In this document: positions 1-64,000 of the stretch, piece by piece
How the letters are laid out: each line of letters begins with the position of its first letter
How positions within the stretch are numbered: position 1 is the first letter of the stretch
The notes under the pieces: generated by a model
What the model saw: the letters and a program-made list of their open reading frames with translations, nothing else
Told to the model about the DNA's origin: nothing
Databases searched by the model: none
Translations under genes and position numbers: made by a program
Origin: Candidatus Moraniibacteriota bacterium
GTDB lineage: Bacteria; Patescibacteriota; Minisyncoccia; Moranbacterales; UBA1568
Reading direction: 5' to 3'
Assembly (NCBI GenBank): GCA_016699425.1
Contig: CP064975.1
Span: 258,979-322,978, forward strand
Length of the DNA stretch: 64,000 bases

Positions 1-360
1 GACGAAGAACACGAAGAAAAAGATGAGGATGATGGAAAGAAAGCGACTCAGGAAACAGGTACAGGGAGCAAGACGAAAGCGAAGACAGTGAAGGTAGTCA
101 AAGACGTCATCGAGTATCGACCGATCGCGAAGACTGTTATCGTCACCGAAGAAGCATATGCGACCGATACGGATGGCGACTTGCTCGTCGATGCCATCGA
201 TCCTGACCCGAAGGTGCCGCAAAACGAATATTTCACTGATACCGATGGTGATGGCGTACCCAATGCGATCGACCGGCATCATGATGAAGATGATTTTTCC
301 TATTATGAATTCGAAACCGACAACGACAACAACGGTATCCTCGATTCCTACGAAGAGTGA
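1..360 (+). CDS. C-terminal fragment of a secreted protein with thrombospondin type-3-like calcium-binding repeats (starts upstream of the window)
   Basis: The frame is open from base 1. Repeated TDTDGD / DTDGDGVPNAIDR motifs are typical TSP type-3 Ca-binding repeats. Confidence 0.45.
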   Translation, partial: DEEHEEKDEDDGKKATQETGTGSKTKAKTVKVVKDVIEYRPIAKTVIVTEEAYATDTDGDLLVDAIDPDPKVPQNEYFTDTDGDGVPNAIDRHHDEDDFSYYEFETDNDNNGILDSYEE

Positions 361-403
361 TGCTCTGTGGAAAAGTCTTCGTCATGAAGTCCGAGGGGAA
401 ATC

Positions 404-1279
404 ATGAAGACAGATGTCGCTTGCGAGATTCTGTTCTCTGTTGGACAGGAACAGGAAGCGCAGGCTGCTCTCCAGGAAGTATTTGTGCTCTTCCGGGCTT
501 TCGAGGCGCGCTACAGTCGCTTCATTGAAGGGAATGAAATATGGCAGTTCAATCGAGGGTCGGGGAGTGTCGTCTCTCCAGAATTCTTTCGTCTCCTTAG
601 TGAGGCAAAACAGTATTATGGAACAACGGGCGGGTTGTTCGATCCGAGTATCCTACCTGTTCTCGAACGAGAAGGATATGTCGGGGCAGCGAGCGGTATC
701 ACTCCAGAGCTGCGGCGAGGGTTCGCTGAACTCTCTCTGAATCAAGAGACGCTCACAGTAACCAAACCGCGTGAGCTCGTGATTGATTTCGGGGGTATCG
801 GGAAGGGTTTCATCGTGGATCGAGTCGCCGATTTTTTGGGACAGCGTTTCGAGAACTTTCTCATCGATGCAGGTGGGGATATCTATACGAAAGGGGCAAA
901 TCGGAAAGAAGGGTACCCATACTGGGCAATCGAGGTTGAACATACAGCACATGAAGAATCGTCTGTTTTGCTCACTCTTTCCGATATGGCAGTGGCGACA
1001 TCGGGAGTGAATCGACGTTTCTGGAAGAAGGATGGAGAACGGAAACATCACATCATCGATCCAATGATCGGGAGCAGCGCGGCCACTGATTTCATCTCAG
1101 TGACGGTTATCGCTTCAAGCACGACTGCGGCTGATGTGTGGGCGAAGTCGCTATTTATCGCCGGCAAGAATGGGGCGGATGCCCTGGCCGAGAGATTTCA
1201 CATCCCCGCCGTGTTTGTCGGAGCCGACCATAACCAATATGCAAACGAGTATGCAACACCCTATCTGTGGAAATCGTAA
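404..1279 (+). CDS. apbE: FAD:protein FMN transferase (ApbE family)
   Basis: The ApbE signature DFGGIGKGF is present, with a downstream TSG..RRF..HIIDP region. Start chosen at ATG 404 in the same frame as track ORF 158..1279. Confidence 0.8.
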   Translation: MKTDVACEILFSVGQEQEAQAALQEVFVLFRAFEARYSRFIEGNEIWQFNRGSGSVVSPEFFRLLSEAKQYYGTTGGLFDPSILPVLEREGYVGAASGITPELRRGFAELSLNQETLTVTKPRELVIDFGGIGKGFIVDRVADFLGQRFENFLIDAGGDIYTKGANRKEGYPYWAIEVEHTAHEESSVLLTLSDMAVATSGVNRRFWKKDGERKHHIIDPMIGSSAATDFISVTVIASSTTAADVWAKSLFIAGKNGADALAERFHIPAVFVGADHNQYANEYATPYLWKS

Positions 1280-2117
1280 AGCTCGCGTGTTCACTGGTTT
1301 CGCTCGGATCCTACTGTTCTGTGTACTCATGTACTCGGCACAGGTGCACGCATCCGTCAAGGACACGGATGCAGATGGGTTGACTGATGTGGCCGAGACT
1401 GATTTGTATTTCACGAATCCAACAGATTCGGATACTGATGGCGATGGGATTTCGGATTTCCAGGAAATCAAACAAGGGACCAATCCGCTTGTGGTGAATG
1501 TGACGTCATCGCTTGCGAGGCAGCTACAAATGGATGAACAGTTGCCGCTTGCCTGGTATATCGGACGAGCCAGTGGCATCCTGGCATTTATTCTCCTCAC
1601 GATCGTAGTCGTGAACGGACTCCTGATGACGACTCGCCTTGTTTTCCGCTTCCTGCCACCCGCTTTGAATTACGAGATGCATCGGTTTCTCTCTTGGATG
1701 GCACTTGTTGCGGTCATCGGGCACTTCATCAGTTTCACGTTTGATAAGTATCTCCGGATAACCGTCTCCGAGGGGCTGATTCCGTTCACACTCATTCGTG
1801 ACTTCCCTTCTGCTCTGGGTTACAGTCTCCGTTGGACGATCGGTATTGGGACGCTTGCGTTGTACGGGATAGTTGCTCAGGTACTCGTTTCGCAGCTGAA
1901 GGGACGGTTTATCGGGCTCAAGAAATGGCGGTTATTGCATTACACTGGATTTCTCGCTTATGCACTCTTCCTCATTCATGGAATTTTTGCGGGCACTGAT
2001 TCCAAGGAATGGTGGATGATCTGGCTCTACAGTTTGTCTGCTAGCCTTGTCCTGCTACTGACGATGCTCCGTATCGTCGCTTCGATCAGGAATGCCCGGA
2101 AGGTCGCGGTCAGTTAG
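1239..2117 (+). CDS. Ferric-reductase-like transmembrane heme protein (MsrQ/YedZ-like) with an N-terminal signal peptide and TSP3-like Ca-binding repeats
   Basis: Signal-like RVFTGFARILLFCVLMYSAQVHA is followed by DTDADGLTD / DSDTDGDGISD repeats. About six TM helices carry conserved His pairs (HRFLSW...VIGH, HYTGF...LIHG). Alternative starts are 1251 or 1329. The 5' end overlaps apbE. Confidence 0.6.
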   Translation: MQTSMQHPICGNRKARVFTGFARILLFCVLMYSAQVHASVKDTDADGLTDVAETDLYFTNPTDSDTDGDGISDFQEIKQGTNPLVVNVTSSLARQLQMDEQLPLAWYIGRASGILAFILLTIVVVNGLLMTTRLVFRFLPPALNYEMHRFLSWMALVAVIGHFISFTFDKYLRITVSEGLIPFTLIRDFPSALGYSLRWTIGIGTLALYGIVAQVLVSQLKGRFIGLKKWRLLHYTGFLAYALFLIHGIFAGTDSKEWWMIWLYSLSASLVLLLTMLRIVASIRNARKVAVS

Positions 2118-2306
2118 CAGTAGTCGAGGCTGGAGAAATTGACTGAGGAGGCCGAAACCCTGGCCCGTGCGGCCGGTTCTCGCCCGGGTGGGGGGGGCGG
2201 TGGCCTTTAGACCAGAGGATCTTGACACTGGGTAGGGAGTGTCGGATACTTTGGGCGAGTAATCGTACTTTACTCATCACCCCCCCAACCCACCCCAATT
2301 TTTTTC

Positions 2307-2987
2307 TTGCAGGAGGTTCAAATGCCCTTGTTGTTGCTTTTTGTTCTTTACACGATTATTGGATTCCTTGGGTTGGCCTCCTGGACATCGGCTATGGCTG
2401 AGCCGCTACCCTTTCCCGACACCACTGCCCCGACGGGCCGGGGCCTCGTGCTCCGGGCTACTATCCCGCACCAGCAGCCATCAGGTCTTGATCCGTCGTA
2501 CAGGGCGATGGTGCGGGCGATTACCCTCAGTCGAAATGGCTTTGGTTTGAGCCAAGAGCCGCGCGACGTCTTGGGGTCGCCGCAAGCACCGATGATGGGC
2601 CAGTTGGAGCAGGATACTTCGCCAGCATGGGCGAAATCCCGGTCGTCTATCGGAGCCGCATTTCAGAGCGGACCTTGGACGGTCGCTGTTGAGTACCAGC
2701 AGGGGAAGAACCGACAGCCATTCATCGACCGCGGGTATTTCAGGAGTAGCGGGAAGGTATTCGCTGGTCTACAGTACCAGTTTGACAAGTCCACCTCGGT
2801 GTACATGGGGGTCTCGAGCAGTTTCTCAGCGGGTCTCCGCTGGGTAGGAAAGGAGGGTGATGAAGCCGCCCTTACCTTTGCTGGGTCTCCCAATGGGGAG
2901 ATGCGGAAATTGTTCTCTGGTTCGTCACCGGAGAATCTCCGAAATGTCATCACACTGACCTATCGGATACCACTTGGTCCGTGGTAG
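2307..2987 (+). CDS. Hypothetical secreted protein
   Basis: Long ORF with an N-terminal hydrophobic signal/TM (MPLLLLFVLYTIIGFLGLASW). No recognisable domain. Confidence 0.45.
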   Translation: MQEVQMPLLLLFVLYTIIGFLGLASWTSAMAEPLPFPDTTAPTGRGLVLRATIPHQQPSGLDPSYRAMVRAITLSRNGFGLSQEPRDVLGSPQAPMMGQLEQDTSPAWAKSRSSIGAAFQSGPWTVAVEYQQGKNRQPFIDRGYFRSSGKVFAGLQYQFDKSTSVYMGVSSSFSAGLRWVGKEGDEAALTFAGSPNGEMRKLFSGSSPENLRNVITLTYRIPLGPW

Positions 2988-3345
2988 GAGAGAACGGAAA
3001 GGATTTTAGGGTCACTACTCTGACCTGCCGAATGCCCCTCGCCACGCTTGGCAGAGGGGTTATTTCTTGGTAAGCGAGCAGTACCTTTCCTGTGGTGCAG
3101 CCAAAAGAAACCTTTCTCGCTCGTCCCTGTTTTCAAGTTTTTGAGACGCTTCGAAAGCCTCAGAGAGGTGCTATACTTGAGGCGTTATTGAACTTTTCAA
3201 TGGGGCAGAAAGTGTTCCAAATCAAAAAATATGAACATTGTAAACGCTGATAAGAGCCCTGACAGAAGAAGCATTTTTTAAACGATTATAAGTAAATAAA
3301 ACTACGGAAAAGCTTGAAACAGGGCCAGAAAGATTTGGGCGAAAT

Positions 3346-4122
3346 GTGGTCGTAACGGATCACTATCTACGACATGCAGAAAAAGGCAAGGGGCGCATGG
3401 GCGGCGACCTCAGCGCTGCAGGAGAAGGAGCCGCTGCTGCTGTGGGCCACACCCTCTCCGAACAGGATGTTATTAAAGCCTATACGGGCACCGTGCCGCG
3501 CACGAAAGATACAGCTCAATTAATTGTGGGGGCGTCACCAACGGAAAGGAAGCTCGTCCCTCGTATCCGCCAGTCTTTGGATGGGTTTGCTGGCTTCTTC
3601 GTTGACCCTCAGAAATCTCCTCTCTGGCAAAAACTTCTAGATGATTTGGCTCATATTCCGAGGGACCTTCCTCCTGACGAACAAAAAAAGGAAATTGCCA
3701 GAATCGGCGAAGAATTTACGACTCAATGGATTGCCTTTGAAGATAAACGTCCTGATGAAGGAACCTTGTCTCCACTTGAGGTGGCGTTAAACATGGCTAA
3801 GAGTACCGTCACTCACAGCAAAATGGCAGAGAGGCTGAAGAGTGGCACCAAAAACGAACTTATCAACGTCACGCATGAAGGGATGCTCACGGCAATGCTT
3901 CGCTACTTCCTCAGGCGAAAAAATGAGGACGGAACCTATACAGAAGGTAAAGAACTCTTAGAGAAGCTTGGGCCAGTACAATATCTGGATGATATTATTA
4001 TCCGAACAGCCACTGACGCCCAAGGAAAACGAACGAGTACGGCCACTTTTCGAGGAGAAGAGTATGTAGTGACTGGAGAAGAGCTTCTTGCTCACCATAA
4101 GGATTCACAAACTTCCTCTTAA
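3346..4122 (+). CDS. Histidine phosphatase superfamily-like protein (phosphoglycerate-mutase-like fold)
   Basis: An LRHAEKG motif resembles the RHG catalytic motif, and a later VTHEGML resembles the second His motif. It lies in a low-GC island and is tightly linked (12-nt gap) to the next gene. Confidence 0.4.
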   Translation: MVVTDHYLRHAEKGKGRMGGDLSAAGEGAAAAVGHTLSEQDVIKAYTGTVPRTKDTAQLIVGASPTERKLVPRIRQSLDGFAGFFVDPQKSPLWQKLLDDLAHIPRDLPPDEQKKEIARIGEEFTTQWIAFEDKRPDEGTLSPLEVALNMAKSTVTHSKMAERLKSGTKNELINVTHEGMLTAMLRYFLRRKNEDGTYTEGKELLEKLGPVQYLDDIIIRTATDAQGKRTSTATFRGEEYVVTGEELLAHHKDSQTSS

Positions 4123-4133
4123 GATATCTGAGT

Positions 4134-5450
4134 ATGCTTCCGGTTGAACAATACCGTAAAACCGTCCGCCGACCATACCCACCCCTGCAGAGTTTTCTTT
4201 TTTTAAAAGGTTTTGCAAAAGCTGATTACTATAAACCTTTTTTTAATGAACCATATGCTCTCACGGAAATAATAGTGACTGGTGATGCCTGGTACTGCTC
4301 TGACCAGCAGCTTGATCACATCGGAGAGCTCACCATGAAAGCTTGGGACACGCCGGAAGGTCTCGCAAAAGTAAAAGAGTTATTTTTTGAACGCGAAAGA
4401 AAACTCCTCGCGACAAAAGACCTTGTGAGTTTTGGTTTGGCCTTTGAAGAATATCAGCCGGCCGTACTGATGATTTCTTACTCTGAGAAAACACTGGATA
4501 TTCACCTTAGGACTTTATTGAAAGAAAAAATTAACCACGTCAAAGTGGAGCAAATCATGAGCGATCTAAATAGCCCCCTGGAGGATAACTTTTATAAAAA
4601 AGAGGAGTTGGATCTCGTCACCTCCTTGAACCTTTCTCATCACGTGAAAAAGTATGCTGGTTTGAATGCTAGATATGGTTCCGAAAAAGTATATACCTTA
4701 GATGAGGCCCAAAAACGTCTCCAAGGTCTTGATAAGAAAAAGTGGATTAAAAACTATCACAGAGAAAAAGAGGAACTTAAGAAAAGAATTTTGGAAATCA
4801 AATTACTCTTGGGTAATGCGGATGCTCATTGGGTAGATGTAGTCCAGTACAGCGTGTATTACCGGACGCAAAGGGCAGACGTGCTCCATTTGTCTACTTT
4901 TAATATGCTTGGCGAATTGAAAAAAGAAGCTAAAAGAGCCAACCTTTCTTATCCTGAAATTTTACAGTGTTCCGTGGACGAAATTATCAACCGTCGCCTT
5001 CCTTCGAGGACGGAGATAAGAAACCGTCAACGAGCTAATGGTTTCGTATTAGAGAAAGGGCAGATCCAGATTGTCACAGGAAAAGAGTACGAGAGAATAC
5101 GCGACTACTTTCCGACAAGTATCAAAGAGAGGAGACTCCTGACGGGGAACACTGCTTATAAAGGACAGGTGAAGGGACCAGTCTGCGTCGTATACTCACT
5201 TCAGGATTACGAGAAGTTTCGAGAGGGCGATGTTTTGGTAGCCGCCATGACTACGCCGGATATGGTCCCTTTAGTAAAAATGGCTTCGGCTGTTGTCACG
5301 GATGAAGGAGGAATTACTTGTCATGCCGCTATTATTGCCCGCGAACTTAAAAAACCTTGTATCATCGGTACCAAAGACGCTACGGCGATTCTGAAGGATA
5401 CTATGGTCGTAGAAGTGGATGCTACGGCGGGTACGGTAAGAGTTCTTTAA
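4134..5450 (+). CDS. Protein with a C-terminal PEP-utilising-enzyme mobile (phospho-His swivel) domain and an unrecognised ~350-aa N-terminal region
   Basis: The C-terminus reads TTPDMVPLVKMASAVVTDEGGITCHAAIIARELKKPCIIGT, matching the phosphohistidine domain of PpsA/PPDK/rifampin phosphotransferase. No ATP-grasp or PEP-binding TIM barrel is recognisable upstream. Confidence 0.6.
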   Translation: MLPVEQYRKTVRRPYPPLQSFLFLKGFAKADYYKPFFNEPYALTEIIVTGDAWYCSDQQLDHIGELTMKAWDTPEGLAKVKELFFERERKLLATKDLVSFGLAFEEYQPAVLMISYSEKTLDIHLRTLLKEKINHVKVEQIMSDLNSPLEDNFYKKEELDLVTSLNLSHHVKKYAGLNARYGSEKVYTLDEAQKRLQGLDKKKWIKNYHREKEELKKRILEIKLLLGNADAHWVDVVQYSVYYRTQRADVLHLSTFNMLGELKKEAKRANLSYPEILQCSVDEIINRRLPSRTEIRNRQRANGFVLEKGQIQIVTGKEYERIRDYFPTSIKERRLLTGNTAYKGQVKGPVCVVYSLQDYEKFREGDVLVAAMTTPDMVPLVKMASAVVTDEGGITCHAAIIARELKKPCIIGTKDATAILKDTMVVEVDATAGTVRVL

Positions 5451-5484
5451 CACACCCCCTTCTTGTACAAGTTGTTTCATAAAT

Positions 5485-6114
5485 TTATTTCTGATTCTGC
5501 AAAGCCAGCTTAATACCAAACGCAACAAGAGCCACTCCCATTATTTTAGAGAGGTAGTACTGCACCTTCGAAAACTTATTACGGACAAGGGGTGCAGAAA
5601 TAATAAATGCAAGGAGAGAAAACCAGATTCCTACAATAAAAGCAATTTCTATGCCGTACATTCCCTGTACAATCAGTGGTGTTTTTACATCAATGACTTG
5701 AGTGAAAATGCTCAGAAAAAAGAGAGTGGCTTTTGGATTGAGAGCATTTGTGATAAAACCTTCTTTTAGAGCTTGAGATAGAGAGATGTTCCCATCTCCT
5801 TTTTCTACGGAAATCTCTTTGAAACTTTCTTTTTTTGTTCTTACCAATTGAATACCAAGATACAATAAGTAAGCAGCTCCAACATATTTAATGATAGAAA
5901 ATAGAATAATGGACTGAGAAATAATAAGGCCAATCCCCAAAAGTGAATAAGCTACATGTACGAGTATCCCTAGCCCTACACCTAAGGCTGTCATGAGTCC
6001 AATCTTACGGGCATTCAGACTGTTCTTTGCTACCACAATAAAGTCTGGCCCTGGGCTTACAGCAGCCAAAAAGGCGATAATTCCTATTGTAATAGCTGGG
6101 AAAAAATACTCCAT
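5485..6114 (-). CDS. LysE/RhtB family amino-acid exporter
   Basis: 209 aa with six TM helices. The N-terminal IGIIAFLAAVSPGPDF motif is typical of LysE-type translocators. The gene is AT-rich relative to the core. Confidence 0.75.
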   Translation of the reverse strand: MEYFFPAITIGIIAFLAAVSPGPDFIVVAKNSLNARKIGLMTALGVGLGILVHVAYSLLGIGLIISQSIILFSIIKYVGAAYLLYLGIQLVRTKKESFKEISVEKGDGNISLSQALKEGFITNALNPKATLFFLSIFTQVIDVKTPLIVQGMYGIEIAFIVGIWFSLLAFIISAPLVRNKFSKVQYYLSKIMGVALVAFGIKLALQNQK

Positions 6115-6288
6115 ATATTACATATTTTAACATAAACTAAAAAACATCTTCCAGTGGCTTTAAATTGATTTTGCCCTACAAAGCATAGAGGTCATCCAAT
6201 ATAGAAACTTCTTGATAAAAGTCCTGAACCCCTGATTTTCCTTTTAGATAAAACAAAAACAGCCTCCGAAGAGACTGATTTCTTTCCT

Positions 6289-6472
6289 TGGCGGGGACGG
6301 CAGGACTCGGTCAGAGATAATTTACTCGCCGTCGCATATGAATTTTCCCGACCCTGACTCACGGCCTCGTCTACTGACTCGGCAGCGTTCCGTCTTTCTC
6401 ATCCCGACGGAAACCAAGCCCGCCTGCAACGGTGTAGCACTTCGGGCAGGCAGTTGGTTTCCTCTCGCCCCC
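6289..6472 (-). ncRNA. Putative ~185-nt structured small RNA with tRNA-Asp-like terminal segments, bounded by intrinsic terminators
   Basis: The minus-strand unit starts GGGGGCGAGAGGAAACC and ends GAGTCCTGCCGTCCCCGCCA, which are the same acceptor-strand sequences as tRNA-Asp. There is no T-arm. The interior has extended pairing (GGAAACCAA...TTGGTTTCC). Hairpin+T-run terminators sit immediately upstream (6484-6518) and downstream (6251-6277). Confidence 0.3.
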
Positions 6473-6483
6473 ACTATAGAACA

Positions 6484-6518
6484 AAAATCTCTCCCCCAAC
6501 AGGAGGAGAGATTTTGTT
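6484..6518. terminator. Bidirectional rho-independent terminator hairpin
   Basis: AAAAATCTCTCCCCCAACAGGAGGAGAGATTTTGTT has a perfect 8-bp GC-rich stem with T-runs on both strands. Confidence 0.6.
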
Positions 6519-6623
6519 ATGGCGGGGACGGCGGGACTTACCCCTCCGGGGCATAAACTTCTCGTCCCACCATCGTACCAAAAAATCAAAAACCCGACCG
6601 TAAAGGACGGGCTTTTGATTTTG

Positions 6624-6697
6624 CGGGGACGGCGGGACTCGAACCCGTGACCTTCTGCGTGACAGGCAGACGCTCTAACCAGCTGAGCTACGCCCCC
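6624..6697 (-). tRNA. tRNA-Asp (GTC)
   Basis: GGGGGCGTAGCTCAGCTGGTTAGAGCGTCTGCCTGTCACGCAGAAGGTCACGGGTTCGAGTCCCGCCGTCCCCG folds as a cloverleaf with anticodon loop CTGTCAC and discriminator G. It closely resembles E. coli tRNA-Asp. CCA is not encoded. Confidence 0.85.
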
Positions 6698-6862
6698 ATT
6701 TTCTGAACTCACGACCTACAACCGACAACTCACAACGAGAAGAAATGTATTAAAGCATCGCTCACCGTTGTTGGTTGTTCGTGCTGGGTTATCAGTTTTT
6801 TTGGTACCAGGGGCGAGATTCGAACTCGCGACCCCGGGCTTACTCGCCCCGTACCGAAACAG

Positions 6863-6935
6863 TAGCAGGGGTGGGGATCGAACCCACGACATCAGGCTTA
6901 TGAGTCCTGTGCTCTACCAACTGAGCTACCCTGCC
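6863..6935 (-). tRNA. tRNA with CAT anticodon (elongator Met or Ile2/lysidine type)
   Basis: GGCAGGGTAGCTCAGTTGGTAGAGCACAGGACTCATAAGCCTGATGTCGTGGGTTCGATCCCCACCCCTGCTA forms a standard cloverleaf with anticodon loop CTCATAA and a G1-U72 wobble. Confidence 0.75.
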
Positions 6936-7159
6936 GGAAATGTTTTGGTACGGGGCGAATCCCGCTGCTCCCTGCCTGCCGGCAGGCAGGTAACCAACTG
7001 AGCCCCGCCCGCATGATTCGCTTGCTCATCAAGCGTATCGGGCGGGTACCCTGGCGAGGTTTATACGATGAAACCCTGACCGCGTCGCAAGGCACGGAAA
7101 TAAAGCGAGGAGCGGGGAAGATGCCACAGTATCTGTCACCTGCTGATGGCTATATTTGT

Positions 7160-7233
7160 TGCGGGGGGTGGATTTGAACCACCGACCTCTTGGTTATGAG
7201 CCAAGCGAGCTGCCAGACTGCTCTACCCCGCTG
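7160..7233 (-). tRNA. Initiator tRNA-fMet (CAT)
   Basis: AGCGGGGTAGAGCAGTCTGGCAGCTCGCTTGGCTCATAACCAAGAGGTCGGTGGTTCAAATCCACCCCCCGCAA is near-identical in layout to E. coli tRNA-fMet. Position 1 is unpaired against A72 and the T-loop is TTCAAAT. Confidence 0.8.
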
Positions 7234-7496
7234 TATATGATCTCTAGGAACTTCCGACCACCCTTTAAACTTTTGAGATAGTTTTCCCTCTTTCGCGCTT
7301 CGGTGTAACTCGCATAGTCTTCTTTGTGAACGAGTACCCATTGTTGGTGTCTCTTGGTCCACTGGGAGCGACCCTGATTGTGAGCAGTAATCCTCTCCGT
7401 AACGTCAGCGGAGATACCGATGTACCTGCGCCCATTTTCGGATTGTATTACATAAACGCTGAACGGTAAACTCGTGTCGAGCATAGGGAGTCTCAT
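7194..7496 (-). CDS. Small GIY-YIG nuclease (YhbQ/UPF0213-like) inserted at tRNA-fMet
   Basis: MRLPMLDTSLPFSVYVIQSENGRRYIGISADVTERITAHNQGRSQWTKRH...TEARKRENYLKS carries the GIY..YIG and conserved Arg/Glu motifs. The start ATG lies in a CTCATGAG anticodon-loop mimic of a degenerate tRNA-fMet 5'-half copy (7513-7537). The stop TAA is the TAA of the CTCATAA anticodon loop of the intact tRNA-fMet. The track ORF 7194..7673 is an artefactual upstream extension. Confidence 0.7.
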   Translation of the reverse strand: MRLPMLDTSLPFSVYVIQSENGRRYIGISADVTERITAHNQGRSQWTKRHQQWVLVHKEDYASYTEARKRENYLKSLKGGRKFLEIIYSGVEQSGSSLGS

Positions 7497-7637
7497 GAGC
7501 CAATCCCGCCCGGGCGGGACAGACTGCTCTACCCCGCTGTATATTTGAGAACCTATAACCCACCACCCACAACCTACGACGAGACCTACTTTCTTCTTGC
7601 TGTCGGTTGTTAGTCGTGAGTTGTCGGTTATCTCAAG

Positions 7638-7711
7638 TGGGTGATCATGGACTCGAACCATGGACCTCGACATTATCAGTGTCGCGCTCTAACCACCTGA
7701 GCTAATCACCC
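7638..7711 (-). tRNA. tRNA-Ile (GAT)
   Basis: GGGTGATTAGCTCAGGTGGTTAGAGCGCGACACTGATAATGTCGAGGTCCATGGTTCGAGTCCATGATCACCCA folds as a cloverleaf with anticodon loop CTGATAA. Confidence 0.85.
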
Positions 7712-7880
7712 GCTATTGGATGATCTACTCCTCCTGATCGAGTAACAGACATAGGCGATCGCTAGACCACTGGCCTGTCACACTGGGGGGAGAAGCGTAT
7801 CACCCATTGAAAAGCACCCTGAATCCTACAATATCTCTCCAAAACAATCAAGCTGAAACGGGATAACTCATACATGAATG

Positions 7881-7956
7881 TGGTGGACCGTGCCGGATTC
7901 GAACCGGCGACCTCCGCGTTGCAAACGCGGCGCTCTACCAACTAAGCTAACGGCCC
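7881..7956 (-). tRNA. tRNA-Ala (TGC)
   Basis: GGGCCGTTAGCTTAGTTGGTAGAGCGCCGCGTTTGCAACGCGGAGGTCGCCGGTTCGAATCCGGCACGGTCCACCA has the G3-U70 Ala identity pair, anticodon loop TTTGCAA and an encoded CCA. Confidence 0.9.
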
Positions 7957-8051
7957 ATGGGGAGTATGTATTATTGTACCGACGAGAACAAATGGCCCAA
8001 AGGCGTATCAATGGCGATTATACGGAAAAATAGAGAGGGTGTCCAGGTTAG

Positions 8052-8059
8052 TGTATAAT
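8052..8059 (+). promoter_or_regulatory. Extended -10 promoter element (TGTATAAT) upstream of the 8086 gene
   Basis: gtGTGTATAATg sits about 27 nt upstream of the ATG at 8086. Confidence 0.4.
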
Positions 8060-8085
8060 GAACTCGATATCCTAACATTAGTCCT

Positions 8086-8496
8086 ATGGCGATTTCTTTT
8101 TGGGGTACTGCTGGCAAGAAAAAAGACTCGGGTAAGGACGGGAGTCATGGTGGAGGTAGTAATCCGGATGATCAATCATATCGTCACCATATCGGTGAGC
8201 CTGAGGACCCAGAGGAAAAAAAGAAGCACTGGGGCAGTGCTGAGGGCAATGTCTCGGACTACGAGCTCGAGCACGGGTTGCACACCACTCTTCTGGGTAA
8301 GCTGAATCGTCGCAAGGCGGCGATTGTGGAAGAGGCAGCAAAGGGATCGACTAATGAGCTGGGCGGGCAGCGAGGGATGAATAAGGGAGAGTTGGATAAT
8401 ATGATGAAGGCACTGGGTGAAGATGCTATCAAGCTCGGTCTCGACCGGAAGCGTGACCTTCCCATTATCCGGAATGCTTTCGAAAGTCGCCTCTAA
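8086..8496 (+). CDS. Hypothetical protein (Gly/Asp-rich N-terminus)
   Basis: 136-aa ORF downstream of a good -10 element. No recognised domain. Confidence 0.45.
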   Translation: MAISFWGTAGKKKDSGKDGSHGGGSNPDDQSYRHHIGEPEDPEEKKKHWGSAEGNVSDYELEHGLHTTLLGKLNRRKAAIVEEAAKGSTNELGGQRGMNKGELDNMMKALGEDAIKLGLDRKRDLPIIRNAFESRL

Positions 8497-8606
8497 CGTA
8501 TCTCCTTTCCTCGTCGCTACATCAGCGACCAGTGAAGACCCGGTGTGCTCCGAGTGATTGCTGTGAGTGGAAGGAATGGAATATGACTGATTAAGCGGAA
8601 AAAACT

Positions 8607-8957
8607 ATGGCCCTTTTTATTCCTTCACGTCGATCCGAGCGGAAACCGGGAGTCTCCCTCTCGGATCACAGCCGGCAGTCCTCAGCTGCGAACAATCCGA
8701 AGGGTTGGAATCGCTTGCATCTCCGTGAAGCACTCGATCGGCTGGCGCGGGGTGATCTGGGACGACTGGATGAGACTCAGCTCAGTCGGATTCGCGAAAT
8801 CGTCGAACGCTCGGCCGGAGCGGACGGAGACCTGAGTGCTGCCCAGACGCGTGAGGCAATCCATGCTATCGAGATGAACCGAGTGAGTCTCGGTCTAGAC
8901 CAAGGCATGATGGAAAGTCTCGCGACCTTTTTAGCTGATGGCCCGGGCAATTCATGA
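8607..8957 (+). CDS. Hypothetical protein
   Basis: 116-aa ORF immediately upstream of the DedA gene, with a 4-nt overlap. No recognised domain. Confidence 0.4.
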   Translation: MALFIPSRRSERKPGVSLSDHSRQSSAANNPKGWNRLHLREALDRLARGDLGRLDETQLSRIREIVERSAGADGDLSAAQTREAIHAIEMNRVSLGLDQGMMESLATFLADGPGNS

Positions 8958-9652
8958 TCCTTTCTTCCATGCCCGTCTGGATCCAGCATATCGAAATCGG
9001 CATCCGCGAGTTGGCACCTATCGTTCCGCTCGAACTTTTCATTTCTGTGGGTGCCTTTGCCGAGGAAATCATCGCGCCTATTCCTTCGATGCTCGTGACG
9101 ACGACGGCGGGATTCTTTGCTCAGGTAGAAGGTCGCACGGTGCTCTTCGTGTTGTGGCTCGCCATCCTGGGTGGTCTGGGTAAACTCGCTGGATCGTATA
9201 TCTACTATCTGATCGGCGATAAGCTCGAAGATGTCGTTGTTGGACGCTATGGCCGATACTTGGGACTTGGTCATGCTGATATCGAACGGATTGGTCAGCG
9301 TTTCACTGGTCATCACTGGCGAGATGGAGGACTCATATTTGTACTTCGTCTCATTCCGTTTGTGCCAACTATTCTGGTTTCGATCTCGTGTGGCGTCGTG
9401 CGGATAGAGAAGCGTGTATTTCTTTTCGCTTCCTATGCTGGAAATTTTTGCAAGGACCTCTTCTATATCTCCATCGGTTACTACGGAATCCGAGCGCTCA
9501 AGGTTTATCTCATGGATATCGAGCGGGTGCGTTTCGGTGTTGGAGTCGTCTCGACGATAGTGGTCATCGGCAGCCTCATCTTTCTGTACATCCATCGTCA
9601 CCACGGAGTACGCTTTTTCGGATACTTGTGGAAGCGTTTTGGGAGAAAGTAG
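8954..9652 (+). CDS. DedA/SNARE-associated (VTT domain) family membrane protein
   Basis: YLIGDKLEDVVVGRYGRYLGL...IERIGQRF...HWRDGGLIFVLRLIPFVP is the DedA family pattern with multiple TM helices. The long antisense ORF 8777..9700 is a shadow. Confidence 0.7.
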   Translation: MILSSMPVWIQHIEIGIRELAPIVPLELFISVGAFAEEIIAPIPSMLVTTTAGFFAQVEGRTVLFVLWLAILGGLGKLAGSYIYYLIGDKLEDVVVGRYGRYLGLGHADIERIGQRFTGHHWRDGGLIFVLRLIPFVPTILVSISCGVVRIEKRVFLFASYAGNFCKDLFYISIGYYGIRALKVYLMDIERVRFGVGVVSTIVVIGSLIFLYIHRHHGVRFFGYLWKRFGRK

Positions 9653-10031
9653 CTCGGATGCATTCTTTAAAAAAAACGGACCCAGGGAGCGGCGGCTCAC
9701 GAGGGTCCTGCGGGCGGCGGGCTAATTTGCGTGGCGCCGATGGTGTCGCGCTCGGGAATGGGCTTGGGTCGATTCAGTCCCATTGAATCACGATGGGACT
9801 ATCATTTTCCATCTGGTGGCTTCGTTGGTGAGGGCCGGAATGGTCCTGGTCAAGCTCACACAATAATGCCACTCTGAGTCGCGCTAGATCAGCTCCCGCT
9901 GAATTTCTTGTGTACATGGCAATACCGATCGGTTGGGCCAAGAACCAATCTATGCACCGTCGTCTGGAACTGACGATGTCTCCCGAAATGGGTACGAATC
10001 CTAACCGATTTGATCCCCAGAGTACCCGAGC

Positions 10032-11234
10032 GATACCGTTACCTTTTCAGTTGATGGAAAGTGTTGTTCTTGTTAGACTAGAGCCTCAAACCGGCTGTAA
10101 AGTTGACTTTAAGCCTTAAATTTCATTCAGCATGTCAAAAAAAATGGTCACGTCACTGTCCCCGCTGCAGCAGTCGTGAGACGGTGAAGAATGGCTCCCA
10201 AGGCTACAGCCATCACTACCTGTGTCGTGCTTGTGAACATTCTTTTCTCGTTACTTCGGGCATGATCCGAGACTGCTGTGGATCGAGCATATTGATGGGG
10301 TACCGTTTCGTAAATTAGGAGATGAATATGGTCTCTCGGGAAAACAAGCCTTCGTGAGAGTTACAAGAGAATTAGCACAACTTCCTTCCAATGACGCTCT
10401 GACGCAAACCCTCTGTGACCCGAGACGCTTCTCGGGCATCCTTGTCATGGATGGGAAGTATGTGGCGGTCAAAGGCTTTGCGAGAAAGATTCCTTTTCTC
10501 TACGGCATTGATTACTTGACCCACGATATTCCTTCGGGGCTTTGTATACAGCGGAAGATGAGGTGTCCTTCTCACGTTTCTTCCATCAAGTGAAGCAACT
10601 TGGCTATGATCTTCAGATCGTGGTCGCCGATGACCGCTCTGGCCTGAAAAAGGCTCTCCTGAAGGTTTTTCCGTCGGCTCGGCTGCAGCTCTGCCACAAC
10701 CACTACCTGGAGAATATCCGGGTGGCTTTACGGGTGCGGAGTGAAGAGCGATACCGGCCCTTCTTTTACGCTCTCAAGGAGAGCGTGTTTGGAGAACGAG
10801 AGGATGTGACGAACGCCATTCGATCTTTTGCCGCGAGCATCAAGAGAGAGAAACGTCTGCTCAAAAACATCGTAAGTGAGATAGCGTACCGGCAGGAGGA
10901 ACTCTTCAATTACTTGCTGCTGCCAGGCTGTCCCAACAACACCAATCTCATTGAACTCTACAATTCCCATCTCAATGGGAGGCTGAAGACGATCAAGGGT
11001 TTTCAGAGTTTTGCTTCGGCTCAGTGTTGGTTGAATGCGTGGATGATACGGAGGAGAACCAAGCCTTTTACAGATTGTGAAGCTAAATTTAAATATTTGA
11101 ACGGTTACCCTTCACTCTCTTTGAGTATCAAAAAACAGGCTCGCTGGCCTGAGACATTAGTAAAACTAGGCGTAGAAGCAGTAAAACTTTTTGAAAAAAA
11201 GCGCCCTACTATCAACTGAAAAGGTAACGGTAAC
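10032..11234 (+). mobile_element. IS1-family insertion sequence (~1.2 kb) with 22-bp terminal inverted repeats and a 9-bp target-site duplication
   Basis: IRL G(A)TACCGTTACCTTTTCAGTTG at 10032-10053 matches the reverse complement of 11213-11234 with one mismatch. The direct repeat TACCCGAGC lies immediately outside both ends (10023-10031 and 11235-11243). The internal ORFs encode a zinc finger (HCPRC...CRACEH), MDGKYVAVKG...FLYGIDYLTHD, and NTNLIELYN..L.GRLK, which are the IS1 InsA/InsB signatures. Confidence 0.75.
10103..11219 (+). pseudogene. IS1-family transposase (insA/insB) split over three reading frames
   Basis: ORFs 10103-10318, 10354-10593 and 10542-11219 are each shifted by -1 relative to the previous one. 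One shift may be the programmed InsAB' frameshift; the second implies inactivation or a sequence error. An A8 run at 10136-10143 is a candidate slippery site. Confidence 0.6.
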
Positions 11235-11473
11235 TACCCGAGCCTCTCGTTTCAGATCATGAAAGCCCTTGAGAATGAGCCCGTGGTTTCCGGGGTGGTC
11301 GCGTGGACCGCAGCAGAAACAGAAGATCGTCCCTGAAGCGGTTGTCAAAATACCGATCCTGCCACAAACCGTGAGAGGGGTAGCGCTGCTGAGATCCATG
11401 AGATAGCTCCTTGGTATATTGGCGTGTTTGCCAATATGTGATAAAATCATTTAATTCTCACTCTGTCAACTTC

Positions 11474-13534
11474 ATGTCAACCTTCGTGCTTACATCCGAT
11501 TGGCCGCCCGCTGGGGACCAGCCCAAAGCGATTGCTTCACTCGTCGCTGGTCTTAAACGTGGGGATGATTTCCAGACGCTTTTCGGCGTGACCGGATCGG
11601 GGAAGACGTTCACTATGGCAAATGCGATTGCACAGATTGGCCGCCCGACACTCGTCATCGCGCACAATAAAACACTCGCTGCCCAGCTCGCCCAGGAGTT
11701 CGAAGAGTTTTTCCCCGATGCGGCGGTGCATTACTTTGTCTCGTACTATGACTACTACCAGCCCGAGGCGTACATGCCGATCACGGATACGTATATTGAG
11801 AAGGACGCTTCGATCAATGAAGAGATCGACCGCTTGCGCCACGCGTCGACACAGTCACTCCTGACTCGTCGTGACGTCATTATCGTCGCCAGTGTCTCCT
11901 GTATTTACGGCCTCGGGAGTCCGGAAGAATATCTGCACGAGAACATCCTCCTGACCGTAGGTGAAGTTATCACCCGTGAAACACTCCTTCGTCGGCTTAT
12001 CGCGATTTTCTTCGAGCGTACCAATGCTGACATCACGCCGGGCCACTTCCGTTCCATCGGCAATCGCATCGAGGTGATGCCGGTATCCGAGAAGTTTATC
12101 TATTCTATTGAGCTGGGTGCCAATCGGATTGAGTCGATCACACAGATTGATCCCGTTTCACAGACGATTCTCCGAGAGGAGGAAGCGATCACTCTTTTTC
12201 CGACCAAACACTTCATCACGGATGCTGACAAGAAGGAGCAGGCCTTGCTCACGATCCGAGAGGAGCTCACGACGCAACTCGGCATATTTGCGGCGGAGGG
12301 GAAACTGCTTGAGGCCGAACGGTTGAAGCGCCGGACGCACTATGATATCGCCATGATCGATGAGATCGGCTACTGTTCGGGGATCGAGAACTATTCGCGG
12401 CACCTCTCTGGCAAGGCACCGGGTGAGCCACCCGAGACCTTGCTCTCGTACTTCCCGCACCTTCCTGATGGCACGCCGGACTTCCTCACCATCATCGATG
12501 AGTCGCATGTGACGCTGCCGCAGCTTCGCGGTATGTACAATGGTGACCAGGCGCGCAAGAAGACGCTCGTCAACTTTGGTTTCCGATTACCGAGTGCTCT
12601 CGACAATAGGCCACTTCGGTATGAAGAATTCCAGGAACGGGTGGGCTCCATCGTCTTCACCTCGGCAACCCCAGCCGATTACGAGCGCGAAGTGAGTACT
12701 CAGATTGTCGAGCAGGTGATCCGACCGACGGGTCTCTTGGACCCTGAAGTCACGGTCCGCGGCATCCGAGCGATTGGCGAATACCCGGGGCAGATCGGGG
12801 ACTTCATCCGCGAGACGGAGATGGAGGTGAAGCGTGGCGGCCGAGTGATCGCGACGACCCTGACGAAAAAAATGGCTGAGGATCTCGCCCAGTACCTGAA
12901 AGACCCTTCGACACGCTCAGGGCAGGGAAAGCCAATCAAAGCCGAATACCTCCACAGTGACGTGCTCACCATCGATCGGATCAAGATCTTGACCCAGTTC
13001 CGGAAGGGCGAGTTCGATGTCCTGGTCGGTGTGAACTTGCTCCGCGAAGGACTTGATCTTCCCGAGGTGACCTTTATTGGCATCCTCGATGCGGATAAGG
13101 AGGGGTTTCTCCGTTCCGAAACCTCGCTCATCCAGATTATCGGCCGCGCCGCGCGCAATGTCCTTGGCCGTGTCATCCTCTATGCTGACCGGGTGACGGG
13201 TTCGATCGACTATGCCCTGAGCGAGACGGCTCGTCGCCGGGCCTTGCAACTGGCGTACAATACCGAGCACAGTATCACGCCGCAGACGATAAAGAAGAAC
13301 ATTCATGATATCACGGAGCGGCTGCAGAGCGAGCACGATCAGGCGGTAGCCGTATCGCTCGCGCTCGATGCCAAAGGTTTTGCCAAGGATCCAGAAAAAA
13401 TCATCCGAGCGAAGGAACGCGAGATGAAAGCGGCCGTGAAGCTTCTCGATTTCGAGACCGCGGCCATCCTGCGCGATGAGATCCGGGCGCTCGAGAAACG
13501 TCTCGGCCGAAGGAATAAGGAGACTCGGAAATGA
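11474..13534 (+). CDS. uvrB: Excinuclease ABC subunit B
   Basis: GVTGSGKTFTMANAIAQIGRPTLVIAHNKTLAAQLAQEF, YYDYYQPEAY, helicase motifs and a C-terminal UVR domain are present across ~686 aa. Confidence 0.95.
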   Translation: MSTFVLTSDWPPAGDQPKAIASLVAGLKRGDDFQTLFGVTGSGKTFTMANAIAQIGRPTLVIAHNKTLAAQLAQEFEEFFPDAAVHYFVSYYDYYQPEAYMPITDTYIEKDASINEEIDRLRHASTQSLLTRRDVIIVASVSCIYGLGSPEEYLHENILLTVGEVITRETLLRRLIAIFFERTNADITPGHFRSIGNRIEVMPVSEKFIYSIELGANRIESITQIDPVSQTILREEEAITLFPTKHFITDADKKEQALLTIREELTTQLGIFAAEGKLLEAERLKRRTHYDIAMIDEIGYCSGIENYSRHLSGKAPGEPPETLLSYFPHLPDGTPDFLTIIDESHVTLPQLRGMYNGDQARKKTLVNFGFRLPSALDNRPLRYEEFQERVGSIVFTSATPADYEREVSTQIVEQVIRPTGLLDPEVTVRGIRAIGEYPGQIGDFIRETEMEVKRGGRVIATTLTKKMAEDLAQYLKDPSTRSGQGKPIKAEYLHSDVLTIDRIKILTQFRKGEFDVLVGVNLLREGLDLPEVTFIGILDADKEGFLRSETSLIQIIGRAARNVLGRVILYADRVTGSIDYALSETARRRALQLAYNTEHSITPQTIKKNIHDITERLQSEHDQAVAVSLALDAKGFAKDPEKIIRAKEREMKAAVKLLDFETAAILRDEIRALEKRLGRRNKETRK

Positions 13535-13604
13535 TATACTAGAGCCACGATGCGTCTGGAAAAGCCCGACTCACGTAATATCAGCGTAAGCTTACACAAA
13601 CAAT

Positions 13605-13913
13605 ATGTTGATACCCAGAAAAATGCTCGGCTTCGGGTTTGCACTGTTTCTCATGCTTGTCATACTGGCTGTGATCTATTCCCAGTATGCCCTGCAGAGC
13701 CAGCCAAATCTGTCTGACACGGTCCAGCCCAAGTCGACGATGAACGCTGGGAAGAAGTCCGCTCCGACTGTGGATATCGCGACCACTCCGCTCCCGACGA
13801 CCGTTACACCGGAAACGGCGGCGAATGATCTCATCGACGAAGCGCTCGCCGACCGCGATGACCTCTCCGCTTCAGAGGAAGACGAGATGGCTGATCTCGA
13901 AAACGGTAATTAA
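13605..13913 (+). CDS. Hypothetical membrane-anchored acidic protein
   Basis: An N-terminal TM helix is followed by an acidic tail. Confidence 0.35.
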   Translation: MLIPRKMLGFGFALFLMLVILAVIYSQYALQSQPNLSDTVQPKSTMNAGKKSAPTVDIATTPLPTTVTPETAANDLIDEALADRDDLSASEEDEMADLENGN

Positions 13914-13931
13914 TTCGGTAGACTGAAAACT

Positions 13932-14792
13932 ATGAAGTTGATGAATAAACGGTACCTGTCAGCGTTTTCACTCGCAGCGGTATTGGCGATGCCATCGATC
14001 GCTCTGGCAGAAATGGGTGGGGCCAATACGCGCTTTACCCAGCGGGCCGAAGAGGCCAAGGCTCGAATGGAAGGACGCCAGACCAGGATGGAAGAGCGCC
14101 AGGCAGACAGGACAGAAAAGCGTGAGGAGATGAAGGAGAAGCGTCAAGACGCGTTCTGCACGCGCTTCAGTGAGCGCATGGAGAACCAGTCCGACCGTGT
14201 GGATACGCGGGAGACGAATGTGAAGAATCGCGTCGGGGATCGTCTGAGCCGCCGCACCGACCGCCGCGACAATCGCGATGAGTCACTCGACGGCAAGCGC
14301 GATGATCAGGACGAGCGTCGTACCGCACTCTATGCGTTGCTCGATGAGCGAGCGGATACCGATGCCGAGAAAGCTGCCGTCGCCGAATTCAAGTCCACGA
14401 TCGATGCAGCGGTCGTGACGCGTCGCGCCGCCGTCGACAAAGCGATCGAGGACTTCCGCACCGCTGTCGACAAACTCGTTGATACCAAGAAGTCAACTGC
14501 TTCCAGCACATACGGAGAGTTCCGCTCGGCCGTCGATGCCGCGGCGGCAGAGGCCAAGAGTGATTGCGAGGCCGGTACCGATCCGAAGACTGTGATGACG
14601 AATTACCAAGCCGCAGTGAAGGCGGCCCAGGAGAAACTGAAGGGGAACAAGGATGAACTCACCGGTCTCAAGGACGAGGTGAAGGCACTCGCCGAAACCC
14701 GCAAGCAGGCGATCGAGAGTGCGCTCGAGACCTTCAAAGCTGCCGTCGAGGCAGCCAAAACGAAGTTGCAGGCAGTGATGGGTTCAAACTGA
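13932..14792 (+). CDS. Secreted charged coiled-coil protein (paralog of 15887..16705)
   Basis: Signal peptide MKLMNKRYLSAFSLAAVLAMPSIALA. The R/E/K-rich repetitive core and C-terminal 110 aa are collinear with the C-terminus of the 15887 product, including a conserved Cys-containing segment. Confidence 0.55.
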   Translation: MKLMNKRYLSAFSLAAVLAMPSIALAEMGGANTRFTQRAEEAKARMEGRQTRMEERQADRTEKREEMKEKRQDAFCTRFSERMENQSDRVDTRETNVKNRVGDRLSRRTDRRDNRDESLDGKRDDQDERRTALYALLDERADTDAEKAAVAEFKSTIDAAVVTRRAAVDKAIEDFRTAVDKLVDTKKSTASSTYGEFRSAVDAAAAEAKSDCEAGTDPKTVMTNYQAAVKAAQEKLKGNKDELTGLKDEVKALAETRKQAIESALETFKAAVEAAKTKLQAVMGSN

Positions 14793-14825
14793 CGGCTCCC
14801 GAAATCGAACCGGACGTTTCGAACA

Positions 14826-14860
14826 ACCGAAAACGAGGCTAGGCAGAGTCTCGTTTTTTT
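14826..14860 (+). terminator. Rho-independent terminator after the 13932 gene
   Basis: AAACGAGGCTAGGCAGAGTCTCGTTTTTTTG is a stem-loop plus T-run. Confidence 0.5.
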
Positions 14861-14921
14861 GATTTCGGAATCTTGACAGAGGAATCAGTGTGTGAGACAT
14901 TTCGTTCCAGTTCCTTAACCC

Positions 14922-15359
14922 ATGCCGTTTTTGGACATGGATTTCGAAAAAATTGTTCATGAGGAGAGTAGCGTGCATTTAAATCCATTGGATGACGAGG
15001 TTATTGGACCGTCGATTTCATATAGCTTGCAGATGGCACAGCAAATGGGTGAAGATTTGCAAAAAGACAGTGCCGTCCTTTCGGAACTCATTGAAGAAAC
15101 GAGCGATCTATTGACTGCCGTCGACGCTGCGATATCACAGACAGAACTCGTGGGTGACCAGCAGTGGGAGACGATGCGGAGATGCTGGTGTTTCCTGGGC
15201 CCACATATCTTCAAACAGATCGAAATGTTGAAGAACAATGACTCTCCAGTAAAGATGAACGCGTATCAAAGACTGTCGCTTTATAGGAAGGTCGCATTTC
15301 TCCAGATCGTGTTGACGCTTAGGCGGCAGACGCTGGAGATGAACGGTATCGATGTCTAG
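14922..15359 (+). CDS. Hypothetical protein
   Basis: 145-aa ORF with no recognised domain. Confidence 0.3.
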   Translation: MPFLDMDFEKIVHEESSVHLNPLDDEVIGPSISYSLQMAQQMGEDLQKDSAVLSELIEETSDLLTAVDAAISQTELVGDQQWETMRRCWCFLGPHIFKQIEMLKNNDSPVKMNAYQRLSLYRKVAFLQIVLTLRRQTLEMNGIDV

Positions 15360-15519
15360 ATGTGAACAACCAATCCTGACCCGCGAGCAGAAGACTGCTC
15401 CGCCGGGTCTTTTGCTTTTTATAATTGTTCTCAGCTAGATATACGTTTGGATTTGGGGATCAGCCCGCACGCCCTGTGGATTCCAGTAATAGATAAGTAT
15501 TCCAAGTGAAGGGGCTCTC

Positions 15520-15918
15520 GTGGGGGGGTGGTATACTGGGGTCATGACACAGCGTTCACTCATCATCGCTAGTCTCGCCGTCGCCGCTATCATCGTGGTT
15601 GTGGGGTGTTTTTGGTTGGCTGGGAGGGACGACGGTGCCTCAATTTCCGATCGGTCGGATCAGTCATCGGCATCTCCTTCAGGGAATTCCGTTCAGTCGA
15701 CGAACATGGCATCCCAGAGCCTGGACGCGGGTGACGATTCCCGCGCGGCAGCCGATTCGAATGAGAGCATCGAAACGCTCATGGTGGAGATCGAACAGAA
15801 TGCGGCTGGGGACGATACGGCCATGGAGGCTGAAGTGGCGGGCGAGAGCGAGAGCTTTACGGAAGGGGCCGTTGTGATGGAACAACTTGGCCAAAGCTAT
15901 GATGAAACCGAATACTAA
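15520..15918 (+). CDS. Hypothetical membrane-anchored acidic protein
   Basis: A TM helix (LIIASLAVAAIIVVVGCFWLAG) is followed by a Ser/Asp/Glu-rich region. Confidence 0.35.
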   Translation: MGGWYTGVMTQRSLIIASLAVAAIIVVVGCFWLAGRDDGASISDRSDQSSASPSGNSVQSTNMASQSLDAGDDSRAAADSNESIETLMVEIEQNAAGDDTAMEAEVAGESESFTEGAVVMEQLGQSYDETEY

Positions 15919-16705
15919 TATATTCCTGCTCGCATGGTTGGCCCTGCTTCTGCCGGCGACTGTTTCGGCTGCGCCGCTTGAGCTTGTGACGAAGAATCTG
16001 GATCTCAAGGACACGCCGGTTGTGAAATTGTCATATCCGGTGAAGTTACCGAATACTGAGGCCTTTTGTGCTGCACTCGGCGAGACGAAGAACCAGCTGA
16101 GCGAAGGGGTAGCGGCCAAGGAAAAGCGCGTGTCCGAGTATGTCGACGGGCTCTCTCAGCAACTGGAAGACGAGCGGAATGGCCGGGATGCAAAACTTGA
16201 AGAAGCTCGCTCTGAGGCTGATCAGAAACGCAGCGAGTGGTATGCACGGCTCGAGGACCGGGCGAAGGGGGATGATGAGGAAGATGCGGTGGTGAGATAT
16301 CAGAAACGAGTGGAAGAGGCGGTAGACGATCGTCGCGATGCACTCGATGCTGCGATCGCCGAATTTCGGAAGGGCGTGGATGAGCTCGCCGTGAAACGAT
16401 CGACCAGTATGCAAACGGCGCGCGATACGTTCGGGGCCTCAGTCGAGGCAGCGGTGAAAAAGCTTGAAACAGATTGCGCCAATGGTGTGGCGACCGAGAC
16501 GCTGGTCAAGGACTTCAAAGCGAGCCTCAAATCCGGACGGGAAAAGCTGGCGGCTGACAAGAAAGCCGTTGCGACTCTCGAGACTGAAGTAAAGACTTTG
16601 GCAGAGACTCGAAAGAAAAGTATCGCGGCTGCTGTTACGACATTTCGAGCTGAGCTTCAGGCAGCCAATGAAGACGTGCGTGCCTCCTTCACGAGTGGTG
16701 AATAG
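15887..16705 (+). CDS. Secreted coiled-coil protein (paralog of 13932..14792)
   Basis: Signal peptide ...LLPATVSA. The C-terminal half aligns with the 13932 product (AVDDRRDALDAAIAEFRKGVDELA... vs AVVTRRAAVDKAIEDFRTAVDKLV...). Confidence 0.55.
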   Translation: MAKAMMKPNTNIFLLAWLALLLPATVSAAPLELVTKNLDLKDTPVVKLSYPVKLPNTEAFCAALGETKNQLSEGVAAKEKRVSEYVDGLSQQLEDERNGRDAKLEEARSEADQKRSEWYARLEDRAKGDDEEDAVVRYQKRVEEAVDDRRDALDAAIAEFRKGVDELAVKRSTSMQTARDTFGASVEAAVKKLETDCANGVATETLVKDFKASLKSGREKLAADKKAVATLETEVKTLAETRKKSIAAAVTTFRAELQAANEDVRASFTSGE

Positions 16706-16746
16706 GTGACTCACAGTCGTGTCGTTTGCTCTTCTTATGTTTCTCT

Positions 16747-17073
16747 ATGCACGCACCAACCGAAGTGAGTTATAAGAAAGCAGTGGCTCTCACTCCGTTC
16801 CGTCGAGCGGTCTTCCAGACGGTCGCACGGATCCCGAAGGGACAGGTACGGACCTATGGCGAAGTGGCTCGCCAGGTGGATGCTCCAGGTGCCGCGCGGG
16901 CGGTCGGGACAGCACTCAGTCAGAATTGCTACCAGGATGTGCCTTGTCATCGCGTGGTGCGTTCTGATGGGCGAGTGGGCGGCTACTCATTTGGTGGGTC
17001 GCATGCCAAGGCGCGACGCCTCCGACATGAAGGTGTCGAAATTATCCGCGGTCGGGTCGTCTTTCCTCATTAG
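16747..17073 (+). CDS. ogt: Methylated-DNA--protein-cysteine methyltransferase (Ogt/MGMT) DNA-binding/active-site domain
   Basis: TYGEVA...GAARAVGTALSQN...PCHRVV active-site motif with flanking G..GGY.GG. Start taken at MHAPTEV within track ORF 16726..17073. Confidence 0.8.
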   Translation: MHAPTEVSYKKAVALTPFRRAVFQTVARIPKGQVRTYGEVARQVDAPGAARAVGTALSQNCYQDVPCHRVVRSDGRVGGYSFGGSHAKARRLRHEGVEIIRGRVVFPH

Positions 17074-17120
17074 GAAAATCCTGTTATACTTTTTCTCTTG
17101 TCTCTTGTTTGATTTTTGCT

Positions 17121-17837
17121 ATGCACATCACTGAACGGGCCAAAGCGCGCCTCATCCTCTCTGCTGACGACTACGGTATCCGGGACACGGTGCGCCGGAT
17201 TTTGCCGTTGGCTGCGGCGGGGAAATTGCATCGGGTGGCGGTCATGGCACGGTACTGTAGCAAAGAGGATGCCGCCCGACTCCTCGCGACGGGGGTGAAG
17301 ATCGATCTCCATCTCGACCTCATCAGTCTCTTGGGTCGTGGGGCAGTACCGGGCCACGGGACCCTCCGTCGAGGGCTGCACTTTGTGGTTCGCCACTTTC
17401 TGGGCTATATCCCAGCGAGTACCGTTGAGACTGAATGGCGTGCTCAGATCAAACGCTTCCACGAGCTCTTTGGCCGCGCTCCGGACGGCTTGAATAGTCA
17501 TGAACATGTCCATTTCTTTCCAAGCTTCTTCCGTTCCTTACTTGCGTTGGCACATGAATCTCGTATTCCGTATGTCCGTTTCGGCCAGCGGGGGATGCTC
17601 CTGTCGCTCCATCATGCAGCGATCGGCCATGTGCTGCACTCGCTCGCTCGGACCGATCATCGCCGTTTCACCGCGGCTGGACTCGCGACCTCGACCTATC
17701 TCGTTAGTCTCGACTGGGTCCACGGCAAGGAACGTTTCTTCCGGGCGCTCGAAGCCTTACCTGAGGGGGAGACGGTCGAACTCGTCATCCATCCAGAGCA
17801 TGAACGCGAAGCGGCATTCGTTGACCATCATTTCTAG
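17121..17837 (+). CDS. ChbG/HpnK (YdjC) family carbohydrate deacetylase
   Basis: LSADDYG N-terminal motif and conserved His/Asp residues of the YdjC family. Confidence 0.65.
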   Translation: MHITERAKARLILSADDYGIRDTVRRILPLAAAGKLHRVAVMARYCSKEDAARLLATGVKIDLHLDLISLLGRGAVPGHGTLRRGLHFVVRHFLGYIPASTVETEWRAQIKRFHELFGRAPDGLNSHEHVHFFPSFFRSLLALAHESRIPYVRFGQRGMLLSLHHAAIGHVLHSLARTDHRRFTAAGLATSTYLVSLDWVHGKERFFRALEALPEGETVELVIHPEHEREAAFVDHHF

Positions 17838-17845
17838 CCGCCCCT

Positions 17846-20440
17846 ATGCCGAACAAGAAGACAATTGCGAAAGAACCGAAACACCGGAAATCGGCGGGTC
17901 CATCAGACTGGATCACGGTCCGGGGTGCCCGTACGCACAACCTGAAAAACATCACGGTCGCCATGCCGCGGAACACGATGATCGTGTTTACGGGCCTGTC
18001 TGGCTCCGGTAAGTCGTCGCTCGCCTTTGATACGATCTTTGCTGAGGGGCAGCGGCGCTATGTCGAATCGCTCTCGGCCTACGCCCGGCAATTCCTGAAC
18101 ACGATGCAGAAGCCAGACGTCGATGAAATCACCGGCCTCTCACCGGCCATCTCGATCGATCAGAAATCAGCCAGTCGCAATCCGCGTTCGACGGTCGCGA
18201 CGGTGACCGAGATCTATGACTATCTCCGTGTCCTCTATGCCCGGCTTGGTCGACCGCATTGTCTTGAGTGCGGCCGCGAGATTTCTCGGCTCTCGACCGA
18301 GGAGATGCTCGACACCGTGAAGACCAAGGTCCATGCCGTCATGCGTGAGCCCGGTAAGACCGAGGCGCCGGTTATCGTCCTTGCGCCAGTCGTCCGTGGT
18401 CGGAAAGGCGAGTACTATCAGATGCTCTACAATGCACTCGGCCGTGGTTTCACTTCCATCTACCTCGACGGTGTGAGGAAGAGCCTCCGTGAGCAGGTAA
18501 TCCTGAAGAAAAATCACAAACACGATATTGATTTCATCGTCGATGAATTTCTCGCGCGCGATTTTCGTGATTATCAGGACGACACTGAAGTCCGGCTCTC
18601 GGAAGCAGTCCAGAAAGCACTTGAGGAAGCCGAGGGCATCGTGAAGATACAAATCGGTGACGAGGAGTTCTTGCTTTCAGCTAAGTTCACGTGCCCCTAT
18701 GATGGCTTTTCGTACCCGGAAGTCGAGCCGCGCCTCTTCTCCTTCAATTCGCCGTATGGTGCCTGTCAGGCCTGCAACGGTCTCGGGACCAAACATTTCT
18801 TCGGGTCAGATCCGTGTGATACCTGCAATGGTACGCGGCTCCGCGAGGAAGCGCTGCATATCAAGATCGGCGGACAAAATATCGTCGACCTCACCCGTCT
18901 CACGACTGCGCTTGCCTTTGATTTTTTCGCTGGCCTCGACTTGACCAAACGCGAAGAGCAGATCGCCTCTGTTGTCCTCCGGGAAATCGGGAGCCGACTC
19001 CAATTCCTCCTCAATGTCGGACTGAATTATCTGACACTCGATCGCCGGGCGAATACACTCTCGGGTGGAGAGGCACAGCGTATCCGACTGGCCAGCCAAC
19101 TCGGCAGCCAACTCGTCGGCGCCCTCTATGTCCTCGATGAGCCGACCATCGGTCTCCATCAGCGTGACAATGATCGACTGATCGAAACTCTCAAGTCCTT
19201 GCGTGCGCTCGGCAATACTATCATCATCGTTGAACATGACGAGGATACCATTTATGCTTCGGACTACATTGTCGATATCGGTCCGGGCGCAGGCGTACAT
19301 GGCGGTGCGGTCGTAGTAACTGGCTTTCTCGAAGACCTCCTCACGGCCAAGACCAATCAGTCTGGTTCGCTCACCTTGGCCTACCTGCGTGGCGAGGAGC
19401 GCATCCCAGTGCCAGAGCGGCGTGGCAAGGAAAAGGGGAGTCTGAAGATTCGCGGCGGCCGCATCTACAATATCCAGAACATGAATGTCGATATCCCACT
19501 CGGCCGCTTCATCACGGTGACGGGTGTGTCCGGCTCGGGCAAGTCATCTTTCTTGTATGAGATCGTCCACAAGAATCTCCAGGGCCGGCTCGACCGTCGC
19601 TATAAGACCAATCAGGTTGAACACTGTGATACGTTCACGGGGACCGAGTATGTCTCGCGCGTTGTGATGATCGACCAAAGCCCGATCGGTCGTACGCCGC
19701 GTTCGAACCCAGCGACGTACACCGGTGCCTTCAATCATATCCGTGAACTCTTTGCTTCGACGGAAGAGGCGCGGGTGCGCGGCTGGAAGCTCGGGCGCTT
19801 TTCATTCAATCGTCCCGGCGGCCGTTGCGAGACCTGTGAAGGCAACGGTTTCATCGCGGTCGAGATGCACTTCCTCCCGACGGTCTATGTGCCGTGCGAT
19901 GTCTGTGACGGCCGACGCTTCACCAAAGAGACCCTCGAAGTCACCTACAAGCACAAAAACATCCATCAGGTACTCACCATGACGATCGAAGAGGCGTATG
20001 CGTTCTTCCACGAGATTCCGGCCATCGCTGATCGGCTGAAGACCCTAAATGAAGTTGGCCTCGGCTATCTCGAGCTCGGTCAATCCGCCACGACCCTCTC
20101 GGGTGGTGAGGCCCAGCGGGTGAAGATCGCCAGTGAGCTGTATCGGCAGGCAGTGGAGCGGACCATCTATCTCCTGGATGAGCCGACGATCGGGCTCCAC
20201 TATGCCGACGTGAAGAAACTCATCGAAATCCTCGACCGGCTCGTGTCGAAAGGCAACACGGTCATGGTCATCGAACACAATATGGACCTCATCAAGAGTG
20301 CAGACTATGTCATCGACATCGGTCCCGAGGGTGGATCAGGCGGCGGGAAAATCGTCGCGACTGGCACGCCGGAGGAAGTCGCCAAGACGGCCGGTTCACA
20401 TACGGGCCACTACCTGAAGAAGGCACTGAAAAATAAATAG
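17846..20440 (+). CDS. uvrA: Excinuclease ABC subunit A
   Basis: Two ABC ATPase modules ([17 protein letters not shown], Walker B), zinc-finger Cys clusters and an UvrB-binding region (LAPVVRGRKGE) across 864 aa. Confidence 0.95.
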   Translation: MPNKKTIAKEPKHRKSAGPSDWITVRGARTHNLKNITVAMPRNTMIVFTGLSGSGKSSLAFDTIFAEGQRRYVESLSAYARQFLNTMQKPDVDEITGLSPAISIDQKSASRNPRSTVATVTEIYDYLRVLYARLGRPHCLECGREISRLSTEEMLDTVKTKVHAVMREPGKTEAPVIVLAPVVRGRKGEYYQMLYNALGRGFTSIYLDGVRKSLREQVILKKNHKHDIDFIVDEFLARDFRDYQDDTEVRLSEAVQKALEEAEGIVKIQIGDEEFLLSAKFTCPYDGFSYPEVEPRLFSFNSPYGACQACNGLGTKHFFGSDPCDTCNGTRLREEALHIKIGGQNIVDLTRLTTALAFDFFAGLDLTKREEQIASVVLREIGSRLQFLLNVGLNYLTLDRRANTLSGGEAQRIRLASQLGSQLVGALYVLDEPTIGLHQRDNDRLIETLKSLRALGNTIIIVEHDEDTIYASDYIVDIGPGAGVHGGAVVVTGFLEDLLTAKTNQSGSLTLAYLRGEERIPVPERRGKEKGSLKIRGGRIYNIQNMNVDIPLGRFITVTGVSGSGKSSFLYEIVHKNLQGRLDRRYKTNQVEHCDTFTGTEYVSRVVMIDQSPIGRTPRSNPATYTGAFNHIRELFASTEEARVRGWKLGRFSFNRPGGRCETCEGNGFIAVEMHFLPTVYVPCDVCDGRRFTKETLEVTYKHKNIHQVLTMTIEEAYAFFHEIPAIADRLKTLNEVGLGYLELGQSATTLSGGEAQRVKIASELYRQAVERTIYLLDEPTIGLHYADVKKLIEILDRLVSKGNTVMVIEHNMDLIKSADYVIDIGPEGGSGGGKIVATGTPEEVAKTAGSHTGHYLKKALKNK

Positions 20441-20474
20441 GGTGTGGTAGGATGGGGATGAAAACAGATCGTTT

Positions 20475-20951
20475 ATGGAGCGTATCGCTGAAAAACCGCC
20501 GTTCCGACTCCACAGCCCAGCCTTCGCGTATGGGGAGCAGATTCCGCGTGAGTATACCTGTGATGGTCGGAATGTGAACCCGCCGCTCTCGATCGAGCAG
20601 GTACCCGAAGACGCCGAAGCGCTCGCCCTCATCGTGGAGGACCCGGATGCGCCGGGTGGCACATGGATTCATTGGCGCGTTTGGAATATCGCTCCGACGA
20701 CTACACTGATCAAAGAAGACTCGGTCCCCATCAATGCCGTCGTGGGGAAAAATAGTTTCGGTGAGGCGGCTTATGGCGGCCCGTGTCCGCCGCGGGGCGA
20801 GCACAGCTATATCTTCCGCATCTATGCACTGCGTACCCCGTTGCATCTCCCGGCCGAAGCGACTGAACTCATGCTCCGAAACGCACTCCTCGGTAATGTC
20901 GTCGCGGAAGCCGATCTCATCGGCTACTATCGCCGTACTTTGATGGCCTAG
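20475..20951 (+). CDS. YbhB/YbcL family Raf-kinase-inhibitor-like (PEBP) protein
   Basis: DPDAPGGTWIHW and YGGPCPP...H.Y.F motifs. Confidence 0.8.
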   Translation: MERIAEKPPFRLHSPAFAYGEQIPREYTCDGRNVNPPLSIEQVPEDAEALALIVEDPDAPGGTWIHWRVWNIAPTTTLIKEDSVPINAVVGKNSFGEAAYGGPCPPRGEHSYIFRIYALRTPLHLPAEATELMLRNALLGNVVAEADLIGYYRRTLMA

Positions 20952-21014
20952 TGAGAGCATCGTCAACGAACTCTCGCATGCTAGAATGAGGAATAAAAGC
21001 GCTGTCTTTTTTGT

Positions 21015-21701
21015 ATGGCATCCACGGTCTGGCGTCTCCACATCCCGGACGGTACACTCGAGGGTCTGAAGTGGCTCGCGCTCGTTTCGATGATCTATGA
21101 CCACGTCGTGAGGCTGCTCTTCATGGGGCCGGTCCTCGGTAGTGCGACCGCGTTTGGCCGGCTGGCGTTCCCGCTATTCGCTTTCATCCTCGCCTACAAT
21201 CTCGCCCGACCGGGTGTCGACGCTCGTGTCTACCGGCGGCTCATCCTGCGTCTCGTCGGCTTCGGCTTTCTCGCGCTCCCGGCCTCGCTCTATCTCGTCG
21301 GAGTGCAGCAATTCAACATCCTTTTTACCTTTGCCGTGTTCGTCGCGTTGCTCTGGATTTTCCGCTTGCGGCCGCTGTGGTTTGCGTTGCCGGTTGCGCT
21401 CATCGTGTTCGTATCGGCTGGGTCACAAGTGGAGTATGGCTGGTATGGCCTCACGCTCGCGCTCAGTCTCGCCTACTTCGTCCAACGGGGGGTGACCCTC
21501 GATGCGGTCACGGTGCTGACGATTGGTTTCATGGCGCTCGCCGCGAGCAATGGTAGTCACTGGGGGACGCTCAGTCTGCCGATCATCCTCATCGCCTCGC
21601 AAGTGTCGCTGCCGTTTCCTCGCAATAAATGGTTCTTCTACATCTTCTACCCAGCGCATCTCACCGTGATCGCGATTTTGGCTTGGCAATTTGTCCGTTA
21701 G
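21015..21701 (+). CDS. TraX-family membrane protein
   Basis: N-terminal LKWLALVSMIYDHV motif and multi-TM topology typical of the TraX family. Confidence 0.5.
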   Translation: MASTVWRLHIPDGTLEGLKWLALVSMIYDHVVRLLFMGPVLGSATAFGRLAFPLFAFILAYNLARPGVDARVYRRLILRLVGFGFLALPASLYLVGVQQFNILFTFAVFVALLWIFRLRPLWFALPVALIVFVSAGSQVEYGWYGLTLALSLAYFVQRGVTLDAVTVLTIGFMALAASNGSHWGTLSLPIILIASQVSLPFPRNKWFFYIFYPAHLTVIAILAWQFVR

Positions 21702-22405
21702 TGATTCTTCTCGGTTTCGGTGCTCTCGCACGAGAGATTCTTTGCCTGGCGCCAGACACACGCTTGTTCCAGGTAGCGGTCACGACCGGAACCGTTGCGG
21801 TAGTACCGATAGCGGACGGGATTTTTCTTCCAGTAATCCTGATGGTATTCTTCGGCCGGATAAAAATGTTCAAAGGGGCGTACGACGGTCACGATCGGTT
21901 TCGGATAGACTTGGACGTCTGTGAGTCGTTTGATTTCTGCAACTACGGTCTGCCGTTCGGTCTCGGACTGATAGAAGACCGCTGACTGGTAGCTGTCACC
22001 CTGATCTGCAAACTGCCCATTGGGGTCGGTCGGATCGATATGCGCAAAGAAAAAGCGGACGAGTGTCTCGTAGCTGATGGCCTTTGGATCATAGCGTACC
22101 TCGACGGATTCCAGATGTCCGGTCGTATGTGCTGAGACACTGACATAGTCCGGGTCCGTCGTCGTCCCGCCCGAGTAACCCGAGATCACCTCGCCGACGC
22201 CGGGGAGCTTTTCGAAGTCGGCCTCGGTGCACCAGAAACAGCCGCCCGCGAAGTACGCCGTCGCTGTCCCACTTGTTGCGGGGGTGATGGTCGCCGGCTC
22301 AGCATAGCGATGGTCGCGCCAGTACAGGCCGTATGCGGCAGCGCTGACGAGGATGAGTCCGATGAGGATGAGGAAGGAGTGCTTCATGGCATCAGTATAG
22401 CGCAC
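21698..22405 (-). CDS. msrA: Peptide methionine sulfoxide reductase MsrA (with N-terminal TM/signal)
   Basis: GGCFWC active site, ...YHQDYW, and an N-terminal hydrophobic segment. Confidence 0.9.
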   Translation of the reverse strand: MRYTDAMKHSFLILIGLILVSAAAYGLYWRDHRYAEPATITPATSGTATAYFAGGCFWCTEADFEKLPGVGEVISGYSGGTTTDPDYVSVSAHTTGHLESVEVRYDPKAISYETLVRFFFAHIDPTDPNGQFADQGDSYQSAVFYQSETERQTVVAEIKRLTDVQVYPKPIVTVVRPFEHFYPAEEYHQDYWKKNPVRYRYYRNGSGRDRYLEQACVWRQAKNLSCESTETEKNH

Positions 22406-22529
22406 CTATTTCTCGATTTTTCGGAAGTGCTACTATAGGGGTGTAGTCTACCCTCAATGGTCGCTTTGCTTCCTGCCCGCCTCGCTTCTTCATTTATTCC
22501 CTAATACCTAATCACTAACTACTCGCTAT

Positions 22530-22685
22530 ATGGCCAGCACCAAGAAACCCAGTCCCGCTCCCAAGGCGCCCTTCAAGCCCGCGATGCCGCCCTTGTGGCA
22601 GGCCGCTCGCCTCGAAGGCAAAGTACGGAATATGGGCATCAAGAATCTCGGCAAGCAACGCAAAGGCAAGCGCGGCGATCGATAG
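22530..22685 (+). CDS. Small basic protein (51 aa), hypothetical
   Basis: MASTKKPSPAPKAPFKPAMPPLWQAARLEGKVRNMGIKNLGKQRKGKRGDR. It is not in the track because it is under 60 aa. It is intergenic and highly basic, resembling r-protein-like small proteins. Confidence 0.25.
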   Translation: MASTKKPSPAPKAPFKPAMPPLWQAARLEGKVRNMGIKNLGKQRKGKRGDR

Positions 22686-22766
22686 AGCGGGCTATAGCTG
22701 AGTCGTTGCCTGGTCGGATGAGAGTTCGTCGGAGCGTTGCTATGGGTTACCGAGGAAATTACTCTT

Positions 22767-23378
22767 ATGAACTCCAAACGTTACGATATCGTCATCATCC
22801 CGCCACCCGAGATCGCGGCGCAGGCGATCGCACTCAGTCAAGCCCTCGCGTCACAGGGATCGCATTTCACTCTGGATGGGGTGACGCTATATCCGCATAT
22901 TTCGCTGTACCATGTGCCCTTCACTGAGTCAGCTTTGACCACGGTGTTCGGAGCGCTCCGGGATATCGCCGCTCTCACCGTGCCGTTCGTCCTCCGACAA
23001 GAGACTTACTATCCTGACCAAGGTGTCTGGGTGGGGGTGCGCTATGTGGCTGACAAGGCCATCCTCGATCTCCACACATCGATCATCGCGGCGACGCGGG
23101 CGTATCGTGAGTCCGAGGAAGGTGTCCGATACAAGGAGCACTGGGTCGAGATACCGGACCAAGAGCTGAGGAACATTGAGTACTGCGGTTGGGCGCATTC
23201 CTTCACGCTCTATTCGCCGCATCTGACATTCACGCGGTTGGTACGACCCTCTGCCGATGTGCTCGCCCATCTCTCACAGCCGGAGTTCTCGTTCCGCGCT
23301 GACCATATCGGCGTGTATGAAGTCGGCGACCATGGGACCTGCACTCGTTGCGTCGCGGATTTCCATCTCACAGGGTAG
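22767..23378 (+). CDS. 2H phosphoesterase superfamily protein (LigT/ThpR-like 2'-5' RNA ligase family)
   Basis: Two H-x-S/T-x motifs are present (YPHISLYH and YSPHLTFTRL). Confidence 0.65.
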   Translation: MNSKRYDIVIIPPPEIAAQAIALSQALASQGSHFTLDGVTLYPHISLYHVPFTESALTTVFGALRDIAALTVPFVLRQETYYPDQGVWVGVRYVADKAILDLHTSIIAATRAYRESEEGVRYKEHWVEIPDQELRNIEYCGWAHSFTLYSPHLTFTRLVRPSADVLAHLSQPEFSFRADHIGVYEVGDHGTCTRCVADFHLTG

Positions 23379-23470
23379 TGGGCCAACTGAGAGTTTATGA
23401 CTTGAAAATGGGGAAGAGTTTACCTTGTTTGATTGCATTAACTCATAGGGGGGAGTAGCCTAGGGGAACT

Positions 23471-24019
23471 ATGGACATCCTCTCGCATGGGCTTTATGGT
23501 GGGGTCGCCTTCGGCCGGCGGAGTCGGATCAGTTACTGGCTCGCGTTCTTCTTTGGGATTGCACCGGACCTCTTTTCGTTCGGGCTTTTCTTTGCCCTGA
23601 CCATCCTCGGTCTGGCTGAGCATCCGGACTGGCGGTCGGGCCAGCACCCTGATCCTGCTGGTATCCCGGGCTATGTCCACGCGCTCTACAACGGCACGCA
23701 CAGCCTCGTCATCTTCGTGGCCGTGTTCGCTCTCGTCTGGCTCATTCGGAAGAAACCGCTCTATGAGATGTTCGGCTGGCCACTCCATATCCTCGTCGAT
23801 ATCCCGACTCACTCCGAGAAATTCTTCCCCACCCCGTTCCTCTGGCCGGTCTCGGACTTCCATGTGAATGGCCACAATTGGAGTGATCCGCGCATCTTCA
23901 TCCCCAATGTCATCTTCCTCATCGGACTCTATCTCTGGTTCTATGTCATCCGTCCGCGCCGCGTTCGGCAGGCTCAGACAGTAGAGGAGAAGGTTCATCA
24001 ATCCGTTGCTTCCGAGTGA
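23471..24019 (+). CDS. Membrane-bound metal-dependent hydrolase (DUF457/YdjM-like)
   Basis: Multi-TM protein with conserved His/Asp (HSL...HILVDIPTH). Confidence 0.55.
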   Translation: MDILSHGLYGGVAFGRRSRISYWLAFFFGIAPDLFSFGLFFALTILGLAEHPDWRSGQHPDPAGIPGYVHALYNGTHSLVIFVAVFALVWLIRKKPLYEMFGWPLHILVDIPTHSEKFFPTPFLWPVSDFHVNGHNWSDPRIFIPNVIFLIGLYLWFYVIRPRRVRQAQTVEEKVHQSVASE

Positions 24020-24027
24020 AGGCTGGC

Positions 24028-24056
24028 TTGAAAAAGGGTGTTAGTAGGAGTAGAAT
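24028..24056 (+). promoter_or_regulatory. Sigma-70-like promoter (TTGAAA-N17-TAGAAT) for the DUF3800 gene
   Basis: cTTGAAAaagggtgttagtaggagTAGAATcgg. The same TTGAAA/TAG[AG]AT architecture recurs at 24884-24911. Confidence 0.5.
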
Positions 24057-24079
24057 CGGATGAAGTAAAAATCTCTGCC

Positions 24080-24709
24080 ATGTTGGTATTTATCGATGAA
24101 TCCGGAGATACGGGGCTGGATATCGCCAGAGGGGCAACACGCTATTTCTCTATGGTTTTGGTAGCATTTGAGGACCGAGAAGAAGCACAGCTTTGCGATG
24201 AGCGCATCGCTCTCTTGCGTCACGAGCTCGGTAAGCCTCCAGGATTCGAGTTTCATTTTCACGAGAATTCTGATCGGATTCGCGAGGCCTTTTTCAAAGC
24301 CGTCTTACCGTACGGATTCTTTTACTACGGTATTGTCATCAACAAGGGAAAACTTTTCGGGGAGGGATTCCACAACAAGGAATCGTTCTACAAGTATGCC
24401 TGCGGACTGCTTTTTGAGAATGCAAAGGATAAGCTGGAAAATGCAACAGTCATTATTGATGAATCCGGGAGACAGCTCTTTAAGTATCAATTGGCGAACT
24501 ACCTGAAGCGTCGTATGAATGCGGAAAGCGTGACGACTCGGATCAAGAAGGTGAGGATGCAGGATTCCCATCGAAACAATCTCGTTCAGCTTGCCGATAT
24601 GGTAGCGGGAGCGGTGACGCGGAGCTTGAATGAAGGTAAAAAAGACAAGACCGACTATCGGAAAATCGTGCAGTCGCGCGAAGTCTATGTCCAGATTTGG
24701 CCGAAATAA
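24080..24709 (+). CDS. DUF3800 family protein
   Basis: MLVFIDESGDTG N-terminus and C-terminal QLADMVAGAV motif. The track's GTG start at 24038 lies inside the promoter, so ATG 24080 is preferred. Confidence 0.65.
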   Translation: MLVFIDESGDTGLDIARGATRYFSMVLVAFEDREEAQLCDERIALLRHELGKPPGFEFHFHENSDRIREAFFKAVLPYGFFYYGIVINKGKLFGEGFHNKESFYKYACGLLFENAKDKLENATVIIDESGRQLFKYQLANYLKRRMNAESVTTRIKKVRMQDSHRNNLVQLADMVAGAVTRSLNEGKKDKTDYRKIVQSREVYVQIWPK

Positions 24710-24883
24710 GGAAAAAGAAAGCTCCCGGACCTATCCCTTGCGGGAAAGCGGCGATGAACGCCACAGTTTGGTTCGGGAGCACTTCCACCTATAAAATACG
24801 CTTTGCAGACCGTTTTGTCAACACTGAGTCAGCACTGATGTGGCAGTAAGTGAGCAGTCCAGAGTGGGCTAAAAAATTTGGCT

Positions 24884-24911
24884 TGAAAATGGGATAAAAG
24901 GGGAGTAGGAT
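24884..24911 (+). promoter_or_regulatory. Sigma-70-like promoter (TTGAAA-N16-TAGGAT) for the NYN gene
   Basis: gcTTGAAAatgggataaaaggggagTAGGATagg, 10 nt upstream of the ATG at 24922. Confidence 0.45.
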
Positions 24912-24921
24912 AGGGTTCAAT

Positions 24922-25413
24922 ATGAAACAGACTGGAAACAACTTCGCCTTCATTGATGCACAGAACCTGAACCTTTCTGTGAAACGACTTGGTTGGCGTC
25001 TGGATTATGCGCGTTTCAGAGTGTACCTGCGGGAAAAGTATGGCGTCAGCAAAGCGTACATGTTCATTGGTTTCATGGAAGAGCAGTCGAGTCTCTACCG
25101 ATCCCTCCAGGAGAAAGGCTATATCCTCATATTCAAGCCGACGCTTCGTCACAAGGATGGGACCATCAAGGGGAATTGTGATGCTGAACTCGTCCTGCAG
25201 GCGATGATCGATTATCAGGCGTACAAGAAAGCCGTGGTTGTCACGGGTGATGGAGATTTTCATTGCCTCATCCGGTATCTGATCGACAAAGAAAAATTAG
25301 AACAGCTTCTTGTCCCAGATCAGGCGCACTACTCGGCTCTCTTGAAGCGGTTCCCTTCGGGATTTCTTGCTTTTATTTCCCAGCTGCGGAATAAGCTGGA
25401 ATTTCGCCCCTAA
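24922..25413 (+). CDS. NYN-domain (LabA-like PIN-fold) putative ribonuclease
   Basis: FAFIDAQNL ... VVVTGDGDF with conserved acidic residues of the NYN domain. Confidence 0.65.
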   Translation: MKQTGNNFAFIDAQNLNLSVKRLGWRLDYARFRVYLREKYGVSKAYMFIGFMEEQSSLYRSLQEKGYILIFKPTLRHKDGTIKGNCDAELVLQAMIDYQAYKKAVVVTGDGDFHCLIRYLIDKEKLEQLLVPDQAHYSALLKRFPSGFLAFISQLRNKLEFRP

Positions 25414-25721
25414 AAAGAAAAGAACCCCGTAAGGACAGGACCTTAAAGGGCGCTTTTCGTCGTAATTCTACTAGAAGAGTAGCGCCGACGAAGTGCTTTG
25501 TCAAGGGCGGAAAAGTGCAAAGAGGTGGCTTTTTCTCATCTCTAACCAACTCATCCCACGCCCTCGTTTTTGTGGCTTGCCACGGAGCCCGGTTTCGGTG
25601 GTAGCGTGGCTTGAAAATGGGGTAAAAGCTTGCCCTGTTAGATTTGCGTTATCTCATAGGGGAGAGTAGGGTGATTCCTCGGGCTTTGGTATACAATGGA
25701 AAGGCTTGAATAAGGATATTT

Positions 25722-26804
25722 TTGACTATGGAAAAGAAGTCCTCGAATACGAATTTGAATAAGGCAAGCAAGGCAAAGAAAGATGAGTTTTATACTCAGC
25801 TTGTTGATATTGAAAAAGAGCTCAAGCACTGCAAAGATCAGTTTCGTGGCAAAGGGGTTTATTGTAATTGTGATGATCCTTTTGAAAGTAACTTCTTCAA
25901 GTATTTTGCAACCAACTTCAATGCACTTGGATTAAAGAAACTTATTGCTACTAGCTATAAGCCGTCCCCCATAGCTAATACGCAACTAAATCTATTTGGT
26001 GATATTACAGTACTATCTACGCCAAAAGGTCGTCCTAAGATAACCGCCAACAAATTCATTATCAATGAAGTTGATGATATAGATGGAGATGGTGCATTTG
26101 ATTTGCGTGATATTGCCGAACAGCTCAAGGCTAATAAAAACAATGAATGGGCGCCATTAAAGGGAGAGGGAGACTTTAGAAGTAAAGAAAGTATAGAGTT
26201 GCTAAAGCAGGCTGACATCGTGGTGACAAATCCGCCGTTCTCTCTATTTCGGGAATATGTTGCACAGTTGATGGAGCATAGCAAGAAATTTCTTATTCTC
26301 GGAAACCAGAACGCCATAATTTATAAGGAAATTTTCAAGTTCATAAAGGAGAACAAAATGTGGCTTGGGTATGACAATGGTGGAACGAAGTGGTTTCAAG
26401 TCCCAACCGATTACAACATACCAACAGAATCAAGAATAAAAACCGAAAACGGAATAAAGTACTTCAGCATGGGAAGTATAGTGTGGTTTACAAACATGGA
26501 TACAACTAAACGCCATGAGGAGCTGACTTTATATAAAAAATATTCATCAGAAGAGTACCAAAAATACGATAATTATGATGCAATTGAGGTACCAAGGTTT
26601 CTTGATATTCCGATGGATCACGATGGTGTAATGGGTGTGCCGATTACTTTTCTTGATCGGTATAACCCGGAACAATTTGAAATTGTTGGATCAAATCGAG
26701 GCATAGACCAAGACTCGAATAAAATATATGGCCGAGGATCTTTTTTGAATGGTAAAGAAACCTTCAAGCGACTTTTTATAAAAAATAGAATGGCAAAAAA
26801 GTAA
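25722..26804 (+). CDS. N6-adenine DNA methyltransferase (NPPF motif)
   Basis: DIVVTNPPF catalytic motif IV, an N-terminal DEFYTQ region, and low GC. Confidence 0.75.
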   Translation: MTMEKKSSNTNLNKASKAKKDEFYTQLVDIEKELKHCKDQFRGKGVYCNCDDPFESNFFKYFATNFNALGLKKLIATSYKPSPIANTQLNLFGDITVLSTPKGRPKITANKFIINEVDDIDGDGAFDLRDIAEQLKANKNNEWAPLKGEGDFRSKESIELLKQADIVVTNPPFSLFREYVAQLMEHSKKFLILGNQNAIIYKEIFKFIKENKMWLGYDNGGTKWFQVPTDYNIPTESRIKTENGIKYFSMGSIVWFTNMDTTKRHEELTLYKKYSSEEYQKYDNYDAIEVPRFLDIPMDHDGVMGVPITFLDRYNPEQFEIVGSNRGIDQDSNKIYGRGSFLNGKETFKRLFIKNRMAKK

Positions 26805-26805
26805 T

Positions 26806-27909
26806 ATGAAAATCGAACTAAACAGAATTCCGGTTCGTGAAGTGGTTACGGGCTACAAAGATAGTGCCGAGGAGGGCGTTGTTGCCTATGAGGGTAAGCT
26901 TGATGTGCGACCGAAGTACCAGCGTGAATTTGTTTACAAAGATAAGCAGCGCAATGCGGTAATTGATACTGTCCGAAAGGGATTTCCCCTTAATGTGATG
27001 TATTGGGTAAAGACCGACGAGGGAAATTTTGAAGTGCTCGATGGGCAACAAAGAACAATAAGTTTAGGTCAATATGTAAACGGTGATTTCTCTGTGGATT
27101 TTAATGGTCGCCTTGCTATGTTCCATAATCTCACCAAAGAGGAACAGGAGCAGATTCTGAACTACGAACTGATGATTTATTTCTGTGAGGGGACAGATAA
27201 AGAAAAGCTGGATTGGTTCAAGATCATAAATATTGCTGGTGAAAAGCTGACCGATCAAGAGTTGCGTAACGCTGTTTATACCGGTTCTTGGCTTTCAGAT
27301 GCAAAACTCAAATTCAGTAAATCAAACTGTGCCGCATACCTTTTGGCCAATGATGGCGGCTCACTAGTAAATGGTTCGCCAATTCGGCAAGAGTATTTGG
27401 AGACCGCTCTTCTATGGATTAGTAACGGCGAGATTGAGGATTATATGGCCAAACACCAGCACGACGAGAACGCTGAAGAGTTGTGGCAATATTTTCAAAA
27501 TGTCATTGCCTGGGCACATAAAATTTTCACCAAATATCGCAAAGAGATGAAGGGGGTTGAGTGGGGCAGGTTGTACAATAGGTATAAAGATACCGCTTAC
27601 GATTCTCGAGAGATTGAGGAGAAAACACTGGAACTTATCAATGATGATGAAGTTCAGAGTTTAAAAGGCATCTACGAATATATTTTGACGGGCGAAGATA
27701 AACATCTAAATCTTCGTCAATTTGAGGATAAGACAAGAAGAAAAGCTTACGAAAAACAAAAAGGCAAATGTGTTTGGTGTAAAAAAACTTTTGAATTTGA
27801 AGAAATGGAAGCCGACCACATTACCCCCTGGCACGAGGGTGGCAAAACAACTGCGGAAAATTGCCAAATGCTCTGCAAGCAAGATAACCGAACGAAATCA
27901 GGAAAATAG
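26806..27909 (+). CDS. DUF262 (ParB-like, DGQQR motif) plus C-terminal HNH nuclease protein; putative restriction or modification-dependent nuclease
   Basis: VLDGQQRT motif near the N-terminus. C-terminus CVWCKK...ADHITPWHEGGKTTAENCQMLCKQDN is an HNH motif. The start is 2 nt after the methyltransferase stop, so the genes are translationally coupled. Confidence 0.7.
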   Translation: MKIELNRIPVREVVTGYKDSAEEGVVAYEGKLDVRPKYQREFVYKDKQRNAVIDTVRKGFPLNVMYWVKTDEGNFEVLDGQQRTISLGQYVNGDFSVDFNGRLAMFHNLTKEEQEQILNYELMIYFCEGTDKEKLDWFKIINIAGEKLTDQELRNAVYTGSWLSDAKLKFSKSNCAAYLLANDGGSLVNGSPIRQEYLETALLWISNGEIEDYMAKHQHDENAEELWQYFQNVIAWAHKIFTKYRKEMKGVEWGRLYNRYKDTAYDSREIEEKTLELINDDEVQSLKGIYEYILTGEDKHLNLRQFEDKTRRKAYEKQKGKCVWCKKTFEFEEMEADHITPWHEGGKTTAENCQMLCKQDNRTKSGK

Positions 27910-28100
27910 ACCGCCGTGGGGATTTTCAATGAAGAGAAGCAAATTTAAACTTGCCTTTTTCTTTTATTTGTGGCAGTGTGAGAGTATAGAGTAAAAAATA
28001 AAAACCACTCCAAACACAGAAGATCGGAAAGAGTCATAATCCCCAATGCGATTATACCACCACCCCGGACTTCCGGGGTGGTTTTGTTTCATTGTAAGTT

Positions 28101-29285
28101 ATGTGGGTAAAGACATCAGGAGTAAGCGCAGTTGAGATTGACGATGATGTTTTTCGAACAATTCTCAGCTTTTATCCGGAAGAAAAATTGCATGAGTCAG
28201 AATTCTTTCAGAGCTGTTTTAGTCATGGCTCTGTAAGCTATACATTGTTGCGCGCAGAGTCAAATAAAATATTTCTGCCTTGGCAGCTATTCTTCCTGAA
28301 TAAAAAGAATCTCAAGAAGCAGCTCAAGCATATAAATGAACAACGCGAAGACAGGTTGTCTGCGGCCTTTTTTACAAAAAGAAAAGGCTCAGGAGAACAT
28401 ATGTCCAGAAGGATAGTGGATAGACTCATTCGTCTTCAGGGGTTTGTTGTTTCAAAAAAGAAATATCAAAAGAATAGTTTTTGTAATTCGCTTAATTCAT
28501 TAAGCCCAACCGATGCAGCCAATTCTCTCATTGAATACTTCGGGGTTGATCTAGTGGAATTCAGAGGCAAGAAGACAAAGCGAGAAGCACTCGAGTATTT
28601 AATTAAAAAAATAGGAGCAGGACAGATTAATGTGTCTCGGGGAGTAAGAGTCTTGCTTCCTATTTATCAACAAATCGACAAGATATACAAAAACACCAGT
28701 GGATTCGCCCTAAAGGATGACTGCCTGCCTTTTATATTTTTACCAGGAGATATAAATCCTGAAGAGGCTACAGGAAGGCAAATATATAGTCTGTTTTATC
28801 TTCTGGCTTCCATTGGGATAAATGACTATAGCTTTTTTATAGATCAAGATCTTGAAGTTCAGGTAGTAGGCGCAAAAAATCTTGAGAAATGGAAGCATGA
28901 TCTGGTTTCATGCATCATATTGCCAACAGACTCGTTGACTACAATACCGACTAGTCTGGACGATATTATGAAGATGAGCGACAAATATAAGGTAACTCCA
29001 ACAGCTGTCATTGTTGTTCTTAGGGCTCGGGGCATCATTAATAGTGCACTCTTCGACTTCTTAAAGAGTGAATTAAACCTATCTGTAAAAACCTTTCAAC
29101 AAGGATGGTCCGCAAAAATCTCTACTTCTGTAAAAAAATTTTGTGGTCAAGAAGCTTCTGCCGCCATAAATATGCTTATCCGGGGCGGAAAACTGAAATC
29201 AATCACAGCCCAGTATCTTATCTTTGGCCGGGTGAATAAAAGTCAGTATAAGAAATATTTTTCTCAGATACAGAACACTGTATGA
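28101..29285 (+). CDS. Hypothetical protein (394 aa), partner of the downstream PIN-like protein
   Basis: Low-GC ORF with a 4-nt overlap with the next gene. No confidently recognised motif. Confidence 0.4.
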   Translation: MWVKTSGVSAVEIDDDVFRTILSFYPEEKLHESEFFQSCFSHGSVSYTLLRAESNKIFLPWQLFFLNKKNLKKQLKHINEQREDRLSAAFFTKRKGSGEHMSRRIVDRLIRLQGFVVSKKKYQKNSFCNSLNSLSPTDAANSLIEYFGVDLVEFRGKKTKREALEYLIKKIGAGQINVSRGVRVLLPIYQQIDKIYKNTSGFALKDDCLPFIFLPGDINPEEATGRQIYSLFYLLASIGINDYSFFIDQDLEVQVVGAKNLEKWKHDLVSCIILPTDSLTTIPTSLDDIMKMSDKYKVTPTAVIVVLRARGIINSALFDFLKSELNLSVKTFQQGWSAKISTSVKKFCGQEASAAINMLIRGGKLKSITAQYLIFGRVNKSQYKKYFSQIQNTV

Positions 29286-29713
29286 AAGTGATAGATACAA
29301 ATTTTATTATTAACGCATATCGCGAAGAAGTTCTCTTGAAGAACGAATACTTTGCTGCACCCGATGTGTTAGAGGAGCTAAAGATTGATCCAGGCATTAA
29401 AATTCCAAGTAATGTGAAGGACGGAAGAGGGGGTATTTTTTTCAGTATGCCAGTCTATCTAGGGAACTATAGCTACTTTTTGAATAAGTACTGCCCCTCA
29501 TTTTATAATATGACTAGTTTTGGAGACATCTCTACCTTAGCCTTCATAAGAACAGTTCTTGAGAATATCAAAAGACAAGCGACGCTGCCTACGATGGAAG
29601 AAAATATTATTTTGTTTGCAGACGATGAGAAACTCTCGAAGAGGGTGATAAAAGAGTTTTCTAGCGAAGTCAAGATTATTAAATTTGCTAATTCGGAAAA
29701 GAATCTTTTATAG
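29282..29713 (+). CDS. PIN-like domain protein (possibly DUF4411-type)
   Basis: MKVIDTNFII N-terminal strand with a conserved Asp. Further acidic residues (VLEEL, LFADDE) are consistent with a PIN fold. Confidence 0.4.
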   Translation: MKVIDTNFIINAYREEVLLKNEYFAAPDVLEELKIDPGIKIPSNVKDGRGGIFFSMPVYLGNYSYFLNKYCPSFYNMTSFGDISTLAFIRTVLENIKRQATLPTMEENIILFADDEKLSKRVIKEFSSEVKIIKFANSEKNLL

Positions 29714-29916
29714 ATACGAAAACTAGTTGGTTATTGTACTAAAAGTAGTAAAGAATAATGACGAAACTCTATCTCGATATCGATCGGGTGTAGCAAAGGG
29801 AATAACCAGGAGCCTCTCCTCTCTTTTCCGACCAACAACATTCCGACATTCTTGAGAATGTGAGAATGTTTCTCGATCGAGATTGGCGGTATGTGGGGCG
29901 GGTGTAGAATAGGGGC

Positions 29917-30501
29917 ATGAAAGAGATGGAAAAATTCGTCCGGCTCTACCGCGAAAAGAAGTATGAGCAGTGTCTCGTGGCGCTCCGGGCATTCATCGCC
30001 AAGTATCCCAACGAGACGAGTGCACTCGGCTACGCCGGACTGTGCTATCTCGATCTGGAACGATCCTCAGAAGCGGTTCCCTATTTCGATCGGTGCCTGG
30101 AGGAGAAGGCAGGGAGCAATCATTTCTGGGTGCTCCGGGGCGATTGCTACTACGATCAGGGTGACTTCGCACAGGCGATGCACGACTACTCCATCTCGCT
30201 CGCACTGGAACCGGAGAACTGGGCCGTCTACGACAAGATCGGTCACTGCCACCATTTCTTGGGTCAGGGGGAGCGGGGAATAGCGTGGGTAGAGTATGCG
30301 TTCGAACGAGGACGGCAACCGGACACCATGCTGATTCTCAGTATGCTGTTCGAAGAGAATGGCCGGCTCGATGAGGCGCTCGCTCGGGCGCGTGCTGGGG
30401 CCAGGGAGTTCCCGCATGACAAACGATTTCGTGAGCGTTTGCAGGAATTGAAAAGGATCCCGCGATCGCGCGAGGACTCGAAACGTAAACCTGAGAAATG
30501 A
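29917..30501 (+). CDS. TPR-repeat protein
   Basis: Repeated TPR-like helical motifs (ALGYAGLCYLDLERSSEAVPYFDRCLE; WVLRGDCYYDQGDFAQAMHDYSISL). Confidence 0.6.
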   Translation: MKEMEKFVRLYREKKYEQCLVALRAFIAKYPNETSALGYAGLCYLDLERSSEAVPYFDRCLEEKAGSNHFWVLRGDCYYDQGDFAQAMHDYSISLALEPENWAVYDKIGHCHHFLGQGERGIAWVEYAFERGRQPDTMLILSMLFEENGRLDEALARARAGAREFPHDKRFRERLQELKRIPRSREDSKRKPEK

Positions 30502-30634
30502 CTCGACTCTCTCTCGATATCAAATGGTGCTGATCGGGCGGGGAGGGCGGTGGCCCCTTTTCCTGTTTCTCTTGATACTGATATTCCAATATTCTTGAGA
30601 ATGTGAGAATGTTGTGCTAGGGTAGGGGTGAAAT

Positions 30635-30937
30635 TTGGTGTCATGGATAATTATGGCTGGAATTAAAACTTACAAGCAGCTGGAGCGGTATTTCAAGGGT
30701 GTCGCCAACCATCGTCGTATCAGCATCCTACTGCTCGTCAGTCAGTCCGAGGGGATCGCGCTCGATGATATGAGCCGGCGCCTCGATTGCAATTTGAAGA
30801 CCGTCTCTGAGCATACGCGCCGCCTCGTCCAGGCCGGACTTTTGAATAAAACCTACCAGGGCCGCACGGTCGCGCACAGCCTCTCACCTTATGGGAAAAA
30901 GATGCTCGCTTGTCTCGAGATATTCCAACATTCTTGA
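30635..30937 (+). CDS. ArsR/SmtB family transcriptional regulator
   Basis: YKQLERYFKGVANHRRISILLLV...LDDMSRRLDCNLKTVSEHTRRLVQAGLL is a winged-HTH of the ArsR family. Confidence 0.8.
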   Translation: MVSWIIMAGIKTYKQLERYFKGVANHRRISILLLVSQSEGIALDDMSRRLDCNLKTVSEHTRRLVQAGLLNKTYQGRTVAHSLSPYGKKMLACLEIFQHS

Positions 30938-31032
30938 GAATGTGAGAATGTTACCCATTTGGTAATCTTGAGAGGGGCCTGAGAATAACAAGGTGTAGAA
31001 TAGAGGGGGCTAATACATCACATCAATCCATT

Positions 31033-31521
31033 ATGTCAGAAGCGAAATTTACCAAGGATCTGGGGCATGCGACGCTGGTCGTGGAGCGTGTGTTCGACGC
31101 GCCGGTCGCGAGCGTGTGGGACGCCCATACGAAGAGCGAATGGCTCGAACAGTGGTGGGCGCCGAAGCCCTGGAAGGCGGTGACGGTCGAGATGGATTTC
31201 CGCGAGGGCGGACGCTGGTTCTACTATATGCTGGGGCCAGACGGCGAGCGGCACTACTGCATCCAGGCATATGACGGAATCGTGGCGGGCCAGAGCACCG
31301 TCGGCGATGACTATTTCTGTGACGAACAGGGTGTGAAGAAAACCGACATGCCCGTCTCGCGCTGGAAGACGGAACTCTTTGCCGAAGGGACTGGTACCAA
31401 ACTCGTCTCGACGGTGACGTACGCGACTCAGGCTGAGCTCGAGACGGTCCTCGCGATGGGGATGGAAGCTGGATACGCGATGGGGCTGAGTCAGCTCGAG
31501 GCGCTCCTCAAACAGGCATAA
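31033..31521 (+). CDS. SRPBCC superfamily (Aha1/AHSA1-like) protein
   Basis: LVVERVFDAPVASVWDAHTKSEWLEQWWAPKPW is the Aha1-N/START-like fold. It is commonly paired with ArsR regulators. Confidence 0.7.
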   Translation: MSEAKFTKDLGHATLVVERVFDAPVASVWDAHTKSEWLEQWWAPKPWKAVTVEMDFREGGRWFYYMLGPDGERHYCIQAYDGIVAGQSTVGDDYFCDEQGVKKTDMPVSRWKTELFAEGTGTKLVSTVTYATQAELETVLAMGMEAGYAMGLSQLEALLKQA

Positions 31522-31664
31522 GCGGATTTTGTGTTTACTTTGGGACACATCAAGGCGGCGCATGGCGCGGTGGAAAGTGTGGTGGATTTCCCGCGATGTA
31601 AGTGCAGGCGCTCATCACGCTCGGCGTGAAACGTTATGAAGGGATAATTCCGAGTGTTAACCCT

Positions 31665-31961
31665 ATGTCAGAATCAAAAGACAAAACCGGACCACTGCAT
31701 CGGATGCCACAGGATCTGCGGGCGTTCCTCGCGGCGCACCCGAGCGTCGCCACACTCTGGGACACGCTCACTCCGCTCGCGCGCAACGAATGGATCTGCT
31801 ATGTGACGATTGTGAAGAAAGCCGAGACGAGAGTCGATCACCTGCGTCGACTCGGCGAGGACCTCAGTCGTGGAGAGCGTCGGCCCTGCTGCTGGCCCGG
31901 CTGCCCGCATCGCCGCCCGAGCGCCGCGAAGTGGTTCGCCCCGCGTCCGAAGAAGGGTTGA
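31665..31961 (+). CDS. YdeI/OmpD-associated family protein
   Basis: LTPLARNEWICYVTIVKKAETRVDHLRRL motif. Confidence 0.55.
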   Translation: MSESKDKTGPLHRMPQDLRAFLAAHPSVATLWDTLTPLARNEWICYVTIVKKAETRVDHLRRLGEDLSRGERRPCCWPGCPHRRPSAAKWFAPRPKKG

Positions 31962-32042
31962 TAACCTCGATCCCGGCCGAACCATAGCTCCCCCCTCGTA
32001 TCTATTCTCAAATTCTTGAGAACTTGAGAATATCTACGTCCC

Positions 32043-32330
32043 ATGCTAGGATCGGGGGCTATGAAAAACTATCGCCAACTCGAACGCCATATGAAGGGGG
32101 TGGCCAACCATCGTCGGCTCGAGGTCTCCTTCCTCTTGGAGAAGTCACCGGAACTTTCGGTCAGCGAGATAGCCGAAGCACTCGAGGTCAACTTCAAGAC
32201 TATCTCCGAGCACGTCCGGCGCTTGGCTTTGGCGGGTATCGTCATGAAGCGCAATGATGGGAACGCTGTCCGCCACGCCCTCACACCGCTTGGGAAATCT
32301 ATTCTCAAATTCTTGAGAATATTGGAATAG
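32043..32330 (+). CDS. ArsR/SmtB family transcriptional regulator (paralog of 30635)
   Basis: YRQLERHMKGVANHRRLEVSFLL...VSEIAEALEVNFKTISEHVRRLALAGIV. The 3' end encodes the GAGAAT palindrome. Confidence 0.8.
   Translation: MLGSGAMKNYRQLERHMKGVANHRRLEVSFLLEKSPELSVSEIAEALEVNFKTISEHVRRLALAGIVMKRNDGNAVRHALTPLGKSILKFLRILE
32301..32328. promoter_or_regulatory. Palindromic GAGAAT operator-like motif (ATTCTCAAATTCTTGAGAAT); one of five copies
   Basis: Perfect inverted repeat ATTCTCAA-ATT-CTTGAGAAT. Related copies lie at 29847-29868, 30588-30610, 30928-30950 and 32004-32032, all flanking the two arsR genes. Confidence 0.5.
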
Positions 32331-32409
32331 GGCGCATACTTTTCCGTAGCTGAGGAGGGGGAGAGCGAGCGGGTGTAGAATAGAGGTGTAACAATTATCA
32401 TTTTCCAAT

Positions 32410-32778
32410 ATGGCAGCCTATGTAGACGGGTATGTGTTGTCGATTCCGAAGAAGAACCGGGCGGCCTACAAGAAGATGGCGCGCGATGGGGCGGCGGCGT
32501 GGATGAAGTTCGGCGCTATCGAGTATCGGGAGTGTCGCGCCGACGATGTAGCCGGGCAGCCAGGTTGTTCTTCGTTTCCGAAGTTGGCGAAGTCGAAGCC
32601 GGATGAGGAAGTGTGGTTCTCGTTCGTTGTCTTTCGCTCCAAGAAGGATCGAAACCGGATCAACAAACAGGTAATGGAGTACTTCACCAAAAAGTACGAT
32701 GAGAAACAGATGGCGTCGATGCCGTTTGATATGAAGCGCATGGCAATGGGCGGGTTCACCGTCGAAGTCGAAGCCTGA
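32410..32778 (+). CDS. DUF1428 family protein
   Basis: MAAYVDGYVLSIPKKNRAAYKKMARDGAAAWMKFGAIEY is the DUF1428 pattern. Confidence 0.6.
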   Translation: MAAYVDGYVLSIPKKNRAAYKKMARDGAAAWMKFGAIEYRECRADDVAGQPGCSSFPKLAKSKPDEEVWFSFVVFRSKKDRNRINKQVMEYFTKKYDEKQMASMPFDMKRMAMGGFTVEVEA

Positions 32779-32792
32779 CTGACTCAAGGAAG

Positions 32793-33182
32793 ATGAAGAA
32801 GAAAAAAATTACCGATGTCGAAGGATATATATCGGCGGCACCGGATTGGGCGCGTCCGACGCTCCATGAGTTGCGACGAGTGATCCGGACGACAGCTCCG
32901 CGGGCAGCCGAGTCGATCAGCTATGGTGTGCCGTATTACGCGCTCGATGGCCGTCTCGCGTATTTCTCAGTACATCGGGCACACTGCAGCTTTCACTGGA
33001 TCAGTAACGAGGACAAACGTGAACTGACGGACGCACTTGCCCGAGCACGGGTGGTTGGAAATACGCTCCGTATGTTGCGTGGGGAGAATGTGCCCGTAAC
33101 GCTCGTCCGGGCAGTCGTCAGGGCACATGCGAAACGGAATCACGCGGCATCGGGACGAGAGAACAAGAATCGATCTGGCTGA
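32793..33182 (+). CDS. DUF1801 (YdhG-like) domain protein
   Basis: VEGYISAAPDWARPTLHELRRVIRTTAP...YGVPYYALDGRLAYF. Confidence 0.55.
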   Translation: MKKKKITDVEGYISAAPDWARPTLHELRRVIRTTAPRAAESISYGVPYYALDGRLAYFSVHRAHCSFHWISNEDKRELTDALARARVVGNTLRMLRGENVPVTLVRAVVRAHAKRNHAASGRENKNRSG

Positions 33183-33250
33183 CCCAATAACGCCGGGTGT
33201 CGTTGGGGAGGAAGGGGGATCAAGCGAATAATTTGACACGGAGCAATACT

Positions 33251-33997
33251 ATGAATACAGGACTCTCGGGGAAGGTCGCAGTAGTGACTGGGGCAGGCCA
33301 GGGGATCGGGCGAGGGATCGCGCTCGCATTGGCCGAAGAAGGAATGAAAGTGGTCGTGGCCGACTTGAATGGTGAAGCGGCATCGGCCGTCGCGACAGAG
33401 ATCGGCGCGGCACACGGAGAAGCGATCTCTGTTGCTATCGATGTGGCTGTGGCGACGGACGTGGAGGGGCTCTTTGCTCGAACGAAGGATGCGTTTGGAA
33501 GTGTGCATGTTCTGGTGAATAACGCTGGTATTTACCCCTTTGTCGCTTTTGAAAACATGAGCGAAGCAGATTGGATCAGAGTCATGGATATCAATATGAA
33601 GGGGGTCTTTCTCTGTTCCAAAGCAGCCGCTCGCATGATGGGAGAAGGTGGCCGTATTGTGAGCGTTTCTTCCATTGCATCATTTGTCGGATTCGAGGGA
33701 CTTGTTCATTACTGCGCTTCGAAGGGAGGAGTGAATGGGTTCACTCGCGCGCTCGCACTCGAGCTCGCGAAGAAGCGGATTACGGTCAATGCCGTGGCAC
33801 CCGGAGCCATCGCGACACCTGGGGCGAGTGGTGCTCAGTCGGATGAAGCATTGCAGCAGATGATCGCACTAATTCCACTCTCCCGTCAGGGTGTCTCGGC
33901 AGATATCGCCGGCGCGGTGACGTATCTCGCTTCTGATCAGGCGAGTTATGTCACGGGTCAGGTCATCGTCGTCGATGGCGGTTGGACACTGCGCTGA
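33251..33997 (+). CDS. SDR family oxidoreductase (FabG-like)
   Basis: VAVVTGAGQGIGRGIA Rossmann motif, NNAG, catalytic S...YCASK and PG motif. Confidence 0.85.
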   Translation: MNTGLSGKVAVVTGAGQGIGRGIALALAEEGMKVVVADLNGEAASAVATEIGAAHGEAISVAIDVAVATDVEGLFARTKDAFGSVHVLVNNAGIYPFVAFENMSEADWIRVMDINMKGVFLCSKAAARMMGEGGRIVSVSSIASFVGFEGLVHYCASKGGVNGFTRALALELAKKRITVNAVAPGAIATPGASGAQSDEALQQMIALIPLSRQGVSADIAGAVTYLASDQASYVTGQVIVVDGGWTLR

Positions 33998-34019
33998 CCA
34001 TCTGAGTCTGAAGGGAAAT

Positions 34020-34655
34020 ATGAGTGGTATGGAAATTATCAAAAATAGATTTCTCTCCGGGTTACTCGCGGTTTACGCGGTTTTATTCCTGGTGCTCGCG
34101 GTCGCTCCGGTGGATCGCATGACGTGGTTCGCCGAAAATCTGACGGTGTGGATCATCTTGGCCGTCATCCTCGGGCTGTACTGGAGCGGCGTGCAATTTT
34201 CACGGATGGCCTACGCACTCATGTTCGTCCTCATCTATCTGCACACCATCGGTGGGCACTGGACGTTCGCGCTGGTTCCCTTTGATTGGGTGACGAATTT
34301 CTTCGGATTCGAACGCAATCACTACGATCGTATGGCACATTTCTCAGTCGGCTTCTATGCTTTTGCGGTGGCCGAATGGTTGTATGCGAAACGGCTGGTC
34401 GCGAATCGTCTGCTCCTCTTCACCTATCCGGTCTTTCTCATCGCGACGGTTGCGATGAGCTATGAGATCATCGAGTGGTGGTATGCGGCGGGAGCTGATC
34501 CGGCCGCGGGCCTCGCATATCTGGGGAGTCAGGGTGATATCTGGGACGCACAGAAAGACATGCTCGCCGATACGCTCGGTGCTGTTGTTGCTACGGGACT
34601 GTTTTTTCTCGTCCGGCGATCAAAGTTTGAAACAAAACCATCAGACACGGCCTGA
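34020..34655 (+). CDS. DUF2238 (YjdF-like) membrane protein
   Basis: Multi-TM protein with HTIGGHWTF, YDRMAHF and E..EWW motifs. Confidence 0.5.
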   Translation: MSGMEIIKNRFLSGLLAVYAVLFLVLAVAPVDRMTWFAENLTVWIILAVILGLYWSGVQFSRMAYALMFVLIYLHTIGGHWTFALVPFDWVTNFFGFERNHYDRMAHFSVGFYAFAVAEWLYAKRLVANRLLLFTYPVFLIATVAMSYEIIEWWYAAGADPAAGLAYLGSQGDIWDAQKDMLADTLGAVVATGLFFLVRRSKFETKPSDTA

Positions 34656-34694
34656 ATTGGCTCCATCCGATTGCTGAGTTGACCGGTTCATCGG

Positions 34695-35132
34695 GTGTAT
34701 ACTGAGGGCGTAATCCATAGCATCGAACCTATGAAAAAAGGATTCAAGGGCAATCTGGAAGAGCTCACGCTCGCGAATACGAATTTTCGGCAGGTGCTCT
34801 ATACCGCCAAGGATTGTCAGCTGGTGCTGATGTCGCTCCTCCCGGGTGAGGAAATCGGCTTGGAGACGCATACGGAAGGGGATCAGTTCTTCCGTTTCGA
34901 AGAGGGGACCGGCAAGGTCATCGTGGACGAGACTGAGTACGAGGTGGGCGATGGCGATGCAGTCATCATCCCCATGGGCGCGCGGCACAACGTCATCAAT
35001 ACATCCGATACCGACCCGCTCCGACTCTACACCATCTATGCCCCGCCGCATCATCAGGAGGCAATAATCCGCGCGACCAAGGCCGAAGCTGAGTCCGATG
35101 CACCTGAGTTTGACGGTGTGACGACCGAATAG
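34695..35132 (+). CDS. Cupin domain protein
   Basis: GEEIGLETHTEGDQFFRFEEGTGKV ... GDAVIIPMGARHNVINT are two cupin motifs. Confidence 0.65.
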   Translation: MYTEGVIHSIEPMKKGFKGNLEELTLANTNFRQVLYTAKDCQLVLMSLLPGEEIGLETHTEGDQFFRFEEGTGKVIVDETEYEVGDGDAVIIPMGARHNVINTSDTDPLRLYTIYAPPHHQEAIIRATKAEAESDAPEFDGVTTE

Positions 35133-35224
35133 CGGGTGATCTATTGGTCCGCGCCAGGAGTTTCAAAGAAAAAAAGAGCTCGGAACGCGGGTTCCGAGTG
35201 AGAGGGTGTGATGTGCCCAAAAAA

Positions 35225-35587
35225 TCATGGGGTACTGGTTGAGGCGCGCAGGGCATTATTTTCCATGCGTTCCGTCAGCATCTGAAGGAACATGTTCCGT
35301 TCTTCGAGGAGACTGCCGCTCGGGATGATGAGGATGAGTGTATCTTCCCAGTCACCGTTGAGAGAGGCTGGATCAACCGTGCATTCCAAATGGAAACAAG
35401 TCTGAGCAATTCGCGCAACGACTTCAAAGATTGGGTATGGCACAGTCTGGTCTTTTTCAGCAAGCCGGACGGCCCAATTCGACTTGCCGGTCACGCGCGG
35501 CAGAGCGCCTTTGATGTGTTTCATGACGAGTAACGGCATGGCGATCTCCTTTTCTAGGTTGGTTGAGAACCATCTCTTTCTTAACAT
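35225..35587 (-). CDS. Hypothetical protein
   Basis: 120-aa ORF on the minus strand with no recognised domain. Confidence 0.3.
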   Translation of the reverse strand: MLRKRWFSTNLEKEIAMPLLVMKHIKGALPRVTGKSNWAVRLAEKDQTVPYPIFEVVARIAQTCFHLECTVDPASLNGDWEDTLILIIPSGSLLEERNMFLQMLTERMENNALRASTSTP

Positions 35588-35701
35588 GGCTCCCCTCAGC
35601 CGGTCAACGCGAGAGACCTAGGCGGTGCACTGGTAATCCGGTTGCTACCGGCTATCTCGATTTGGCGTCCGGTGAGTGGTAAGATGGAAGGGACAAATGG
35701 T

Positions 35702-36835
35702 ATGAACAAACTCATTTCAAATATTTCCGGGTGGAAGTATCGGCATTTGGTGAAGCCGATCCTCTTCCGCTATCCGCCGGACGATATCCATGAGCTCTTC
35801 CTCTCGGTCGGCAAACAGCTCGGGCGCTTTCGTCCCATACGTTGGCTGTTTGCAGCGATGTGGCGTTATGATGACCCGATGCTCGAGCAGACAGTGGCGG
35901 GGCTGCGCTATCGGAATCCGATCGGGCTGTCGGCGGGCTTCGATTACCGGGCGGACTTAGTCGATGTGCTCCCGAGTCTGGGCTTCGGTTTTCACTCGAT
36001 CGGGACGCTCACGCTGGAGCCGTACGCTGGCAATCCGCCACCGATGATGCAGCGTCTGCCGAAATCACGCTCGCTCCTTGTGAATAAGGGATTCAAGAAC
36101 GAAGGGGTAGCAGCGACGCTCGTGAAGCTCCACCGTGCCGCGCCGCTCGGGGCCATCCGGGGGGTGAGTATCGGCTCGACAAACAAAGTGTACGCGGATT
36201 TTGCGGCGATGGTCGAGGATGTCGTCCTGGGCTTCCAGACGGCCGAACGTTGTCCGCTCTTCGATTACTATGAGCTGAATATCAGTTGCCCGAACCTTCG
36301 CAATCTGGAGAACCTGAAAGAGCAGCTCGCATCACCGACGGGATTGGCGAAGTTGCTCACGCGGCTGCAGACTCTTGAGTTGCGCCGTCCAGTCTTTATC
36401 AAACTACCGCTCGAGCAAAGCGAAGACGAGATGCGCTCGCTCCTCGAGGCCGCCCGACCGTTCACTTTCATCAAGGGACTCATCTTTTCCAATCTCGCCA
36501 AGGATCGACTGAATCCCGCCTTCCATCCCGAGGAAATCGCCCAGGCCGGACCCGGGAACTTCAGTGGCAAGCCGACCCAGGCCCGGTCAAACGCGCTTCT
36601 CAGGTATGCGTATCGCCACTATCACGACCGTTTTGTCTTGATCGGCGTGGGTGGTGTCTTCTCGGCTGAAGACGCGTATATGAAGATCCTGTATGGTGCC
36701 TCACTCGTGCAGCTCATCACGGGGATGATCTATATGGGGCCGCAGGAAATCGGCGTGATCAATGCCGGAATTGTCGCATTGCTCAAGCGTGATGGGTACG
36801 CATCCGTCAGCGAGGCGATCGGCACACGCGCCTGA
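35702..36835 (+). CDS. pyrD: Dihydroorotate dehydrogenase (quinone), class 2
   Basis: GLRYRNPIGLSAGFDYRADL...GFGFHSIGTLTLEPYAGNPPPMMQRL...LNISCPN are PyrD-2 motifs. Confidence 0.85.
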   Translation: MNKLISNISGWKYRHLVKPILFRYPPDDIHELFLSVGKQLGRFRPIRWLFAAMWRYDDPMLEQTVAGLRYRNPIGLSAGFDYRADLVDVLPSLGFGFHSIGTLTLEPYAGNPPPMMQRLPKSRSLLVNKGFKNEGVAATLVKLHRAAPLGAIRGVSIGSTNKVYADFAAMVEDVVLGFQTAERCPLFDYYELNISCPNLRNLENLKEQLASPTGLAKLLTRLQTLELRRPVFIKLPLEQSEDEMRSLLEAARPFTFIKGLIFSNLAKDRLNPAFHPEEIAQAGPGNFSGKPTQARSNALLRYAYRHYHDRFVLIGVGGVFSAEDAYMKILYGASLVQLITGMIYMGPQEIGVINAGIVALLKRDGYASVSEAIGTRA

Positions 36836-36854
36836 TGGCCAATAATCGGAACGG

Positions 36855-37412
36855 ATGATGACCCGACAACGACTCCTCCTCCATTGCTGCTGTGCGCCCT
36901 GCGGCATCGCGGTCATCGATGAGCTGCGCTTTGCGTACATGCTCACGGTTTTTTTCTATAATCCCAACATCGACACCGAGGACGAATACCTACGGCGTAA
37001 ACGCGAAGTCGTCCGCGTCTGTGAGGAGTGGCAGGTGCCGATGATCGACGGGGACTATGAGCCGGGGGTGTGGGCCGAGGCGGTCCGGGGGCGCGAAACT
37101 GAATCCGAAGGAGGATTGCGTTGCCAGGCGTGCATCGGGCTTCGGCTGCAGCGGACTGCCGAGGAGGCCAGAGCGCGCAAGATGGAGCAGTTCGGGACGA
37201 CACTCACCATGGGCCGTCGTAAAAAGGCGAGCCTCATTTTTCCGCTCGCCGAAGCCATCGGAGCATCAACGGGCGTGGCATTCCTCGCCGAGGACTGGAA
37301 AAAGCATGGTCGTGAAGAACGGGCGAGAGCGATGATCGCTCAGCGTGGTATCTATCGCCAGACATATTGTGGTTGTCAGTACTCGCGGGATCGTCAGCTC
37401 GATTTGGATTAG
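36855..37412 (+). CDS. queH: Epoxyqueuosine reductase QueH (DUF208)
   Basis: LLLHCCCAPC N-terminal and C-terminal YCGCQYS Cys clusters. Confidence 0.75.
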   Translation: MMTRQRLLLHCCCAPCGIAVIDELRFAYMLTVFFYNPNIDTEDEYLRRKREVVRVCEEWQVPMIDGDYEPGVWAEAVRGRETESEGGLRCQACIGLRLQRTAEEARARKMEQFGTTLTMGRRKKASLIFPLAEAIGASTGVAFLAEDWKKHGREERARAMIAQRGIYRQTYCGCQYSRDRQLDLD

Positions 37413-37469
37413 AATTTGGAAGCGTGCCGGCTCTGTGTTCTGAGGCTGCTAACATATGAAGAGAATCAT

Positions 37470-37763
37470 ATGCTTTCTCCTGATACATTTCTCCTCGGAC
37501 TCTTTCTCGCGGTGAATCTCATTGCTTTCTTCATCATGGGTTGGGACAAGTGGCGATCTCGACAGACCGGGGCGGAGCGAATCCCAGAAGGACTGCTTTT
37601 TTTCATGGCCATCGCGTTTGGGAGCTTGGGAGTCTTCGCAGGCATGTTCGCTTTCCGGCACAAGACGCAGACCTGGTATTTCCTCCTCGGTGTCCCGCTC
37701 GCCATCATCCAAAATATCGTCACGCTATATGCGCTGTCGGACTTCTTACCGGCGCTTCCCTGA
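37470..37763 (+). CDS. DUF1294 membrane protein
   Basis: GWDKWRSRQTGAERIPEGLLFFMAIAFGSLGVFAGMFAFRHKT. Confidence 0.6.
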   Translation: MLSPDTFLLGLFLAVNLIAFFIMGWDKWRSRQTGAERIPEGLLFFMAIAFGSLGVFAGMFAFRHKTQTWYFLLGVPLAIIQNIVTLYALSDFLPALP

Positions 37764-37811
37764 TGAGGCAAAGGGGATGGTATACTCCTAGTGTAAGCGT
37801 TAAGTCAACCT

Positions 37812-38987
37812 ATGGAGACCGAAAAATTGTCCCAGTATGTGGCCGATCGTATCCGCTCGGGCATCGGGAAAGACGAAGTGAAATCAGAGCTCGTGACGAT
37901 CGGCTGGACCGAGGATGAGGCGGAGGCCGCCTTCCGTTCGGGGGTCATCGCGCTCGGTGCACCAGTCCCGAGCGAAGGCAATCGGCCGACTACCTCAAAG
38001 CAGGCGTCCACGGTCGATGTCGTGATCAACTTCTTCTCCTTTATCTTGCTCGGTATTGTCGCCACAGCCCTCGGCACGCTGTACTTCCAAATCATCAATG
38101 TGTCATTCCCAGATGTGCTGGATGCGACGAACTGGTACGTGTTTGCAGCTGCGACGAGCACTATCCATTACTCCATCGCGGCGCTCCTCATCGGCTTCCC
38201 ACTGTACTTTTTTTCGATGCGGATTTGGTTCCGCAAGTTCCGTGAGGATGAAGGTCGGACGGAATCAAAACTGTCCAAATGGCTGACATATCTCGTGCTC
38301 CTAGTCGCGGCAGTGACGATTGTCGGTGATCTTATCACGACGGTCTACACGCTCCTGCAAGGCGAGATCACGGCGCGCTTCTGCCTGAAGGCGTTGACCA
38401 TCCTCGGTATCGCGGGGTCGATCTTCGGCTTCTATTACCTCGAGCGGCGGCGAATCCAGTACCATGCTGATATTCCACGGCGGACCTTCCAGTCCTTCGG
38501 GCGCGCGGTCGCTCTCGTCGTCTTCATCGGTGTCATCCTCGGTTTCGCGGTGGGTGGATCACCGACGACCGAACGCAACCGCACGTTGGATCAGACACGT
38601 TCGGAACATCTCTCGAGCCTAGCGAGTTGTATTGAGCAGTATGCGTCGAGCCTCGGTGCTCTGCCAGCGTCTCTCACTGAACTCACGCGTTCCAGTCAGT
38701 ACAGTTATTGCGAATCAAGCACGACTGATCCAGAAACGGGAATGGGATATGAATATCGCATCGTCACCTCATCCAAAGCACAAGGGGCAGGGCGGGTCGG
38801 TGAGTTTGAGTTGTGCGCAAACTTCAATCTGGCGACCGATGCCTCGACTGCCTACAAAGGTGGCTATGGTCAGAGCGGTGTCTGGTACGAGCACGGTGCG
38901 GGCCGAAGCTGTGACACGGTCAGCACTCAGCTCACGGTGCCGGCCAACCCAGTCACCTCACCGATGAATAACGGAGTTGGGTTCTAA
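37812..38987 (+). CDS. Hypothetical multi-TM membrane protein
   Basis: 391-aa ORF with four or more predicted TM helices and a C-terminal extracellular region. Confidence 0.45.
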   Translation: METEKLSQYVADRIRSGIGKDEVKSELVTIGWTEDEAEAAFRSGVIALGAPVPSEGNRPTTSKQASTVDVVINFFSFILLGIVATALGTLYFQIINVSFPDVLDATNWYVFAAATSTIHYSIAALLIGFPLYFFSMRIWFRKFREDEGRTESKLSKWLTYLVLLVAAVTIVGDLITTVYTLLQGEITARFCLKALTILGIAGSIFGFYYLERRRIQYHADIPRRTFQSFGRAVALVVFIGVILGFAVGGSPTTERNRTLDQTRSEHLSSLASCIEQYASSLGALPASLTELTRSSQYSYCESSTTDPETGMGYEYRIVTSSKAQGAGRVGEFELCANFNLATDASTAYKGGYGQSGVWYEHGAGRSCDTVSTQLTVPANPVTSPMNNGVGF

Positions 38988-38998
38988 CGTGTAAGTCT

Positions 38999-39697
38999 AT
39001 GCAACAGCACATCACTCGTTTCATCATCGGTCTCGGCGTCGCGTTCGGTCTGATGTTTCTGCTCCTCGCCGTGGCCAGCGCACTCCGTTCTGGTTTTACA
39101 CATAGTGGTAATATCATCCCACGCGGTCCTACGCCGCCAGGGGAGCGGATGTGCACCATGGAAGCAAGGCTCTGTCCGGACGGATCGACGGTCGGGCGAT
39201 CGGGGCCGAACTGCGAATTTGCGTCCTGCCCGACCGGTGTGAATCAAACCGTGTTCGACTTTGACAGCTGTGTGGCACGTGGCAATCCAGTGATGGAGAG
39301 CTTTCCTCGGCAGTGTTCTATGAACGGACGGACTTATATCGAAGAGTTAGTGACTCCTTCAGATGGGACTGATAACCCGCGAATATCCGAGCCGCATGCC
39401 AATTCAATCGTGACGAGCCCGTTGACCGTGCGTGGACAGGCACCGGGCAGCTGGTTTTTTGAAGGTTCGTTTCCCGTCCAATTGTTGGGTGTAGACGGGA
39501 AAATACTCGCGAGTGGATTAGCAACAGCTGAAGGCGATTGGATGACAACGAGCCCTGTCCCCTTTATGGCGACGCTTTCCTTTCCGTCTCCACAGTCAGG
39601 ATCGGGGACTCTGGTTCTCGAGCGAGACAACCCTTCAGGTCTTCCGGAAATGGCTACCAGCGTGAGCGTCCCGATACGATTTGAGTCGAAGAACTAA
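38999..39697 (+). CDS. Hypothetical secreted protein
   Basis: N-terminal TM/signal (FIIGLGVAFGLMFLLLAV) with a Cys-rich N-terminal region. Confidence 0.4.
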   Translation: MQQHITRFIIGLGVAFGLMFLLLAVASALRSGFTHSGNIIPRGPTPPGERMCTMEARLCPDGSTVGRSGPNCEFASCPTGVNQTVFDFDSCVARGNPVMESFPRQCSMNGRTYIEELVTPSDGTDNPRISEPHANSIVTSPLTVRGQAPGSWFFEGSFPVQLLGVDGKILASGLATAEGDWMTTSPVPFMATLSFPSPQSGSGTLVLERDNPSGLPEMATSVSVPIRFESKN

Positions 39698-39794
39698 TCA
39701 CTGTGGATCAAGTAAATCACTTCCGATGTATCATGAACCGAGCAGTGAGTTGCAGAATTGGAACATCAGCGAAGAGGCGGGATAGTTGCGTCTC

Positions 39795-39828
39795 GCTGCT
39801 TTGAAACAAAGAAAAACCCGCTGTTGAG
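39795..39828 (-). terminator. Rho-independent terminator (minus strand) after the 39856..40155 gene
   Basis: The minus strand reads AACCCGCCTCAACAGCGGGTTTTTCTTTG. Confidence 0.5.
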
Positions 39829-39855
39829 GCGGGTTATTGATCGCCTCGGTACCGT

Positions 39856-40155
39856 TCAATTCCTTCCGTAATTCCGCCGGGCCTCCCGATCCTCTTCCTG
39901 GTCGATCCGGGCGAGTCGCTCAAGCTCGACCGCTGGATCCTTGATGCCGGTGCGGAGTTCTTCATCGGACAATTCGCGAAACGTCGGATCTTTGCCGACG
40001 AAGCGCTTATAGCCGGCCGCGAGTTCCAGGCGAGAGAGCTCAGGAAGTGCGGCGAGGATTGCTTCGCGAGTGGTTGTTTTCATATCCACGGACTCACCCC
40101 CGGTAGCTTCTTTGGGGGCGAGGTTAAGCGATAATTGTTCCATCGGACTTCCCAT
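39856..40155 (-). CDS. Hypothetical protein
   Basis: 99-aa ORF followed by a minus-strand terminator. Confidence 0.4.
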   Translation of the reverse strand: MGSPMEQLSLNLAPKEATGGESVDMKTTTREAILAALPELSRLELAAGYKRFVGKDPTFRELSDEELRTGIKDPAVELERLARIDQEEDREARRNYGRN

Positions 40156-40230
40156 AGGTTACGTCTTTAAATGCGTTACACCGCTATTATACACGACTGC
40201 CCAGGCAAGTGGTAAAATACTTTCGTCCCT

Positions 40231-40455
40231 ATGCACCTCTTCGTCACCGTCAAAACCCGTGCCCGGGCCGAGCATGTCGAGCCGATCGATGCGACACACT
40301 TCAGCGTGTCGGTGAAGGCTGCACCGGTCGAAGGGAAAGCGAATATGGCGGTCGCCCGAGCACTGGCCCAGCATCTCGGGGTGGCCGTGAGCGCGCTCAC
40401 GCTTCGCTCGGGTGCTACGGGAAAGCGGAAAGTCTTTGATTGCCAGAGCAAATGA
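40231..40455 (+). CDS. DUF167 (YggU) family protein
   Basis: FSVSVKAAPVEGKANMAVARALAQHLGVAVSALTLRSGATGKRKVF. Confidence 0.65.
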   Translation: MHLFVTVKTRARAEHVEPIDATHFSVSVKAAPVEGKANMAVARALAQHLGVAVSALTLRSGATGKRKVFDCQSK

Positions 40456-40471
40456 TGATGAAAGAGAGTAT

Positions 40472-41047
40472 ATGAAGAATCGAACGATCGAATTGGGGAT
40501 AACGACCTATGCCTACACACTTCGGCAAAGTCTGCGGGCGCGGCGATTGCGCGTTTCGGTCTCGGCTGGTGGGGTCCTCGCTGTCTCGGCTCCCTCGTGG
40601 GTGAGCGGCCGTTTCATCGAACGTTTCCTGCGGGAACATGCGGAGTGGATCGGGGAGCAGGTGCAGCGTTTCTCGCAACGTGTTCCGAATCCATTCTCAC
40701 AAGGGGGGAAGCGCGAATATGCACAGCATAAGGAAACCGCCCGGACCTTGGCCATGGCCCGCCTGGTCCATTTCAATCAGGCCTATGGCTACGATTATTA
40801 TCAGATCAGCATCCGCAACCAGAAGACGCGCTGGGGCAGCTGTTCGAAACAGGGGAATCTGTCATTCAATTATCGCATCGCGCTGTTACCGCCAGCGCTA
40901 GCAGACTATGTCATTCTCCACGAGCTCTGCCATCTCGGTGCCTTCGATCATTCGGCACGGTTTTGGTCGCTCGTCGCGCGGACGATGCCGGATTTCCGGG
41001 AGCGGCGACGCGCTCTGCGACAGCTCGGTGCCCAACAATTGTCCTAG
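40472..41047 (+). CDS. YgjP-like metal-dependent hydrolase (M48/DUF45)
   Basis: WGSC...L..NYRIALLPPALADYVILHELCHL is the HExxH-containing DUF45 signature. Confidence 0.7.
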   Translation: MKNRTIELGITTYAYTLRQSLRARRLRVSVSAGGVLAVSAPSWVSGRFIERFLREHAEWIGEQVQRFSQRVPNPFSQGGKREYAQHKETARTLAMARLVHFNQAYGYDYYQISIRNQKTRWGSCSKQGNLSFNYRIALLPPALADYVILHELCHLGAFDHSARFWSLVARTMPDFRERRRALRQLGAQQLS

Positions 41048-41052
41048 AGCGT

Positions 41053-41298
41053 ATGATGTATCATCTGTATATTCTCCGCTGTGCGGACGACACATATTAT
41101 ACGGGGATCACGACGGACCTGGTGCGGCGGGTGCGTGAGCACAATACTTCCCGGCTCGGGGCGAAGTACACGCGGGGTCGGTGTCCAGTCACGCTCGTCT
41201 ATACTCGACATTTCCGTACTCGCTCGAACGCCGCACGCGAAGAAGCTCGGATCAAGCGGCTCTCACGTTCTGCAAAGCTTTCACTCATTGAATCCTAA
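41053..41298 (+). CDS. GIY-YIG nuclease family protein (YhbQ/UPF0213)
   Basis: HLYILRCADDTYYTGITTDLVRRVREHN. Confidence 0.7.
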   Translation: MMYHLYILRCADDTYYTGITTDLVRRVREHNTSRLGAKYTRGRCPVTLVYTRHFRTRSNAAREEARIKRLSRSAKLSLIES

Positions 41299-41305
41299 TA
41301 CGTCT

Positions 41306-41983
41306 ATGGCCAGTTTCCGCGCTCATATCTCACTCGGTATCGCCTCCGGAATCTTGGGAGCGATGGGACTGATTTCACTCGCCTTTTCGGATGAACTCGG
41401 TTTCATCTCGATTGTCTTCGTCGTGGCAGTGCTCGGCTCGATCATGCCGGATATGGACAGTGACTCGGGCGTGCCCTTTCATGTGACGTTCGGATCGTTC
41501 TCACTCGTCGCGGCGGCGCTTGTCTGCCTCTCGCTCTATCATGAGACGCCCCTCGTCTGGGAACGGTTACTGCTCTGGACGGTGGGTACCTTTGCCTTCA
41601 TCTATCTGGTCGTCGGATATTTCTTCAAACGTTTCACGCGGCATCGGGGGATGGCCCATTCGCTCCCGGCGGCTTTCTTGGCCGGGCTGGTTACGTTCTT
41701 TCTCGCGGTGCATTTCTCATTCGCAGACATGGAGGCATTCGTCTTGGCTGTGGCGATGATCGCGGGATATATCGGCCACCTCATCCTCGACGAACTGTAT
41801 GCGGCGGTGAATTTTCACGGTACACCATTCGTCCCGAACAAGGCGCTTGGGAGCGCGCTGAAATTCACCTCGGACAATCGACTTGTCACCCTGACTGTCT
41901 ATGGCGCGATCCTTTTTCTCTCAGCGGGCCAGGTCGGCCGTTTCGCCAATCTCGCCGAAAAATTCTGGCGGACAATCGTCTGA
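41306..41983 (+). CDS. Membrane-bound metal-dependent hydrolase (DUF457/YdjM-like), second copy
   Basis: Multi-TM protein with MPDMDSD and HLILDE motifs. Confidence 0.5.
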   Translation: MASFRAHISLGIASGILGAMGLISLAFSDELGFISIVFVVAVLGSIMPDMDSDSGVPFHVTFGSFSLVAAALVCLSLYHETPLVWERLLLWTVGTFAFIYLVVGYFFKRFTRHRGMAHSLPAAFLAGLVTFFLAVHFSFADMEAFVLAVAMIAGYIGHLILDELYAAVNFHGTPFVPNKALGSALKFTSDNRLVTLTVYGAILFLSAGQVGRFANLAEKFWRTIV

Positions 41984-42026
41984 TTTTCTGCTAGCATGAA
42001 AAGGCTAATCACTGTGGAAGAATACG

Positions 42027-42611
42027 ATGGCCTACGGAAAGATCATTCCGGAATTGATGATCGATGGCGTTCCAGCACCCTATGGCGTGGTGAATGAACG
42101 CGAAGTCCGAGCGGCGGCGGGTATCATGTTTGCACTCGGCTTTTTTGCCCTGCTTTCGGTGTACTTCGAGAAGAATATCACGCTGGCCTTCTGGGTCGTG
42201 CTCACTTATTGGGTGGATTTCCTCTTGAAGGTTGGTCTCGGACCGGAGTGGTCCCTCTATGGTCGGCTCGGGGCGCTCCTCGTTCGGAATCAGCGGCCGG
42301 AGTATGTCGGTGCGGTCCAGAAACGTTTCGCCTGGGGCATCGGTCTCGTCATGTCGAGCGCAGTACTCTTTTTGATTGGGAAGCAGCTGTATTTCGTGGC
42401 GGCGTGCAATTCCTCGACACTCAGCGGGACATCACCATGCCTGATCCCGATGATACTTTGTAGTCTCTGCCTCGTCTTCATGTGGCTGGAGACAGCGCTC
42501 GGATTTTGTGTCGGTTGTACCATCTATACCTGGCTCGTTCGGAAAGGTTTCATCAAGCCGACTCAGTACGCGCCGGCCTGTCCGGGTGGTGTCTGTGCGG
42601 TGAAGCGATAA
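42027..42611 (+). CDS. DUF4395 membrane protein
   Basis: Multi-TM protein. The N-terminal PELMIDGVPAPYGVVNEREVRAAAG matches the DUF4395 pattern. Confidence 0.45.
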   Translation: MAYGKIIPELMIDGVPAPYGVVNEREVRAAAGIMFALGFFALLSVYFEKNITLAFWVVLTYWVDFLLKVGLGPEWSLYGRLGALLVRNQRPEYVGAVQKRFAWGIGLVMSSAVLFLIGKQLYFVAACNSSTLSGTSPCLIPMILCSLCLVFMWLETALGFCVGCTIYTWLVRKGFIKPTQYAPACPGGVCAVKR

Positions 42612-42622
42612 GTCCGTCATAC

Positions 42623-43021
42623 ATGGGAGCCGAAGGAGAGTGGTATGCCAATCTAATCAAGCCGACTTGGGCGCCGCCCGAGTGGTTGTTCGGTCCGGTT
42701 TGGACGGTCCTTTACATCATCATTGCGGTTAGTTTCGTGGCGGTCTGCATCCGATTTTGGCAAGGCCGAATCGGTCTCGGACTGCTCATCCCATTCCTCT
42801 TGAATCTCGGGTTCAATCTGGCTTTCTCACCAATCCAATTCGGTCTCCGGAATAACTGGCTCGCTGCGGCGGATATCCTCCTCGTCTGGGGGACGCTCGT
42901 CTGGGCTCTGTCACGGATCAGTCCGATCATGCCCTGGGTCGCGTATGTGAATATCCCGTATTTCCTCTGGGTTTCGTTCGCGTTGGTCTTGCAGTTCACG
43001 ATCACCTGGCTGAATCGATAG
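42623..43021 (+). CDS. tspO: TspO/MBR (tryptophan-rich sensory protein) family
   Basis: W...KP.WAPP.W.F.PVWT.LY motif and five TM helices. Start taken at MGAEGEW within track ORF 42482..43021. Confidence 0.7.
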   Translation: MGAEGEWYANLIKPTWAPPEWLFGPVWTVLYIIIAVSFVAVCIRFWQGRIGLGLLIPFLLNLGFNLAFSPIQFGLRNNWLAAADILLVWGTLVWALSRISPIMPWVAYVNIPYFLWVSFALVLQFTITWLNR

Positions 43022-43074
43022 CCAGATTTCAGCGCGGTGTAGCGGGGACGAGAATATTCTACTGGCAAATCATC

Positions 43075-43485
43075 ATGTCTCAGCGAAAGAGTGGTCTGCA
43101 TTCTCATCCGGCACTGTTCTGGCAATTGCGTCAGTCGATTGACTATTGGTCAGTGCCACATTTCCTCCTCGGTACGCTCGTTGCCATGGTGGTCCGAGTG
43201 TTTGAGTATCCGGCGGTACCGCTGTTTTTTGTGACACTCATCGTTGCGATTATCTGGGAAGTTTTCGAAATGCAGGTTCGTATCCGTGAATCCCGGATCA
43301 ATGTCATCTCGGATATCGCCTTGCCACTCGTGGCTTATGGGCTGACCCTCTGGATTACCGATAGTCGGGAAATGGGTCATGAACAACAAGTCGCCCTCCT
43401 CAGTGTCACCATCGTCACGTATGTGCTGGTGAGTTATGCGGCTTGGCGGGCCCGCTTCGACCATGATCCTGATTTCCTGAACTGA
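43075..43485 (+). CDS. Hypothetical membrane protein
   Basis: 136-aa ORF with 3-4 TM helices. Confidence 0.4.
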   Translation: MSQRKSGLHSHPALFWQLRQSIDYWSVPHFLLGTLVAMVVRVFEYPAVPLFFVTLIVAIIWEVFEMQVRIRESRINVISDIALPLVAYGLTLWITDSREMGHEQQVALLSVTIVTYVLVSYAAWRARFDHDPDFLN

Positions 43486-43521
43486 AACGGGTAGTCGCTG
43501 AGACAGTTGAGCGAGTCAGAC

Positions 43522-44070
43522 TTACTTTTCATCCTTCATCGCCTTCACTTCCCGAAGGAGTTCCTCGAGAGCATTTTGGATACGGGTGATTTTCTGAATG
43601 TCTTGGGACCGGTCAGCTGAATATTCGAGGTCGTCTTTCTCAATTTCTTCACCGAGGTCCTCTACTTCTTCACCGATTTCTTTGACATCTTCCTGGATAT
43701 CATCGAGACCTTTGGAGATCTCTTCCACGTCTTCGGAAATACCCTCGACATCCTCGCCGATCTCTTCCACATCTTCGCTGATCTCTTCGACATCCTCGCT
43801 GACTTCAGTGAGTTTCATCGCCTGATGGTTGACGGTGATCTGGATGAAGATGGAGAGATAGATCGCTTCGAGCGAGACGACGGTCGTGAGGATGAGCATG
43901 ATTTGCTCGAACGTGTAGCCGGCCCACTGAAGGGAAAAAATTCCGATAAAAAAGACAGAATGCAGCACGAGTGAAAATGGCGAGCCGATATAGCGCGGTG
44001 CCGCGAGTGCGATCCGTTCGAGACGCGGTGGCTGGTTGCTTGGAGGGGGAGTGTTTGTACTGGGGTCCAT
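43522..44070 (-). CDS. DUF1003 family membrane protein with tandem acidic repeats
   Basis: TM region followed by repeats VSEDVEEISEDVEEIGEDVEGISEDVEEIS. Confidence 0.55.
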   Translation of the reverse strand: MDPSTNTPPPSNQPPRLERIALAAPRYIGSPFSLVLHSVFFIGIFSLQWAGYTFEQIMLILTTVVSLEAIYLSIFIQITVNHQAMKLTEVSEDVEEISEDVEEIGEDVEGISEDVEEISKGLDDIQEDVKEIGEEVEDLGEEIEKDDLEYSADRSQDIQKITRIQNALEELLREVKAMKDEK

Positions 44071-44512
44071 ATGTGGGTCACAGAAAATATTATGAGCGAT
44101 GCATATCCTAGCCTACGGGGTTTCCGGCAGATTGGAAAGGGGAGCGGGTAGTGTCAGATATCACGACCCTAGGCATATGGCAGTCGAGCGCTATAATAGT
44201 GGCATATGGCTCATCAGATTTGTGGACAGTATTGGTTTCGGCCGAAGCGGCTCGTTGGCGGTATCGCCGTCTACTATCCATCTTCGTGGGGCGGTGCTTT
44301 GCTTTTGCTTGTGATGATTCTCAGTGGCGTGGTGCTTTTCCGGTTTATCGACGCGGCGTCTCACTCAACTTCGGATACCCTTATCGGATTCGCGCCTTGG
44401 GCGGTCGCACTTCTCGCCTTCTTCGATCTTCTCTGTTTCCGACTCGGTGAATATCCGAGTTGGTGGAAACAAGGAAAAGCCGCAGCGGAATAATCCACTC
44501 ATCCATAATTCT

Positions 44513-44935
44513 ATGGAAATCAATTATTGGGCGGTGCTCGTGTGTGCGGTCGCGTCGATGGTCATCGGGGCGATCTGGTACGGGCCACTCTTCGGCCGGA
44601 AGTGGATGGCAATCAATGGTGCCAATTCGGACGATATCGCTCGTCGAGAGGAAATGCAGAAAGCTGCCGGTCCGCTCTATGGCGTTCAATTTCTTCTCTC
44701 GTTACTTCAATTGTACGTGTTGGCTCAGCTCATTGTCTGGACTGGAGCGGAATCGAAGGCGGTCTGGGTAGCGTTTTTCATGTGGCTCGGATTTGTCATG
44801 CCGACGGTCGCCGGACTTTCGATGTGGACAGCCCAACCAGCGAAGGTGAAATGGGCGACCTTCCTCATTTCGTCGGGCTATCAGTTCGTCTCCTTCTTCG
44901 TATTCGGTTTCATCCTCGGCCACTGGGGCGCATAG
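44513..44935 (+). CDS. DUF1761 family membrane protein
   Basis: NYWAVLVCAVASMVIGAIWYGPLFGRKW N-terminal motif. Confidence 0.6.
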   Translation: MEINYWAVLVCAVASMVIGAIWYGPLFGRKWMAINGANSDDIARREEMQKAAGPLYGVQFLLSLLQLYVLAQLIVWTGAESKAVWVAFFMWLGFVMPTVAGLSMWTAQPAKVKWATFLISSGYQFVSFFVFGFILGHWGA

Positions 44936-45208
44936 AGGAAACAAAAAAAGCGCTTGCGCGCTGGTCCTCTTTGAATGAAAAGCCCTCAATGCAGGTCGGA
45001 CGACTGAATCCCAAAAATGATAGTGTCGGAAAAATCATTTCCCTGAAGGCCAGGTGGGTTTCAATTTTTCGTGTGACCGTTCTGAAGGCTTTCCTCCCCC
45101 AGTATAGCACTTTCCCAGCGGTGTCAACATCGTGCACGCCACTTGCACGAGAGAGCAGTGATATACTAGAGAAATCCTCCTGTTTTTCTCCCTTTGAAAC
45201 CCCAGAGT

Positions 45209-46255
45209 ATGTGGCGCCTCACCCTCTTCGTCCTCATCATTGTGGTCCTCGGTAGCCTTCTGTTTTCCTGGTTATACCGCTACGCTCCCGCCACTCAACC
45301 GGAGCCGACAGCATCTAGACCAGAGCCCCAATCAGTGGAGCACGAGGCGCCGGAAGCGACTGTCGCGAACGACCCGAACCCCGTTTCACTCGCAGCGCTC
45401 ATGGCGAAGACGTATGACGGTCGTGATTTTCGTGTCGGTCACGTGCTCGACGATCAGGTGGCCTACACTCGGTACTTCATTACCTATAAAAGTGGAGAGT
45501 TCACGATTTCCGGCATCATGAATGTGCCCAAGGGAACGCCGCCAGCGACCGGGTGGCCGATCCTCTTTCTCAATCATGGGCACATCGATACGGCGATCTA
45601 TACCAATGGTCGTGGACTAAAACGTGAGCAAGACTATCTCGCCCGGCATGGTTATGCGGTGATTCATTCTGATTACCGCAATCACGCTGAGTCCGACGAT
45701 GACCCAGAGAATGAGCTGCACTTCCGGCTCGGCTATACCGAAGATATCATCAATGCAATTTACGCGGTGCGCGCGGCCGGGTTGTCGTATCTCGACGGTG
45801 AGCGGATCGGTATGCTTGGCCATTCCATGGGTGGTGGCGTGACGCTGAACGTGCTTGTCGTTGCGCCTGAACTCGTGGATGCGGCGGTGCTTTTTGCACC
45901 GGTATCGGCGAACTATGTCCGAAACTACGAACGTTGGACACAGCGTGACAGTGAAATTGGGAAACGCCTCATCGAACGTTATGGTACGCCGGAAGAAGCG
46001 CCAGATTTTTGGAATGGCATCTCGGCCAAGAATTATTTCAACCGTATACGGACGCCGATTCAGACTCATCACGGGACATCGGACGAGTCGGTTGAGATCA
46101 TGTGGTCCGATGAACTCGACGACTGGCTCACCGAAGCTGACAAAGAGCATGAGTACCTCGTCTATCCAGGCGAACCACACGAGTTTATTATGGCCTGGCC
46201 GACCGTCATGAGTCGGACACTTGCATTCTTTGATCAGCACGTGAAAGCGAAATAA
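45209..46255 (+). CDS. Alpha/beta hydrolase (S9/dienelactone-hydrolase-like), membrane-anchored
   Basis: GHSMGG nucleophile elbow with a later Asp/His. N-terminal TM helix. Confidence 0.7.
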   Translation: MWRLTLFVLIIVVLGSLLFSWLYRYAPATQPEPTASRPEPQSVEHEAPEATVANDPNPVSLAALMAKTYDGRDFRVGHVLDDQVAYTRYFITYKSGEFTISGIMNVPKGTPPATGWPILFLNHGHIDTAIYTNGRGLKREQDYLARHGYAVIHSDYRNHAESDDDPENELHFRLGYTEDIINAIYAVRAAGLSYLDGERIGMLGHSMGGGVTLNVLVVAPELVDAAVLFAPVSANYVRNYERWTQRDSEIGKRLIERYGTPEEAPDFWNGISAKNYFNRIRTPIQTHHGTSDESVEIMWSDELDDWLTEADKEHEYLVYPGEPHEFIMAWPTVMSRTLAFFDQHVKAK

Positions 46256-46313
46256 CGCCCTGTCTGAAGTTAACCAGCAGATAAGCTATACTGGTGGTAC
46301 GAAGCGCACCGTT

Positions 46314-47543
46314 ATGAAGAAATTTCTTTTCAACGCTTTCTTCCTCAGCCTCTCGATCGGCTTGTTTGTCGGTGTGTATTGGTTTCACTGGTTTCGTCCC
46401 ACCCTTCAACCCGGGCAAGAGGTGACATTTATCGCCGAGCCCCCGGCTGCTCCCGAGGTGCCGATCGTGCGTGATGCACCCGATACCGAGGTCCGGACAT
46501 CGGACCGGAATCCGACAATCGACATCGAGGCGGTCGCATCCGGACTCGACACGCCTTGGGACATCGTCTTTACTTCGCCCACGCGCATGCTCGTCACGGA
46601 ACGGCCGGGGCAGATCCGAGTCGTCGAAAACGGCGTCCTCGAGAAGCAGCCGATCCATGTGTTTTCCGAAGTTGTCGAAAAGGGTGAGGATGGACTGATG
46701 TCATTGGCCCTCGATCCGAATTATCCGCAAAACCATTTCCTCTATGCGGCGATCGCCTATGCCGATGGTCAGCGACTTTGGCTGAAGGTGATGCGTTTCG
46801 TCGACGCTGGTGACACCCTCGCGGACTCCTTCATGGTCATCGATCGCATCCCGGCAGCACAGTACCACTCGGGATGCCGCATCGCTTTCGGACCAGACGG
46901 CAAGCTCTATATCACGACGGGGGACGCGACAGATGGGAACTTGGCTCAGGATTTGGAGTCGCTCGCAGGGAAGATCCTTCGCATCAACTCTGACGGAACG
47001 ATTCCGGCGGATAATCCTTTTGTCGGAAGTGCGATCTGGTCATACGGTCATCGGAATCCGCAGGGCCTCGCCTGGCAGCTGGACACGGGTATCCTGTATG
47101 AGACCGAGCATGGCCCGACGGTTTTTGATGGTCCGGCGGGCGGGGACGAGGTGAACGTGATCGAGCGGGGAGGTAATTATGGCTGGCCTCTCGTTTCACA
47201 CGAGAAGAGTCGCGCCGGTATGATCTCACCACTCTTGGTCTTCACGCCGGCCGAAGCGCCCGGCTCGCTCATGATCTATTCTGGTCGCGTCTTCCCGGAG
47301 TGGCGCGGTGACTTGTTCTTCGGGGCGCTCAAAGGTGAGGGGCTGATGCGGATTCGGCTCGATGAAAGTAATCCAAAGCAGATCGCGAGTTACGGCAAAC
47401 TCCGCGAGGTGTCGTTCGGACGCATCCGCGCAGTAGTGGAGGGACCCGACGGCAATATCTATTTCACCACATCGAACCGCGACGGCCGCGGCCAACCCTC
47501 ACCACTCGATGACCGCATCTTTCGTCTCCGTGCGGGAGACTAA
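46314..47543 (+). CDS. PQQ-dependent soluble glucose/sorbosone dehydrogenase (SGDH) family
   Basis: LDTPWDIVF, ERPGQIRVV, HSGCRIAFGPDGKLYITTGD, YGHRNPQGLAW and GGNYGWP beta-propeller motifs. Confidence 0.85.
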   Translation: MKKFLFNAFFLSLSIGLFVGVYWFHWFRPTLQPGQEVTFIAEPPAAPEVPIVRDAPDTEVRTSDRNPTIDIEAVASGLDTPWDIVFTSPTRMLVTERPGQIRVVENGVLEKQPIHVFSEVVEKGEDGLMSLALDPNYPQNHFLYAAIAYADGQRLWLKVMRFVDAGDTLADSFMVIDRIPAAQYHSGCRIAFGPDGKLYITTGDATDGNLAQDLESLAGKILRINSDGTIPADNPFVGSAIWSYGHRNPQGLAWQLDTGILYETEHGPTVFDGPAGGDEVNVIERGGNYGWPLVSHEKSRAGMISPLLVFTPAEAPGSLMIYSGRVFPEWRGDLFFGALKGEGLMRIRLDESNPKQIASYGKLREVSFGRIRAVVEGPDGNIYFTTSNRDGRGQPSPLDDRIFRLRAGD

Positions 47544-47605
47544 GTTTGACTCTGATACCCCACGGGGGTATGATGGAACGGTATGTGATCCGGTAACTTT
47601 TTTGT

Positions 47606-48841
47606 ATGGCCAATCCATTTGAGAGCGCACAACAGCAGCTGCAAGCAGTTCGATCCATAATCCCTATCCCAGAGAATATTTTTGTTCAACTTTGGGAGCC
47701 AGTTCGTGTCCTGACGGTCAACATTCCCGTTAGGATGGACGACGGAACTGTGAGGGTATTCACCGGGTTTCGTTCGCAGCACAATGATGCACGTGGGCCG
47801 CATAAAGGAGGAGTCCGATTTCATCCCGGCGTGACGCTCGATGAGGTGAAAGCTCTGTCTATGTGGATGACGTGGAAAACCGCAGTGGTAGATATCCCAC
47901 TCGGCGGAGGAAAGGGCGGTGTCGTGGTGAATCCGAAAGAACTTTCCAGTGGTGAGTTGGAGCGATTGTCGCGCGGATATGCGAGAGCGTTTGTGAATTT
48001 CATCGGACCAGACACGGATGTGCCAGCCCCTGATGTTCAGACTGATCCACGTATCATGGGCTGGATGCTCGACGAATATGAGGCGGTGGTTGGTCACCAT
48101 CGGCCGGGGGTCATCACTGGCAAGCCTCTGTCTATCGGCGGATCCCGAGTCCGTGAATACGCCACGGCGCAAGGAGCTTTCTATGTTATTGAAGCGGCAC
48201 GGAAAAAGCTACATATCAGGGATGGTGCGACGGTGGCCATCCAAGGGGTTGGGAACGGCGGTAGCTATCTGGCGCGTATTCTCTCTCAGGCTGGCTACAC
48301 GATCGTCGCGTTGGCTGATTCCCAAGCGACCATCTATCGGAGTGAAGGTCTCGATGTCGAAGGAGTTCTCTCGCATAAACGGGCGACTGGCAGCCTCATG
48401 AAGTGCATTGGGTGCGAGGAACTTCCGAGCGATGCCGTGCTCTCGGTACCGACCGATATTCTTGTCCCGGCTGCTTTGGAGAACGCGATTCATGTCGGCA
48501 ATGTTCAGGATATAAAGGCCAAAGTTATTATCGAGGTGGCCAATGGACCGGTAACACCGGAGTCGGAAACCGTGCTGGTGGATCGGAACGTGATTGTGGT
48601 CCCAGATATTCTTGCCAACGCCGGCGGAGTGACAGTGAGTTACTTCGAACAGATCCAGAATGCATTGAACTATGGTTGGGAGGAGCAAGATATTCTCGAT
48701 AAGCTGCGCCGAATCATGGACACTTCCTTTGATGCGGTGTGGCAGGCAAGTGAGACGCACAATTCGACGCTGCGCATGGGAGCGTATGTGGTGGCGGTGA
48801 AACGTGTCGTTCAGGCGATGCAAGATCGAGGACGCTCTTAA
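47606..48841 (+). CDS. gdhA: Glutamate dehydrogenase (Glu/Leu/Phe/Val dehydrogenase family)
   Basis: PLGGGKGGV active-site motif and GVGNGG Rossmann motif. Confidence 0.9.
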   Translation: MANPFESAQQQLQAVRSIIPIPENIFVQLWEPVRVLTVNIPVRMDDGTVRVFTGFRSQHNDARGPHKGGVRFHPGVTLDEVKALSMWMTWKTAVVDIPLGGGKGGVVVNPKELSSGELERLSRGYARAFVNFIGPDTDVPAPDVQTDPRIMGWMLDEYEAVVGHHRPGVITGKPLSIGGSRVREYATAQGAFYVIEAARKKLHIRDGATVAIQGVGNGGSYLARILSQAGYTIVALADSQATIYRSEGLDVEGVLSHKRATGSLMKCIGCEELPSDAVLSVPTDILVPAALENAIHVGNVQDIKAKVIIEVANGPVTPESETVLVDRNVIVVPDILANAGGVTVSYFEQIQNALNYGWEEQDILDKLRRIMDTSFDAVWQASETHNSTLRMGAYVVAVKRVVQAMQDRGRS

Positions 48842-48859
48842 TTCTGTGTACTGTCGAGT

Positions 48860-50017
48860 ATGGCAATGAAAAAGACGGTGAAGAAGAACTACGCCAAGCT
48901 CGCCCTCGCGCTTCACAAAAAACTGCGCGGCAAGGTGGAAGTCATGCCGAAGATACCAGTGATGAATAAAGAGGATTTGGCGGTTGTCTACACGCCCGGG
49001 GTCGGGGCTGTGTCTAGTCACCTGGCGACACATCCGGAGGACGTGGCCCAATACACGATGAAGGGGAATATGGTCGCTGTCGTAACGGACGGTTCGGCTG
49101 TGTTGGGGCTCGGCAATATCGGTCCTGAAGCCGCACTTCCGGTGATGGAGGGGAAATCCATGCTTTTCAAGTCCCTCGCTGATGTGGATGCCTTTCCGAT
49201 CGTGCTCGCCACGCAGGATACGGAGGAAATCGTCGAGACGGTCAAACGGATCGCGCCCGGCTTCGGCGGTATCAATCTGGAAGACATCGCGGCGCCACGG
49301 TGCTTCGAGATTGAGGCGCGACTTCAGGCAGAGCTCAACATTCCAGTCATGCACGATGATCAGCACGGGACGGCGATGGTAGTCTTGACGGGCTTCATCA
49401 ATGCGCTGAAAGTCGTGAAGAAGAAAAAGGAAGCGGTCTGGGTTGTCATCTCGGGCGCGGGGGCCGCGGGGCAGGCAATTGCGGAATTGTTGCTCCTCTA
49501 CGGCGTACAAAATATCGTCATGCTTGATAGTCGCGGTATCCTCGGCCCCAACCGTAGTGATTTGGACCAGCACAAGCAATCCCTCCGCGCCCGGACCAAT
49601 CCCGATGGGATCGACGGTGATCTCACCGTGGCGATCGCGGGGGCTGATGTCTTCATCGGCGTTTCCAAGGGTGGTCTTCTGACCGAGGACCATGTGCGTA
49701 CCATGGCCGAAGACGCGGTGGTCTTTGCTCTGGCCAATCCGGTGCCAGAAATCATGCCGGAGGTGGCGCTGTCGGCTGGTGCACGCATCGTGGCGACGGG
49801 TCGGTCGGATTTCCCCAATCAGATCAATAACTCGCTCGGGTTCCCGGGCATCTTCCGAGGCGCGCTCGATCATCGGGTCCAGCGCATCACTGACGTGATG
49901 CTCGTCAAAGCCGCTAAGTATCTCGCCGCACTTGTCGCGAAACCAACTGCTGGAAATATCATCCCGAACACATTCGACAAGCGTGTCGTCTCGGCGGTTG
50001 CTCGAGCAATCCGCTAG
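48860..50017 (+). CDS. NAD(P)-dependent malic enzyme (short MaeB-type)
   Basis: VYTPGVG, ISGAGAAG and the ...NQINNSLGFPGIFRGALD motifs. The long antisense ORF 48209..50200 is a shadow. Confidence 0.9.
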   Translation: MAMKKTVKKNYAKLALALHKKLRGKVEVMPKIPVMNKEDLAVVYTPGVGAVSSHLATHPEDVAQYTMKGNMVAVVTDGSAVLGLGNIGPEAALPVMEGKSMLFKSLADVDAFPIVLATQDTEEIVETVKRIAPGFGGINLEDIAAPRCFEIEARLQAELNIPVMHDDQHGTAMVVLTGFINALKVVKKKKEAVWVVISGAGAAGQAIAELLLLYGVQNIVMLDSRGILGPNRSDLDQHKQSLRARTNPDGIDGDLTVAIAGADVFIGVSKGGLLTEDHVRTMAEDAVVFALANPVPEIMPEVALSAGARIVATGRSDFPNQINNSLGFPGIFRGALDHRVQRITDVMLVKAAKYLAALVAKPTAGNIIPNTFDKRVVSAVARAIR

Positions 50018-50069
50018 TCTGTTGGGATGCTGCTGACGTGGCGACTCGTGGTTATGATATGCTGACCGT

Positions 50070-50435
50070 ATGCAATGGAAGGAAGTGTTCAGAGTCGCCT
50101 CAGTCCCGGTCATTATTGCTTCATTGTGCTGCCTGTCGCCGGTGATGCTTGTTCTGCTCGGTCTCTCGACGGTTGGATTTGCTGCGTCGCTTTCGGACAC
50201 CTTCTATGGCGAGTACAAGTGGCTGTTCCGTCTGGCCGGACTCCTCGCGCTCGGACTCGCCTATCTCGTTCACTTGCGCCGACAGGGCATTTGTACGCTC
50301 GATCAGGCCAAGCGTGAGCGAAACCGCATCGTGAACGGCCTCCTTGTCACACTCATCGCGGGTGTCATCGGGTACATCTTCTTCCTCTACGTGGTCGTCG
50401 AGTATCTTGGCCGCTGGCTCCAGATCTGGAAGTAG
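50070..50435 (+). CDS. Small membrane protein with a CC motif (MerT-like)
   Basis: TM1 IIASLCCLSPVMLVLLGLS resembles the MerT cysteine-pair helix. Three TM helices. Low confidence. Confidence 0.35.
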   Translation: MQWKEVFRVASVPVIIASLCCLSPVMLVLLGLSTVGFAASLSDTFYGEYKWLFRLAGLLALGLAYLVHLRRQGICTLDQAKRERNRIVNGLLVTLIAGVIGYIFFLYVVVEYLGRWLQIWK

Positions 50436-50448
50436 TCATTCTCATACT

Positions 50449-52215
50449 ATGTTAAACACCCCGATTTTTTATTTGGTCCGGAAGATCTGGCAACTCTCGA
50501 ACGAGAATCGTCGCCAGGTGGTTTTCTACGTGGGGCTGTTTGTGATGTCGAACGCTGTCATGCTGCTCCAGCCAATCATCATGGCGCATATCCTGAACTT
50601 GATCCAGGAGAACGGGGTGAATCAGGAGAATATCGTCTGGCTCATCGCTTTTATGGCCTCGTTGCCGCTGCTTGATTTCGTGACATGGTGTTTCCACGGT
50701 CCGGCGCGTGTCATGGAACGGAGAAATGCCTTCCTCGTTCGAGCCAACTACCGGCAGTATCTCTTGTCAGGGACGATGGCGCTCCCCATGGAGTGGCATG
50801 TCGATCATCACTCGGGCGATACGATCGATCGGATTGAAAAGGGATGCAATGCGGTGTATCAGTTCACCGAGCATGGCTTCCAGGTTGTCGAGGCGATTGT
50901 TCGTTTCGCTGGTTCCCTCATCGCGCTCGCGCTTTTCGACCTCAGTGCGATCTGGGTAGTTTGCCTGGTTGTGTTTGTCGCGCTCCGGATCATCCTGACC
51001 TTCGACAAGCGGCTCGTTCCGCAGTATCGTGAACTCAATCGTGCCGAAAATAAAATTGCGGCCAAAGTCTATGATGCGCTCAGCAATATCTCGACCGTCA
51101 TCATCCTCCGGGTCGAACACCTCATCGAACACGATCTGGTGAAGGCGATTCGTAAGCCACTCACACTCTACATGCACAACAGCCGATTGAATGAATGGAA
51201 GTGGTTTTCGGCGAGTATGAGTGCGGGCCTCTTGCAGTTTCTCGTACTGGGGATGTATACGCTCCTCGCTTTCCGCCATGGAGAGGTACTCTTGGCCGGG
51301 ACCCTCTTCGCCCTCTTCAGTTATACGAATCGGATCAATGATGTCTTTTTCACCTTTGCCTACCTCTACAATGACATCGTGCGTGAACGGACGGCGGTCA
51401 TGAACGCCGAAGAAATCGCCGAGTCATTTCCGACGCAGATCGATCAGGAATCCAAGACTCCGCATCAATGGGAGGTGTGTCGAGTGCACCATCTCAACTT
51501 CACCTATGCAGCCGAGACGCGTGCGAAGCAACAGCTCTCAGATATCGAACTCTCGTGGCGTCGGGGTGAGAAGATCGCAGTCATTGGCGAGAGCGGCAGC
51601 GGCAGGACCACGTTCCTCAAGATCGTTCGGGGACTCCATACGCCTCAATCTGGCGTGGTGGAACTTGATGGACGGCCGTTGAAGAACGGATTCATCAGCA
51701 TGAGCGAGGATATCGCGCTCATCCCACAGGATCCAGAGATTTTCGCGACGACAATCCGGGACAATATCACCATGGGCGTGGATCACTCCGACGAGGAAGT
51801 GCTGCAGTATGCCGAGCGGGCCCGTTTCGCCTCAGTCATCGGACGGTTGCCTCGGGGGCTGGACTCCTCTATCGTAGAGAAAGGCGTTAATTTGAGCGGC
51901 GGGGAGAAGCAGCGTTTGGCGCTCGCTCGCGGTCTTTTGGCTTCCGAGGAGAAATCCATTCTCCTGTTGGATGAGTCGACTTCGAGCGTAGATGCGACGA
52001 ATGAATTGGCGATCTACGAGCAGATCTTCGAGACCTATCGCGACAAGACCGTGATTGCGTCGATTCACCGCCTCCATCTGCTCCAGATGTTTGATAAGAT
52101 TTACATGTTCGAGCACGGGGTGATCGTTGCTCAGGGCTCTTTCACCGAGCTTCTCGAGTCGTCTGAACGCTTTGCGAAGCAGTGGGAACAATACTCAAAA
52201 ACGCACAAGAGTTGA
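50449..52215 (+). CDS. ABC transporter permease/ATP-binding fusion protein (exporter type)
   Basis: Six-TM N-terminal domain, then GESGSGRTT Walker A, LSGGEKQRLALAR signature and LLLDESTS Walker B. Confidence 0.9.
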   Translation: MLNTPIFYLVRKIWQLSNENRRQVVFYVGLFVMSNAVMLLQPIIMAHILNLIQENGVNQENIVWLIAFMASLPLLDFVTWCFHGPARVMERRNAFLVRANYRQYLLSGTMALPMEWHVDHHSGDTIDRIEKGCNAVYQFTEHGFQVVEAIVRFAGSLIALALFDLSAIWVVCLVVFVALRIILTFDKRLVPQYRELNRAENKIAAKVYDALSNISTVIILRVEHLIEHDLVKAIRKPLTLYMHNSRLNEWKWFSASMSAGLLQFLVLGMYTLLAFRHGEVLLAGTLFALFSYTNRINDVFFTFAYLYNDIVRERTAVMNAEEIAESFPTQIDQESKTPHQWEVCRVHHLNFTYAAETRAKQQLSDIELSWRRGEKIAVIGESGSGRTTFLKIVRGLHTPQSGVVELDGRPLKNGFISMSEDIALIPQDPEIFATTIRDNITMGVDHSDEEVLQYAERARFASVIGRLPRGLDSSIVEKGVNLSGGEKQRLALARGLLASEEKSILLLDESTSSVDATNELAIYEQIFETYRDKTVIASIHRLHLLQMFDKIYMFEHGVIVAQGSFTELLESSERFAKQWEQYSKTHKS

Positions 52216-52269
52216 CGTCATGAGCAGAATATGCCAGAATAACCTGATTTCGTAACTAACACTATCCGC

Positions 52270-53472
52270 ATGAGTTTCCATCACCTCGGTATCGCCCCCG
52301 GACTCCTCGCTGTCCTCGACGAGCTTAAGTTCATCACCCCGACGCCTATCCAGGAACGCTCCATCCCGATCGCCATCACCGGCAAGGATGTAATGGGTAT
52401 CGCGCAGACGGGGACGGGCAAGACACTCGCCTTCGGTATCCCGATGATCGGTCGCATCCTCGAAGACAAGACGCGGCAGGGGCTCATCATGCTCCCGACG
52501 CGCGAACTCGCCCTTCAGGTCGATGAGACCTTCCAGCGCATCGGCCGGAAGCTCGGCATCCGCACGGCGGTCCTCATCGGTGGTGACTCGATGGAGAAAC
52601 AAAAGCGTCAGATCCGAGCCAACCCGCATGTCATCATCGCCACACCTGGTCGCCTGAATGATCACCTCGGCCAGCGAACCGTGACACTTGAGCACGTCCG
52701 CATCCTCGTCCTCGACGAAGCCGACCACATGCTCGATATGGGTTTCGCGCCGCAGATCGCGGAAGTCGTGAAGCATGTCCCGAAAGAGCGTCAGACGATG
52801 CTGTTCTCGGCGACTATGCCGAATGAAGTCATCCGACTCGCCACGTCGTATCTCCAGATTCCGATTCGGGTCGAAGTCGCTCCGCCGGGCACCGCGGTCG
52901 AAAAGATCTCTCAGGAATTGTTCTTCGTCCCGCATATGGAGAAGCTCGACCTGCTCCTGAAGCTCCTCGGTGAATACTCGGGCAGCGTACTTGTTTTCAC
53001 ACGGACCAAATTTATCGCCAAGCGCATCGCGTTGTCGCTGCGGAACAAGGGGCATCAGGCGGTGGAAATCCACTCGAACCGTTCGCTCAGCCAGCGCCGC
53101 GAAGCACTCGACGGTTTCAAGGCGGGCCGCTACCGCGTCATGGTGGCGACCGATATCGCCGCGCGCGGTATCGACGTCTCGGGTATCGAGGTCGTCATCA
53201 ATTATGATCTGCCGGAAAAGGCGGAAGACTATGTCCATCGGATCGGCCGCACCGCTCGCGCGGGTCGTGAGGGCCGGGCGATTTCCTTCGCGACACCCGA
53301 TCAAAAGGGCAATGTCCGCGACATCGAACGGCTCATGCGTATCACGCTCCCAATCAAGGGCGGAGTAGTCCCAGAGGGTGAGCCTCGGGCAGTGAAGAGT
53401 GTCCGCCGTGTGGCAACGTCACCACGTTCCTCATCTCGCCCCGGTACACGTCACTTCGGCCGCCGCCGCTAG
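52270..53472 (+). CDS. DEAD-box ATP-dependent RNA helicase
   Basis: Q-motif, AQTGTGKT, PTRELA, DEAD, SAT, ARGID and HRIGRTAR motifs. Confidence 0.95.
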   Translation: MSFHHLGIAPGLLAVLDELKFITPTPIQERSIPIAITGKDVMGIAQTGTGKTLAFGIPMIGRILEDKTRQGLIMLPTRELALQVDETFQRIGRKLGIRTAVLIGGDSMEKQKRQIRANPHVIIATPGRLNDHLGQRTVTLEHVRILVLDEADHMLDMGFAPQIAEVVKHVPKERQTMLFSATMPNEVIRLATSYLQIPIRVEVAPPGTAVEKISQELFFVPHMEKLDLLLKLLGEYSGSVLVFTRTKFIAKRIALSLRNKGHQAVEIHSNRSLSQRREALDGFKAGRYRVMVATDIAARGIDVSGIEVVINYDLPEKAEDYVHRIGRTARAGREGRAISFATPDQKGNVRDIERLMRITLPIKGGVVPEGEPRAVKSVRRVATSPRSSSRPGTRHFGRRR

Positions 53473-53658
53473 CTCTTGTCCTGGGAAATATTTGGTGCTA
53501 GGTTCGGAGGACTATTCTTTTCAAATTCATTTGGAGGAGCACGACGATACGACCTCACTATCGAGCGTTATGGTATTACGGTGGGCCGTATAGGTCACGA
53601 CAGGAAAGCAATCCTTCAACGGTTTTTTCTTTGGTTGAACGAAAGGAGGTTGTACAGT

Positions 53659-54033
53659 ATGAGAGTCGAAATGAATCGATATCGTTCACGGAGCACTGCG
53701 AGTGCCTCTCAGCGGATAAGCGGGGTGGCATTTATCGATCCAATTCAGCTGGAAGGCGAGTCTCTAGCTGAACGCGAGCGACGGGTGAGCGAAGCGGTAA
53801 TGCAAGCCGTCTGTCAATGGCAACATTCGGGTGATCCACGTACACTCGAGGTGACGCGATGCTCAGTCGGGTCGCCGCGTGGACCACACAACAACGTCGC
53901 GTACATCGAACTTGTCTACGGTTTCAAAGGGAGGAAGGAAGGATGGCGATGCGGTTTCTCGGTTTCACATTCTGACGCCAATGGTTTCCGCCTGTGGACC
54001 GAAGTCCGGAATCCGATTCGGACCAGACAGTGA
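53659..54033 (+). CDS. Hypothetical protein
   Basis: AGGAGG sits 8 nt upstream of the ATG. No recognised domain. Confidence 0.35.
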   Translation: MRVEMNRYRSRSTASASQRISGVAFIDPIQLEGESLAERERRVSEAVMQAVCQWQHSGDPRTLEVTRCSVGSPRGPHNNVAYIELVYGFKGRKEGWRCGFSVSHSDANGFRLWTEVRNPIRTRQ

Positions 54034-54101
54034 GTTCCTCATTGTTCCCCTGTTGCGCGCTGCGTGGCGGAGACTTTTCTTTATAATGCTACGATAGAGG
54101 C

Positions 54102-54896
54102 ATGAATTTCCGAAAGGCGATTATTTATATTCTCGGGGCGGCCGCTATCGGTTGGGGAGTTTACTATTCCTTGAAGTATTTTACCGAGCGAGCCGATGAG
54201 GGGATGACATTCGATCAGGCGATTCCTGCGCCGGTTGTCGAGGAAGAGCAAGTGATCGAGGCCGAACCGGTTCCCGTCCCTGAAATTATTCCCGAAGTCT
54301 CGGTAGCCGCCAAGCCGAGGACCTGGCCAGATGTGCCATTTATTTCCCAGGCGCCGACAGGGGAGTGGGCCAGAAGTGAATTTCAAAACGGCTGTGAGGA
54401 AGCTTCGGCGCTGATGGTCGCGGCCTGGCGAACCGGAAGGACATACACTCAAGACGAAGCGAAGCGTGAGCTCATCGCGATGGCACGCTTCCAGGAGAAA
54501 GTGATCGGCCAGGGTATCGATACGGATGTAGCGAATACAGCCGAGATTCTGCTCAGGGACTACTTTGATATCGCTGATTATGAAATCGTCTATGACTTCG
54601 TGCTCGATGATTTGAAACAAGTCACCGGGAAGGGACTCGTCATCGTTCCGACGAATGGCCAAGCCCTGAAGAATTCAAACTTCACTCGTCCTGGGCCGCT
54701 GCAGCACATGCTCGTGGTGACGGGGTATGATGCGGCAGCAAAAGAATTCATCACAAATGATCCCGGGACGCGCAAGGGCGAGGGCTACCGCTATCCGGAA
54801 GGAGTGCTGTTTGATGCAATCCGCGAGTATCCGACGGGCAAACATTTGCCGATTACGACCGAACGCAAAGCGATGATTGTCGTTCCTGGGAGTTGA
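54102..54896 (+). CDS. Peptidase C39-like (papain-fold) domain protein with an N-terminal TM anchor
   Basis: FISQAPTGEWARSEFQNGCEEAS (Cys) and HMLVVTGYD (His) resemble the C39_2/BtrH-like fold. Confidence 0.5.
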   Translation: MNFRKAIIYILGAAAIGWGVYYSLKYFTERADEGMTFDQAIPAPVVEEEQVIEAEPVPVPEIIPEVSVAAKPRTWPDVPFISQAPTGEWARSEFQNGCEEASALMVAAWRTGRTYTQDEAKRELIAMARFQEKVIGQGIDTDVANTAEILLRDYFDIADYEIVYDFVLDDLKQVTGKGLVIVPTNGQALKNSNFTRPGPLQHMLVVTGYDAAAKEFITNDPGTRKGEGYRYPEGVLFDAIREYPTGKHLPITTERKAMIVVPGS

Positions 54897-55232
54897 CTTG
54901 AAGAATTAGCCTCGGTAAAATAGATGTACCTCACAAGGGGTTAATCAATTAAGGAAAGGTCTATGACCCAACTTTTGAGAAACCCCTGCGCTCGAGAGCT
55001 TTCTTAGAGTGACCCAACCCTCTTGTCCCAAAAAGGACTTAAGGAGGCGAATCTGATAAAGCTTGGTGTTGGCTACAGGGGTGAATGTTTTTCCTTACCA
55101 ACACTAAGGAAAGCAACACCCAGTCTGAAAAACTCTTTTAGGCAAAGAGCTGATAAACCTGTGTCGCAGAGAGAACTGCGTTATAAACTCCAGGAGTCTG
55201 TAGGACTGTCGAGTACTATGTGTGTTGGAGAA

Positions 55233-55265
55233 ACCGGTTGCAGGCCTAACTGCACCGGTTTTTAG
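55233..55265 (+). terminator. Rho-independent terminator in the leader upstream of the 55346 gene
   Basis: AACCGGTTGCAGGCCTAACTGCACCGGTTTTT. Confidence 0.5.
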
Positions 55266-55345
55266 TCACCCTTGATTTTTTGGTGTTTTGTGCTAACGTA
55301 GCAGCACAGTTTTTCTGTTCGTTCCACAACTACACGGAGGTTTCT

Positions 55346-55717
55346 ATGGTTGACAAGCTGAAGGTGAGGTATTTCCTCGAAATTAAGTCAGGGGAATCGA
55401 ATGCGGTGGTGGCGGCATATTTGGCCGAATACTGTATCGGTGAAGAGGCCTGGTCGCGCAATCAGGAAGATACGAAGGGGGGGGTTCATGATGTGTGCGA
55501 GGTGCCGGGGTTCAAAGTACTGAAGCTCGCACAGTCCATCGCACGTCAGGATTCGCGTATTCGGTTTGGCTATTGGGAGCGCAAGAGTGTTCGAGCGCGG
55601 CTATCCCCAGCGTCATTCCTTCTCGAACAGGGGAAAACCCGCCGATCGGCAAAGTACCGGAGAGCCGAAGCGGCCACACCACCACCCAAATCAAGGCTCA
55701 CGTCAGCGCTTAGGTGA
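55346..55717 (+). CDS. Hypothetical protein
   Basis: GGAGG sits 7 nt upstream of the ATG. A terminator (55744-55779) follows. Confidence 0.45.
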   Translation: MVDKLKVRYFLEIKSGESNAVVAAYLAEYCIGEEAWSRNQEDTKGGVHDVCEVPGFKVLKLAQSIARQDSRIRFGYWERKSVRARLSPASFLLEQGKTRRSAKYRRAEAATPPPKSRLTSALR

Positions 55718-55911
55718 GTCTTGAAGACGTCGAAAAGTATTAGCCGGTCGGGGAGCAACAGCTTCCCAGCCGGTTTTTTCATGGTCGTAAACTTGGGTAG
55801 TAATTAGGTGAAGCGAGCGTGGGTTATTCAGGAGATAAAAAAAAGACCACGTACCAATTGCTCTGGGTAGTACGTGGTTGGAGGGGGCGCCCCTCCGAAA
55901 AAGGACAATGT

Positions 55912-56247
55912 TCAGGTGAGAGGTTGCTGTTGCGGTGGTGACTTCATGCGAGCCAGGCATTGTCGTACCATCCGCGCGAGAATGCGGTAGTGGGTCAGAT
56001 ACCACTGGTCTCCGAGTATGATCCCGTGTACTTTGGCCACTGCCCGGAAATGTTTCCGAAAGCGACTGTGATCGAGCTGTCGCTTCCCGGCTTGATCCTC
56101 CATGAGCGCGAGAATCTGCGCACGCATGGCGTAGTAGTAATCAGGGTGATTGCGTTTCGCCACATTGCCCTCCCTTTGGTAAGTTACTTTCGTGATAGGA
56201 TACACCGTTAGTACAGGATTGTCAACGAGGTCGAGTTGCGATAGCAT
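55912..56247 (-). CDS. Hypothetical protein
   Basis: 111-aa minus-strand ORF with no recognised domain. Confidence 0.35.
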   Translation of the reverse strand: MLSQLDLVDNPVLTVYPITKVTYQREGNVAKRNHPDYYYAMRAQILALMEDQAGKRQLDHSRFRKHFRAVAKVHGIILGDQWYLTHYRILARMVRQCLARMKSPPQQQPLT

Positions 56248-56258
56248 GACTACTCACT

Positions 56259-57530
56259 ATGTCTCATCCCTGGCAGAAGAAAATCAGTGTGACTCGCTTC
56301 CTGAAAAGGAACTCATTGCCTGAAACCCCGGGCATATATTTCTTTCTGGGTCTGGACGATGAAATCCTCTACATCGGCAAGGCCACAATCTTGTCAGACC
56401 GGGTGAAAAGCTATTTCGGCCCCGACCTGGAGGAGACGCGTGGGCCGAAGCTCGTCCTCATGCGTGAGCGCGTCCTGGCCATCGGTTGGATCCAGCTCGA
56501 TTCGGTGCTCGAGGCGCTCATCCGGGAAGGACAGCTCATCAAGCAGCACTTACCGCCGTACAATACCGATGCGAAGGATGACAAGAGCTATAACTTTGTC
56601 GTCATCACGAAAGAAAACTATCCGCGCATCCTGCTCGTCCGCGAGCGCGACATCGAGACAGGGAAATTCGTCTTCCCGATCAAGGAGAAATTCGGGCCCT
56701 ACCCGCGCGGGGAAGCACTTCGGACGGCACTTCGGATCGTGCGGCAGATCTTCCCGTATCGGGACAAGTGTGTGCCGTATGCCGAACTCACTGATGAACA
56801 AAGGAAAAAAGCGCGCCCGTGTTTCCAGGCGCAGATCGGCCTGTGCCCGGGCGTTTGTGCCGGCACGATCTCGGCGGTCGAGTATCGGAAGACGGTGAAA
56901 CGGATCGCACTATTTTTTGGCGGACAGAAAGCCGATCTCGTGAAGAATCTGGAACGCGAGATGAAAGTCGCAGCCAAGGACTTGCGTTTTGAGGAAGCCC
57001 AGGAGATCAAAAAGCTTCTCTTTGACCTGGGCCATATCCGCGATGTCGCGCTCATGAAGGCGGACCGCGAGGAAACATCCGCAGCGCGGATCGAAGCGTA
57101 TGATACGGCACACCTCCAGGGCGAGGCGACGGTCGGCGTCATGACGGTCGTGCAGCACGCACTCGCGAAGAAGAGCCAGTACCGGTTGTTCAAGCTCCGC
57201 AATGCTCATGGGGGCGATGACCTGTCAGCCTTGGAAGAAATTCTGACGCGCCGCCTGGCGCACAGCGAGTGGACCTTGCCCGAGCTCATCGTCGTCGACG
57301 GGGCACTCCTTCAAAGTGATGTAGCGACCCGGATCTTGAAGAAGCGGGGACTGACCATCCCCGTCGTCGGTGTGGTGAAGAATGCGAAGCACCGGCCTGA
57401 CCGCATCATCGGGCCACGTGGGTTGGTGAAGCGCTTCGAACACGATATCCTCCTCGCCAATGCCGAAGCGCATCGTTTCGCCATCGGCTTCCACCGCAAA
57501 AAGAAACGTGAACAATTCCTCCAGGGGTAG
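56259..57530 (+). CDS. uvrC: Excinuclease ABC subunit C, compact form (GIY-YIG + Cys-rich + UVR + RNase-H-like endonuclease domain, with no C-terminal HhH)
   Basis: PGIYFFLGLDDEILYIGKA..L..RVKSYF GIY-YIG domain, RPCFQAQIGLCPGVCAG, UVR motif AAKDLRFEEAQEIKKLL, and an EAYDTAHLQGE...VVDGALLQ RNase-H-like domain. Only 423 aa. Confidence 0.85.
   Translation: MSHPWQKKISVTRFLKRNSLPETPGIYFFLGLDDEILYIGKATILSDRVKSYFGPDLEETRGPKLVLMRERVLAIGWIQLDSVLEALIREGQLIKQHLPPYNTDAKDDKSYNFVVITKENYPRILLVRERDIETGKFVFPIKEKFGPYPRGEALRTALRIVRQIFPYRDKCVPYAELTDEQRKKARPCFQAQIGLCPGVCAGTISAVEYRKTVKRIALFFGGQKADLVKNLEREMKVAAKDLRFEEAQEIKKLLFDLGHIRDVALMKADREETSAARIEAYDTAHLQGEATVGVMTVVQHALAKKSQYRLFKLRNAHGGDDLSALEEILTRRLAHSEWTLPELIVVDGALLQSDVATRILKKRGLTIPVVGVVKNAKHRPDRIIGPRGLVKRFEHDILLANAEAHRFAIGFHRKKKREQFLQG
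57411..57530. repeat. Direct repeat R1 (uvrC 3' end), partner of 60862-60981
   Basis: The first ~75 nt are identical apart from one mismatch, and the remainder encodes a near-identical peptide (GPRGLVKRFEHDILLANAEAHRFAIGFHRKK...FLQG*). Confidence 0.8.
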
Positions 57531-57646
57531 TGTTTTTTTGGAAATCGAGGTTTTACCCTCTTGAGTAGAGGTTCTAGTGGTGTCTAGACTTCGGAGTAGC
57601 TAAAATTGAGGCTTACAAGTCTCTTTTTTGCACCCCCGGAGAGAAC

Positions 57647-58333
57647 GTGAGAACCTGGTATACTTTGTTTATAATGATGACTCTGGATAACAAAACTACC
57701 TTTGCAGTAATCGCCATGCTCATAAACGCAGGGTGTTTTATTAATTACGTACGAAGTATCCTGCAACATAAAACGAAACCACATGCTTACACTTGGCTTA
57801 TCTGGTGTATCACACAAGGAACGGCTGTAGCAGCTATCTGGTATGGGAATGGCGGTTGGGGAGCTTGGGCATTGATAGTATCCACAATCTTTGTTGCTCT
57901 TGTATTTTTACTTTCTCTTCGGTACGGAACACGAAACATAACCAGGAGCGATACCGCTATTCTTTTCTTCGCCCTGCTTGCAATTGTCGTATGGTGGCAA
58001 TTAGATAACCCATATCTCGCCGTGGCTATGGTTTCCATCATTGATGTTATTGGGTATATCCCTAGTTGGCGGAAATCTATTAGCGCTCCCTGGTCTGAAG
58101 CAGTGTCATCGTGGATAGCTTCCCCAGTTGGGTATATCTTTGCCATGCTTGCGCTGATGGAATACAATTTTCTCACCCTTACCTACCCCGTATTACTTGT
58201 GCTGGCGAACCTTATCCTAGTAACGATTTGTCTTTACTACAGAAGAACAATTCCTAAGCCACTACCAATAGGCTCTAAATATTGTCTGTCGGATGGGATA
58301 ACTAAAAAGAGCCTTACAAAAGCCTCTTTTTAG
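57647..58333 (+). CDS. Hypothetical multi-TM membrane protein (island gene 1)
   Basis: About seven hydrophobic helices in a low-GC region. Confidence 0.45.
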   Translation: MRTWYTLFIMMTLDNKTTFAVIAMLINAGCFINYVRSILQHKTKPHAYTWLIWCITQGTAVAAIWYGNGGWGAWALIVSTIFVALVFLLSLRYGTRNITRSDTAILFFALLAIVVWWQLDNPYLAVAMVSIIDVIGYIPSWRKSISAPWSEAVSSWIASPVGYIFAMLALMEYNFLTLTYPVLLVLANLILVTICLYYRRTIPKPLPIGSKYCLSDGITKKSLTKASF

Positions 58334-58393
58334 TGCTCGTAAAGTACGCGTGCTATATTGAGTATGTATTTATGAAGAGACAAACTTAGCCAT

Positions 58394-59755
58394 ATGTCGA
58401 TTGAATCGAAGTTTTATGCTGTTCCGGATGAATCCAGGATACCTTCAGGAAAAAAAGATAAGGTGATGACTGAGGTGGATAGGTTGCAAGGGACATTAGA
58501 AAGGCTATTTCCCATGCCATGCAAATACGGTGCATGTGGGGTTGGGGAGTACTCGGGGGTGACTATAATGGACCGCTTGATCGACACGGAAGAGACCAGA
58601 ATAGGAAAAGCCCCCACGGACAAGGCAAAAGAACAGCTTACAGGCGTTGCTAACAGAGCTGTGGAAAATAATAACCCGCTTGCTTTGGTTGGAATTTATG
58701 GAACGCCCAGAAGTTTAGATCGACCGGAATTAAATGTTGCTCAGCTTGCGGATTTGTCAGCTATTATGATGGTGCAGGCAGCCATGGATCGGATTCATTC
58801 AGCTCATTCTCCGGGAGTGAGCTATAGGGCTGTTGATGAAGATCTTACCGCTCTCTGGTTAGATATAGCACAGCACCCACTAGGAAAGGAGGGCGGGGAA
58901 AAATTTAAGTCCATTTACAGCAAATACTATAAGGATAGGAAGCGGCTCATTGATTTACTTGAGCAAAAAGGATTAATTAATGTTGGTAAAACCAAGATTG
59001 AGTTGCTTTCGGAGAGTGATCTATATAAGGGTTCATTGGAAAAAAAAGGAGATAGTATGTCTGCGGAAGAGTCTTTTTTAGGGAAGTGTGAGACAGTGAG
59101 GCCGCACATCCTTAATTACTTGACTGCAAGTGGAGAAATAATGGATAAACTTTATGGGGAAGATGACAAGCAATGGGTAAGCGCGGAGGATGATCCTCAG
59201 CTTTGGAGTAGGTATCAACTTTTGATTAGCGAAACAAAGGAGTGTAAGGACCTTCTGAACACGGGATGGCAGGGTCTTATCCCTCCAGAAATGAGGAAAT
59301 ATTATCTAGAGAAGTTTAGATGTATATTAGGCGGGGCTGACTTACGGGCCAGTGACCCGAAACTTCTTTTTCATGTAGCGACGTATCTTTCTTCTACCCT
59401 AGTAAAATTCCAAGCGGGAACTTTAACAGAGGGGATCCCTGCAGGCACTCCTGTTATTCGAGTACCTCTTGTACGACCAGTTGATGGCAGACCCTCTTCA
59501 CATCAGTCTTTGGTCCCCTTGAGGACGTTACCAAAAGTGAAGGGCGATATGGATAAAAGAGTTAGCCACTCTAATAGGGCTGCTTGGTTAAGTGTTGCGG
59601 TCCAGGGCAACAAGAAATTGAGGCTAGTAGATACGGCCGAGTACGCGGAACTTCCGGAGGAGTTAGTAGTTCCCGTACAAATTTACATGGTTGCACCCGA
59701 TAACGGGGCAGGGTCGTATCTCGTAGATACGGCTATCATGTTGTCCGATTCATAG
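58394..59755 (+). CDS. Hypothetical protein, 453 aa (island gene 2)
   Basis: Long low-GC ORF with no recognised motif. Confidence 0.45.
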   Translation: MSIESKFYAVPDESRIPSGKKDKVMTEVDRLQGTLERLFPMPCKYGACGVGEYSGVTIMDRLIDTEETRIGKAPTDKAKEQLTGVANRAVENNNPLALVGIYGTPRSLDRPELNVAQLADLSAIMMVQAAMDRIHSAHSPGVSYRAVDEDLTALWLDIAQHPLGKEGGEKFKSIYSKYYKDRKRLIDLLEQKGLINVGKTKIELLSESDLYKGSLEKKGDSMSAEESFLGKCETVRPHILNYLTASGEIMDKLYGEDDKQWVSAEDDPQLWSRYQLLISETKECKDLLNTGWQGLIPPEMRKYYLEKFRCILGGADLRASDPKLLFHVATYLSSTLVKFQAGTLTEGIPAGTPVIRVPLVRPVDGRPSSHQSLVPLRTLPKVKGDMDKRVSHSNRAAWLSVAVQGNKKLRLVDTAEYAELPEELVVPVQIYMVAPDNGAGSYLVDTAIMLSDS

Positions 59756-59782
59756 TAACTCGAATATCATTCGGAAAGAGTT

Positions 59783-60844
59783 ATGTCCTTAGAATCGCGT
59801 TTAACATTTTCAAGCCGAGAACGCAGTGAAACGATGGATGAAGCCGAAGCGGGTGTGATTCGCTATTTATCCAGAATACAGGAAGCTCAGCGGGAGTTTG
59901 ATGACATTGTAGCAGGGAAAACTGTCTTGCTTGTCGATTCTGGACAAGGTGTTCCACAACATGCGTTTGCCAGGAGGGTAGAGAATCTCAGGGGCATGGG
60001 ATTTGAGGCCCTCTCGAAAATGGTTATCGAAAAAATTTTTGGCGGAAAGGTTCCCGCTAGTGCGCTTGAAAGCTTCCAGCAGTTTTTGGGCCATGGTGTT
60101 CGGATTGTCCATCGAGATGTAGCGGATACAACAAGCCTGCCGAGCGATATTTCCGCGGTGGTATTTTCAGGTTCACCTGCAGATGTCAGTAAGGCATTTA
60201 GCGACCCATCTAGGTCGATACACAGAGATAGTCGGTTGACCCATGGTCAGGTTTTTCAGTTCGTCCGAAGAGTGTATGAGGGGGCGGCGGAAAAAAATAT
60301 ACCCATAATTGGTTTCTGCTATGGGCATCAAGCCATGGCTGCACTAGAAGGGGGGAAAGTAAGCCCCTTGAAAGAGCCTCGACAGAGGTTTCAAAAGATG
60401 GAATTACTGGATGACTCAAGAGAGTTTCTCGGAGGAGTTTTTGTCGATCGCCCCCCTCTTTCCATCCACGGCGGAGAACTTCCGGTCAACCATAGCGAAG
60501 CAGTAACGCCAAACCCGCAGCGCAGTATGCTCCTCATGCATACTACTGAAAGAGATTCATTAGTAGCAGAGGGTCTGCTTCATCTATCTGGGCTGGAAAA
60601 CAAGTATAGCGGCACTCCTCAAGAAAGAGCCGCACTTCTCCAGTCTCTTCTCGAAGACGATAAGGGGGCGGCGAAGCTCGGGATTCAGGCTCACCCAGAG
60701 ATAGCTGGTTTTTATCCCATGATGAACTTTTCGTTGGGAGCTGACCCGAGCGTATTCCGTAGATCAGCAGAAAATGATATATCCCCGGAGATGTTACGAT
60801 TGATTGCGCGGTTCCTCCAGCTTCACAAGAAATTTAGAGCTTGA
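59783..60844 (+). CDS. Protein with a C-terminal class-I glutamine amidotransferase-like domain (island gene 3)
   Basis: IPIIGFCYGHQAMA nucleophile-elbow Cys, with a later QAHPE His/Glu pair. The N-terminal ~180 aa are unassigned. Confidence 0.5.
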   Translation: MSLESRLTFSSRERSETMDEAEAGVIRYLSRIQEAQREFDDIVAGKTVLLVDSGQGVPQHAFARRVENLRGMGFEALSKMVIEKIFGGKVPASALESFQQFLGHGVRIVHRDVADTTSLPSDISAVVFSGSPADVSKAFSDPSRSIHRDSRLTHGQVFQFVRRVYEGAAEKNIPIIGFCYGHQAMAALEGGKVSPLKEPRQRFQKMELLDDSREFLGGVFVDRPPLSIHGGELPVNHSEAVTPNPQRSMLLMHTTERDSLVAEGLLHLSGLENKYSGTPQERAALLQSLLEDDKGAAKLGIQAHPEIAGFYPMMNFSLGADPSVFRRSAENDISPEMLRLIARFLQLHKKFRA

Positions 60845-60861
60845 TCAAGTTTCTCTGGGCC

Positions 60862-60981
60862 GGGCCACGTGGGTTGGTGAAGCGCTTCGAACACGATATC
60901 CTCCTCGCCAATGCCGAAGCGCATCGTTTCGCTATCGGCTTCCATCGGAAGAAAAGGCGTGAGTCGTTTCTCCAGGGCTAA
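60862..60981. repeat. Direct repeat R2 (displaced or ancestral uvrC 3' end)
   Basis: See R1. It ends with an in-frame stop (…SFLQG*). Confidence 0.8.
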
Positions 60982-61207
60982 GAGAACCCTTAGGGAAGCC
61001 CTTACTCGACCCTAGACAGAACAACTGAAAAAGTGTATACTGTCGCTTCGAACCTTAATAATCACAGACCGTTTGCCAAAGCACAGAGTCCTTTCACGTG
61101 GAGGTCGAACCTCCAAGTGAAGAGAGGTTTCTCTGCTCTGGCAAACTCGAATCTTTCGAGAGCTTATAGCGGCTACCCGCAAGGACTAGCATAGTTAGGA
61201 GACTGCA

Positions 61208-61915
61208 ATGTGCACCTCTATTTCATTCCCGCAAGTTACGAAGATTCACGACACTCTCGTGCAAAAGGGTGTCACACCGGAAGTGTTTCAAGAAAGATTG
61301 TTAGGTGAAGGCCGTATCGCGGATGTCGCCGAAGCTTGTGTGGCCGGAACCATCCCGCCTCGCGACGAGTTCCGCAAGTTCCTCGGCCTCGGCCCGCTTT
61401 ACAAGACCGACAAGCACGGCCGTATCCTCGTCACCCTCACTGGCCGTGGCTGGACGAATGAGGAGTGGTTCAAGCACGGCGAGGCTGTCGGGATGAACTT
61501 CACCAAATGGGCGAGCGATATTCTCGGCAAGCCCGACTACAACGAGAAGCATCGTCTGGAACCCGGCAAGCAATACACGGTGGCGCTCTTGTTCGGCAAG
61601 AAGGAGTTCGACACTGATGTCGAGCGCACGACAGCAAACCTGCGGGCCCGAGGCGAGCGTGATTACGGGAAATCCGATGACCTTCGTGGCGAACTTGCAC
61701 TCCTCATCCGGGAAGCCATCTCTGACGAACAGTTGGAGCGTTGGAGGATCGACTACACCGCCGTGCTCCACGAGCCCATCATTAGTTCCGGCGGTAACCC
61801 GAGCATCCTCGGCTCGGACCGTTTCGACGATGGGCAGCAGGTGCGTGCCTACGTCGGTGGCCCGGGCGACCGCTGGGGCGGTCTTGGAGCCTTCGCGTTC
61901 CCCGTCTCGCAATAA
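61208..61915 (+). CDS. Hypothetical protein
   Basis: 235-aa ORF with no recognised domain. Confidence 0.4.
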   Translation: MCTSISFPQVTKIHDTLVQKGVTPEVFQERLLGEGRIADVAEACVAGTIPPRDEFRKFLGLGPLYKTDKHGRILVTLTGRGWTNEEWFKHGEAVGMNFTKWASDILGKPDYNEKHRLEPGKQYTVALLFGKKEFDTDVERTTANLRARGERDYGKSDDLRGELALLIREAISDEQLERWRIDYTAVLHEPIISSGGNPSILGSDRFDDGQQVRAYVGGPGDRWGGLGAFAFPVSQ

Positions 61916-62182
61916 GCACTCTGGACTTTGTATCTTTGGTCTCTTAGACCCTTGATACTGAGTCCTTTGACCCCGCATTTTACCGAACGGTAGCGGCGGG
62001 GTTTTCTTTTTCTCAATCCGACAATGGGGAGCGGATACATGAAATATCGGCGACCTTGGCCGTTGGATGGTCGGGCTCGCTCTCTCAATTCCATACTTTT
62101 CACTCTAGCAGGTGCGGCGGTTTACCCACGCGCAAAAATCTGCTATACTCGGAAACAATTCGTCTTCTGTACCGCACAACGT

Positions 62183-64000
62183 ATGCCAGGAAAAAAGAGC
62201 GTCATTGAAATTCGTGGAGCTCGCGTGAACAATCTGAAGAACATCGACATTGACATCCCGCGGGACTGTCTGGTCGTGGTGACGGGTTTGTCGGGATCAG
62301 GGAAGTCGTCGCTCGCGTTTGATACCCTGTACGCCGAGGCGAACCGGCGCTATGTCGAGAGTCTCTCGGCGTATGCCCGGAACTTCATGGAGGGGTATGA
62401 CAAACCGGATGTCGACACGATCCGCAACCTGTCGCCGGCTATCTCGATCGACCAGAAGAGCGTCTCGCGCAGTCCGCGCTCGACGGTGGGCACAATGACG
62501 GAAGTGTATGACTATCTGCGCCTGCTCTTTGCCAAGGTCGGCCAGCCCCATTGCCCGAAATGTGCTCAGACGCTTTCCCGTAAGACACCGGTCGCGATCC
62601 TCGAAGAAATCCTGTCTTTGCCAAACAATTCGCCGCTGGTCTTTGCCGCCGACAGCCCGCTCCTAGCCGGGAAGAACTGGGGAGAGGCCCTCAGACTCAT
62701 CGATGACTGGGGCTTTGTCCGGGTCTGGTACCGGGACACCGCAGTCGCTTTGGCCGAACTGCGCAACACCGTTGATCTGATGGCACTGGCAGAGTGTCTC
62801 GTCATCGTCGATCGGTTGAATCTCGATACGGCGCGGCCAGATAAGGAACGCATGCTCGATTCGATCCATACGGCCTTTCAGACTGGGCAGGGGGTGATGC
62901 AGCTCTTGGTCGACGGAGAGCGTCTCCATACCTATCACGAGCACTATCGCTGTGAGGCCTGCCAGATCGAACTGCCCGAGTTTTCACCCGCCCATTTTTC
63001 CTTCAATAGTCCCGAAGGTGCCTGTCCGACCTGCGGCGGCCTTGGTGTCACGCTCGAATTCGACCCCGCACTCGTCATCCCCAATGAATCCTTGTCCATT
63101 TCTGAAGGGGCGATCCGACCGTGGAGCAAGATGAACAGCGATCGCGGCAATGGCAATGGGCCGATGGCGCTCCTGCGCGAGATGGCGAAGCGCGAGAAGA
63201 TCCCGCTCGATGTGCCGGTGAAGAAACTTTCACAGAAACAACGGACCTATATCTTGCGCGGTGATGCCAAGCGCGACTTGGCCGACGAATTTGGTTTCCC
63301 TGGTGTGCTCGGCTTGCTCGAACGCAAATACCGCGAGACGAAGTCTGATCACCTGCGGGCGGAAATTGAGACCTTCATGTTCATGCGGCGCTGTCCGGAT
63401 TGCGGTGGGAAACGGCTCCGCTCCGAATCGCTCTCTGTCTTCATCGCTGGAAAAAACATCAACGATTTCGTCGGTCAATCCATTGAAGATCTCCGTGGAT
63501 TTTTCCGGGACCTGCGTCCTCAGCTCTTGCAAGAAGGCGAAGTGAAATCACTCATCGAGCCATTGTTCAATGAAATGGAGATGCGGCTCTCGGCCGTCGA
63601 TAAGGTGGGCCTGGGCTATCTCTCGCTCTCACGAAGCGCGGATACGCTCTCGGGTGGCGAGGCGCAGCGGATTCGACTCTCGGTCCAGATCAAGTCCGGC
63701 CTCTCCGGTATTATTTATGTTCTCGACGAACCATCGGTCGGGCTGCATAGCCGTGATACGGACCGGCTTATCCGGGCGCTCGAGGAGTTGCGTGGTGCCA
63801 ACAACTCGCTCGTCGTCGTCGAACATGATGTCGCGATTATGCGCAAAGCGGATTGGATCATCGACCTCGGTCCTGGTGCGGGCAAAGAGGGCGGTGAGAT
63901 TATCTTCTCGGGCACACCGGAAAAGCTCATGAAGTCGAAACTCTTGACGGGGCAGTACCTGTCCGGTAAACGTCTGGTACAGGAAGCAAGGGCGCCACGC
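62183..64000 (+). CDS. UvrA paralog (second excinuclease ABC subunit A-like protein), truncated at the window end
   Basis: [18 protein letters not shown], zinc-finger cysteines and LSGGEAQR signature. It is diverged from the 17846 copy in the region equivalent to the UvrB-binding domain (no RKGE motif). Confidence 0.85.

Follow-up and report, generated by a model that had tools for sequence, protein, structure and literature searches.

A GIY-YIG nuclease gene with a duplicated tRNA end in the initiator tRNA gene of a Moraniibacteriota bacterium: a probable minimal mobile element of tRNA genes

We analyzed a 64-kb stretch of a Moraniibacteriota (CPR) genome (hereafter, the window), in which a tRNA operon on the minus strand contains a small ORF that ends within the initiator tRNA gene. 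A promoter-like site, TGGACA-17-TATAAT (8017..8045, minus strand), lies 5' of tRNA-Ala; with 11 of 12 consensus matches, and judged by consensus match only, it is likely to be the promoter of the operon that holds the element. The upstream neighbor of the element is tRNA-Ile(GAT) (7637..7711, minus strand), followed by the outer copy of an exact 25-nt direct repeat (7520..7544, minus strand; sequence ATATACAGCGGGGTAGAGCAGTCTG on that strand), which comprises 6 nt of 5' flank and tRNA-fMet positions 1-19. A GC-rich palindrome of 16 nt, TCCCGCCCGGGCGGGA (7504..7519), which forms the type A hairpin, then replaces tRNA positions 20-27, and an anticodon-arm mimic, TTGGCTCAT (7495..7503, minus strand), copies the 5' side of the tRNA-fMet anticodon stem and the loop up to the anticodon; with this mimic, the pseudo 5' half of tRNA-fMet ends. 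The ORF of a GIY-YIG (UPF0213/Slx1-like) nuclease, 96 amino acids plus stop, occupies 7194..7484 (minus strand) and runs into the intact initiator tRNA-fMet(CAT) (7158..7232, minus strand), the 5' flank and positions 1-19 of which form the inner copy of the repeat (7214..7238, minus strand). An earlier note on this DNA had recognized the 25-nt repeat, which does exist, at coordinates that were 5-7 nt off.

No difference separates the two copies of tRNA-fMet over the 25 + 9 nt that they share. The duplication covers the 5' 19-36 nt of the gene, and it is the palindrome that disables the outer copy. This upstream copy is not called by ARAGORN or Rfam, and both find only the gene at 7158-7232, with its CAT anticodon, which bears out the expectation of one intact tRNA-fMet. 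Because the inner 5' copy and the original 3' part together make a fully intact tRNA, the essential gene is kept. Its sequence shows a mismatch at 1:72 and an A11:U24 pair, which we take to be the marks of a bacterial initiator tRNA.

Comparison with relatives indicates an insertion into the tRNA-fMet gene of this Moraniibacteriota genome. Four metagenomic alleles (L096, L099, L102 and L091) are empty: their tRNA-Ile and tRNA-fMet are identical to those of the window (100% for tRNA-fMet), with a gap of 23-26 nt between the two genes. The filled alleles (the window, L009 and L010) correspond to the empty allele plus a single contiguous insertion of 306/307 nt, flanked by a repeat of 21-25 nt, and L009 retains the spacer of the empty site. 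Filled and empty alleles with identical flanking tRNAs thus represent a presence/absence polymorphism at one conserved site. According to the alignment with empty sites, the segment that they lack is, in the window, the 306 nt at 7214..7519 or, equivalently, 7239-7544 (minus strand), which contains the palindrome, the anticodon-arm mimic, the ORF and the second copy of the repeat. The core of the earlier proposal, a mobile nuclease gene that settles at tRNA-fMet and leaves an intact copy, is therefore supported, since relatives with identical tRNAs do not have the 306-nt insert. The empty sites could, however, result from a precise deletion between the 21-25-nt repeats, instead of representing the pre-insertion state.

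The alignment places the insertion after tRNA position 19, in the D loop, and not between anticodon-loop positions 35 and 36 as first suggested; formally, the flanking repeat leaves the exact point ambiguous. In L090, L094 and L104, the same spot is occupied by another GIY-YIG lineage, only 33% identical, in which the ORF runs into tRNA-fMet and comes with a pseudo 5' half and palindromes of its own. The displaced copy is the one broken by the palindrome. The regenerated tRNA-fMet matches the tRNA of the empty site letter for letter, so that, for a target inside the tRNA, immunity of the occupied allele is not apparent, which is a difficulty for the proposed cleavage of the initiator tRNA gene. 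Inspection of the D-loop junction by eye revealed nothing convincing in the way of an I-TevI-like CNNNG cleavage motif.

The ORF brings along neither a promoter nor a terminator, and even its stop codon is borrowed: the tRNA-fMet gene and the immediate 5' flank of that gene supply the TAA as well as the 13 codons before it (YSGVEQSGSSLGS). The stop codon (TAA, 7196-7194) lies in the CTCATAA anticodon loop, and the overlap of the ORF with tRNA-fMet amounts to 39 nt, in agreement with what had been noticed before. The ATG of the anticodon-loop mimic had been taken for the start codon, an assignment that we revise: homologs start at the next ATG (7484-7482), from which MLDTS.. aligns with their MFDTS.., and the 98% identical copy in L009 reads CTCATTGA at the position of the mimic ATG, i.e., has no ATG there. 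With the start at the next ATG, the protein is 96 amino acids long and not 100. The peptide IYSGVEQS does appear twice, as reported, in the maximal ORF of 159 amino acids.

The GIY-YIG domain (Pfam PF01541) was recognized with 52.3 bits versus a cut-off of 22.6 (E = 7e-14, residues 13-79). According to alignment A1, it ends at approximately residue 83, and the tail beyond this point is encoded by the tRNA. No second domain was found in Pfam or NCBIfam, so that the catalytic domain (~83 amino acids) stands alone, and no DNA-binding module for a long target, of the I-TevI/Seg type, is recognizable in the 96-residue protein. The best PDB profile matches are 1zg2 (E = 4.1e-12) and 1ywl (E = 3.6e-11), followed by SLX1 chains; the nearest solved relatives are of the UPF0213/YhbQ type, and the label of a YhbQ-like GIY-YIG protein, given earlier from the translation, is thus appropriate. 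Judged by sequence, the protein fits the stand-alone UPF0213/YhbQ/prokaryotic Slx1-like subfamily, which consists of domain-only proteins of ~80-100 amino acids. Invariant residues in alignment A1 include Tyr11, Tyr21-Ile22-Gly23, Arg31, His35 and Glu67, and we assign the invariant Tyr, Tyr, Arg, His and Glu to the GIY-YIG catalytic positions, with Glu as the putative metal-binding residue. The ORF is subject to purifying selection (dN/dS 0.08-0.14). No close homologs were found in the phage collection, which yielded three weak matches (30-36% identity), and no homolog of the ORF was matched in the plasmid collection; on these counts, a phage or plasmid origin was rejected. A group I intron in the window was rejected as well, because Rfam finds no intron there, in line with the earlier note's remark that a group I ribozyme has no room, and because the ORF takes up 291 of the 306 inserted nt.

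Loci encoding related GIY-YIG proteins were sampled by one peptide motif, [ED]ARKRE[NIV]YL; the survey therefore covers a subfamily, marked by EARKRE(N/I/V)YLKS, and not all small GIY-YIG proteins. This subfamily is tightly linked to tRNA genes: a same-strand tRNA abuts or overlaps the 3' end of the ORF in 62/80 loci, and 53 of these 62 have an upstream partial copy of the same tRNA. The partial copies are usually interrupted by a GC-rich palindrome, and the palindromic inserts cluster after nt 18-24, 39 and 54-55, i.e., in the D, anticodon and T loops, respectively. At least eight further loci have the mirror form, in which the tRNA is followed by the ORF and then by a pseudo 3' part with a palindrome. 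The length of the direct repeat ranges from 21 to >80 nt between loci, and the whole unit is repeated in tandem at L002, L076 and L050. Elements occur beside many tRNA isotypes, with a pseudo copy that always matches the neighboring tRNA; in the protein tree, clades correspond to tRNA isotype as well as to palindrome type. The same design recurs across several bacterial phyla, so that the element, previously treated as a single case, is one member of a large cross-phylum family found at dozens of tRNA loci. Approximately 5,700 representatives of 50%-identity clusters fit the family profile at E <= 1e-10, a number that counts profile matches only. A distant homolog, P0011 (L003), is located just 5' of a tRNA-fMet with a group I intron (Rfam, 65.6 bits); this intron is ORF-less and sits in the anticodon loop, splitting CA from T, and pseudo 5' halves with hairpins are present at the same locus. 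A full-text literature search, with most subscription journals outside its coverage, returned no published description of this arrangement of nuclease, tRNA copy and palindrome.

The palindrome had been interpreted as a degenerate D region of the tRNA copy; it is instead a conserved feature across the whole element family. Related elements conserve the stem of the type A palindrome and vary in its center; between L011 and L002 (dS ~1.2), the stem TCCCG/CGGGA is invariant and the center differs. The type B palindrome, CCTGCCTGCCGGCAGGCAGG (20 nt), is common to Bacteroidota, Ignavibacteria-type MAGs and the CPR window. Within the 64 kb, the three palindrome types are confined to the tRNA cluster, and a dispersed repeat family was rejected for this reason. 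The hairpin is always at the ORF end that is distal to the functional tRNA, and the palindrome lies whole to one side of the ORF and is not split around it. An intrinsic terminator was rejected, given that a terminator scan calls none at the palindrome and that the downstream tRNA must be transcribed through it. The pseudo 5' half was likewise rejected as a strongly structured leader: the hairpin alone dominates the fold, and the overall z = -1.0 is not significant.

Two further cases, both on the minus strand, are present in the same tRNA cluster. In an ORF-less relic of an older tRNA-Met of the GCCAGGG type (6802..7055), two palindromes break the gene, one of type C (7046-7004) and one of type B (CCTGCCTGCCGGCAGGCAGG, 6990-6971), and the relic is also interrupted by an 18-nt inverted repeat (6958-6941 and 6861-6844) that encloses a different, intact tRNA-Met (6935-6862). 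The intact tRNA-Met differs in sequence type from the surrounding relic; the carried copy is foreign there, unlike that at tRNA-fMet. With regard to features of IS or MITE elements, the 18-nt inverted repeat brackets this intact tRNA-Met; the palindrome of the ORF is unsplit, and the length of the direct repeat is variable. A displaced copy of the 3' end of tRNA-Asp (6512..6538) keeps its native downstream terminator (6515-6484) and looks like a relic of a mirror-type (3'-side) insertion after tRNA-Asp (6697-6623).

We consider it probable that the window contains a selfish element of the homing-endonuclease type, minimal in size and built on a free-standing nuclease, which lives in tRNA genes. 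Such an element would consist of three parts: (i) the gene for the ~83-residue GIY-YIG domain; (ii) the GC-rich palindrome; and (iii) a duplicated piece of the target tRNA gene. The nuclease would nick or cut unoccupied copies of the cognate tRNA gene, and repair would copy the ORF from the occupied allele, with the flanking tRNA sequences serving as homology arms; given the near-invariance of tRNA genes, such arms would work across species too. The palindrome presumably moves along with the element. Most likely, it stabilizes the insertion in three ways: by breaking up the direct repeat, through which the ORF could otherwise be lost, by keeping the displaced copy from being a target, and by blocking a competing tRNA fold; it may be a binding site of the nuclease as well. 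An RNase P cut at the 5' end of the tRNA would strip the stop codon from the mRNA, and the output of nuclease is therefore probably very low. This reading draws on the presence/absence polymorphism, on the independent lineage at the same site, on the recurrence of the design at other tRNA genes, on the purifying selection and invariant residues of the nuclease, on the conserved palindrome stem, on the operon context, and on the group I intron at L003 as a link to classical homing. The correlation of protein clade with tRNA isotype lends indirect support to the putative cleavage of the cognate site; the lack of a recognizable DNA-binding domain and the relationship to Slx1/UPF0213-type proteins speak against a homing enzyme.

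A broader proposition, which we put forward tentatively and regard as possible rather than probable, is that GIY-YIG genes, clade-specific palindromes and duplicated tRNA pieces together constitute a class of mobile elements, specialized in tRNA genes of several bacterial phyla, for which we found no published description. Members of this class would enter tRNA loops, carry replacement segments or whole foreign tRNAs (as in the tRNA-Met of the window), and disable the resident copy by means of the palindrome. With its resident copy put out of action in this way, a cell that lost the element would be left without an essential tRNA, and the class would act as a natural "cleave/replace and rescue" drive on the translation apparatus.

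The palindromes could also be the active DNA sites of a transposable element, either as its ends or as small non-autonomous elements in their own right, which we consider unlikely. The Slx1-like nuclease would then cut the stem-loop junctions of cruciform or cloverleaf DNA formed by tRNA genes and palindromes, and thereby move the palindromes into tRNA loops, with the ORF or entire tRNA genes as cargo; the displaced copy would serve as a "poison pill", such that deletion of the element leaves a dead tRNA gene. This model draws on the almost exclusive occurrence of the inserts at loop positions of tRNA copies, on the covariation of palindrome type with protein clade, and on the identity of the 20-nt CCTGCCTGCCGGCAGGCAGG in Bacteroidota, Ignavibacteria-type MAGs and the CPR window. 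It would further account for the foreign-type intact tRNA-Met, which is enclosed by an 18-nt inverted repeat similar to a type C palindrome, and for the presence of both type B and type C palindromes in one tRNA-Met relic, and it agrees with the presence of the structure-specific nuclease SLX1 among the nearest solved relatives. However, split palindrome arms do not flank the ORF, the two-sided palindromes (L002, L076, L050) belong to tandem repeats of whole units, no target-site duplication of fixed length was seen, and no solo palindromes exist elsewhere in the 64-kb window. In addition, we know of no strand-transfer activity for a GIY-YIG enzyme alone.

A host function appears improbable. 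Under this hypothesis, the ORF encodes a housekeeping nuclease of the tRNA operon (involved in tRNA or DNA repair or in RNA processing), the pseudo-tRNA with its hairpin is a regulatory leader or an mRNA-stabilizing cap, and the tRNA duplications arose incidentally, through unequal recombination at the locus. Such a role is compatible with the purifying selection on the ORF, with its position within a tRNA operon without its own promoter, and with the hairpin at the end distal to the functional tRNA, where it could shield a processed mRNA end. A host function is difficult to reconcile with genomes that have identical tRNA-Ile and tRNA-fMet and differ in the presence of the element, with different lineages at the same site, and with the many tRNA isotypes involved, each with a copy of that particular tRNA; moreover, the pseudo copy tracks the neighboring tRNA and not a conserved leader, and tandem arrays and ORF-less relics exist. 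Integrase-mediated integration with the 25-nt repeats as attL/attR, simple tandem duplication or an assembly artifact, suggested by the tRNA-derived direct repeats and by the fact that integrative elements usually target tRNA genes, is hardly credible and was rejected, because the 306-nt insert encodes the GIY-YIG ORF only and no integrase, the 5' and not the 3' end is duplicated, and the same structure recurs in independent assemblies (the window, L009 and L010) and at >50 other loci.

If the selfish element of homing type is the correct explanation, many small genes annotated as "GIY-YIG nuclease family protein" in Patescibacteria, Bacteroidota and other phyla would be parts of selfish elements that are built around tRNA genes, and not housekeeping genes. 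It would explain the tRNA fragments and the "intron-containing" tRNA calls beside such genes, the ORFs that run into tRNA genes and the over-extended annotations (such as the 159-residue call here), as well as cases in which a foreign copy has taken the place of a tRNA gene. Furthermore, a homing-type element would be able to colonize an intron-less essential RNA gene without a ribozyme, and the ~83-residue nucleases with their palindromes of 16-40 bp would offer a compact system for the target choice of Slx1-like GIY-YIG enzymes.

Several known systems share individual properties with the element. Like integrase islands, it is inserted in a tRNA gene that is restored by the duplicate it carries, and direct repeats are left behind; unlike these islands, which duplicate the 3' part of the tRNA, it has no integrase, measures 0.3 kb versus many kb, and duplicates the 5' part. 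Group I homing in the cyanobacterial tRNA-fMet (I-Ssp6803I) has the same target gene, at the anticodon loop of the initiator tRNA, and collaborative homing, in which a free-standing endonuclease lies beside an ORF-less intron, is resembled by L003, where the GIY-YIG ORF is directly 5' of the intron. I-Ssp6803I, however, is a PD-(D/E)XK enzyme encoded within the intron, whereas the window has no ribozyme, and the function of the gene is saved there by duplication and not by splicing. A free-standing GIY-YIG gene among tRNA genes is reminiscent of Seg-type endonucleases of phage T4 (SegB, in the T4 tRNA gene cluster) and of I-TevI. The spread of these is presumed to proceed via double-strand-break repair with co-conversion of flanks; the proteins have 200-250 amino acids and a C-terminal DNA-binding domain, which in characterized GIY-YIG homing endonucleases (I-TevI) recognizes long sites. 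Unlike them, the window element duplicates part of a tRNA gene and has palindromes, and its protein is UPF0213/Slx1-like. The UPF0213/YhbQ proteins (1zg2, 1ywl) resemble the window protein in size and likewise have no domain other than GIY-YIG. The prokaryotic Slx1 family has been described as a minimal GIY-YIG variant, typically without auxiliary domains, and the 2006 classification mentions no link to tRNA genes (PMC1564403), in contrast to the tight association of the EARKRE(N/I/V)YLKS subfamily with them.

A close parallel is provided by the mobile ORFs (mORFs) of mitochondria, in which a free-standing LAGLIDADG or GIY-YIG ORF has entered an essential host gene together with a copy of part of it, for example, in atp6 of Allomyces macrogynus and in atp6, atp9, cox2 and nad3 of Glomus (PMC3630166). 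The functional gene is regenerated, and the displaced native part stays beside the ORF as a pseudogene; the mORF may be without a stop or start of its own and in frame with the host gene, and its presence or absence varies among close relatives (PMC3630166). The order in the window, a pseudo 5' part, the ORF and the intact tRNA, with the displaced native part kept, is similar, and the mirror-type loci (tRNA, ORF, displaced 3' part) have exactly the layout of mORFs. The differences are that the host is bacterial; that the target is a 75-nt tRNA gene and not a protein gene; that the family duplicates either the 5' or the 3' part, i.e., occurs in both orientations; that the regenerated part of tRNA-fMet is identical to the native one, with no divergence at a cleavage site; and that the displaced copy bears a clade-specific GC palindrome and the nuclease is reduced to the ~83-residue catalytic domain. 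In our best reading of these comparisons, the window element would be a bacterial tRNA counterpart of the mitochondrial elements made of a mobile ORF plus a duplicated gene end, and the principle of combining an endonuclease ORF with a duplicated gene end would then extend from mitochondria to bacterial RNA genes.

The window carries an array of tRNA genes on the minus strand, in the order tRNA-Ala (7956-7881), tRNA-Ile (7711-7637), an initiator-type tRNA-Met(CAT) (7232-7158), a second tRNA-Met(CAT) (6935-6862) and tRNA-Asp (6697-6623). Because a strong promoter-like site (8045-8017, minus) lies upstream of tRNA-Ala and a terminator-like hairpin (6515-6484, minus) follows the array, the array looks like a single operon. 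The A1·A72 mismatch, the A11:U24 pair and G30-G31/C39-C40, read from the sequence at 7232-7158, are taken here to be the bacterial initiator features that identify this gene as tRNA-fMet. An exact 25-nt direct repeat, ATATACAGCGGGGTAGAGCAGTCTG, consisting of tRNA-fMet positions 1-19 preceded by 6 nt of 5' flank, occurs at 7544-7520 and 7238-7214; the earlier note had recognized the doubled 5' end, with coordinates that were 5-7 nt off. The upstream copy is directly followed by a perfect palindrome, TCCCGCCCGGGCGGGA (7519-7504), and then by TTGGCTCAT (7503-7495), which duplicates the anticodon arm on its 5' side as far as the anticodon. The GIY-YIG ORF crosses the second repeat copy and enters the real tRNA-fMet, overlapping it by 39 nt and, as had been proposed, stopping at the TAA (7196-7194) of the CTCATAA anticodon loop.

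The start of this ORF had been placed at an ATG in the anticodon-loop mimic, giving 100 aa. However, 96-aa homologues with 66-70% identity, starting MFDTSLPF.., align to the second ATG of the ORF (7484), and in L009, a locus whose protein is 98% identical, the position of the proposed start reads CTCATTGA, with no ATG; therefore, the gene is 7484-7194 and encodes 96 aa. The deposited annotation (P0001, window 7194-7673) is the maximal 159-aa ORF, labelled GIY-YIG nuclease, which has its start within tRNA-Ile and takes in the palindrome as well as the pseudo 5' half. Many database members of the family are likewise spuriously extended, by 20-60 aa at the N-terminus.

The GIY-YIG domain (52 bits, Pfam) ends at about residue 83, and no DNA-binding domain was found in the window protein. 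The invariant residues of the family alignment include Tyr11, Tyr21, Arg31, His35 and Glu67, which we assume to be the catalytic positions. The C-terminal tail, YSGVEQSGSSLGS, is translated from the tRNA gene and the flank directly 5' of it; the tails of the homologues P0002 and P0003 have the same origin, hence their C-termini ..GVEQSGSSxGS. The gene is maintained by selection, with Nei-Gojobori dN/dS values of 0.10-0.14 for the window versus the L009 and L010 loci (small counts in the closest pairs) and 0.08 for L011 versus L002. In a family profile search the best solved relatives were the UPF0213 proteins BH0048 and EF2693, followed by SLX1, and the protein fits the "minimal, stand-alone Slx1-like" group of the 2006 GIY-YIG classification (PMC1564403).

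Scanning a metagenome collection with the tRNA-fMet sequence yielded 20 loci. In four of these loci (L096, L099, L102, L091), tRNA-Ile and tRNA-fMet are identical to those of the window, the spacing is 23-26 nt and the ORF is absent. In a six-way alignment of filled and empty alleles, the window, L009 and L010 correspond to the empty allele plus one contiguous block of 306/307 nt, made up of the palindrome, the anticodon-arm copy, a 10-nt linker, the ORF and the second repeat copy; the Ile-fMet spacer of the empty site is still present in L009. The bounding repeat is 21 nt in L009 and 25 nt in the window. The alignment puts the block after tRNA position 19, in the D loop, and not between anticodon-loop positions 35 and 36, as the earlier note had it, although the exact insertion point is formally ambiguous because of the flanking repeat. 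The regenerated tRNA-fMet has the same sequence in filled and empty alleles. As judged from this alignment, the element is an insertion, and the filled/empty difference fits either gain or precise loss through the repeats.

The family alignment, scanned against one genome per species, gave 80 loci with MAG labels of Patescibacteria, Bacteroidota, Ignavibacteriota, Thermodesulfovibrionia, Omnitrophota, Saganbacteria and others. A few of these assignments, such as "Bdellovibrionales" for L009, are probably binning errors, since the L009 contig shares synteny with the window. At 62 of the 80 loci, a tRNA gene on the same strand overlaps the ORF stop or begins no more than 60 nt from it; on a rough estimate of one tRNA gene per tens of kilobases, well under 1% would be expected by chance. 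The tRNAs at ORF 3' ends are fMet, Gln, Arg, Ala, Thr, Ser, Leu, Glu, Val and Asp, and at least 30 loci have their stop codon within the tRNA (e.g., TAG from U8-A9-G10). A copy of the 5' part of the same tRNA precedes the ORF in 53 of the 62 tRNA-linked loci, spanning from as far as -11 to an end point between +15 and full length, and is usually interrupted by a GC-rich palindrome. These inserts cluster after nt 18-24 (D loop, typically ..GGTA-palindrome-GAGC..), 39 (anticodon loop) and 54-55 (T loop); full-length interrupted copies are sometimes called by ARAGORN as 94-96-nt tRNAs. A mirror layout (intact tRNA, ORF, displaced 3' part) was found in at least eight loci, where the displaced part bears the palindrome and retains the native downstream flank; L087, with TCCCGCCGCGGCGGGA, is a tRNA-fMet case.

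The neighbour-joining protein tree groups by tRNA isotype and palindrome type: fMet and Gln with TCCCGC..GCGGGA; Ala, Thr and Asp with CCCGCCCGAACG..; Arg, Leu and Phe with CCTGCCTGCCGGCAGGCAGG; Glu and Ser with TCCGCC..GGCGGA. Between L011 and L002 (dS ~1.2) the palindrome stem is the same and the centre differs. Regardless of tRNA linkage, the family profile matches 22,902 cluster representatives (50% identity) at E <= 1e-3 and 5,679 at E <= 1e-10.

Other GIY-YIG genes occupy the Ala-Ile-fMet-Met-Asp operon in relatives, making it a hot spot for these elements. In L090, L094 and L104, the site used in the window, immediately 5' of tRNA-fMet, is taken by a GIY-YIG gene whose protein is only 33% identical and whose reading frame extends into the tRNA (..KYSGVEQSGSSLGS*). 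The pseudo 5' half in front of this gene is interrupted twice, by the palindromes TCCGCC..GGCGGA and ACCCGCC..GGCGGG. The L002 contig, syntenic with the window (protein 64% identical), has three copies of the 5' half, two of them with the TCCCG..CGGGA hairpin, as would fit a tandem repeat of the unit followed by loss of one ORF. Further copies lie elsewhere in the same tRNA cluster of related Moraniibacteriota (L102 1560-1960, L090 1210-1550, L093 1660-2011), before tRNA-Asp, with a type C palindrome, and before tRNA-Met, with the U8-A9-G10 TAG as stop. Across the family, tandem repetition of the complete unit, made of tRNA piece, palindrome and ORF, in L050, L083, L047 and L002, and two GIY-YIG stretches within one predicted ORF in P0012, P0013, P0014 and P0023, suggest local amplification through unequal recombination of tRNA-derived repeats.

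The L003 locus is a bridge from the GIY-YIG/tRNA elements to classical homing. Here, a distant homologue (P0011, 40% identity) lies just 5' of a tRNA-fMet in which an ORF-less group I intron (Rfam, 65.6 bits) separates CTCA from TAA in the anticodon loop; ARAGORN made no call for this intron-bearing tRNA. Two pseudo 5' halves (exons), one broken by four long hairpins, precede the GIY-YIG ORF, which starts upstream and reads across the 5' exon into the intron (600-1560). The contig belongs to another bacterium and has a BBP2-family product among its neighbouring genes.

The window also contains relics. An older tRNA-Met (6802-7055, minus), full-length but broken into pieces, occupies the interval from tRNA-fMet to tRNA-Asp; it belongs to the GCCAGGG type, which is intact in L096, L099 and L102. 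Its pieces, all minus, are tRNA positions 1-9 (7055-7047), a type C palindrome (7046-7004), positions 10-21 (7003-6991), the type B palindrome CCTGCCTGCCGGCAGGCAGG (6990-6971), GAGCAGCGGGAT (6970-6959), an 18-nt inverted repeat (6958-6941 and 6861-6844) around the functional tRNA-Met, and the old 3' part (6843-6802), ending in CCCTGGTACCA. Unlike this relic, the enclosed functional gene is of the GGCAGGG type; it looks as if the resident tRNA-Met was replaced by a foreign tRNA gene, with no ORF left. A displaced tRNA-Asp 3'-end copy (6538-6512; 27 nt, 89% identical), 101 nt downstream of the real gene, retains the native terminator, which directly follows tRNA-Asp in L099; a different hairpin follows the real tRNA-Asp (6582-6622, minus). 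This copy appears to be what remains of a mirror-type insertion on the 3' side. With both relics, the cluster therefore appears to have been hit repeatedly. An imperfect inverted repeat of ~80-90 nt (7550-7629/6706-6797; 70-94% complementary in segments), also present in L010, encloses the whole block from pseudo-fMet to the tRNA-Met relic, and its left arm stands where L009 and the empty sites have the 24-nt Ile-fMet spacer. A DUF3800-IX RNA motif (24717-24780, minus; 50 bits versus a gathering score of 36.8, Rfam) has no connection with the tRNA cluster.

Observed directly are the insertion with its duplication and intact tRNA, selection acting on the ORF, recurrence across the family and a correlation between protein clade and tRNA isotype; they support the core of the earlier proposal, a mobile nuclease gene that leaves an intact tRNA copy. 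Since the element shares the logic of the mitochondrial mobile ORF (mORF), we read it, with moderate confidence, as a minimal, free-standing homing-endonuclease-like element. The nuclease would cut unoccupied cognate tRNA genes, and the ORF would be copied by repair with tRNA sequences as homology arms. The palindrome would stabilise the insertion by breaking the direct repeat, by spoiling the displaced target or its fold, or by binding the nuclease, and RNase P processing would remove the stop codon and so limit expression. The main difficulties with this reading are that the protein lacks a DNA-binding domain and that the restored tRNA shows no visible immunity. A serious competing explanation is a structure-specific mechanism centred on the palindromes, given the preference of the inserts for loops and the inverted repeat that surrounds the new tRNA-Met. 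The gene is unlikely to have a housekeeping role, because the element is polymorphic for presence and each pseudo copy matches its neighbouring tRNA.

No description of the GIY-YIG/tRNA arrangement was found in the full-text literature searched, which excludes most subscription journals, so one may already have been published. An endonuclease ORF with a duplicated gene part is already known; we would only tentatively regard the palindrome and tRNA-replacement aspect as a distinct class of mobile element. By analogy, the homing-type reading has its closest established model in the mORF, in which an endonuclease gene of the LAGLIDADG or GIY-YIG kind inserts into an essential gene and brings along a partial copy of it, so that gene function is regenerated and the displaced native part persists as a pseudogene, as in Allomyces atp6 and Glomus atp6, atp9, cox2 and nad3 (PMC3630166). 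The window element differs in having a bacterial tRNA gene as its target, and the GIY-YIG/tRNA family in occurring in either orientation.

What the first reader, a model, noticed from the sequence alone, without database searches (positions are those of the whole stretch)
24020..29720. Low-GC defense-like island: DUF3800, NYN nuclease, N6-adenine methyltransferase coupled to a DUF262-HNH nuclease, and a hypothetical plus PIN-like pair
Six consecutive same-strand genes with lower GC than the flanks. The NPPF methyltransferase stops 2 nt before the start of a DUF262 (DGQQR, ParB-like NTPase) plus HNH protein. That architecture is known from GmrSD/type IV-like and BREX/Dnd-associated nucleases, but here it is paired with a methyltransferase like a type II R-M system. 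A 394-aa unknown protein overlaps a PIN-like protein by 4 nt, which is toxin-antitoxin-like or abortive-infection-like coupling. DUF3800 and NYN proteins are common in defense islands. The combination may represent an uncharacterised composite defense locus.
Basis: partly seen in the sequence, partly recalled or inferred. Interest (0 to 1): 0.65.

Follow-up and report, generated by a model that had tools for sequence, protein, structure and literature searches.

The report
Defence island of four separate modules
This low-GC stretch in a candidate-phyla-radiation bacterium is a real defence island, but it is four independent modules of known kinds rather than one composite system, and the one unusual module is a toxin-antitoxin-like pair whose large partner is a protease look-alike that has lost its catalytic site.

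Summary
There are six intact same-strand genes at 24.0-29.7 kb, and this is the lowest-GC stretch of the window (0.41 against 0.54).

I find four modules that do not travel together elsewhere:
2. A lone NYN nuclease gene.
3. A widespread type II restriction-modification pair: an EcoRI-family m6A methyltransferase plus a DUF262-HNH endonuclease. The endonuclease matches a type II REase model over its full length, and the pair occurs on plasmids of several phyla.
4. The 394-aa/143-aa pair.

The 394-aa protein is a distant relative of ImmA/IrrE-type antitoxins: RosmerTA RmrA and M. tuberculosis VapB52 (PDB 9VZY). The inferred domain order is the same, but all 209 full-length relatives checked lack the HEXXH zinc site. 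The 143-aa partner has a PIN fold with an invariant D-E-D-D quartet.

This pair is strictly conserved. It usually sits beside restriction-modification genes, and in 6 of 24 loci between hsdS and hsdR.

Verdict: a new variant of a known kind, of moderate interest.

The parts
24028..24056 (+). Promoter-like site (TTGAAA-17-TAGAAT) upstream of the DUF3800 gene. It belongs to a repeated 'GGCTTGAAAA' motif that also lies upstream of the NYN gene (24879), the methyltransferase gene (25607) and the host gene at 23471 (copy at 23398).
   Evidence: This is a consensus match only; function is not shown.
24080..24709 (+). DUF3800 protein (RNase H-like fold according to the literature). The N-terminal DE motif (FIDESGD) and the C-terminal QxxD motif (VQLAD) are both present.
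   Evidence: Pfam PF12686 E 1.9e-15. PADLOC candidate PDC-M04A E 1.6e-10. Homologues of 62-70% identity start at MLVFIDESGD. Fold and motifs are taken from PMC10910872 and PMC7736814.
24717..24780 (-). DUF3800-IX RNA (Rfam RF02968). It has an outer stem enclosing two hairpins and is followed by a U-run. It is convergent with the DUF3800 gene and ends about 8 nt from that gene's stop codon.
   Evidence: Score 50.0 bits against a gathering score of 36.8, E 1.1e-8. The RNA is present at the same relative place in 4 of 4 metagenome loci that have sequence downstream of a DUF3800 homologue, at 45-55 bits. Five of 21 pairs show compensatory changes, and the G-U pairs fit only the minus strand.
24793..24821 (-). 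Promoter-like site (TTGACA-17-TATTTT) placed to start transcription a few bases upstream of the RNA motif.
   Evidence: Consensus match only.
24922..25413 (+). Stand-alone NYN-domain (LabA-like) putative ribonuclease. It has its own promoter-like site at 24883-24911.
   Evidence: Pfam PF01936 E 2.3e-12. PADLOC NYN model E 1.2e-6. It is not adjacent to DUF3800 homologues elsewhere.
25722..26804 (+). EcoRI-family N6-adenine DNA methyltransferase (NPPF motif). This is the modification half of a type II restriction-modification pair.
   Evidence: Pfam PF13651 E 3.5e-135. PADLOC MTase_II PDLC03297 E 8.9e-122, covering model positions 2-329 of 332.
26806..27909 (+). DUF262 (ParB/GmrS-like, DGQQR) plus C-terminal HNH endonuclease. 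This is the restriction half of the pair.
   Evidence: PADLOC REase_II PDLC03418 E 2.3e-141, covering model positions 1-372 of 372. Pfam GmrSD_N plus HNH. 224 plasmid records hold homologues, and among the 20 best, at 40-67% identity, 11 matches run onto an annotated EcoRI-family methyltransferase gene.
28059..28089 (+). Intrinsic-terminator-like hairpin (10-bp stem with 8 G-C pairs, then TTTGTTT) between the endonuclease gene and the 394-aa gene. The T-rich tail ends at 28089, 11 nt before the ATG at 28101.
   Evidence: and the sequence. It is not conserved upstream of homologues, so it marks the end of the restriction-modification unit rather than forming part of the next module.
28101..29285 (+). 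394-aa RmrA/VapB52-like protein, the presumed antitoxin or sensor. By secondary structure I infer three regions: an N-terminal region (two short strands, then five helices ending at residue 81), a middle ImmA/IrrE (M78)-like region with the HEXXH site replaced by Y-L-L-A-S, and a C-terminal four-helix region. The boundaries are my inference.
   Evidence: AF2 model pLDDT 92.3, pTM 0.90. Weak fold hits to IrrE/PprI and PrpR and to phage IrrE-like models. Among distant relatives, 36 of 79 hit Peptidase_M78 and many hit RmrA models, down to 9e-13. The superfamily profile hits 9vzy_A (VapB52) at E 3.6e-6, with its HEFVH aligned to hydrophobic residues. None of 209 full-length relatives has H[ED]xxH at that place.
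29282..29713 (+). 143-aa PIN-fold protein, the presumed toxin or effector nuclease. Its start overlaps the stop of the 394-aa gene (ATGA).
   Evidence: AF2 model pLDDT 88.7. The top 14 Foldseek PDB hits are all PIN domains: HARP RNase P, Rrp44, Nmd4. The family profile's top PDB sequence hits are Fcf1/Utp24 and the 1o4w PIN domain. D5, E32, D82 and D115 are invariant across close and distant partners.

Best explanation
The region is a horizontally acquired defence island in a Candidatus Moraniibacteriota genome. It consists of four functionally independent modules placed side by side.

(1) DUF3800 plus the DUF3800-IX RNA. This is a known protein-RNA association whose biochemical function is unknown.

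(2) A lone NYN ribonuclease-like gene.

(3) A classical type II restriction-modification pair. The EcoRI-family methyltransferase would mark host adenines. The DUF262-HNH enzyme would cut unmarked incoming DNA. The activity and the target sequence are inferred, not shown.

(4) A two-gene toxin-antitoxin or abortive-infection module of the ImmA/IrrE-antitoxin plus PIN-toxin kind. Its closest characterised relatives are RosmerTA and M. tuberculosis VapBC52. By analogy with VapBC52, the 394-aa protein would hold the PIN nuclease inactive, with its N-terminal helical region gripping the toxin and its C-terminal four-helix region covering the active site. An infection signal would release the nuclease to cut RNA, probably tRNA, and stop growth.

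The difference from those relatives is shown directly in the sequence. The whole clade has lost both zinc-binding histidines and the catalytic glutamate, and the predicted position of the third zinc ligand is not conserved. The ssDNA-triggered self-cleavage that frees VapC52 therefore cannot run on this protein's own active site. I infer that release happens by one of two routes. Ligand binding to the dead-protease/HTH core may cause a conformational change. Alternatively, another protease may degrade or cut the antitoxin, possibly at the invariant Arg94 at the inferred junction of the N-terminal and middle regions.
For: Independence of the modules:
- Searches show that the modules do not co-occur elsewhere.
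- Two GC strata, and separate promoter-like sites and a terminator.

Restriction-modification pair:
- Full-length matches to curated type II methyltransferase and endonuclease models.
- The pair is found, with a one-base gap or overlapping genes, in several phyla.

DUF3800 RNA:
-. The association is described in PMC5737381.

The 394-aa/143-aa pair:
- The partner lies directly downstream, with overlapping or abutting reading frames, in 25 of 27 close loci. The other two are cut by a contig end.
- A downstream gene of 139-153 aa also follows the four distant relatives whose contig extends far enough (18-26% identity). Three of these partners match the p143-family profile, and all four share the acidic quartet in the alignment.
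- High-confidence models of both proteins.
- PIN fold and acidic quartet.
- Link to M78, RmrA and CapP through distant relatives.
- Link to VapB52 (9VZY) at E 3.6e-6 over the middle and C-terminal regions. The published VapB52 layout, with five helices in the N-terminal domain and four in the C-terminal domain, matches the helix counts in the model.
- HEXXH is absent in all 209 relatives checked.
- Defence context: in 24 non-redundant loci the commonest neighbours are HsdR, HsdM, HsdS, Eco57I-type and other DNA methyltransferases, and serine recombinases. In six loci the pair is followed directly by hsdR, and in at least three of these it is preceded by hsdS.
Against: - No experiment exists on any member of this clade. 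Toxicity, neutralisation and anti-phage activity are all inferred.
- The window's 394-aa protein matches RmrA only at E 0.017 and matches no Pfam family. The relation rests on a chain through distant relatives.
- The PIN partner does not match DUF4411 or VapC52 by sequence.
- An N-terminal HTH is not detected by any HMM.
- The strict one-to-one pairing differs from the promiscuous toxin swapping reported for RosmerTA.
- The endonuclease's target and its sensitivity to methylation are unknown. Palindrome statistics in the window were uninformative.
Confidence: 0.72

Rival explanations
1. One composite, co-operating six-gene defence system. In this reading the methyltransferase, the DUF262-HNH nuclease, the DUF3800 and NYN proteins and the PIN pair depend on one another.
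For: All six genes are on the same strand, contiguous and low in GC. The PIN pair very often sits next to restriction-modification genes in other genomes, so some functional interplay with restriction is conceivable.
Against: No related locus of the 394-aa protein carries any of the other four genes. The restriction-modification partners that do occur are of different types (I, IIG, II), so the association is with restriction-modification in general and not with this pair. DUF3800 relatives lack the NYN gene. The restriction-modification pair occurs alone on small plasmids. There are two GC strata, separate promoter-like sites and a terminator.
Confidence: 0.07
2. The 394-aa/143-aa pair is mainly an addiction or stabilisation module. 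It would keep the neighbouring restriction-modification genes or the island in the genome by post-segregational killing, and would not sense phage.
For: It has classical type II toxin-antitoxin features: antitoxin first, 4-nt overlap, PIN toxin. It is inserted inside type I restriction-modification operons and lies next to serine recombinases. With no active peptidase there is no obvious built-in trigger.
Against: The closest characterised relatives, RosmerTA and VapBC52, give phage resistance. A 394-aa, multi-region antitoxin with many invariant residues is more than a labile neutraliser would need. The close family gave no match in IMG/VR viral contigs; whether it occurs on plasmids was not checked.
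Confidence: 0.2
3. The DUF262-HNH protein is a modification-dependent (type IV, GmrSD/BrxU-like) nuclease, and the adjacent methyltransferase is an unrelated orphan or anti-restriction enzyme.
For: The N-terminal domain matches GmrSD_N. DUF262 nucleases such as GmrSD, BrxU and SspE are modification-dependent (PMC12707154).
Against: The best match, full-length and far stronger, is a type II REase model (E 2.3e-141, against 1e-27 or weaker for the other DUF262 models). The nuclease domain is HNH (PF01844), not DUF1524. The methyltransferase gene is adjacent in widely separated bacterial groups, with a one-base gap or overlapping reading frames. That is the signature of a cognate pair, and an m6A-dependent nuclease beside an m6A methyltransferase would be self-destructive.
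Confidence: 0.08
4. The 394-aa protein is itself an enzyme using a different active site, or a transcription regulator, and the 143-aa PIN protein is its cofactor or processing nuclease in a non-defence, housekeeping role.
For: There is an invariant basic patch (K93, R94, S102, R104, R108) and many invariant residues outside the dead peptidase site. Bacteria of the candidate phyla radiation have many unassigned conserved genes.
Against: The distribution is patchy: Patescibacteria, plus genome bins labelled Flavobacteriaceae, Methylophilus and FCPU426. The composition is foreign to this host. The neighbours are restriction-modification, Abi, recombinase and toxin-antitoxin genes, not housekeeping genes.
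Confidence: 0.05

Closest known systems
M. tuberculosis VapBC52 (Rv2515c/Rv2514c; PDB 9VZY/9VZZ; Singh et al., NAR 2026, PMC13273310)
   Same: The operon order is the same, with the large antitoxin first. The antitoxin is about 400 aa with the same inferred order of regions: a five-helix N-terminal part, an IrrE-like middle part and a four-helix C-terminal part. The toxin is a PIN nuclease of about 145-150 aa with four acidic residues. A profile of the superfamily aligns to VapB52 over the middle and C-terminal regions at E 3.6e-6.
   Different: VapB52 binds Zn through HEXXH (H216, H220), E245 and a Cys229 switch, and cuts itself when ssDNA binds. In this clade the three HEXXH catalytic positions are Y/L, L/M and V/C/L, and the predicted third-ligand position is not conserved. 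The toxin here is not a recognisable DUF4411 or VapC52 relative by sequence. No N-terminal HTH is detected by HMM.
RosmerTA (RmrA Zn-peptidase antitoxin plus RmrT toxin; Millman et al. 2022; Ernits et al. 2023)
   Same: It is a two-gene toxin-antitoxin-type defence system with an ImmA/IrrE-type antitoxin of about 360-400 aa. Distant relatives of the 394-aa protein hit several PADLOC RmrA models collinearly, down to 9e-13. An association of the ImmA antitoxin node with PIN-like toxins is reported.
   Different: The window protein itself reaches only E 0.017 against RmrA. The HEXXH site is absent. RosmerTA antitoxins swap among many unrelated toxins and vary in gene order. Here every locus whose contig reaches past the large gene (29 in all) has a small PIN-type gene downstream, and the same family was confirmed by sequence in 28 of them.
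HTH-DUF955 (COG2856) plus PIN-like (DUF4411, COG2405, PIN_14/20/26) modules predicted by Matelska et al. 2017
   Same: A gene with a protease-like domain lies upstream of a PIN-like gene, often in defence islands and next to type I restriction-modification genes.
   Different: Those modules carry an intact zinc peptidase and a recognisable HTH. The PIN family here is not one of the Pfam-defined families (no Pfam hit; one distant partner has only a faint PIN_4 hit).
CapP/CapH regulator of CBASS (IrrE-family peptidase activated by ssDNA)
   Same: The peptidase-like fold family is shared. 15 of 79 distant relatives hit the PADLOC capP model.
   Different: CapP is an active protease that cleaves a separate repressor. 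Here there is no catalytic site, and the partner is a nuclease rather than a repressor.
Type II restriction-modification: EcoRI-family methyltransferase (PF13651) plus DUF262-HNH endonuclease (PADLOC MTase_II PDLC03297 / REase_II PDLC03418)
   Same: Both proteins match the models over their full length (E 1e-121 and 1e-141). Gene order and tight spacing are the same as on plasmids of Sulfitobacter, Aeromonas, Gordonia, Variovorax, Lactobacillus and others.
   Different: Nothing structural differs. Identity to the plasmid copies is only 40-67%. The recognition sequence is unknown.
GmrSD / BrxU / SspE (DUF262-DUF1524 type IV enzymes)
   Same: The N-terminal DUF262/ParB-like domain with DGQQR is shared.
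   Different: The C-terminal nuclease is a canonical HNH (PF01844), not DUF1524. A cognate methyltransferase is present. The protein is 367 aa and matches a type II model far better.
DUF3800-IX RNA motif (Rfam RF02968; Weinberg et al. 2017)
   Same: The score is above the gathering threshold. It sits next to a DUF3800 gene, covaries, and has a 3' U-run.
   Different: None. This is an ordinary member. The function of this RNA class is still unknown.

Membership tests
Type II restriction-modification system | A DNA methyltransferase with an N6-adenine catalytic motif (NPPF/Y) | tested here: met
   VVTNPPFSLF is in the translation. PF13651 E 3.5e-135. MTase_II E 8.9e-122.
Type II restriction-modification system | An adjacent endonuclease belonging to a family catalogued as a type II REase | tested here: met
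   PADLOC REase_II PDLC03418, E 2.3e-141, covering 1-372 of 372. The HNH and DGQQR motifs are intact.
Type II restriction-modification system | The methyltransferase-endonuclease pairing is conserved in other replicons | tested here: met
   Among the 20 best plasmid matches, 11 run onto an annotated EcoRI-family methyltransferase gene. In the Sulfitobacter plasmid the two genes overlap by 4 nt.
Type II restriction-modification system | Sequence-specific cleavage that is blocked by the cognate methylation | not testable with these tools
   This needs enzyme assays or methylome data. Palindrome avoidance in the window was uninformative.
GmrSD-type type IV restriction enzyme | DUF262 N-terminal domain | tested here: met
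   PF03235 E 4.1e-17.
GmrSD-type type IV restriction enzyme | DUF1524 C-terminal His-Me nuclease domain | tested here: not met
   There is no DUF1524 hit. The C-terminus is HNH: PF01844 E 2e-12 and HNH_5.
GmrSD-type type IV restriction enzyme | Acts alone on modified DNA, with no cognate methyltransferase | tested here: not met
   A methyltransferase gene ends 1 nt upstream, and the pairing is conserved. Modification dependence itself is not testable here.
RosmerTA (RmrA/RmrT) | The antitoxin matches the RmrA profiles | tested here: inconclusive
   Window protein: PDLC03947 at E 0.017 only, residues 255-324 against model positions 233-304. Distant relatives of the same superfamily reach 9e-13 on several RmrA models, collinearly.
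RosmerTA (RmrA/RmrT) | Zn-peptidase (M78) domain with HEXXH | tested here: not met
   The M78-like region is present: 36 of 79 distant relatives hit PF06114. HEXXH is replaced in all 209 full-length relatives checked, and reads Y-L-L-A-S in the window.
RosmerTA (RmrA/RmrT) | A two-gene operon with a toxin partner | tested here: met
   The overlapping downstream PIN gene is present in every locus where the contig allows.
RosmerTA (RmrA/RmrT) | Toxicity of the partner, neutralisation by the antitoxin, and phage resistance | not testable with these tools
   This needs expression and phage-challenge experiments.
VapBC52-type toxin-antitoxin system (IrrE-peptidase antitoxin plus PIN toxin) | A three-domain antitoxin of about 400 aa: helical N-terminal domain, IrrE-like middle domain, four-helix C-terminal domain | tested here: met
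   The AF2 model (pLDDT 92) has five helices before residue 81 and four helices at 340-391. The superfamily profile aligns to 9vzy_A residues 186-373 at E 3.6e-6. No 3-D superposition could be run.
VapBC52-type toxin-antitoxin system (IrrE-peptidase antitoxin plus PIN toxin) | Zn site (HEXXH plus Glu plus a Cys switch) that drives ssDNA-induced self-cleavage | tested here: not met
   Both His and the catalytic Glu are absent, and the predicted third-ligand position is not conserved. The equivalent of the Cys229 switch was not mapped.
VapBC52-type toxin-antitoxin system (IrrE-peptidase antitoxin plus PIN toxin) | A PIN-fold toxin with conserved acidic active-site residues | tested here: met
   All of the top 14 Foldseek hits are PIN domains. 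D5, E32, D82 and D115 are invariant.
VapBC52-type toxin-antitoxin system (IrrE-peptidase antitoxin plus PIN toxin) | The toxin belongs to DUF4411 (PF14367) | tested here: not met
   None of the 22 partners hits PF14367, even at E up to 5. VapC52 is not among the PDB sequence hits.
DUF3800-IX RNA (RF02968) | Covariance-model score above Rfam's gathering threshold | tested here: met
   50.0 bits against 36.8, E 1.1e-8, with the full model length 1-67 matched.
DUF3800-IX RNA (RF02968) | Lies next to a DUF3800 gene, and the structure is supported by covariation | tested here: met
   It starts 8 nt after the DUF3800 stop codon. The arrangement is the same in L034, L035, L036 and L038. Five pairs show double changes.
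NYN domain (PF01936) | Match above the Pfam gathering score, with the acidic motifs present | tested here: met
   48.1 bits against 24.2. FIDAQN and GDGDF are in the translation.

The most novel reading that the evidence does not exclude
The HEXXH-less VapB52/RmrA-like protein and its obligate PIN partner may form a distinct, widespread two-gene immune system that has so far gone unnamed. About 740 clusters at 50% identity match the profile; of the 150 best listed, the full-length ones checked all lack HEXXH. The close family is mostly from Patescibacteria. In this reading the dead protease domain has become a pure sensor. It would bind a trigger, such as ssDNA or DNA fragments, and release the nuclease without any proteolysis. 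Its frequent insertion between hsdS and hsdR would mean it acts as a second line that fires when restriction is under way or is being inhibited.
Probability: 0.2. Interest if true: 0.7.

Novelty: new variant of a known kind. Interest (0 to 1): 0.42.

Why it matters
Three of the four modules are ordinary. The restriction-modification pair and the NYN gene add nothing new. The DUF3800 gene with its RNA is one more instance of a protein-RNA association whose function has been open since 2017, here in a bacterium of the candidate phyla radiation.

The fourth module is the useful one. The only mechanism shown for this kind of antitoxin (VapB52, 2026) depends on zinc-dependent self-cleavage. A large clade conserves the inferred architecture, the gene pairing and the toxin's active site, yet has discarded the protease site. 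That gives a natural test of which part of the mechanism is essential. It also points to non-proteolytic activation in a family of toxin-antitoxin and defence systems.

The pair's recurrent position inside type I restriction-modification operons makes a link between restriction and abortive infection testable.

Tried and rejected
- **Direct annotation of the last two proteins.** Pfam, PHROGs, PADLOC, NCBIfam and PDB sequence searches gave nothing usable. Progress came only through profiles of distant relatives.
- **Mobility signatures at the island borders.** There is no tRNA within 16 kb, no integrase, and no flanking direct repeats. How the island inserted is unknown.
- **Viral origin.** No relative of the 394-aa family or of this DUF3800 protein was found in IMG/VR contigs.
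- **DUF3800-NYN as a conserved pair.** Rejected. The plasmid hits of the two proteins fall in different organisms, and close DUF3800 loci lack an NYN gene.
- **A conserved leader or attenuator upstream of the 394-aa gene.** Rejected. The hairpin at 28059-28082 is not found upstream of homologues.
- **Guessing the endonuclease target from palindrome avoidance.** No palindrome is clearly depleted (lowest ratios 0.55-0.58, with expected counts of 11-14), so this was inconclusive.
- **Naming the REBASE prototype of the DUF262-HNH family from the literature.** Not found.
- **N-terminal XRE-type HTH in the 394-aa protein.** No HTH_3 hit in 79 relatives, only scattered weak winged-helix hits. Left open.

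Full report
**Source and observation**

The 394-aa protein is identical to a hypothetical protein (locus tag IPJ68_01370) of a Candidatus Moraniibacteriota metagenome-assembled genome, on a 1.22-Mb contig. This phylum belongs to the Patescibacteria/Parcubacteria group.

The domain calls are right:
- DUF3800, E 1.9e-15.
- NYN, E 2.3e-12.
- EcoRI_methylase, E 3.5e-135.
- GmrSD_N (DUF262) plus HNH.

The last two proteins have no Pfam, PHROG or PDB sequence match.

The composition differs from the flanks. GC is 0.475-0.484 for DUF3800, NYN and their spacers. It is 0.36-0.42 for the other four genes. The flanking YdjM-like and TPR genes are 0.57. The 5.7-kb stretch is the GC minimum of the 64-kb window, about 3 sd below the mean.

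The methyltransferase stop is 1 nt before the endonuclease ATG. The last two genes overlap by ATGA.

**Module 3: the restriction-modification pair is ordinary**

In fact the nuclease matches PADLOC's type II REase model PDLC03418 over its whole length (1-372 of 372, E 2.3e-141). The methyltransferase matches MTase_II PDLC03297 (E 8.9e-122). Other DUF262 models score far lower (1e-27 or weaker).

A tblastn search against plasmids finds 224 records. The 20 best are at 40-67% identity, from Macrococcoides, Chryseobacterium, Sulfitobacter, Aeromonas, Gordonia, Variovorax, Lactobacillus and others. In 11 of these the match runs onto an annotated 'adenine-specific methyltransferase EcoRI family protein' gene. 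On a 17-kb Sulfitobacter plasmid the two genes overlap by 4 nt and have no other defence gene nearby.

The C-terminal nuclease is HNH, not the DUF1524 domain of GmrSD-type type IV enzymes. I conclude that this is a classical type II pair of a known family. Its target sequence is unknown. Palindrome counts in the host part of the window were uninformative.

An Rfam scan of 23-31 kb gives one match above threshold. It is DUF3800-IX RNA (RF02968) at 24717-24780 on the minus strand, at 50.0 bits against a gathering score of 36.8, E 1.1e-8. It begins 8 nt beyond the DUF3800 stop codon and is convergent with the gene.

Five metagenome loci encode DUF3800 proteins 62-70% identical to this one. In all four that extend past the stop codon, the same RNA lies in the same place and orientation, at 45-55 bits.

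The five sequences fold into an outer stem enclosing two hairpins. Five of 21 pairs show double compensatory changes, and several G-U pairs fit only the minus strand. A U-run follows the structure. A TTGACA-17-TATTTT promoter-like site sits just upstream on that strand.

Weinberg et al. described eleven unrelated RNA motifs associated with DUF3800 genes and could offer no function for them (PMC5737381). DUF3800 is reported to have an RNase H-like fold with DE and QxxD motifs. It appears as a retron type VII partner and as an accessory of Cas12a2 and Cas13 loci. Both motifs are present here (FIDESGD, VQLAD). This is a known association of unknown function.

**Module 2: the NYN gene stands alone**

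None of the DUF3800 loci has an NYN homologue. Plasmid hits of the two proteins fall in different organisms. DUF3800, NYN and the methyltransferase each have their own copy of a 'GGCTTGAAAA...' promoter-like motif, which also precedes the host gene at 23471. I treat the NYN gene as a single-gene ribonuclease-like element with no assignable system.

**Module 4: a strictly conserved pair**

The 394-aa protein has about 125 homologues at 35-46% identity. All are about 400 aa, none has a Pfam domain, and most are from Patescibacteria.

- In the 27 related loci fetched (24 non-redundant), a homologue of the 143-aa protein lies immediately downstream in 25. The other two are cut by the contig end. 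No locus holds a relative of any other island gene.
- A profile search of 1.84 billion cluster representatives finds 743 at E ≤ 1e-3 and 187 at E ≤ 1e-10.
- Five members at only 18-26% identity were looked up. Four have an overlapping or abutting downstream gene of 139-153 aa. The fifth contig ends 60 nt into a downstream gene.
- These distant partners share the pattern of the close ones, and D5, E32, D82 and D115 are invariant across all of them.

**What the two proteins are**

The 143-aa protein:
- It models confidently (pLDDT 88.7).
- Its 14 best Foldseek hits in the PDB are all PIN domains: HARP protein-only RNase P, Rrp44, Nmd4.
- The family profile's best PDB sequence hits are Fcf1/Utp24 and the PIN domain 1o4w, matching the first strand (DTN) and the last (TxD..L).
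- Together with the acidic quartet, this makes it a PIN nuclease of a family not covered by Pfam.

The 394-aa protein:
- It models at pLDDT 92.3, pTM 0.90.
- Fold hits are weak but consistent: IrrE/PprI and M. tuberculosis PrpR in the PDB, and phage IrrE-like models in BFVD (probability 0.85-0.98).
- Among 79 distant relatives, 36 hit Pfam Peptidase_M78. Many hit PADLOC RmrA models (best 9e-13), and 15 hit capP. The RmrA matches are collinear in proteins and models of the same length.
- The window protein itself reaches only E 0.017 on RmrA.
- A profile of the distant relatives hits one solved chain, 9vzy_A, at E 3.6e-6 over residues 186-373.

**The VapBC52 comparison**

9VZY is the M. tuberculosis VapBC52 complex (Rv2515c/Rv2514c), published in 2026. 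VapB52 has three parts:
- a five-helix N-terminal domain that binds the toxin;
- a middle IrrE-type peptidase domain (HEXXH with H216 and H220, plus E245 and a Cys229 switch) with an HTH motif;
- a four-helix C-terminal domain that occludes the PIN active site.

ssDNA activates the peptidase. The peptidase cuts off the N-terminal domain, probably at a conserved FR motif. The DUF4411-type PIN toxin is then freed to cleave tRNAs, and overexpressing it protects M. smegmatis from phage D29.

The 394-aa model has the same helix counts: five helices before residue 81, and four helices at 340-391. The gene order, with the antitoxin first, is also the same.

**The difference: no catalytic site**

In the alignment to VapB52, its LLHEFVH lies opposite hydrophobic residues of the superfamily. 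In the window the stretch reads G-R-Q-I-Y-S-L-F-Y-L-L-A-S, so His becomes Tyr, Glu becomes Leu, and the second His becomes Ser.

None of the 79 distant or 65 close sequences has HEXXH there. Across 209 full-length members, only four have any H[ED]xxH motif, and all four are at unrelated positions. The column counts show Y/L, L/M and V/C/L at the three positions. There is no conservation at the predicted position of the third ligand.

The flanking M78 hallmarks are kept: the invariant Arg226, and the motif E(I/F)L(L/M)P. So is a near-invariant Arg94 at the inferred junction of the N-terminal and middle regions (65 of 65 close sequences, 76 of 79 distant ones). That is roughly where VapB52 has its FR motif. 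This correspondence is my inference and is not shown.

**Context of module 4**

I took the ORFs nearest the pair on each side, generally three per side (129 proteins from 24 non-redundant loci). The commonest Pfam families are:
- HsdR domains (7-8 proteins);
- N6_Mtase (7);
- Methylase_S (7);
- Eco57I (4);
- N6_N4_Mtase (3);
- serine recombinases (5).

In L008, L010, L017, L021, L023 and L026 an HsdR gene starts within about 25 nt after the PIN gene. In at least three of these loci an HsdS gene ends just before the 394-aa gene. Elsewhere the neighbours include Abi_2, AIPR, a Schlafen-type helicase, HicA and Panacea.

The window's arrangement, directly after a restriction-modification pair, is therefore typical. 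The restriction-modification type varies from locus to locus, so the tie is to restriction-modification in general. No relative was found in viral contigs.

**Mechanism**

Shown:
- The architecture, the pairing, the intact PIN site, the lost peptidase site and the defence neighbourhood.

Inferred by analogy with VapBC52 and RosmerTA:
- The large protein neutralises the PIN nuclease.
- Infection releases the nuclease, and RNA cleavage arrests the cell.

Inferred from the missing site:
- Release cannot use self-proteolysis.
- I favour a conformational release on ligand binding by the dead-protease/HTH core.
- The alternative is degradation or cutting by another protease.

**Novelty**

The configuration of an ImmA-type antitoxin with a PIN toxin is documented (Matelska 2017; Ernits 2023; VapBC52). 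New here, as far as the libraries and papers available to me show, are three things: a large clade with a dead peptidase, an obligate partner from an unclassified PIN family, and frequent insertion within type I restriction-modification operons. PADLOC-DB v2.0.0 (2023) has no model for either protein. I could not check newer catalogues.

Overall this is a new variant of a known kind, set in an otherwise ordinary defence island.

Noticed in passing
window 29837-29870, 30580-30613, 30919-30952: Three copies of a 34-nt sequence (GATATTCCAAYATTCTTGAGAATGTGAGAATGTT, 88-100% identical), partly palindromic. They lie just upstream of the TPR gene (29917), a MarR/ArsR-type winged-helix gene (30635) and the next gene (31033). 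They look like shared operator sites of a small regulon outside the island.
   Followed up: partly
window 23398-23458, 24024-24059, 24879-24914, 25607-25669: A repeated promoter-like motif (TGGCTTGAAAA...; and TTGCRTTAWCTCATAGGGGRGAGTAG) lies upstream of a host gene and of three island genes. The foreign genes appear to use host-type promoters.
   Followed up: partly
window 57647-59755: A second low-GC stretch (0.44-0.46) holds two + strand ORFs of 228 and 453 aa with no Pfam match.
   Followed up: partly
window 4001-6000: A third low-GC stretch (0.415) encodes a protein with a PEP-utilising mobile domain and a LysE-type translocator. This looks metabolic, not defensive.
   Followed up: partly
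L029 5779-7216 (minus strand): One distant relative of the pair sits next to a bona fide HTH_3 plus Peptidase_M78 gene (358 aa) with a 108-aa partner. A dead-peptidase module and an apparently intact one are thus neighbours in one island, together with Abi_2 and a Dam-type methyltransferase.
   Followed up: no
window 6623-7956: A cluster of five minus-strand tRNA genes (Asp, Met, Met, Ile, Ala), about 16 kb from the island and not at its border.
   Followed up: no
L035 5948-6624: In one metagenome contig the DUF3800 gene and its RNA lie about 2.3 kb upstream of a 16S rRNA gene.
   Followed up: no

Follow-up and report, generated by a model that had tools for sequence, protein, structure and literature searches.

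The window, that is, the whole 64,000-nt stretch of DNA that was analysed, carries on its forward strand a uvrC gene (56259-57530). The encoded protein (423 aa) matches PF08459 (3.3e-29) and TIGR00194 (6.7e-84), contains a GIY-YIG domain and a UVR motif, and is identical to QQR78941.1 (IPJ68_01565) from a Ca. Moraniibacteriota MAG. It is a short form of UvrC without the C-terminal HhH domain, like those of all close relatives. The last 120 nt of the gene (R1, the attL-like copy, 57411-57530) are found again on the same strand at 60862-60981 (R2, the attR-like copy), and an islet of 3,331 nt lies between both copies (57531-60861, + strand; 3,451 nt counting one repeat copy). The GC content of the islet is low, 45.7% against 57.4% in uvrC and 56.5% downstream, as is its GC3 (0.42-0.45 against 0.71-0.73 in the flanking genes). 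This agrees with an earlier note on the same DNA, which had described the 3.3 kb between the repeats as AT-richer and as bearing three genes on the same strand. These three ORFs (57674-58333, 58394-59755 and 59783-60844, all on the + strand) are tightly packed, with spacers of 143, 60, 27 and 17 nt, the last one separating the stop codon of the third gene from the start of R2. A terminator-like hairpin followed by a T-run is present at 57608-57633 (+ strand), 78 nt past the new uvrC stop; it is a consensus match only, of a kind that is no more numerous in the region than in shuffled sequence. Downstream of R2 lies a native gene for a 235-aa protein of unknown function (61208-61915, + strand), which in relatives directly follows uvrC and whose product shares 80% identity with the ORF behind uvrC in one of them (L007). 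There is no tRNA gene near the insertion site, and searches with Rfam models for RNAs were negative both for the islet and for the DNA upstream of uvrC.

A repeat search of the window returned R1 and R2 as copies of 120 nt each, 89% identical and with a spacing of 3451 nt, as the earlier note had claimed for the end of uvrC. The differences between both copies are very unevenly distributed: positions 1-71 of the alignment contain none, and all 14 fall in positions 72-120 (0/71 versus 14/49, Fisher p=1e-6). The identity block, previously given as 75 nearly identical nucleotides, is hence real, its length being 71 perfectly identical nt (72 with the preceding C). Two exact copies of this 71-nt core are present in the window, against 0 expected from 100 shuffles. 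The first differences are located at 57482 and then 57494, and the longest identical run to the right of the block is 11 nt. The rest of the repeat does encode a near-identical peptide followed by a stop, with 11 unlike codons, two amino acid changes (K to R and Q to S) and a TAG stop codon in R1 for a TAA in R2. R1 is thus composed of a portion equal to R2 (57411-57481) and a distinct tail (57482-57530) whose peptide ends in …HRKKKREQFLQG before the stop; the R2 peptide ends in …HRKKRRESFLQG. Because the differences are mostly synonymous, they seem to have arisen in two functional uvrC genes and not after a duplication. Upstream of position 1 of R2 there is no homology to uvrC: the reading frame of R2 is preceded by an in-frame stop at 60835-60837, and a TTG is the only start codon before R2 in that frame. 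The boundary between the islet and R2 falls exactly on a GGGCC|GGGCC tandem. Within the repeat we also observed an inverted repeat of 11 nt with a 25-nt spacer (57428-57438 and 57464-57474); it was considered as a recombinase site and set aside, since the codons alone may account for the sequence.

Inspection of the uvrC 3′ end in related genomes, a check that the earlier note had proposed, revealed empty sites in five independent relatives (L007, L173 and L174-176), in which uvrC is directly followed by the gene for the 235/236-aa protein; in L174-176 the order is uvrC, the 236-aa gene and uvrA. The regions flanking the islet are collinear with all five, none of which has a counterpart of the islet, and tblastn found none of the three islet genes in 16 Moraniibacteriota uvrC loci. 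The tail of R2 (60936-60981) is identical in 46 of 46 positions to the uvrC ends of L173 and L174-176, and four complete proteins of the UvrC 90% cluster end in the peptide of R2. Since the tails of the empty sites match R2, it is R2 that represents the native end of uvrC, now displaced and left as a non-coding remnant, and the tail of R1 that is foreign. As it stands, uvrC truly ends with R1, and the gene now closes with a foreign tail of 16 codons. This tail is 72% identical to the native tails of the empty sites, 87% to that of L010 and 98% to that of a contig described below (L092). Its GC3 is high, unlike that of the low-GC cargo, which together with the identity to L010 indicates that it comes from the uvrC of a Moraniibacteriota. 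R2 is non-coding and yet undecayed: the insertion is recent. Our results therefore demonstrate that a 3.45-kb unit, made of a 120-nt segment resembling the end of uvrC and of three cargo genes, inserted at the uvrC 3′ end of an uncultured Moraniibacteriota lineage, and the earlier proposal of an insertion that supplies a replacement gene end stands. Furthermore, the close relatives differ by 3-19% in the stretch matching the R2 arm 60862-60932, and comparison of uvrC with L007, L173 and L174 shows a patchwork in which stretches with zero differences lie beside 48-nt bins with 8-13 differences, pointing to active homologous recombination in the species complex.

The same arrangement was recovered from a different assembly. 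In L092, a Logan short-read contig, the foreign tail is joined to a second uvrC allele and continues into islet DNA identical to that of the window; as the 31-mers specific to this allele end before the stop codon, the foreign tail is firmly linked to it, and the link to the island proper depends on the path chosen by the assembler. Mismatches between L092 and the window cluster up to 57473, with a single one at 57491 and none from 57492 to 58411. This places the switch from native to foreign sequence in the interval 57474-57493 (CGTTTCGCCATCGGCTTCCA), alike in the strain of the window and in the L092 allele, and the joint of the latter lies in the longest identical run adjoining the tail. Another Logan short-read contig, L091, runs from the end of the third islet gene into 30 nt of the repeat, which fits an attR and an attP alike. 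Its end point was dropped as a guide to the element-side arm in the L092 strain, because an assembler can remove low-coverage variants. Sample SRR11674038 contains at least two uvrC alleles. A junction 24-mer was absent from JGI metagenome contigs and from viral contigs.

The absence of an integrase noted earlier holds for the three islet ORFs, which have no recombinase match in Pfam, NCBIfam, PHROGs or PADLOC, and two of whose products adopt folds unrelated to recombinases. The islet contains no integrase pseudogene either, and Pfam scans of 48 ORFs of the window detected no tyrosine, serine or DDE recombinase. Features of transposons or insertion sequences are equally lacking: there are no inverted repeats at the ends of the islet and no transposase, and the direct repeat is 120 nt long and hybrid. 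PHROG and PADLOC searches of the islet yielded nothing beyond a weak generic GATase match, so there is no sign of a phage origin or of a known defence system.

The first cargo gene (57674-58333) encodes a membrane protein, a putative small-solute transporter with seven predicted helices in two three-helix bundles, that is, the fold of PQ-loop/SWEET/cystinosin carriers. It shares the 7-helix fold with these carriers but, unlike them, is not matched in sequence by the PQ-loop or MtN3 models of Pfam. Its family is widespread, and most members with a named source are from Patescibacteria. The second gene (58394-59755) encodes an enzyme-like protein of 453 aa which matches nothing in Pfam or NCBIfam at E≤0.01; a profile built from 23 homologs likewise found nothing among PDB sequences at E≤10. 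At the level of three-dimensional structure it nevertheless resembles, remotely, the isonitrile synthases PvcA/IsnA. It is merely 12-15% identical to PvcA/IsnA/Dit1 (Pfam DIT1_PvcA), and is set apart from them by an additional C-terminal beta domain of about 100 aa. So far this family is found only in CPR or in unnamed metagenome contigs, and an exact look-up of the contigs bearing it gave no record. No partner of the PvcB/IsnB type (Fe(II)/2-oxoglutarate oxygenase) was found in the window or in 9 distinct contexts of homologs (11 loci).

The third gene (59783-60844) encodes a class-I glutamine amidotransferase or peptidase C26-like enzyme of 353 aa. The domain claimed earlier was recovered by PF00117 (GATase, 38.1 bits for a cut-off of 22.8), and its Cys-His-Glu triad (Cys179/His304/Glu306) is invariant in 31 members of the family. 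That the protein is a fusion could not be demonstrated, since all 353 aa align end to end with a family of proteins of 340-370 aa. An exhaustive search gave 55 cluster representatives, with a best identity of 37%, and a single true member was found in the JGI metagenome scan (L093), where the gene belongs to a separate operon with an NAD(P)HX dehydratase-like gene, a GCS2 ligase and an ATP-grasp gene, and no PvcA-like gene. The GATase domain and the triad are thus common to the islet protein and to class-I GATases and peptidase C26 (PuuD-like gamma-glutamyl hydrolases), from which it differs in that its family, with proteins of about 350 aa, is small and divergent, and in having no synthase partner.

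The three genes were also sought as a conserved cassette elsewhere, and were not found as such: the 9 distinct contexts of the 453-aa protein (11 loci, L001-L006 and L086-L090) contain no homolog of the membrane protein or of the GATase-like protein and no uvrC, and no long repeats flank the homologs of the 453-aa protein there. In one of them (L003) a repeat pair of 117 nt adjoins a DGR-type reverse transcriptase and an Avd-like gene. The cargo is a mosaic and not a conserved operon. A function in the biosynthesis or modification of small molecules, as suggested previously, is compatible with the folds, but the genes do not form a conserved cassette. The three genes probably confer an accessory ability to make, modify or transport a small molecule derived from an amino acid, and it is conceivable that the PvcA-fold enzyme, which is CPR-only, makes or imports a new metabolite of this kind jointly with the amidotransferase-like enzyme and the carrier of the PQ-loop type.

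We propose that the islet arose when circular DNA without a recombinase of its own inserted through a single crossover, a reading to which we assign a probability of about 0.8. The incoming circle would have carried the uvrC-like segment (attP-like), the chromosomal uvrC end acting as its attB-like counterpart, and one reciprocal exchange of the Campbell type, at or left of 57474-57493, would yield hybrid direct repeats. uvrC would thereby gain the foreign 16-codon tail and stop from the uvrC of another Moraniibacteriota species, and the native end would be left intact 3.45 kb downstream as R2. As to the agent of the exchange, we tentatively favour a site-specific recombinase, acting in trans or since lost. 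The islet would then be a minimal remnant of the CIME (cis-mobilizable element) kind or a satellite of an integrative element, and homologous recombination or gene conversion between the repeat copies would have kept or created the 71-nt perfect identity. Such an additional gene conversion is needed because a fixed crossover at 57474-57493 leaves the 100% identity of 60862-60932 to the host arm unexplained. Nor was a cognate element bearing an integrase found: within limited sampling, no autonomous element with the same att specificity was detected, 76 uvrC loci include no case of another uvrC end within 8 kb, viral contigs contain neither a degenerate uvrC-tail pattern nor the 453-aa family, and searches of plasmid and phage collections with islet DNA and with the 453-aa protein gave no hits.

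A close rival, and a possible one, is that the crossover was mediated by RecA: a transformed 3.45-kb DNA, circular or re-circularised, would recombine through the 71 or more nt of identity with uvrC, and would loop out in the same manner. This accounts for the lack of a recombinase in islet and window, for an identity block that ends just at the point beyond which homology no longer suffices for exchange (the 11-nt run being the longest to its right) and, through heteroduplex repair, for the left-side identity of the copies; it also fits the uvrC patchwork, with its suggestion of active homologous recombination, and the position of the L092 joint in the longest identical run beside the tail. 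Indeed, genes for homologous recombination and competence, and natural competence itself, are reported in Patescibacteria (PMC12455944; PMC10633639). On the other hand, natural transformation imports linear single strands, from which a monomeric circle is inefficiently established; a prior event is needed to join the uvrC fragment to the cargo; 71 nt is close to the lower limit of efficient RecA exchange; and documented natural examples are few, which sets its prior below that of decayed site-specific elements. An extension of this idea, which we regard as speculative and rather unlikely, is that the islet is a working minimal mobile cassette with neither its own nor a helper recombinase, using a captured gene end as a homology-based att site, looping out and re-inserting through RecA between the 71-nt repeats, and spreading among competent Moraniibacteriota by transformation.

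Explanations without a circle appear less probable. One of them is a single event of homology-facilitated illegitimate recombination. A linear fragment of another Moraniibacteriota species, with the three genes downstream of its uvrC, would have been anchored on the left by uvrC homology, and its right end joined illegitimately at GGGCC to the uvrC end of the recipient, present in a second copy; the result would not be mobile. The tandem at the boundary of R2, the derivation of the tail from a related species and the absence of element-like genes agree with such an event, but we consider it improbable. Its right joint lies upstream of its left one on the recipient map, an order that a single duplex cannot give and for which two sister copies are needed; a joint made by microhomology would normally retain the microhomology once and not twice; and in 16 Moraniibacteriota relatives the three genes are never next to uvrC. 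The second uvrC allele with the same tail and switch interval also argues against it, although later homologous recombination could mimic this pattern. The earlier note had itself raised an assembly duplication as a concern, and in a MAG one might suspect that reads of strains living together, or of an episome, were wrongly joined, all the more so with at least two uvrC alleles in SRR11674038. We hold this to be very improbable: L092 and L091 independently repeat the uvrC-R1-island and the island-to-repeat junctions, the flanks are collinear with five relatives, and a collapse of strains would not place 3.3 kb of low-GC coding DNA between two unlike uvrC tails. Finally, the fact that both copies are in register and have a stop codon could evoke a local duplication, or the remnant of a paralog, with copies then drifting apart. 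This is contradicted by the sharply uneven and mostly synonymous divergence, in spite of R2 being non-coding, and by the match of the R2 tail to orthologous tails of relatives while the R1 tail matches other species; the lack of uvrC homology upstream of R2 excludes the second uvrC paralog contemplated earlier. We give duplication almost no credence.

Repeat-flanked islets devoid of an integrase at the 3′ ends of genes are a known result of element decay, and the uvrC islet is a clean example of this known kind of genomic island, not a new kind. CIMEs are defined as elements in which integration and transfer genes have been lost while attL and attR persist, as a rule at the 3′ end of the gene they target (PMC5704250), and the islet likewise retains attL- and attR-like repeats without integration or transfer genes. 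As in CIMEs, such as the relatives of ICESt1 and ICESt3 in streptococci, it is small and bounded by repeats, one of which is the 3′ end of a conserved protein gene. It differs from them in its host, a CPR bacterium, in its target, uvrC, in its long identity block (71 nt), which lies 5′ of the diverged replacement tail, and in having no cognate of like site specificity, whether ICE, IME or prophage, among known elements or in our searches. With islands, prophages and IMEs inserted by tyrosine or serine recombinases at the 3′ ends of tRNA or protein genes, it shares the replacement of the gene end by an element-borne copy, the hybrid repeats, the compositional contrast and the empty sites; unlike them, it has no defining recombinase and no phage or conjugation genes, and measures only 3.45 kb. 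Campbell integration of suicide plasmids by single crossover and homology-facilitated transformation leave a product exactly like the one seen here, hybrid direct repeats without a dedicated recombinase, but are known chiefly as laboratory or rare events.

The uvrC islet does not overturn current understanding. In Patescibacteria, genomic islands are reportedly frequent (PMC12455944). Their route of entry is seldom resolved, and the uvrC locus is unusually clean in this respect: it shows its two junctions, the native end that was displaced, several empty sites and a second allele of the host, and carries no recombinase. It is hence a good test case for whether islands of CPR bacteria enter via trans-acting integrases or via competence and RecA. 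In addition, folds could be given to two protein families hitherto without profile annotation, a CPR-restricted PvcA/IsnA-like enzyme and a 7-TM PQ-loop-like protein. If the islet does behave as a RecA-dependent cassette, it would reveal a general way, not recognised until now, for CPR bacteria to shuffle small sets of accessory genes.

The uvrC gene of the window (56259-57530; product QQR78941.1, IPJ68_01565, from a Candidatus Moraniibacteriota MAG) was recognized by its UvrC RNase H domain (3.3e-29), its GIY-YIG and UVR motifs and TIGR00194 (6.7e-84), for which its score of 282.6 lies slightly below the trusted cut-off of 285.45. A repeat search, alignment of the copies and shuffled sequences all confirmed that the 3′ end of this gene is repeated, as the earlier note had claimed. 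Indeed, the last 120 nt of uvrC (R1, 57411-57530) recur at 60862-60981 (R2), 3451 nt away and 89% identical, and the 71-nt core occurs exactly twice (0 occurrences expected in shuffled sequences). The near-identity previously assigned to the first 75 nt holds as an identical block, although perfect identity spans positions 1-71: there are 0 differences in these 71 positions and 14 in the 49 that follow (72-120; Fisher p=1e-6). Eleven codons differ between the copies with only two amino-acid changes (K to R and Q to S), and R1 ends in the stop codon TAG, R2 in TAA. Since these differences are mostly silent, the tails diverged inside two working uvrC genes, and not after a local duplication. A circular form (attP) would read …GATCAAGTTTCTCTGGGCC, the 71-nt core, the R1 tail and GTGTTTTTTTGG, and a restored site (attB) the upstream part of uvrC, the core, the R2 tail and GAGAACCC. 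Within their identical part, both copies contain an 11-nt inverted repeat (57428-57474 and 60879-60925; GAAGCGCTTCG / CGAAGCGCATC) whose arms are 25 nt apart and which could be a protein-binding site or a mere consequence of the codons.

Between the two copies lie 3,331 nt with a GC content of 45.7% and a GC3 of 0.42-0.45, against 57% and 0.71-0.73 for uvrC and the downstream gene; they carry three ORFs on the same strand, in agreement with the AT-richer three-gene insert first described. They encode a seven-transmembrane PQ-loop-fold protein (57674-58333), a 453-aa PvcA-fold protein (58394-59755) and a 353-aa GATase-like protein (59783-60844). The absence of an integrase also stands: the three proteins have no recombinase or transposase match in Pfam, NCBIfam, PHROGs or PADLOC, two of them have folds unrelated to recombinases, and the 48 ORFs scanned with Pfam along the 64-kb window included no tyrosine or serine recombinase. 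The spacers of the islet (143, 60, 27 and 17 nt) are so tight that they leave no space for a decayed integrase gene, and terminal inverted repeats are absent from its ends. The sole related match among the 48 ORFs is a truncated Mutator-family transposase (10542-11219; profile positions 204-362 of 379) just upstream of uvrB (11411-13534).

Other parts of the window also have a low GC content. A second island, of defence type (24000-30000; 39-47% GC), likewise without integrase, contains genes for a DUF3800 protein (24038-24709), adjoined by a DUF3800-IX RNA on the minus strand (24717-24780, 50 bits), an NYN nuclease (24922-25413), an EcoRI-type adenine methylase (25722-26804), a GmrSD_N+HNH endonuclease (26806-27909) and an uncharacterized 394-aa ORF. 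Five partly palindromic 34-nt repeats, GATATTCCAATATTCTTGAGAATGTGAGAATGTT, lie at 29837-32331, 297-1082 nt apart, together with two copies of a 56-nt repeat (30662 and 32061). The stretch at 3000-8000 (41-47% GC), which carries His_Phos_1, PEP-utilizer and LysE genes, may likewise have been acquired; it is directly adjoined by five tRNA genes on the minus strand (Asp, Met, Met, Ile, Ala; 6623-7956).

A scan for UvrC in GTDB species representatives yielded 79 loci, and none of the three islet genes was present in any of the 16 that belong to close Moraniibacteriota relatives. In the closest of these, L007, whose UvrC is 97% identical, the ortholog of gene 61208-61915 of the window lies ∼230 nt after uvrC, with no counterpart of the islet. 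Window 56170-57529 aligns with L007 7912-9271 and window 60877-63976 with L007 9168-12275; these alignments overlap, and therefore both R1 and R2 map to the single uvrC end of L007. The check for empty sites in relatives was also positive within the 90%-identity cluster of this UvrC, namely in a Logan contig (L173) and in JGI contigs (L174-176; same protein on 8 contigs), where the order is uvrC, a 236-aa gene and uvrA. In the window, the corresponding uvrA is placed by synteny downstream of the islet, and a second UvrA-like gene lies at 17846-20440. The last 46 nt of uvrC in L173 and L174-176 are identical to the R2 tail (46/46) but only 72% identical to the R1 tail. Furthermore, all four complete UvrC proteins of the cluster end in …HRKKRRESFLQG, the peptide of R2, and none in the …KKKREQFLQG of R1. 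These comparisons identify R2 and its right flank as the native uvrC end, pushed 3.45 kb downstream. R2 is now noncoding, with an in-frame stop 8 codons upstream and only a TTG preceding it in frame, yet it shows no decay, which argues for a recent insertion. The R1 tail, on the other hand, is foreign but clearly of uvrC origin: its GC3 is high, and it shares 87% identity with the uvrC tail of another Moraniibacteriota species (L010). The proposal that the element supplied a replacement 3′ end is supported.

The RNase H domain match covers UvrC residues 273-408, and the swapped tail (residues 408-423) lies at its edge or outside it, so the swap should be tolerated. Canonical UvrC is ∼600 aa long and has a C-terminal helix-hairpin-helix domain; in this clade the protein has 420-436 aa and lacks that domain, in the window and in its relatives. 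Comparison with L007, L173 and L174 shows long stretches of uvrC without differences beside 48-nt bins with 8-13, in a pattern specific to each relative, and window 56319-57280 is 98-100% identical to L007 while its flanks are 85-91% identical. By this pattern, uvrC itself is a recombination mosaic.

Two Logan short-read contigs from run SRR11674038 span parts of this structure. L091 matches window 59612-60890 at 100% identity and ends 30 nt inside the repeat, as expected of a k=31 graph at a repeat. L092 consists of adapter sequence, 17 nt of uvrC upstream of the repeat, R1 and 881 nt of islet. It has 17 mismatches to the window, 16 in 57398-57473, one at 57491 and none in 57492-58411; its uvrC part resembles that of L174 (FEKDILL, not FEHDILL) and its tail is of the R1 type. 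The foreign tail is hence joined to two distinct uvrC alleles, with L092 continuing into island DNA identical to that of the window. The switch from native to foreign sequence in L092 falls within the ∼20-nt interval 57474-57493, where R1/R2 identity also ends. L092-specific 31-mers extend only to ∼57521: this allele is solidly linked to the foreign tail, but that it continues into the islet proper depends on the path chosen by the assembler. That the repeat is an artefact of assembly is very improbable.

We favour, with a probability of about 0.8, a topology in which a circular molecule recombined with the chromosomal site by a single reciprocal crossover in a homologous segment that it carried. 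Such an event would leave an insert bounded by direct repeats in register, both composed partly of host and partly of incoming sequence. A local duplication or a paralog remnant, contradicted by the match of the R2 tail to the empty sites and by the R1/R2 divergence pattern, is the least probable explanation of all. Somewhat ahead among the possible agents of the crossover, though still tentative, is a site-specific recombinase acting in trans or since lost, in which case the islet would count as CIME-like (as defined in PMC5704250). In favour of such a recombinase are the classical architecture and a switch interval common to two alleles. However, no cognate element was found at uvrC loci or in viral, phage and plasmid collections, and the left arm of R2 is 100% identical to the host arm where close relatives differ by 3-19%, so that a recombinase would require an extra gene-conversion step.

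Nearly as plausible is the action of host RecA on the 71-nt identity, for which no recombinase is necessary. It explains why identity ends at the very point where the homology no longer suffices for exchange, and is consistent with the mosaic uvrC among strains and with the competence and homologous recombination reported in Patescibacteria (PMC12455944; PMC10633639). Against it, a monomeric circle is inefficiently established by transformation, and the initial capture of the uvrC fragment is left without explanation. It seems unlikely that a recombinase-free cassette moves in this way, by competence and RecA. A single event of homology-facilitated illegitimate joining at the boundary GGGCC|GGGCC, for which the joint order is topologically awkward, is more doubtful still.

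Among known systems, the islet comes closest to CIMEs and to other decayed integrative elements located at the 3′ ends of genes. It shares with integrative islands the att-like repeats, the restoration of the target gene and the empty sites in relatives; unlike them, it has no recombinase of its own, and no cognate helper element was found. The kind of structure, a repeat-flanked islet at a gene 3′ end, is familiar; in one search of the literature, we found neither uvrC as an integration target nor, as far as could be found, an earlier report of a uvrC-end islet in a CPR host.

As for the cargo, IPJ68_01575 matches the 453-aa protein at 100% identity, and homologs of this protein occur in 9 distinct neighbourhoods (11 loci), alongside GNAT acetyltransferases, glyoxalase/Ble-like proteins, methyltransferases and Exo_endo_phos enzymes. 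In L003 (98-665 and 664-4583), one of these loci, the neighbouring bAvd-like gene, RVT_1 reverse transcriptase and 117-nt repeat pair (85% identical, template/variable-repeat-like) look like a diversity-generating retroelement. The GATase-like domain with a Cys-His-Glu triad is confirmed by a PF00117 match and by Cys179, His304 and Glu306, invariant in the family. A word-based search returned the query alone, and an exhaustive one 55 cluster representatives (best identity 37%). Full-length alignment with these relatives over 340-370 aa gives no sign of the fusion initially suggested. The protein looks like an active class-I amidotransferase or gamma-glutamyl hydrolase, and its family is small and divergent. 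Its sole metagenomic relative (L093, 125-6951) shares what appears to be an operon with an NAD(P)HX-dehydratase-like kinase, a GCS2 carboxylate-amine ligase and a PGM1-like ATP-grasp enzyme, and a TrwB/VirD4-type coupling ATPase lies ahead of them; for the family, this context hints at gamma-glutamyl or peptide-type small-molecule chemistry. Neither the membrane protein, the GATase-like protein nor the flanking repeats have counterparts in the 9 neighbourhoods of the PvcA-fold homologs, and the search for a conserved three-gene cassette therefore came out negative. By these scattered contexts the islet is no conserved cassette but a mosaic, in which low-GC CPR genes are joined to a high-GC Moraniibacteriota uvrC end.
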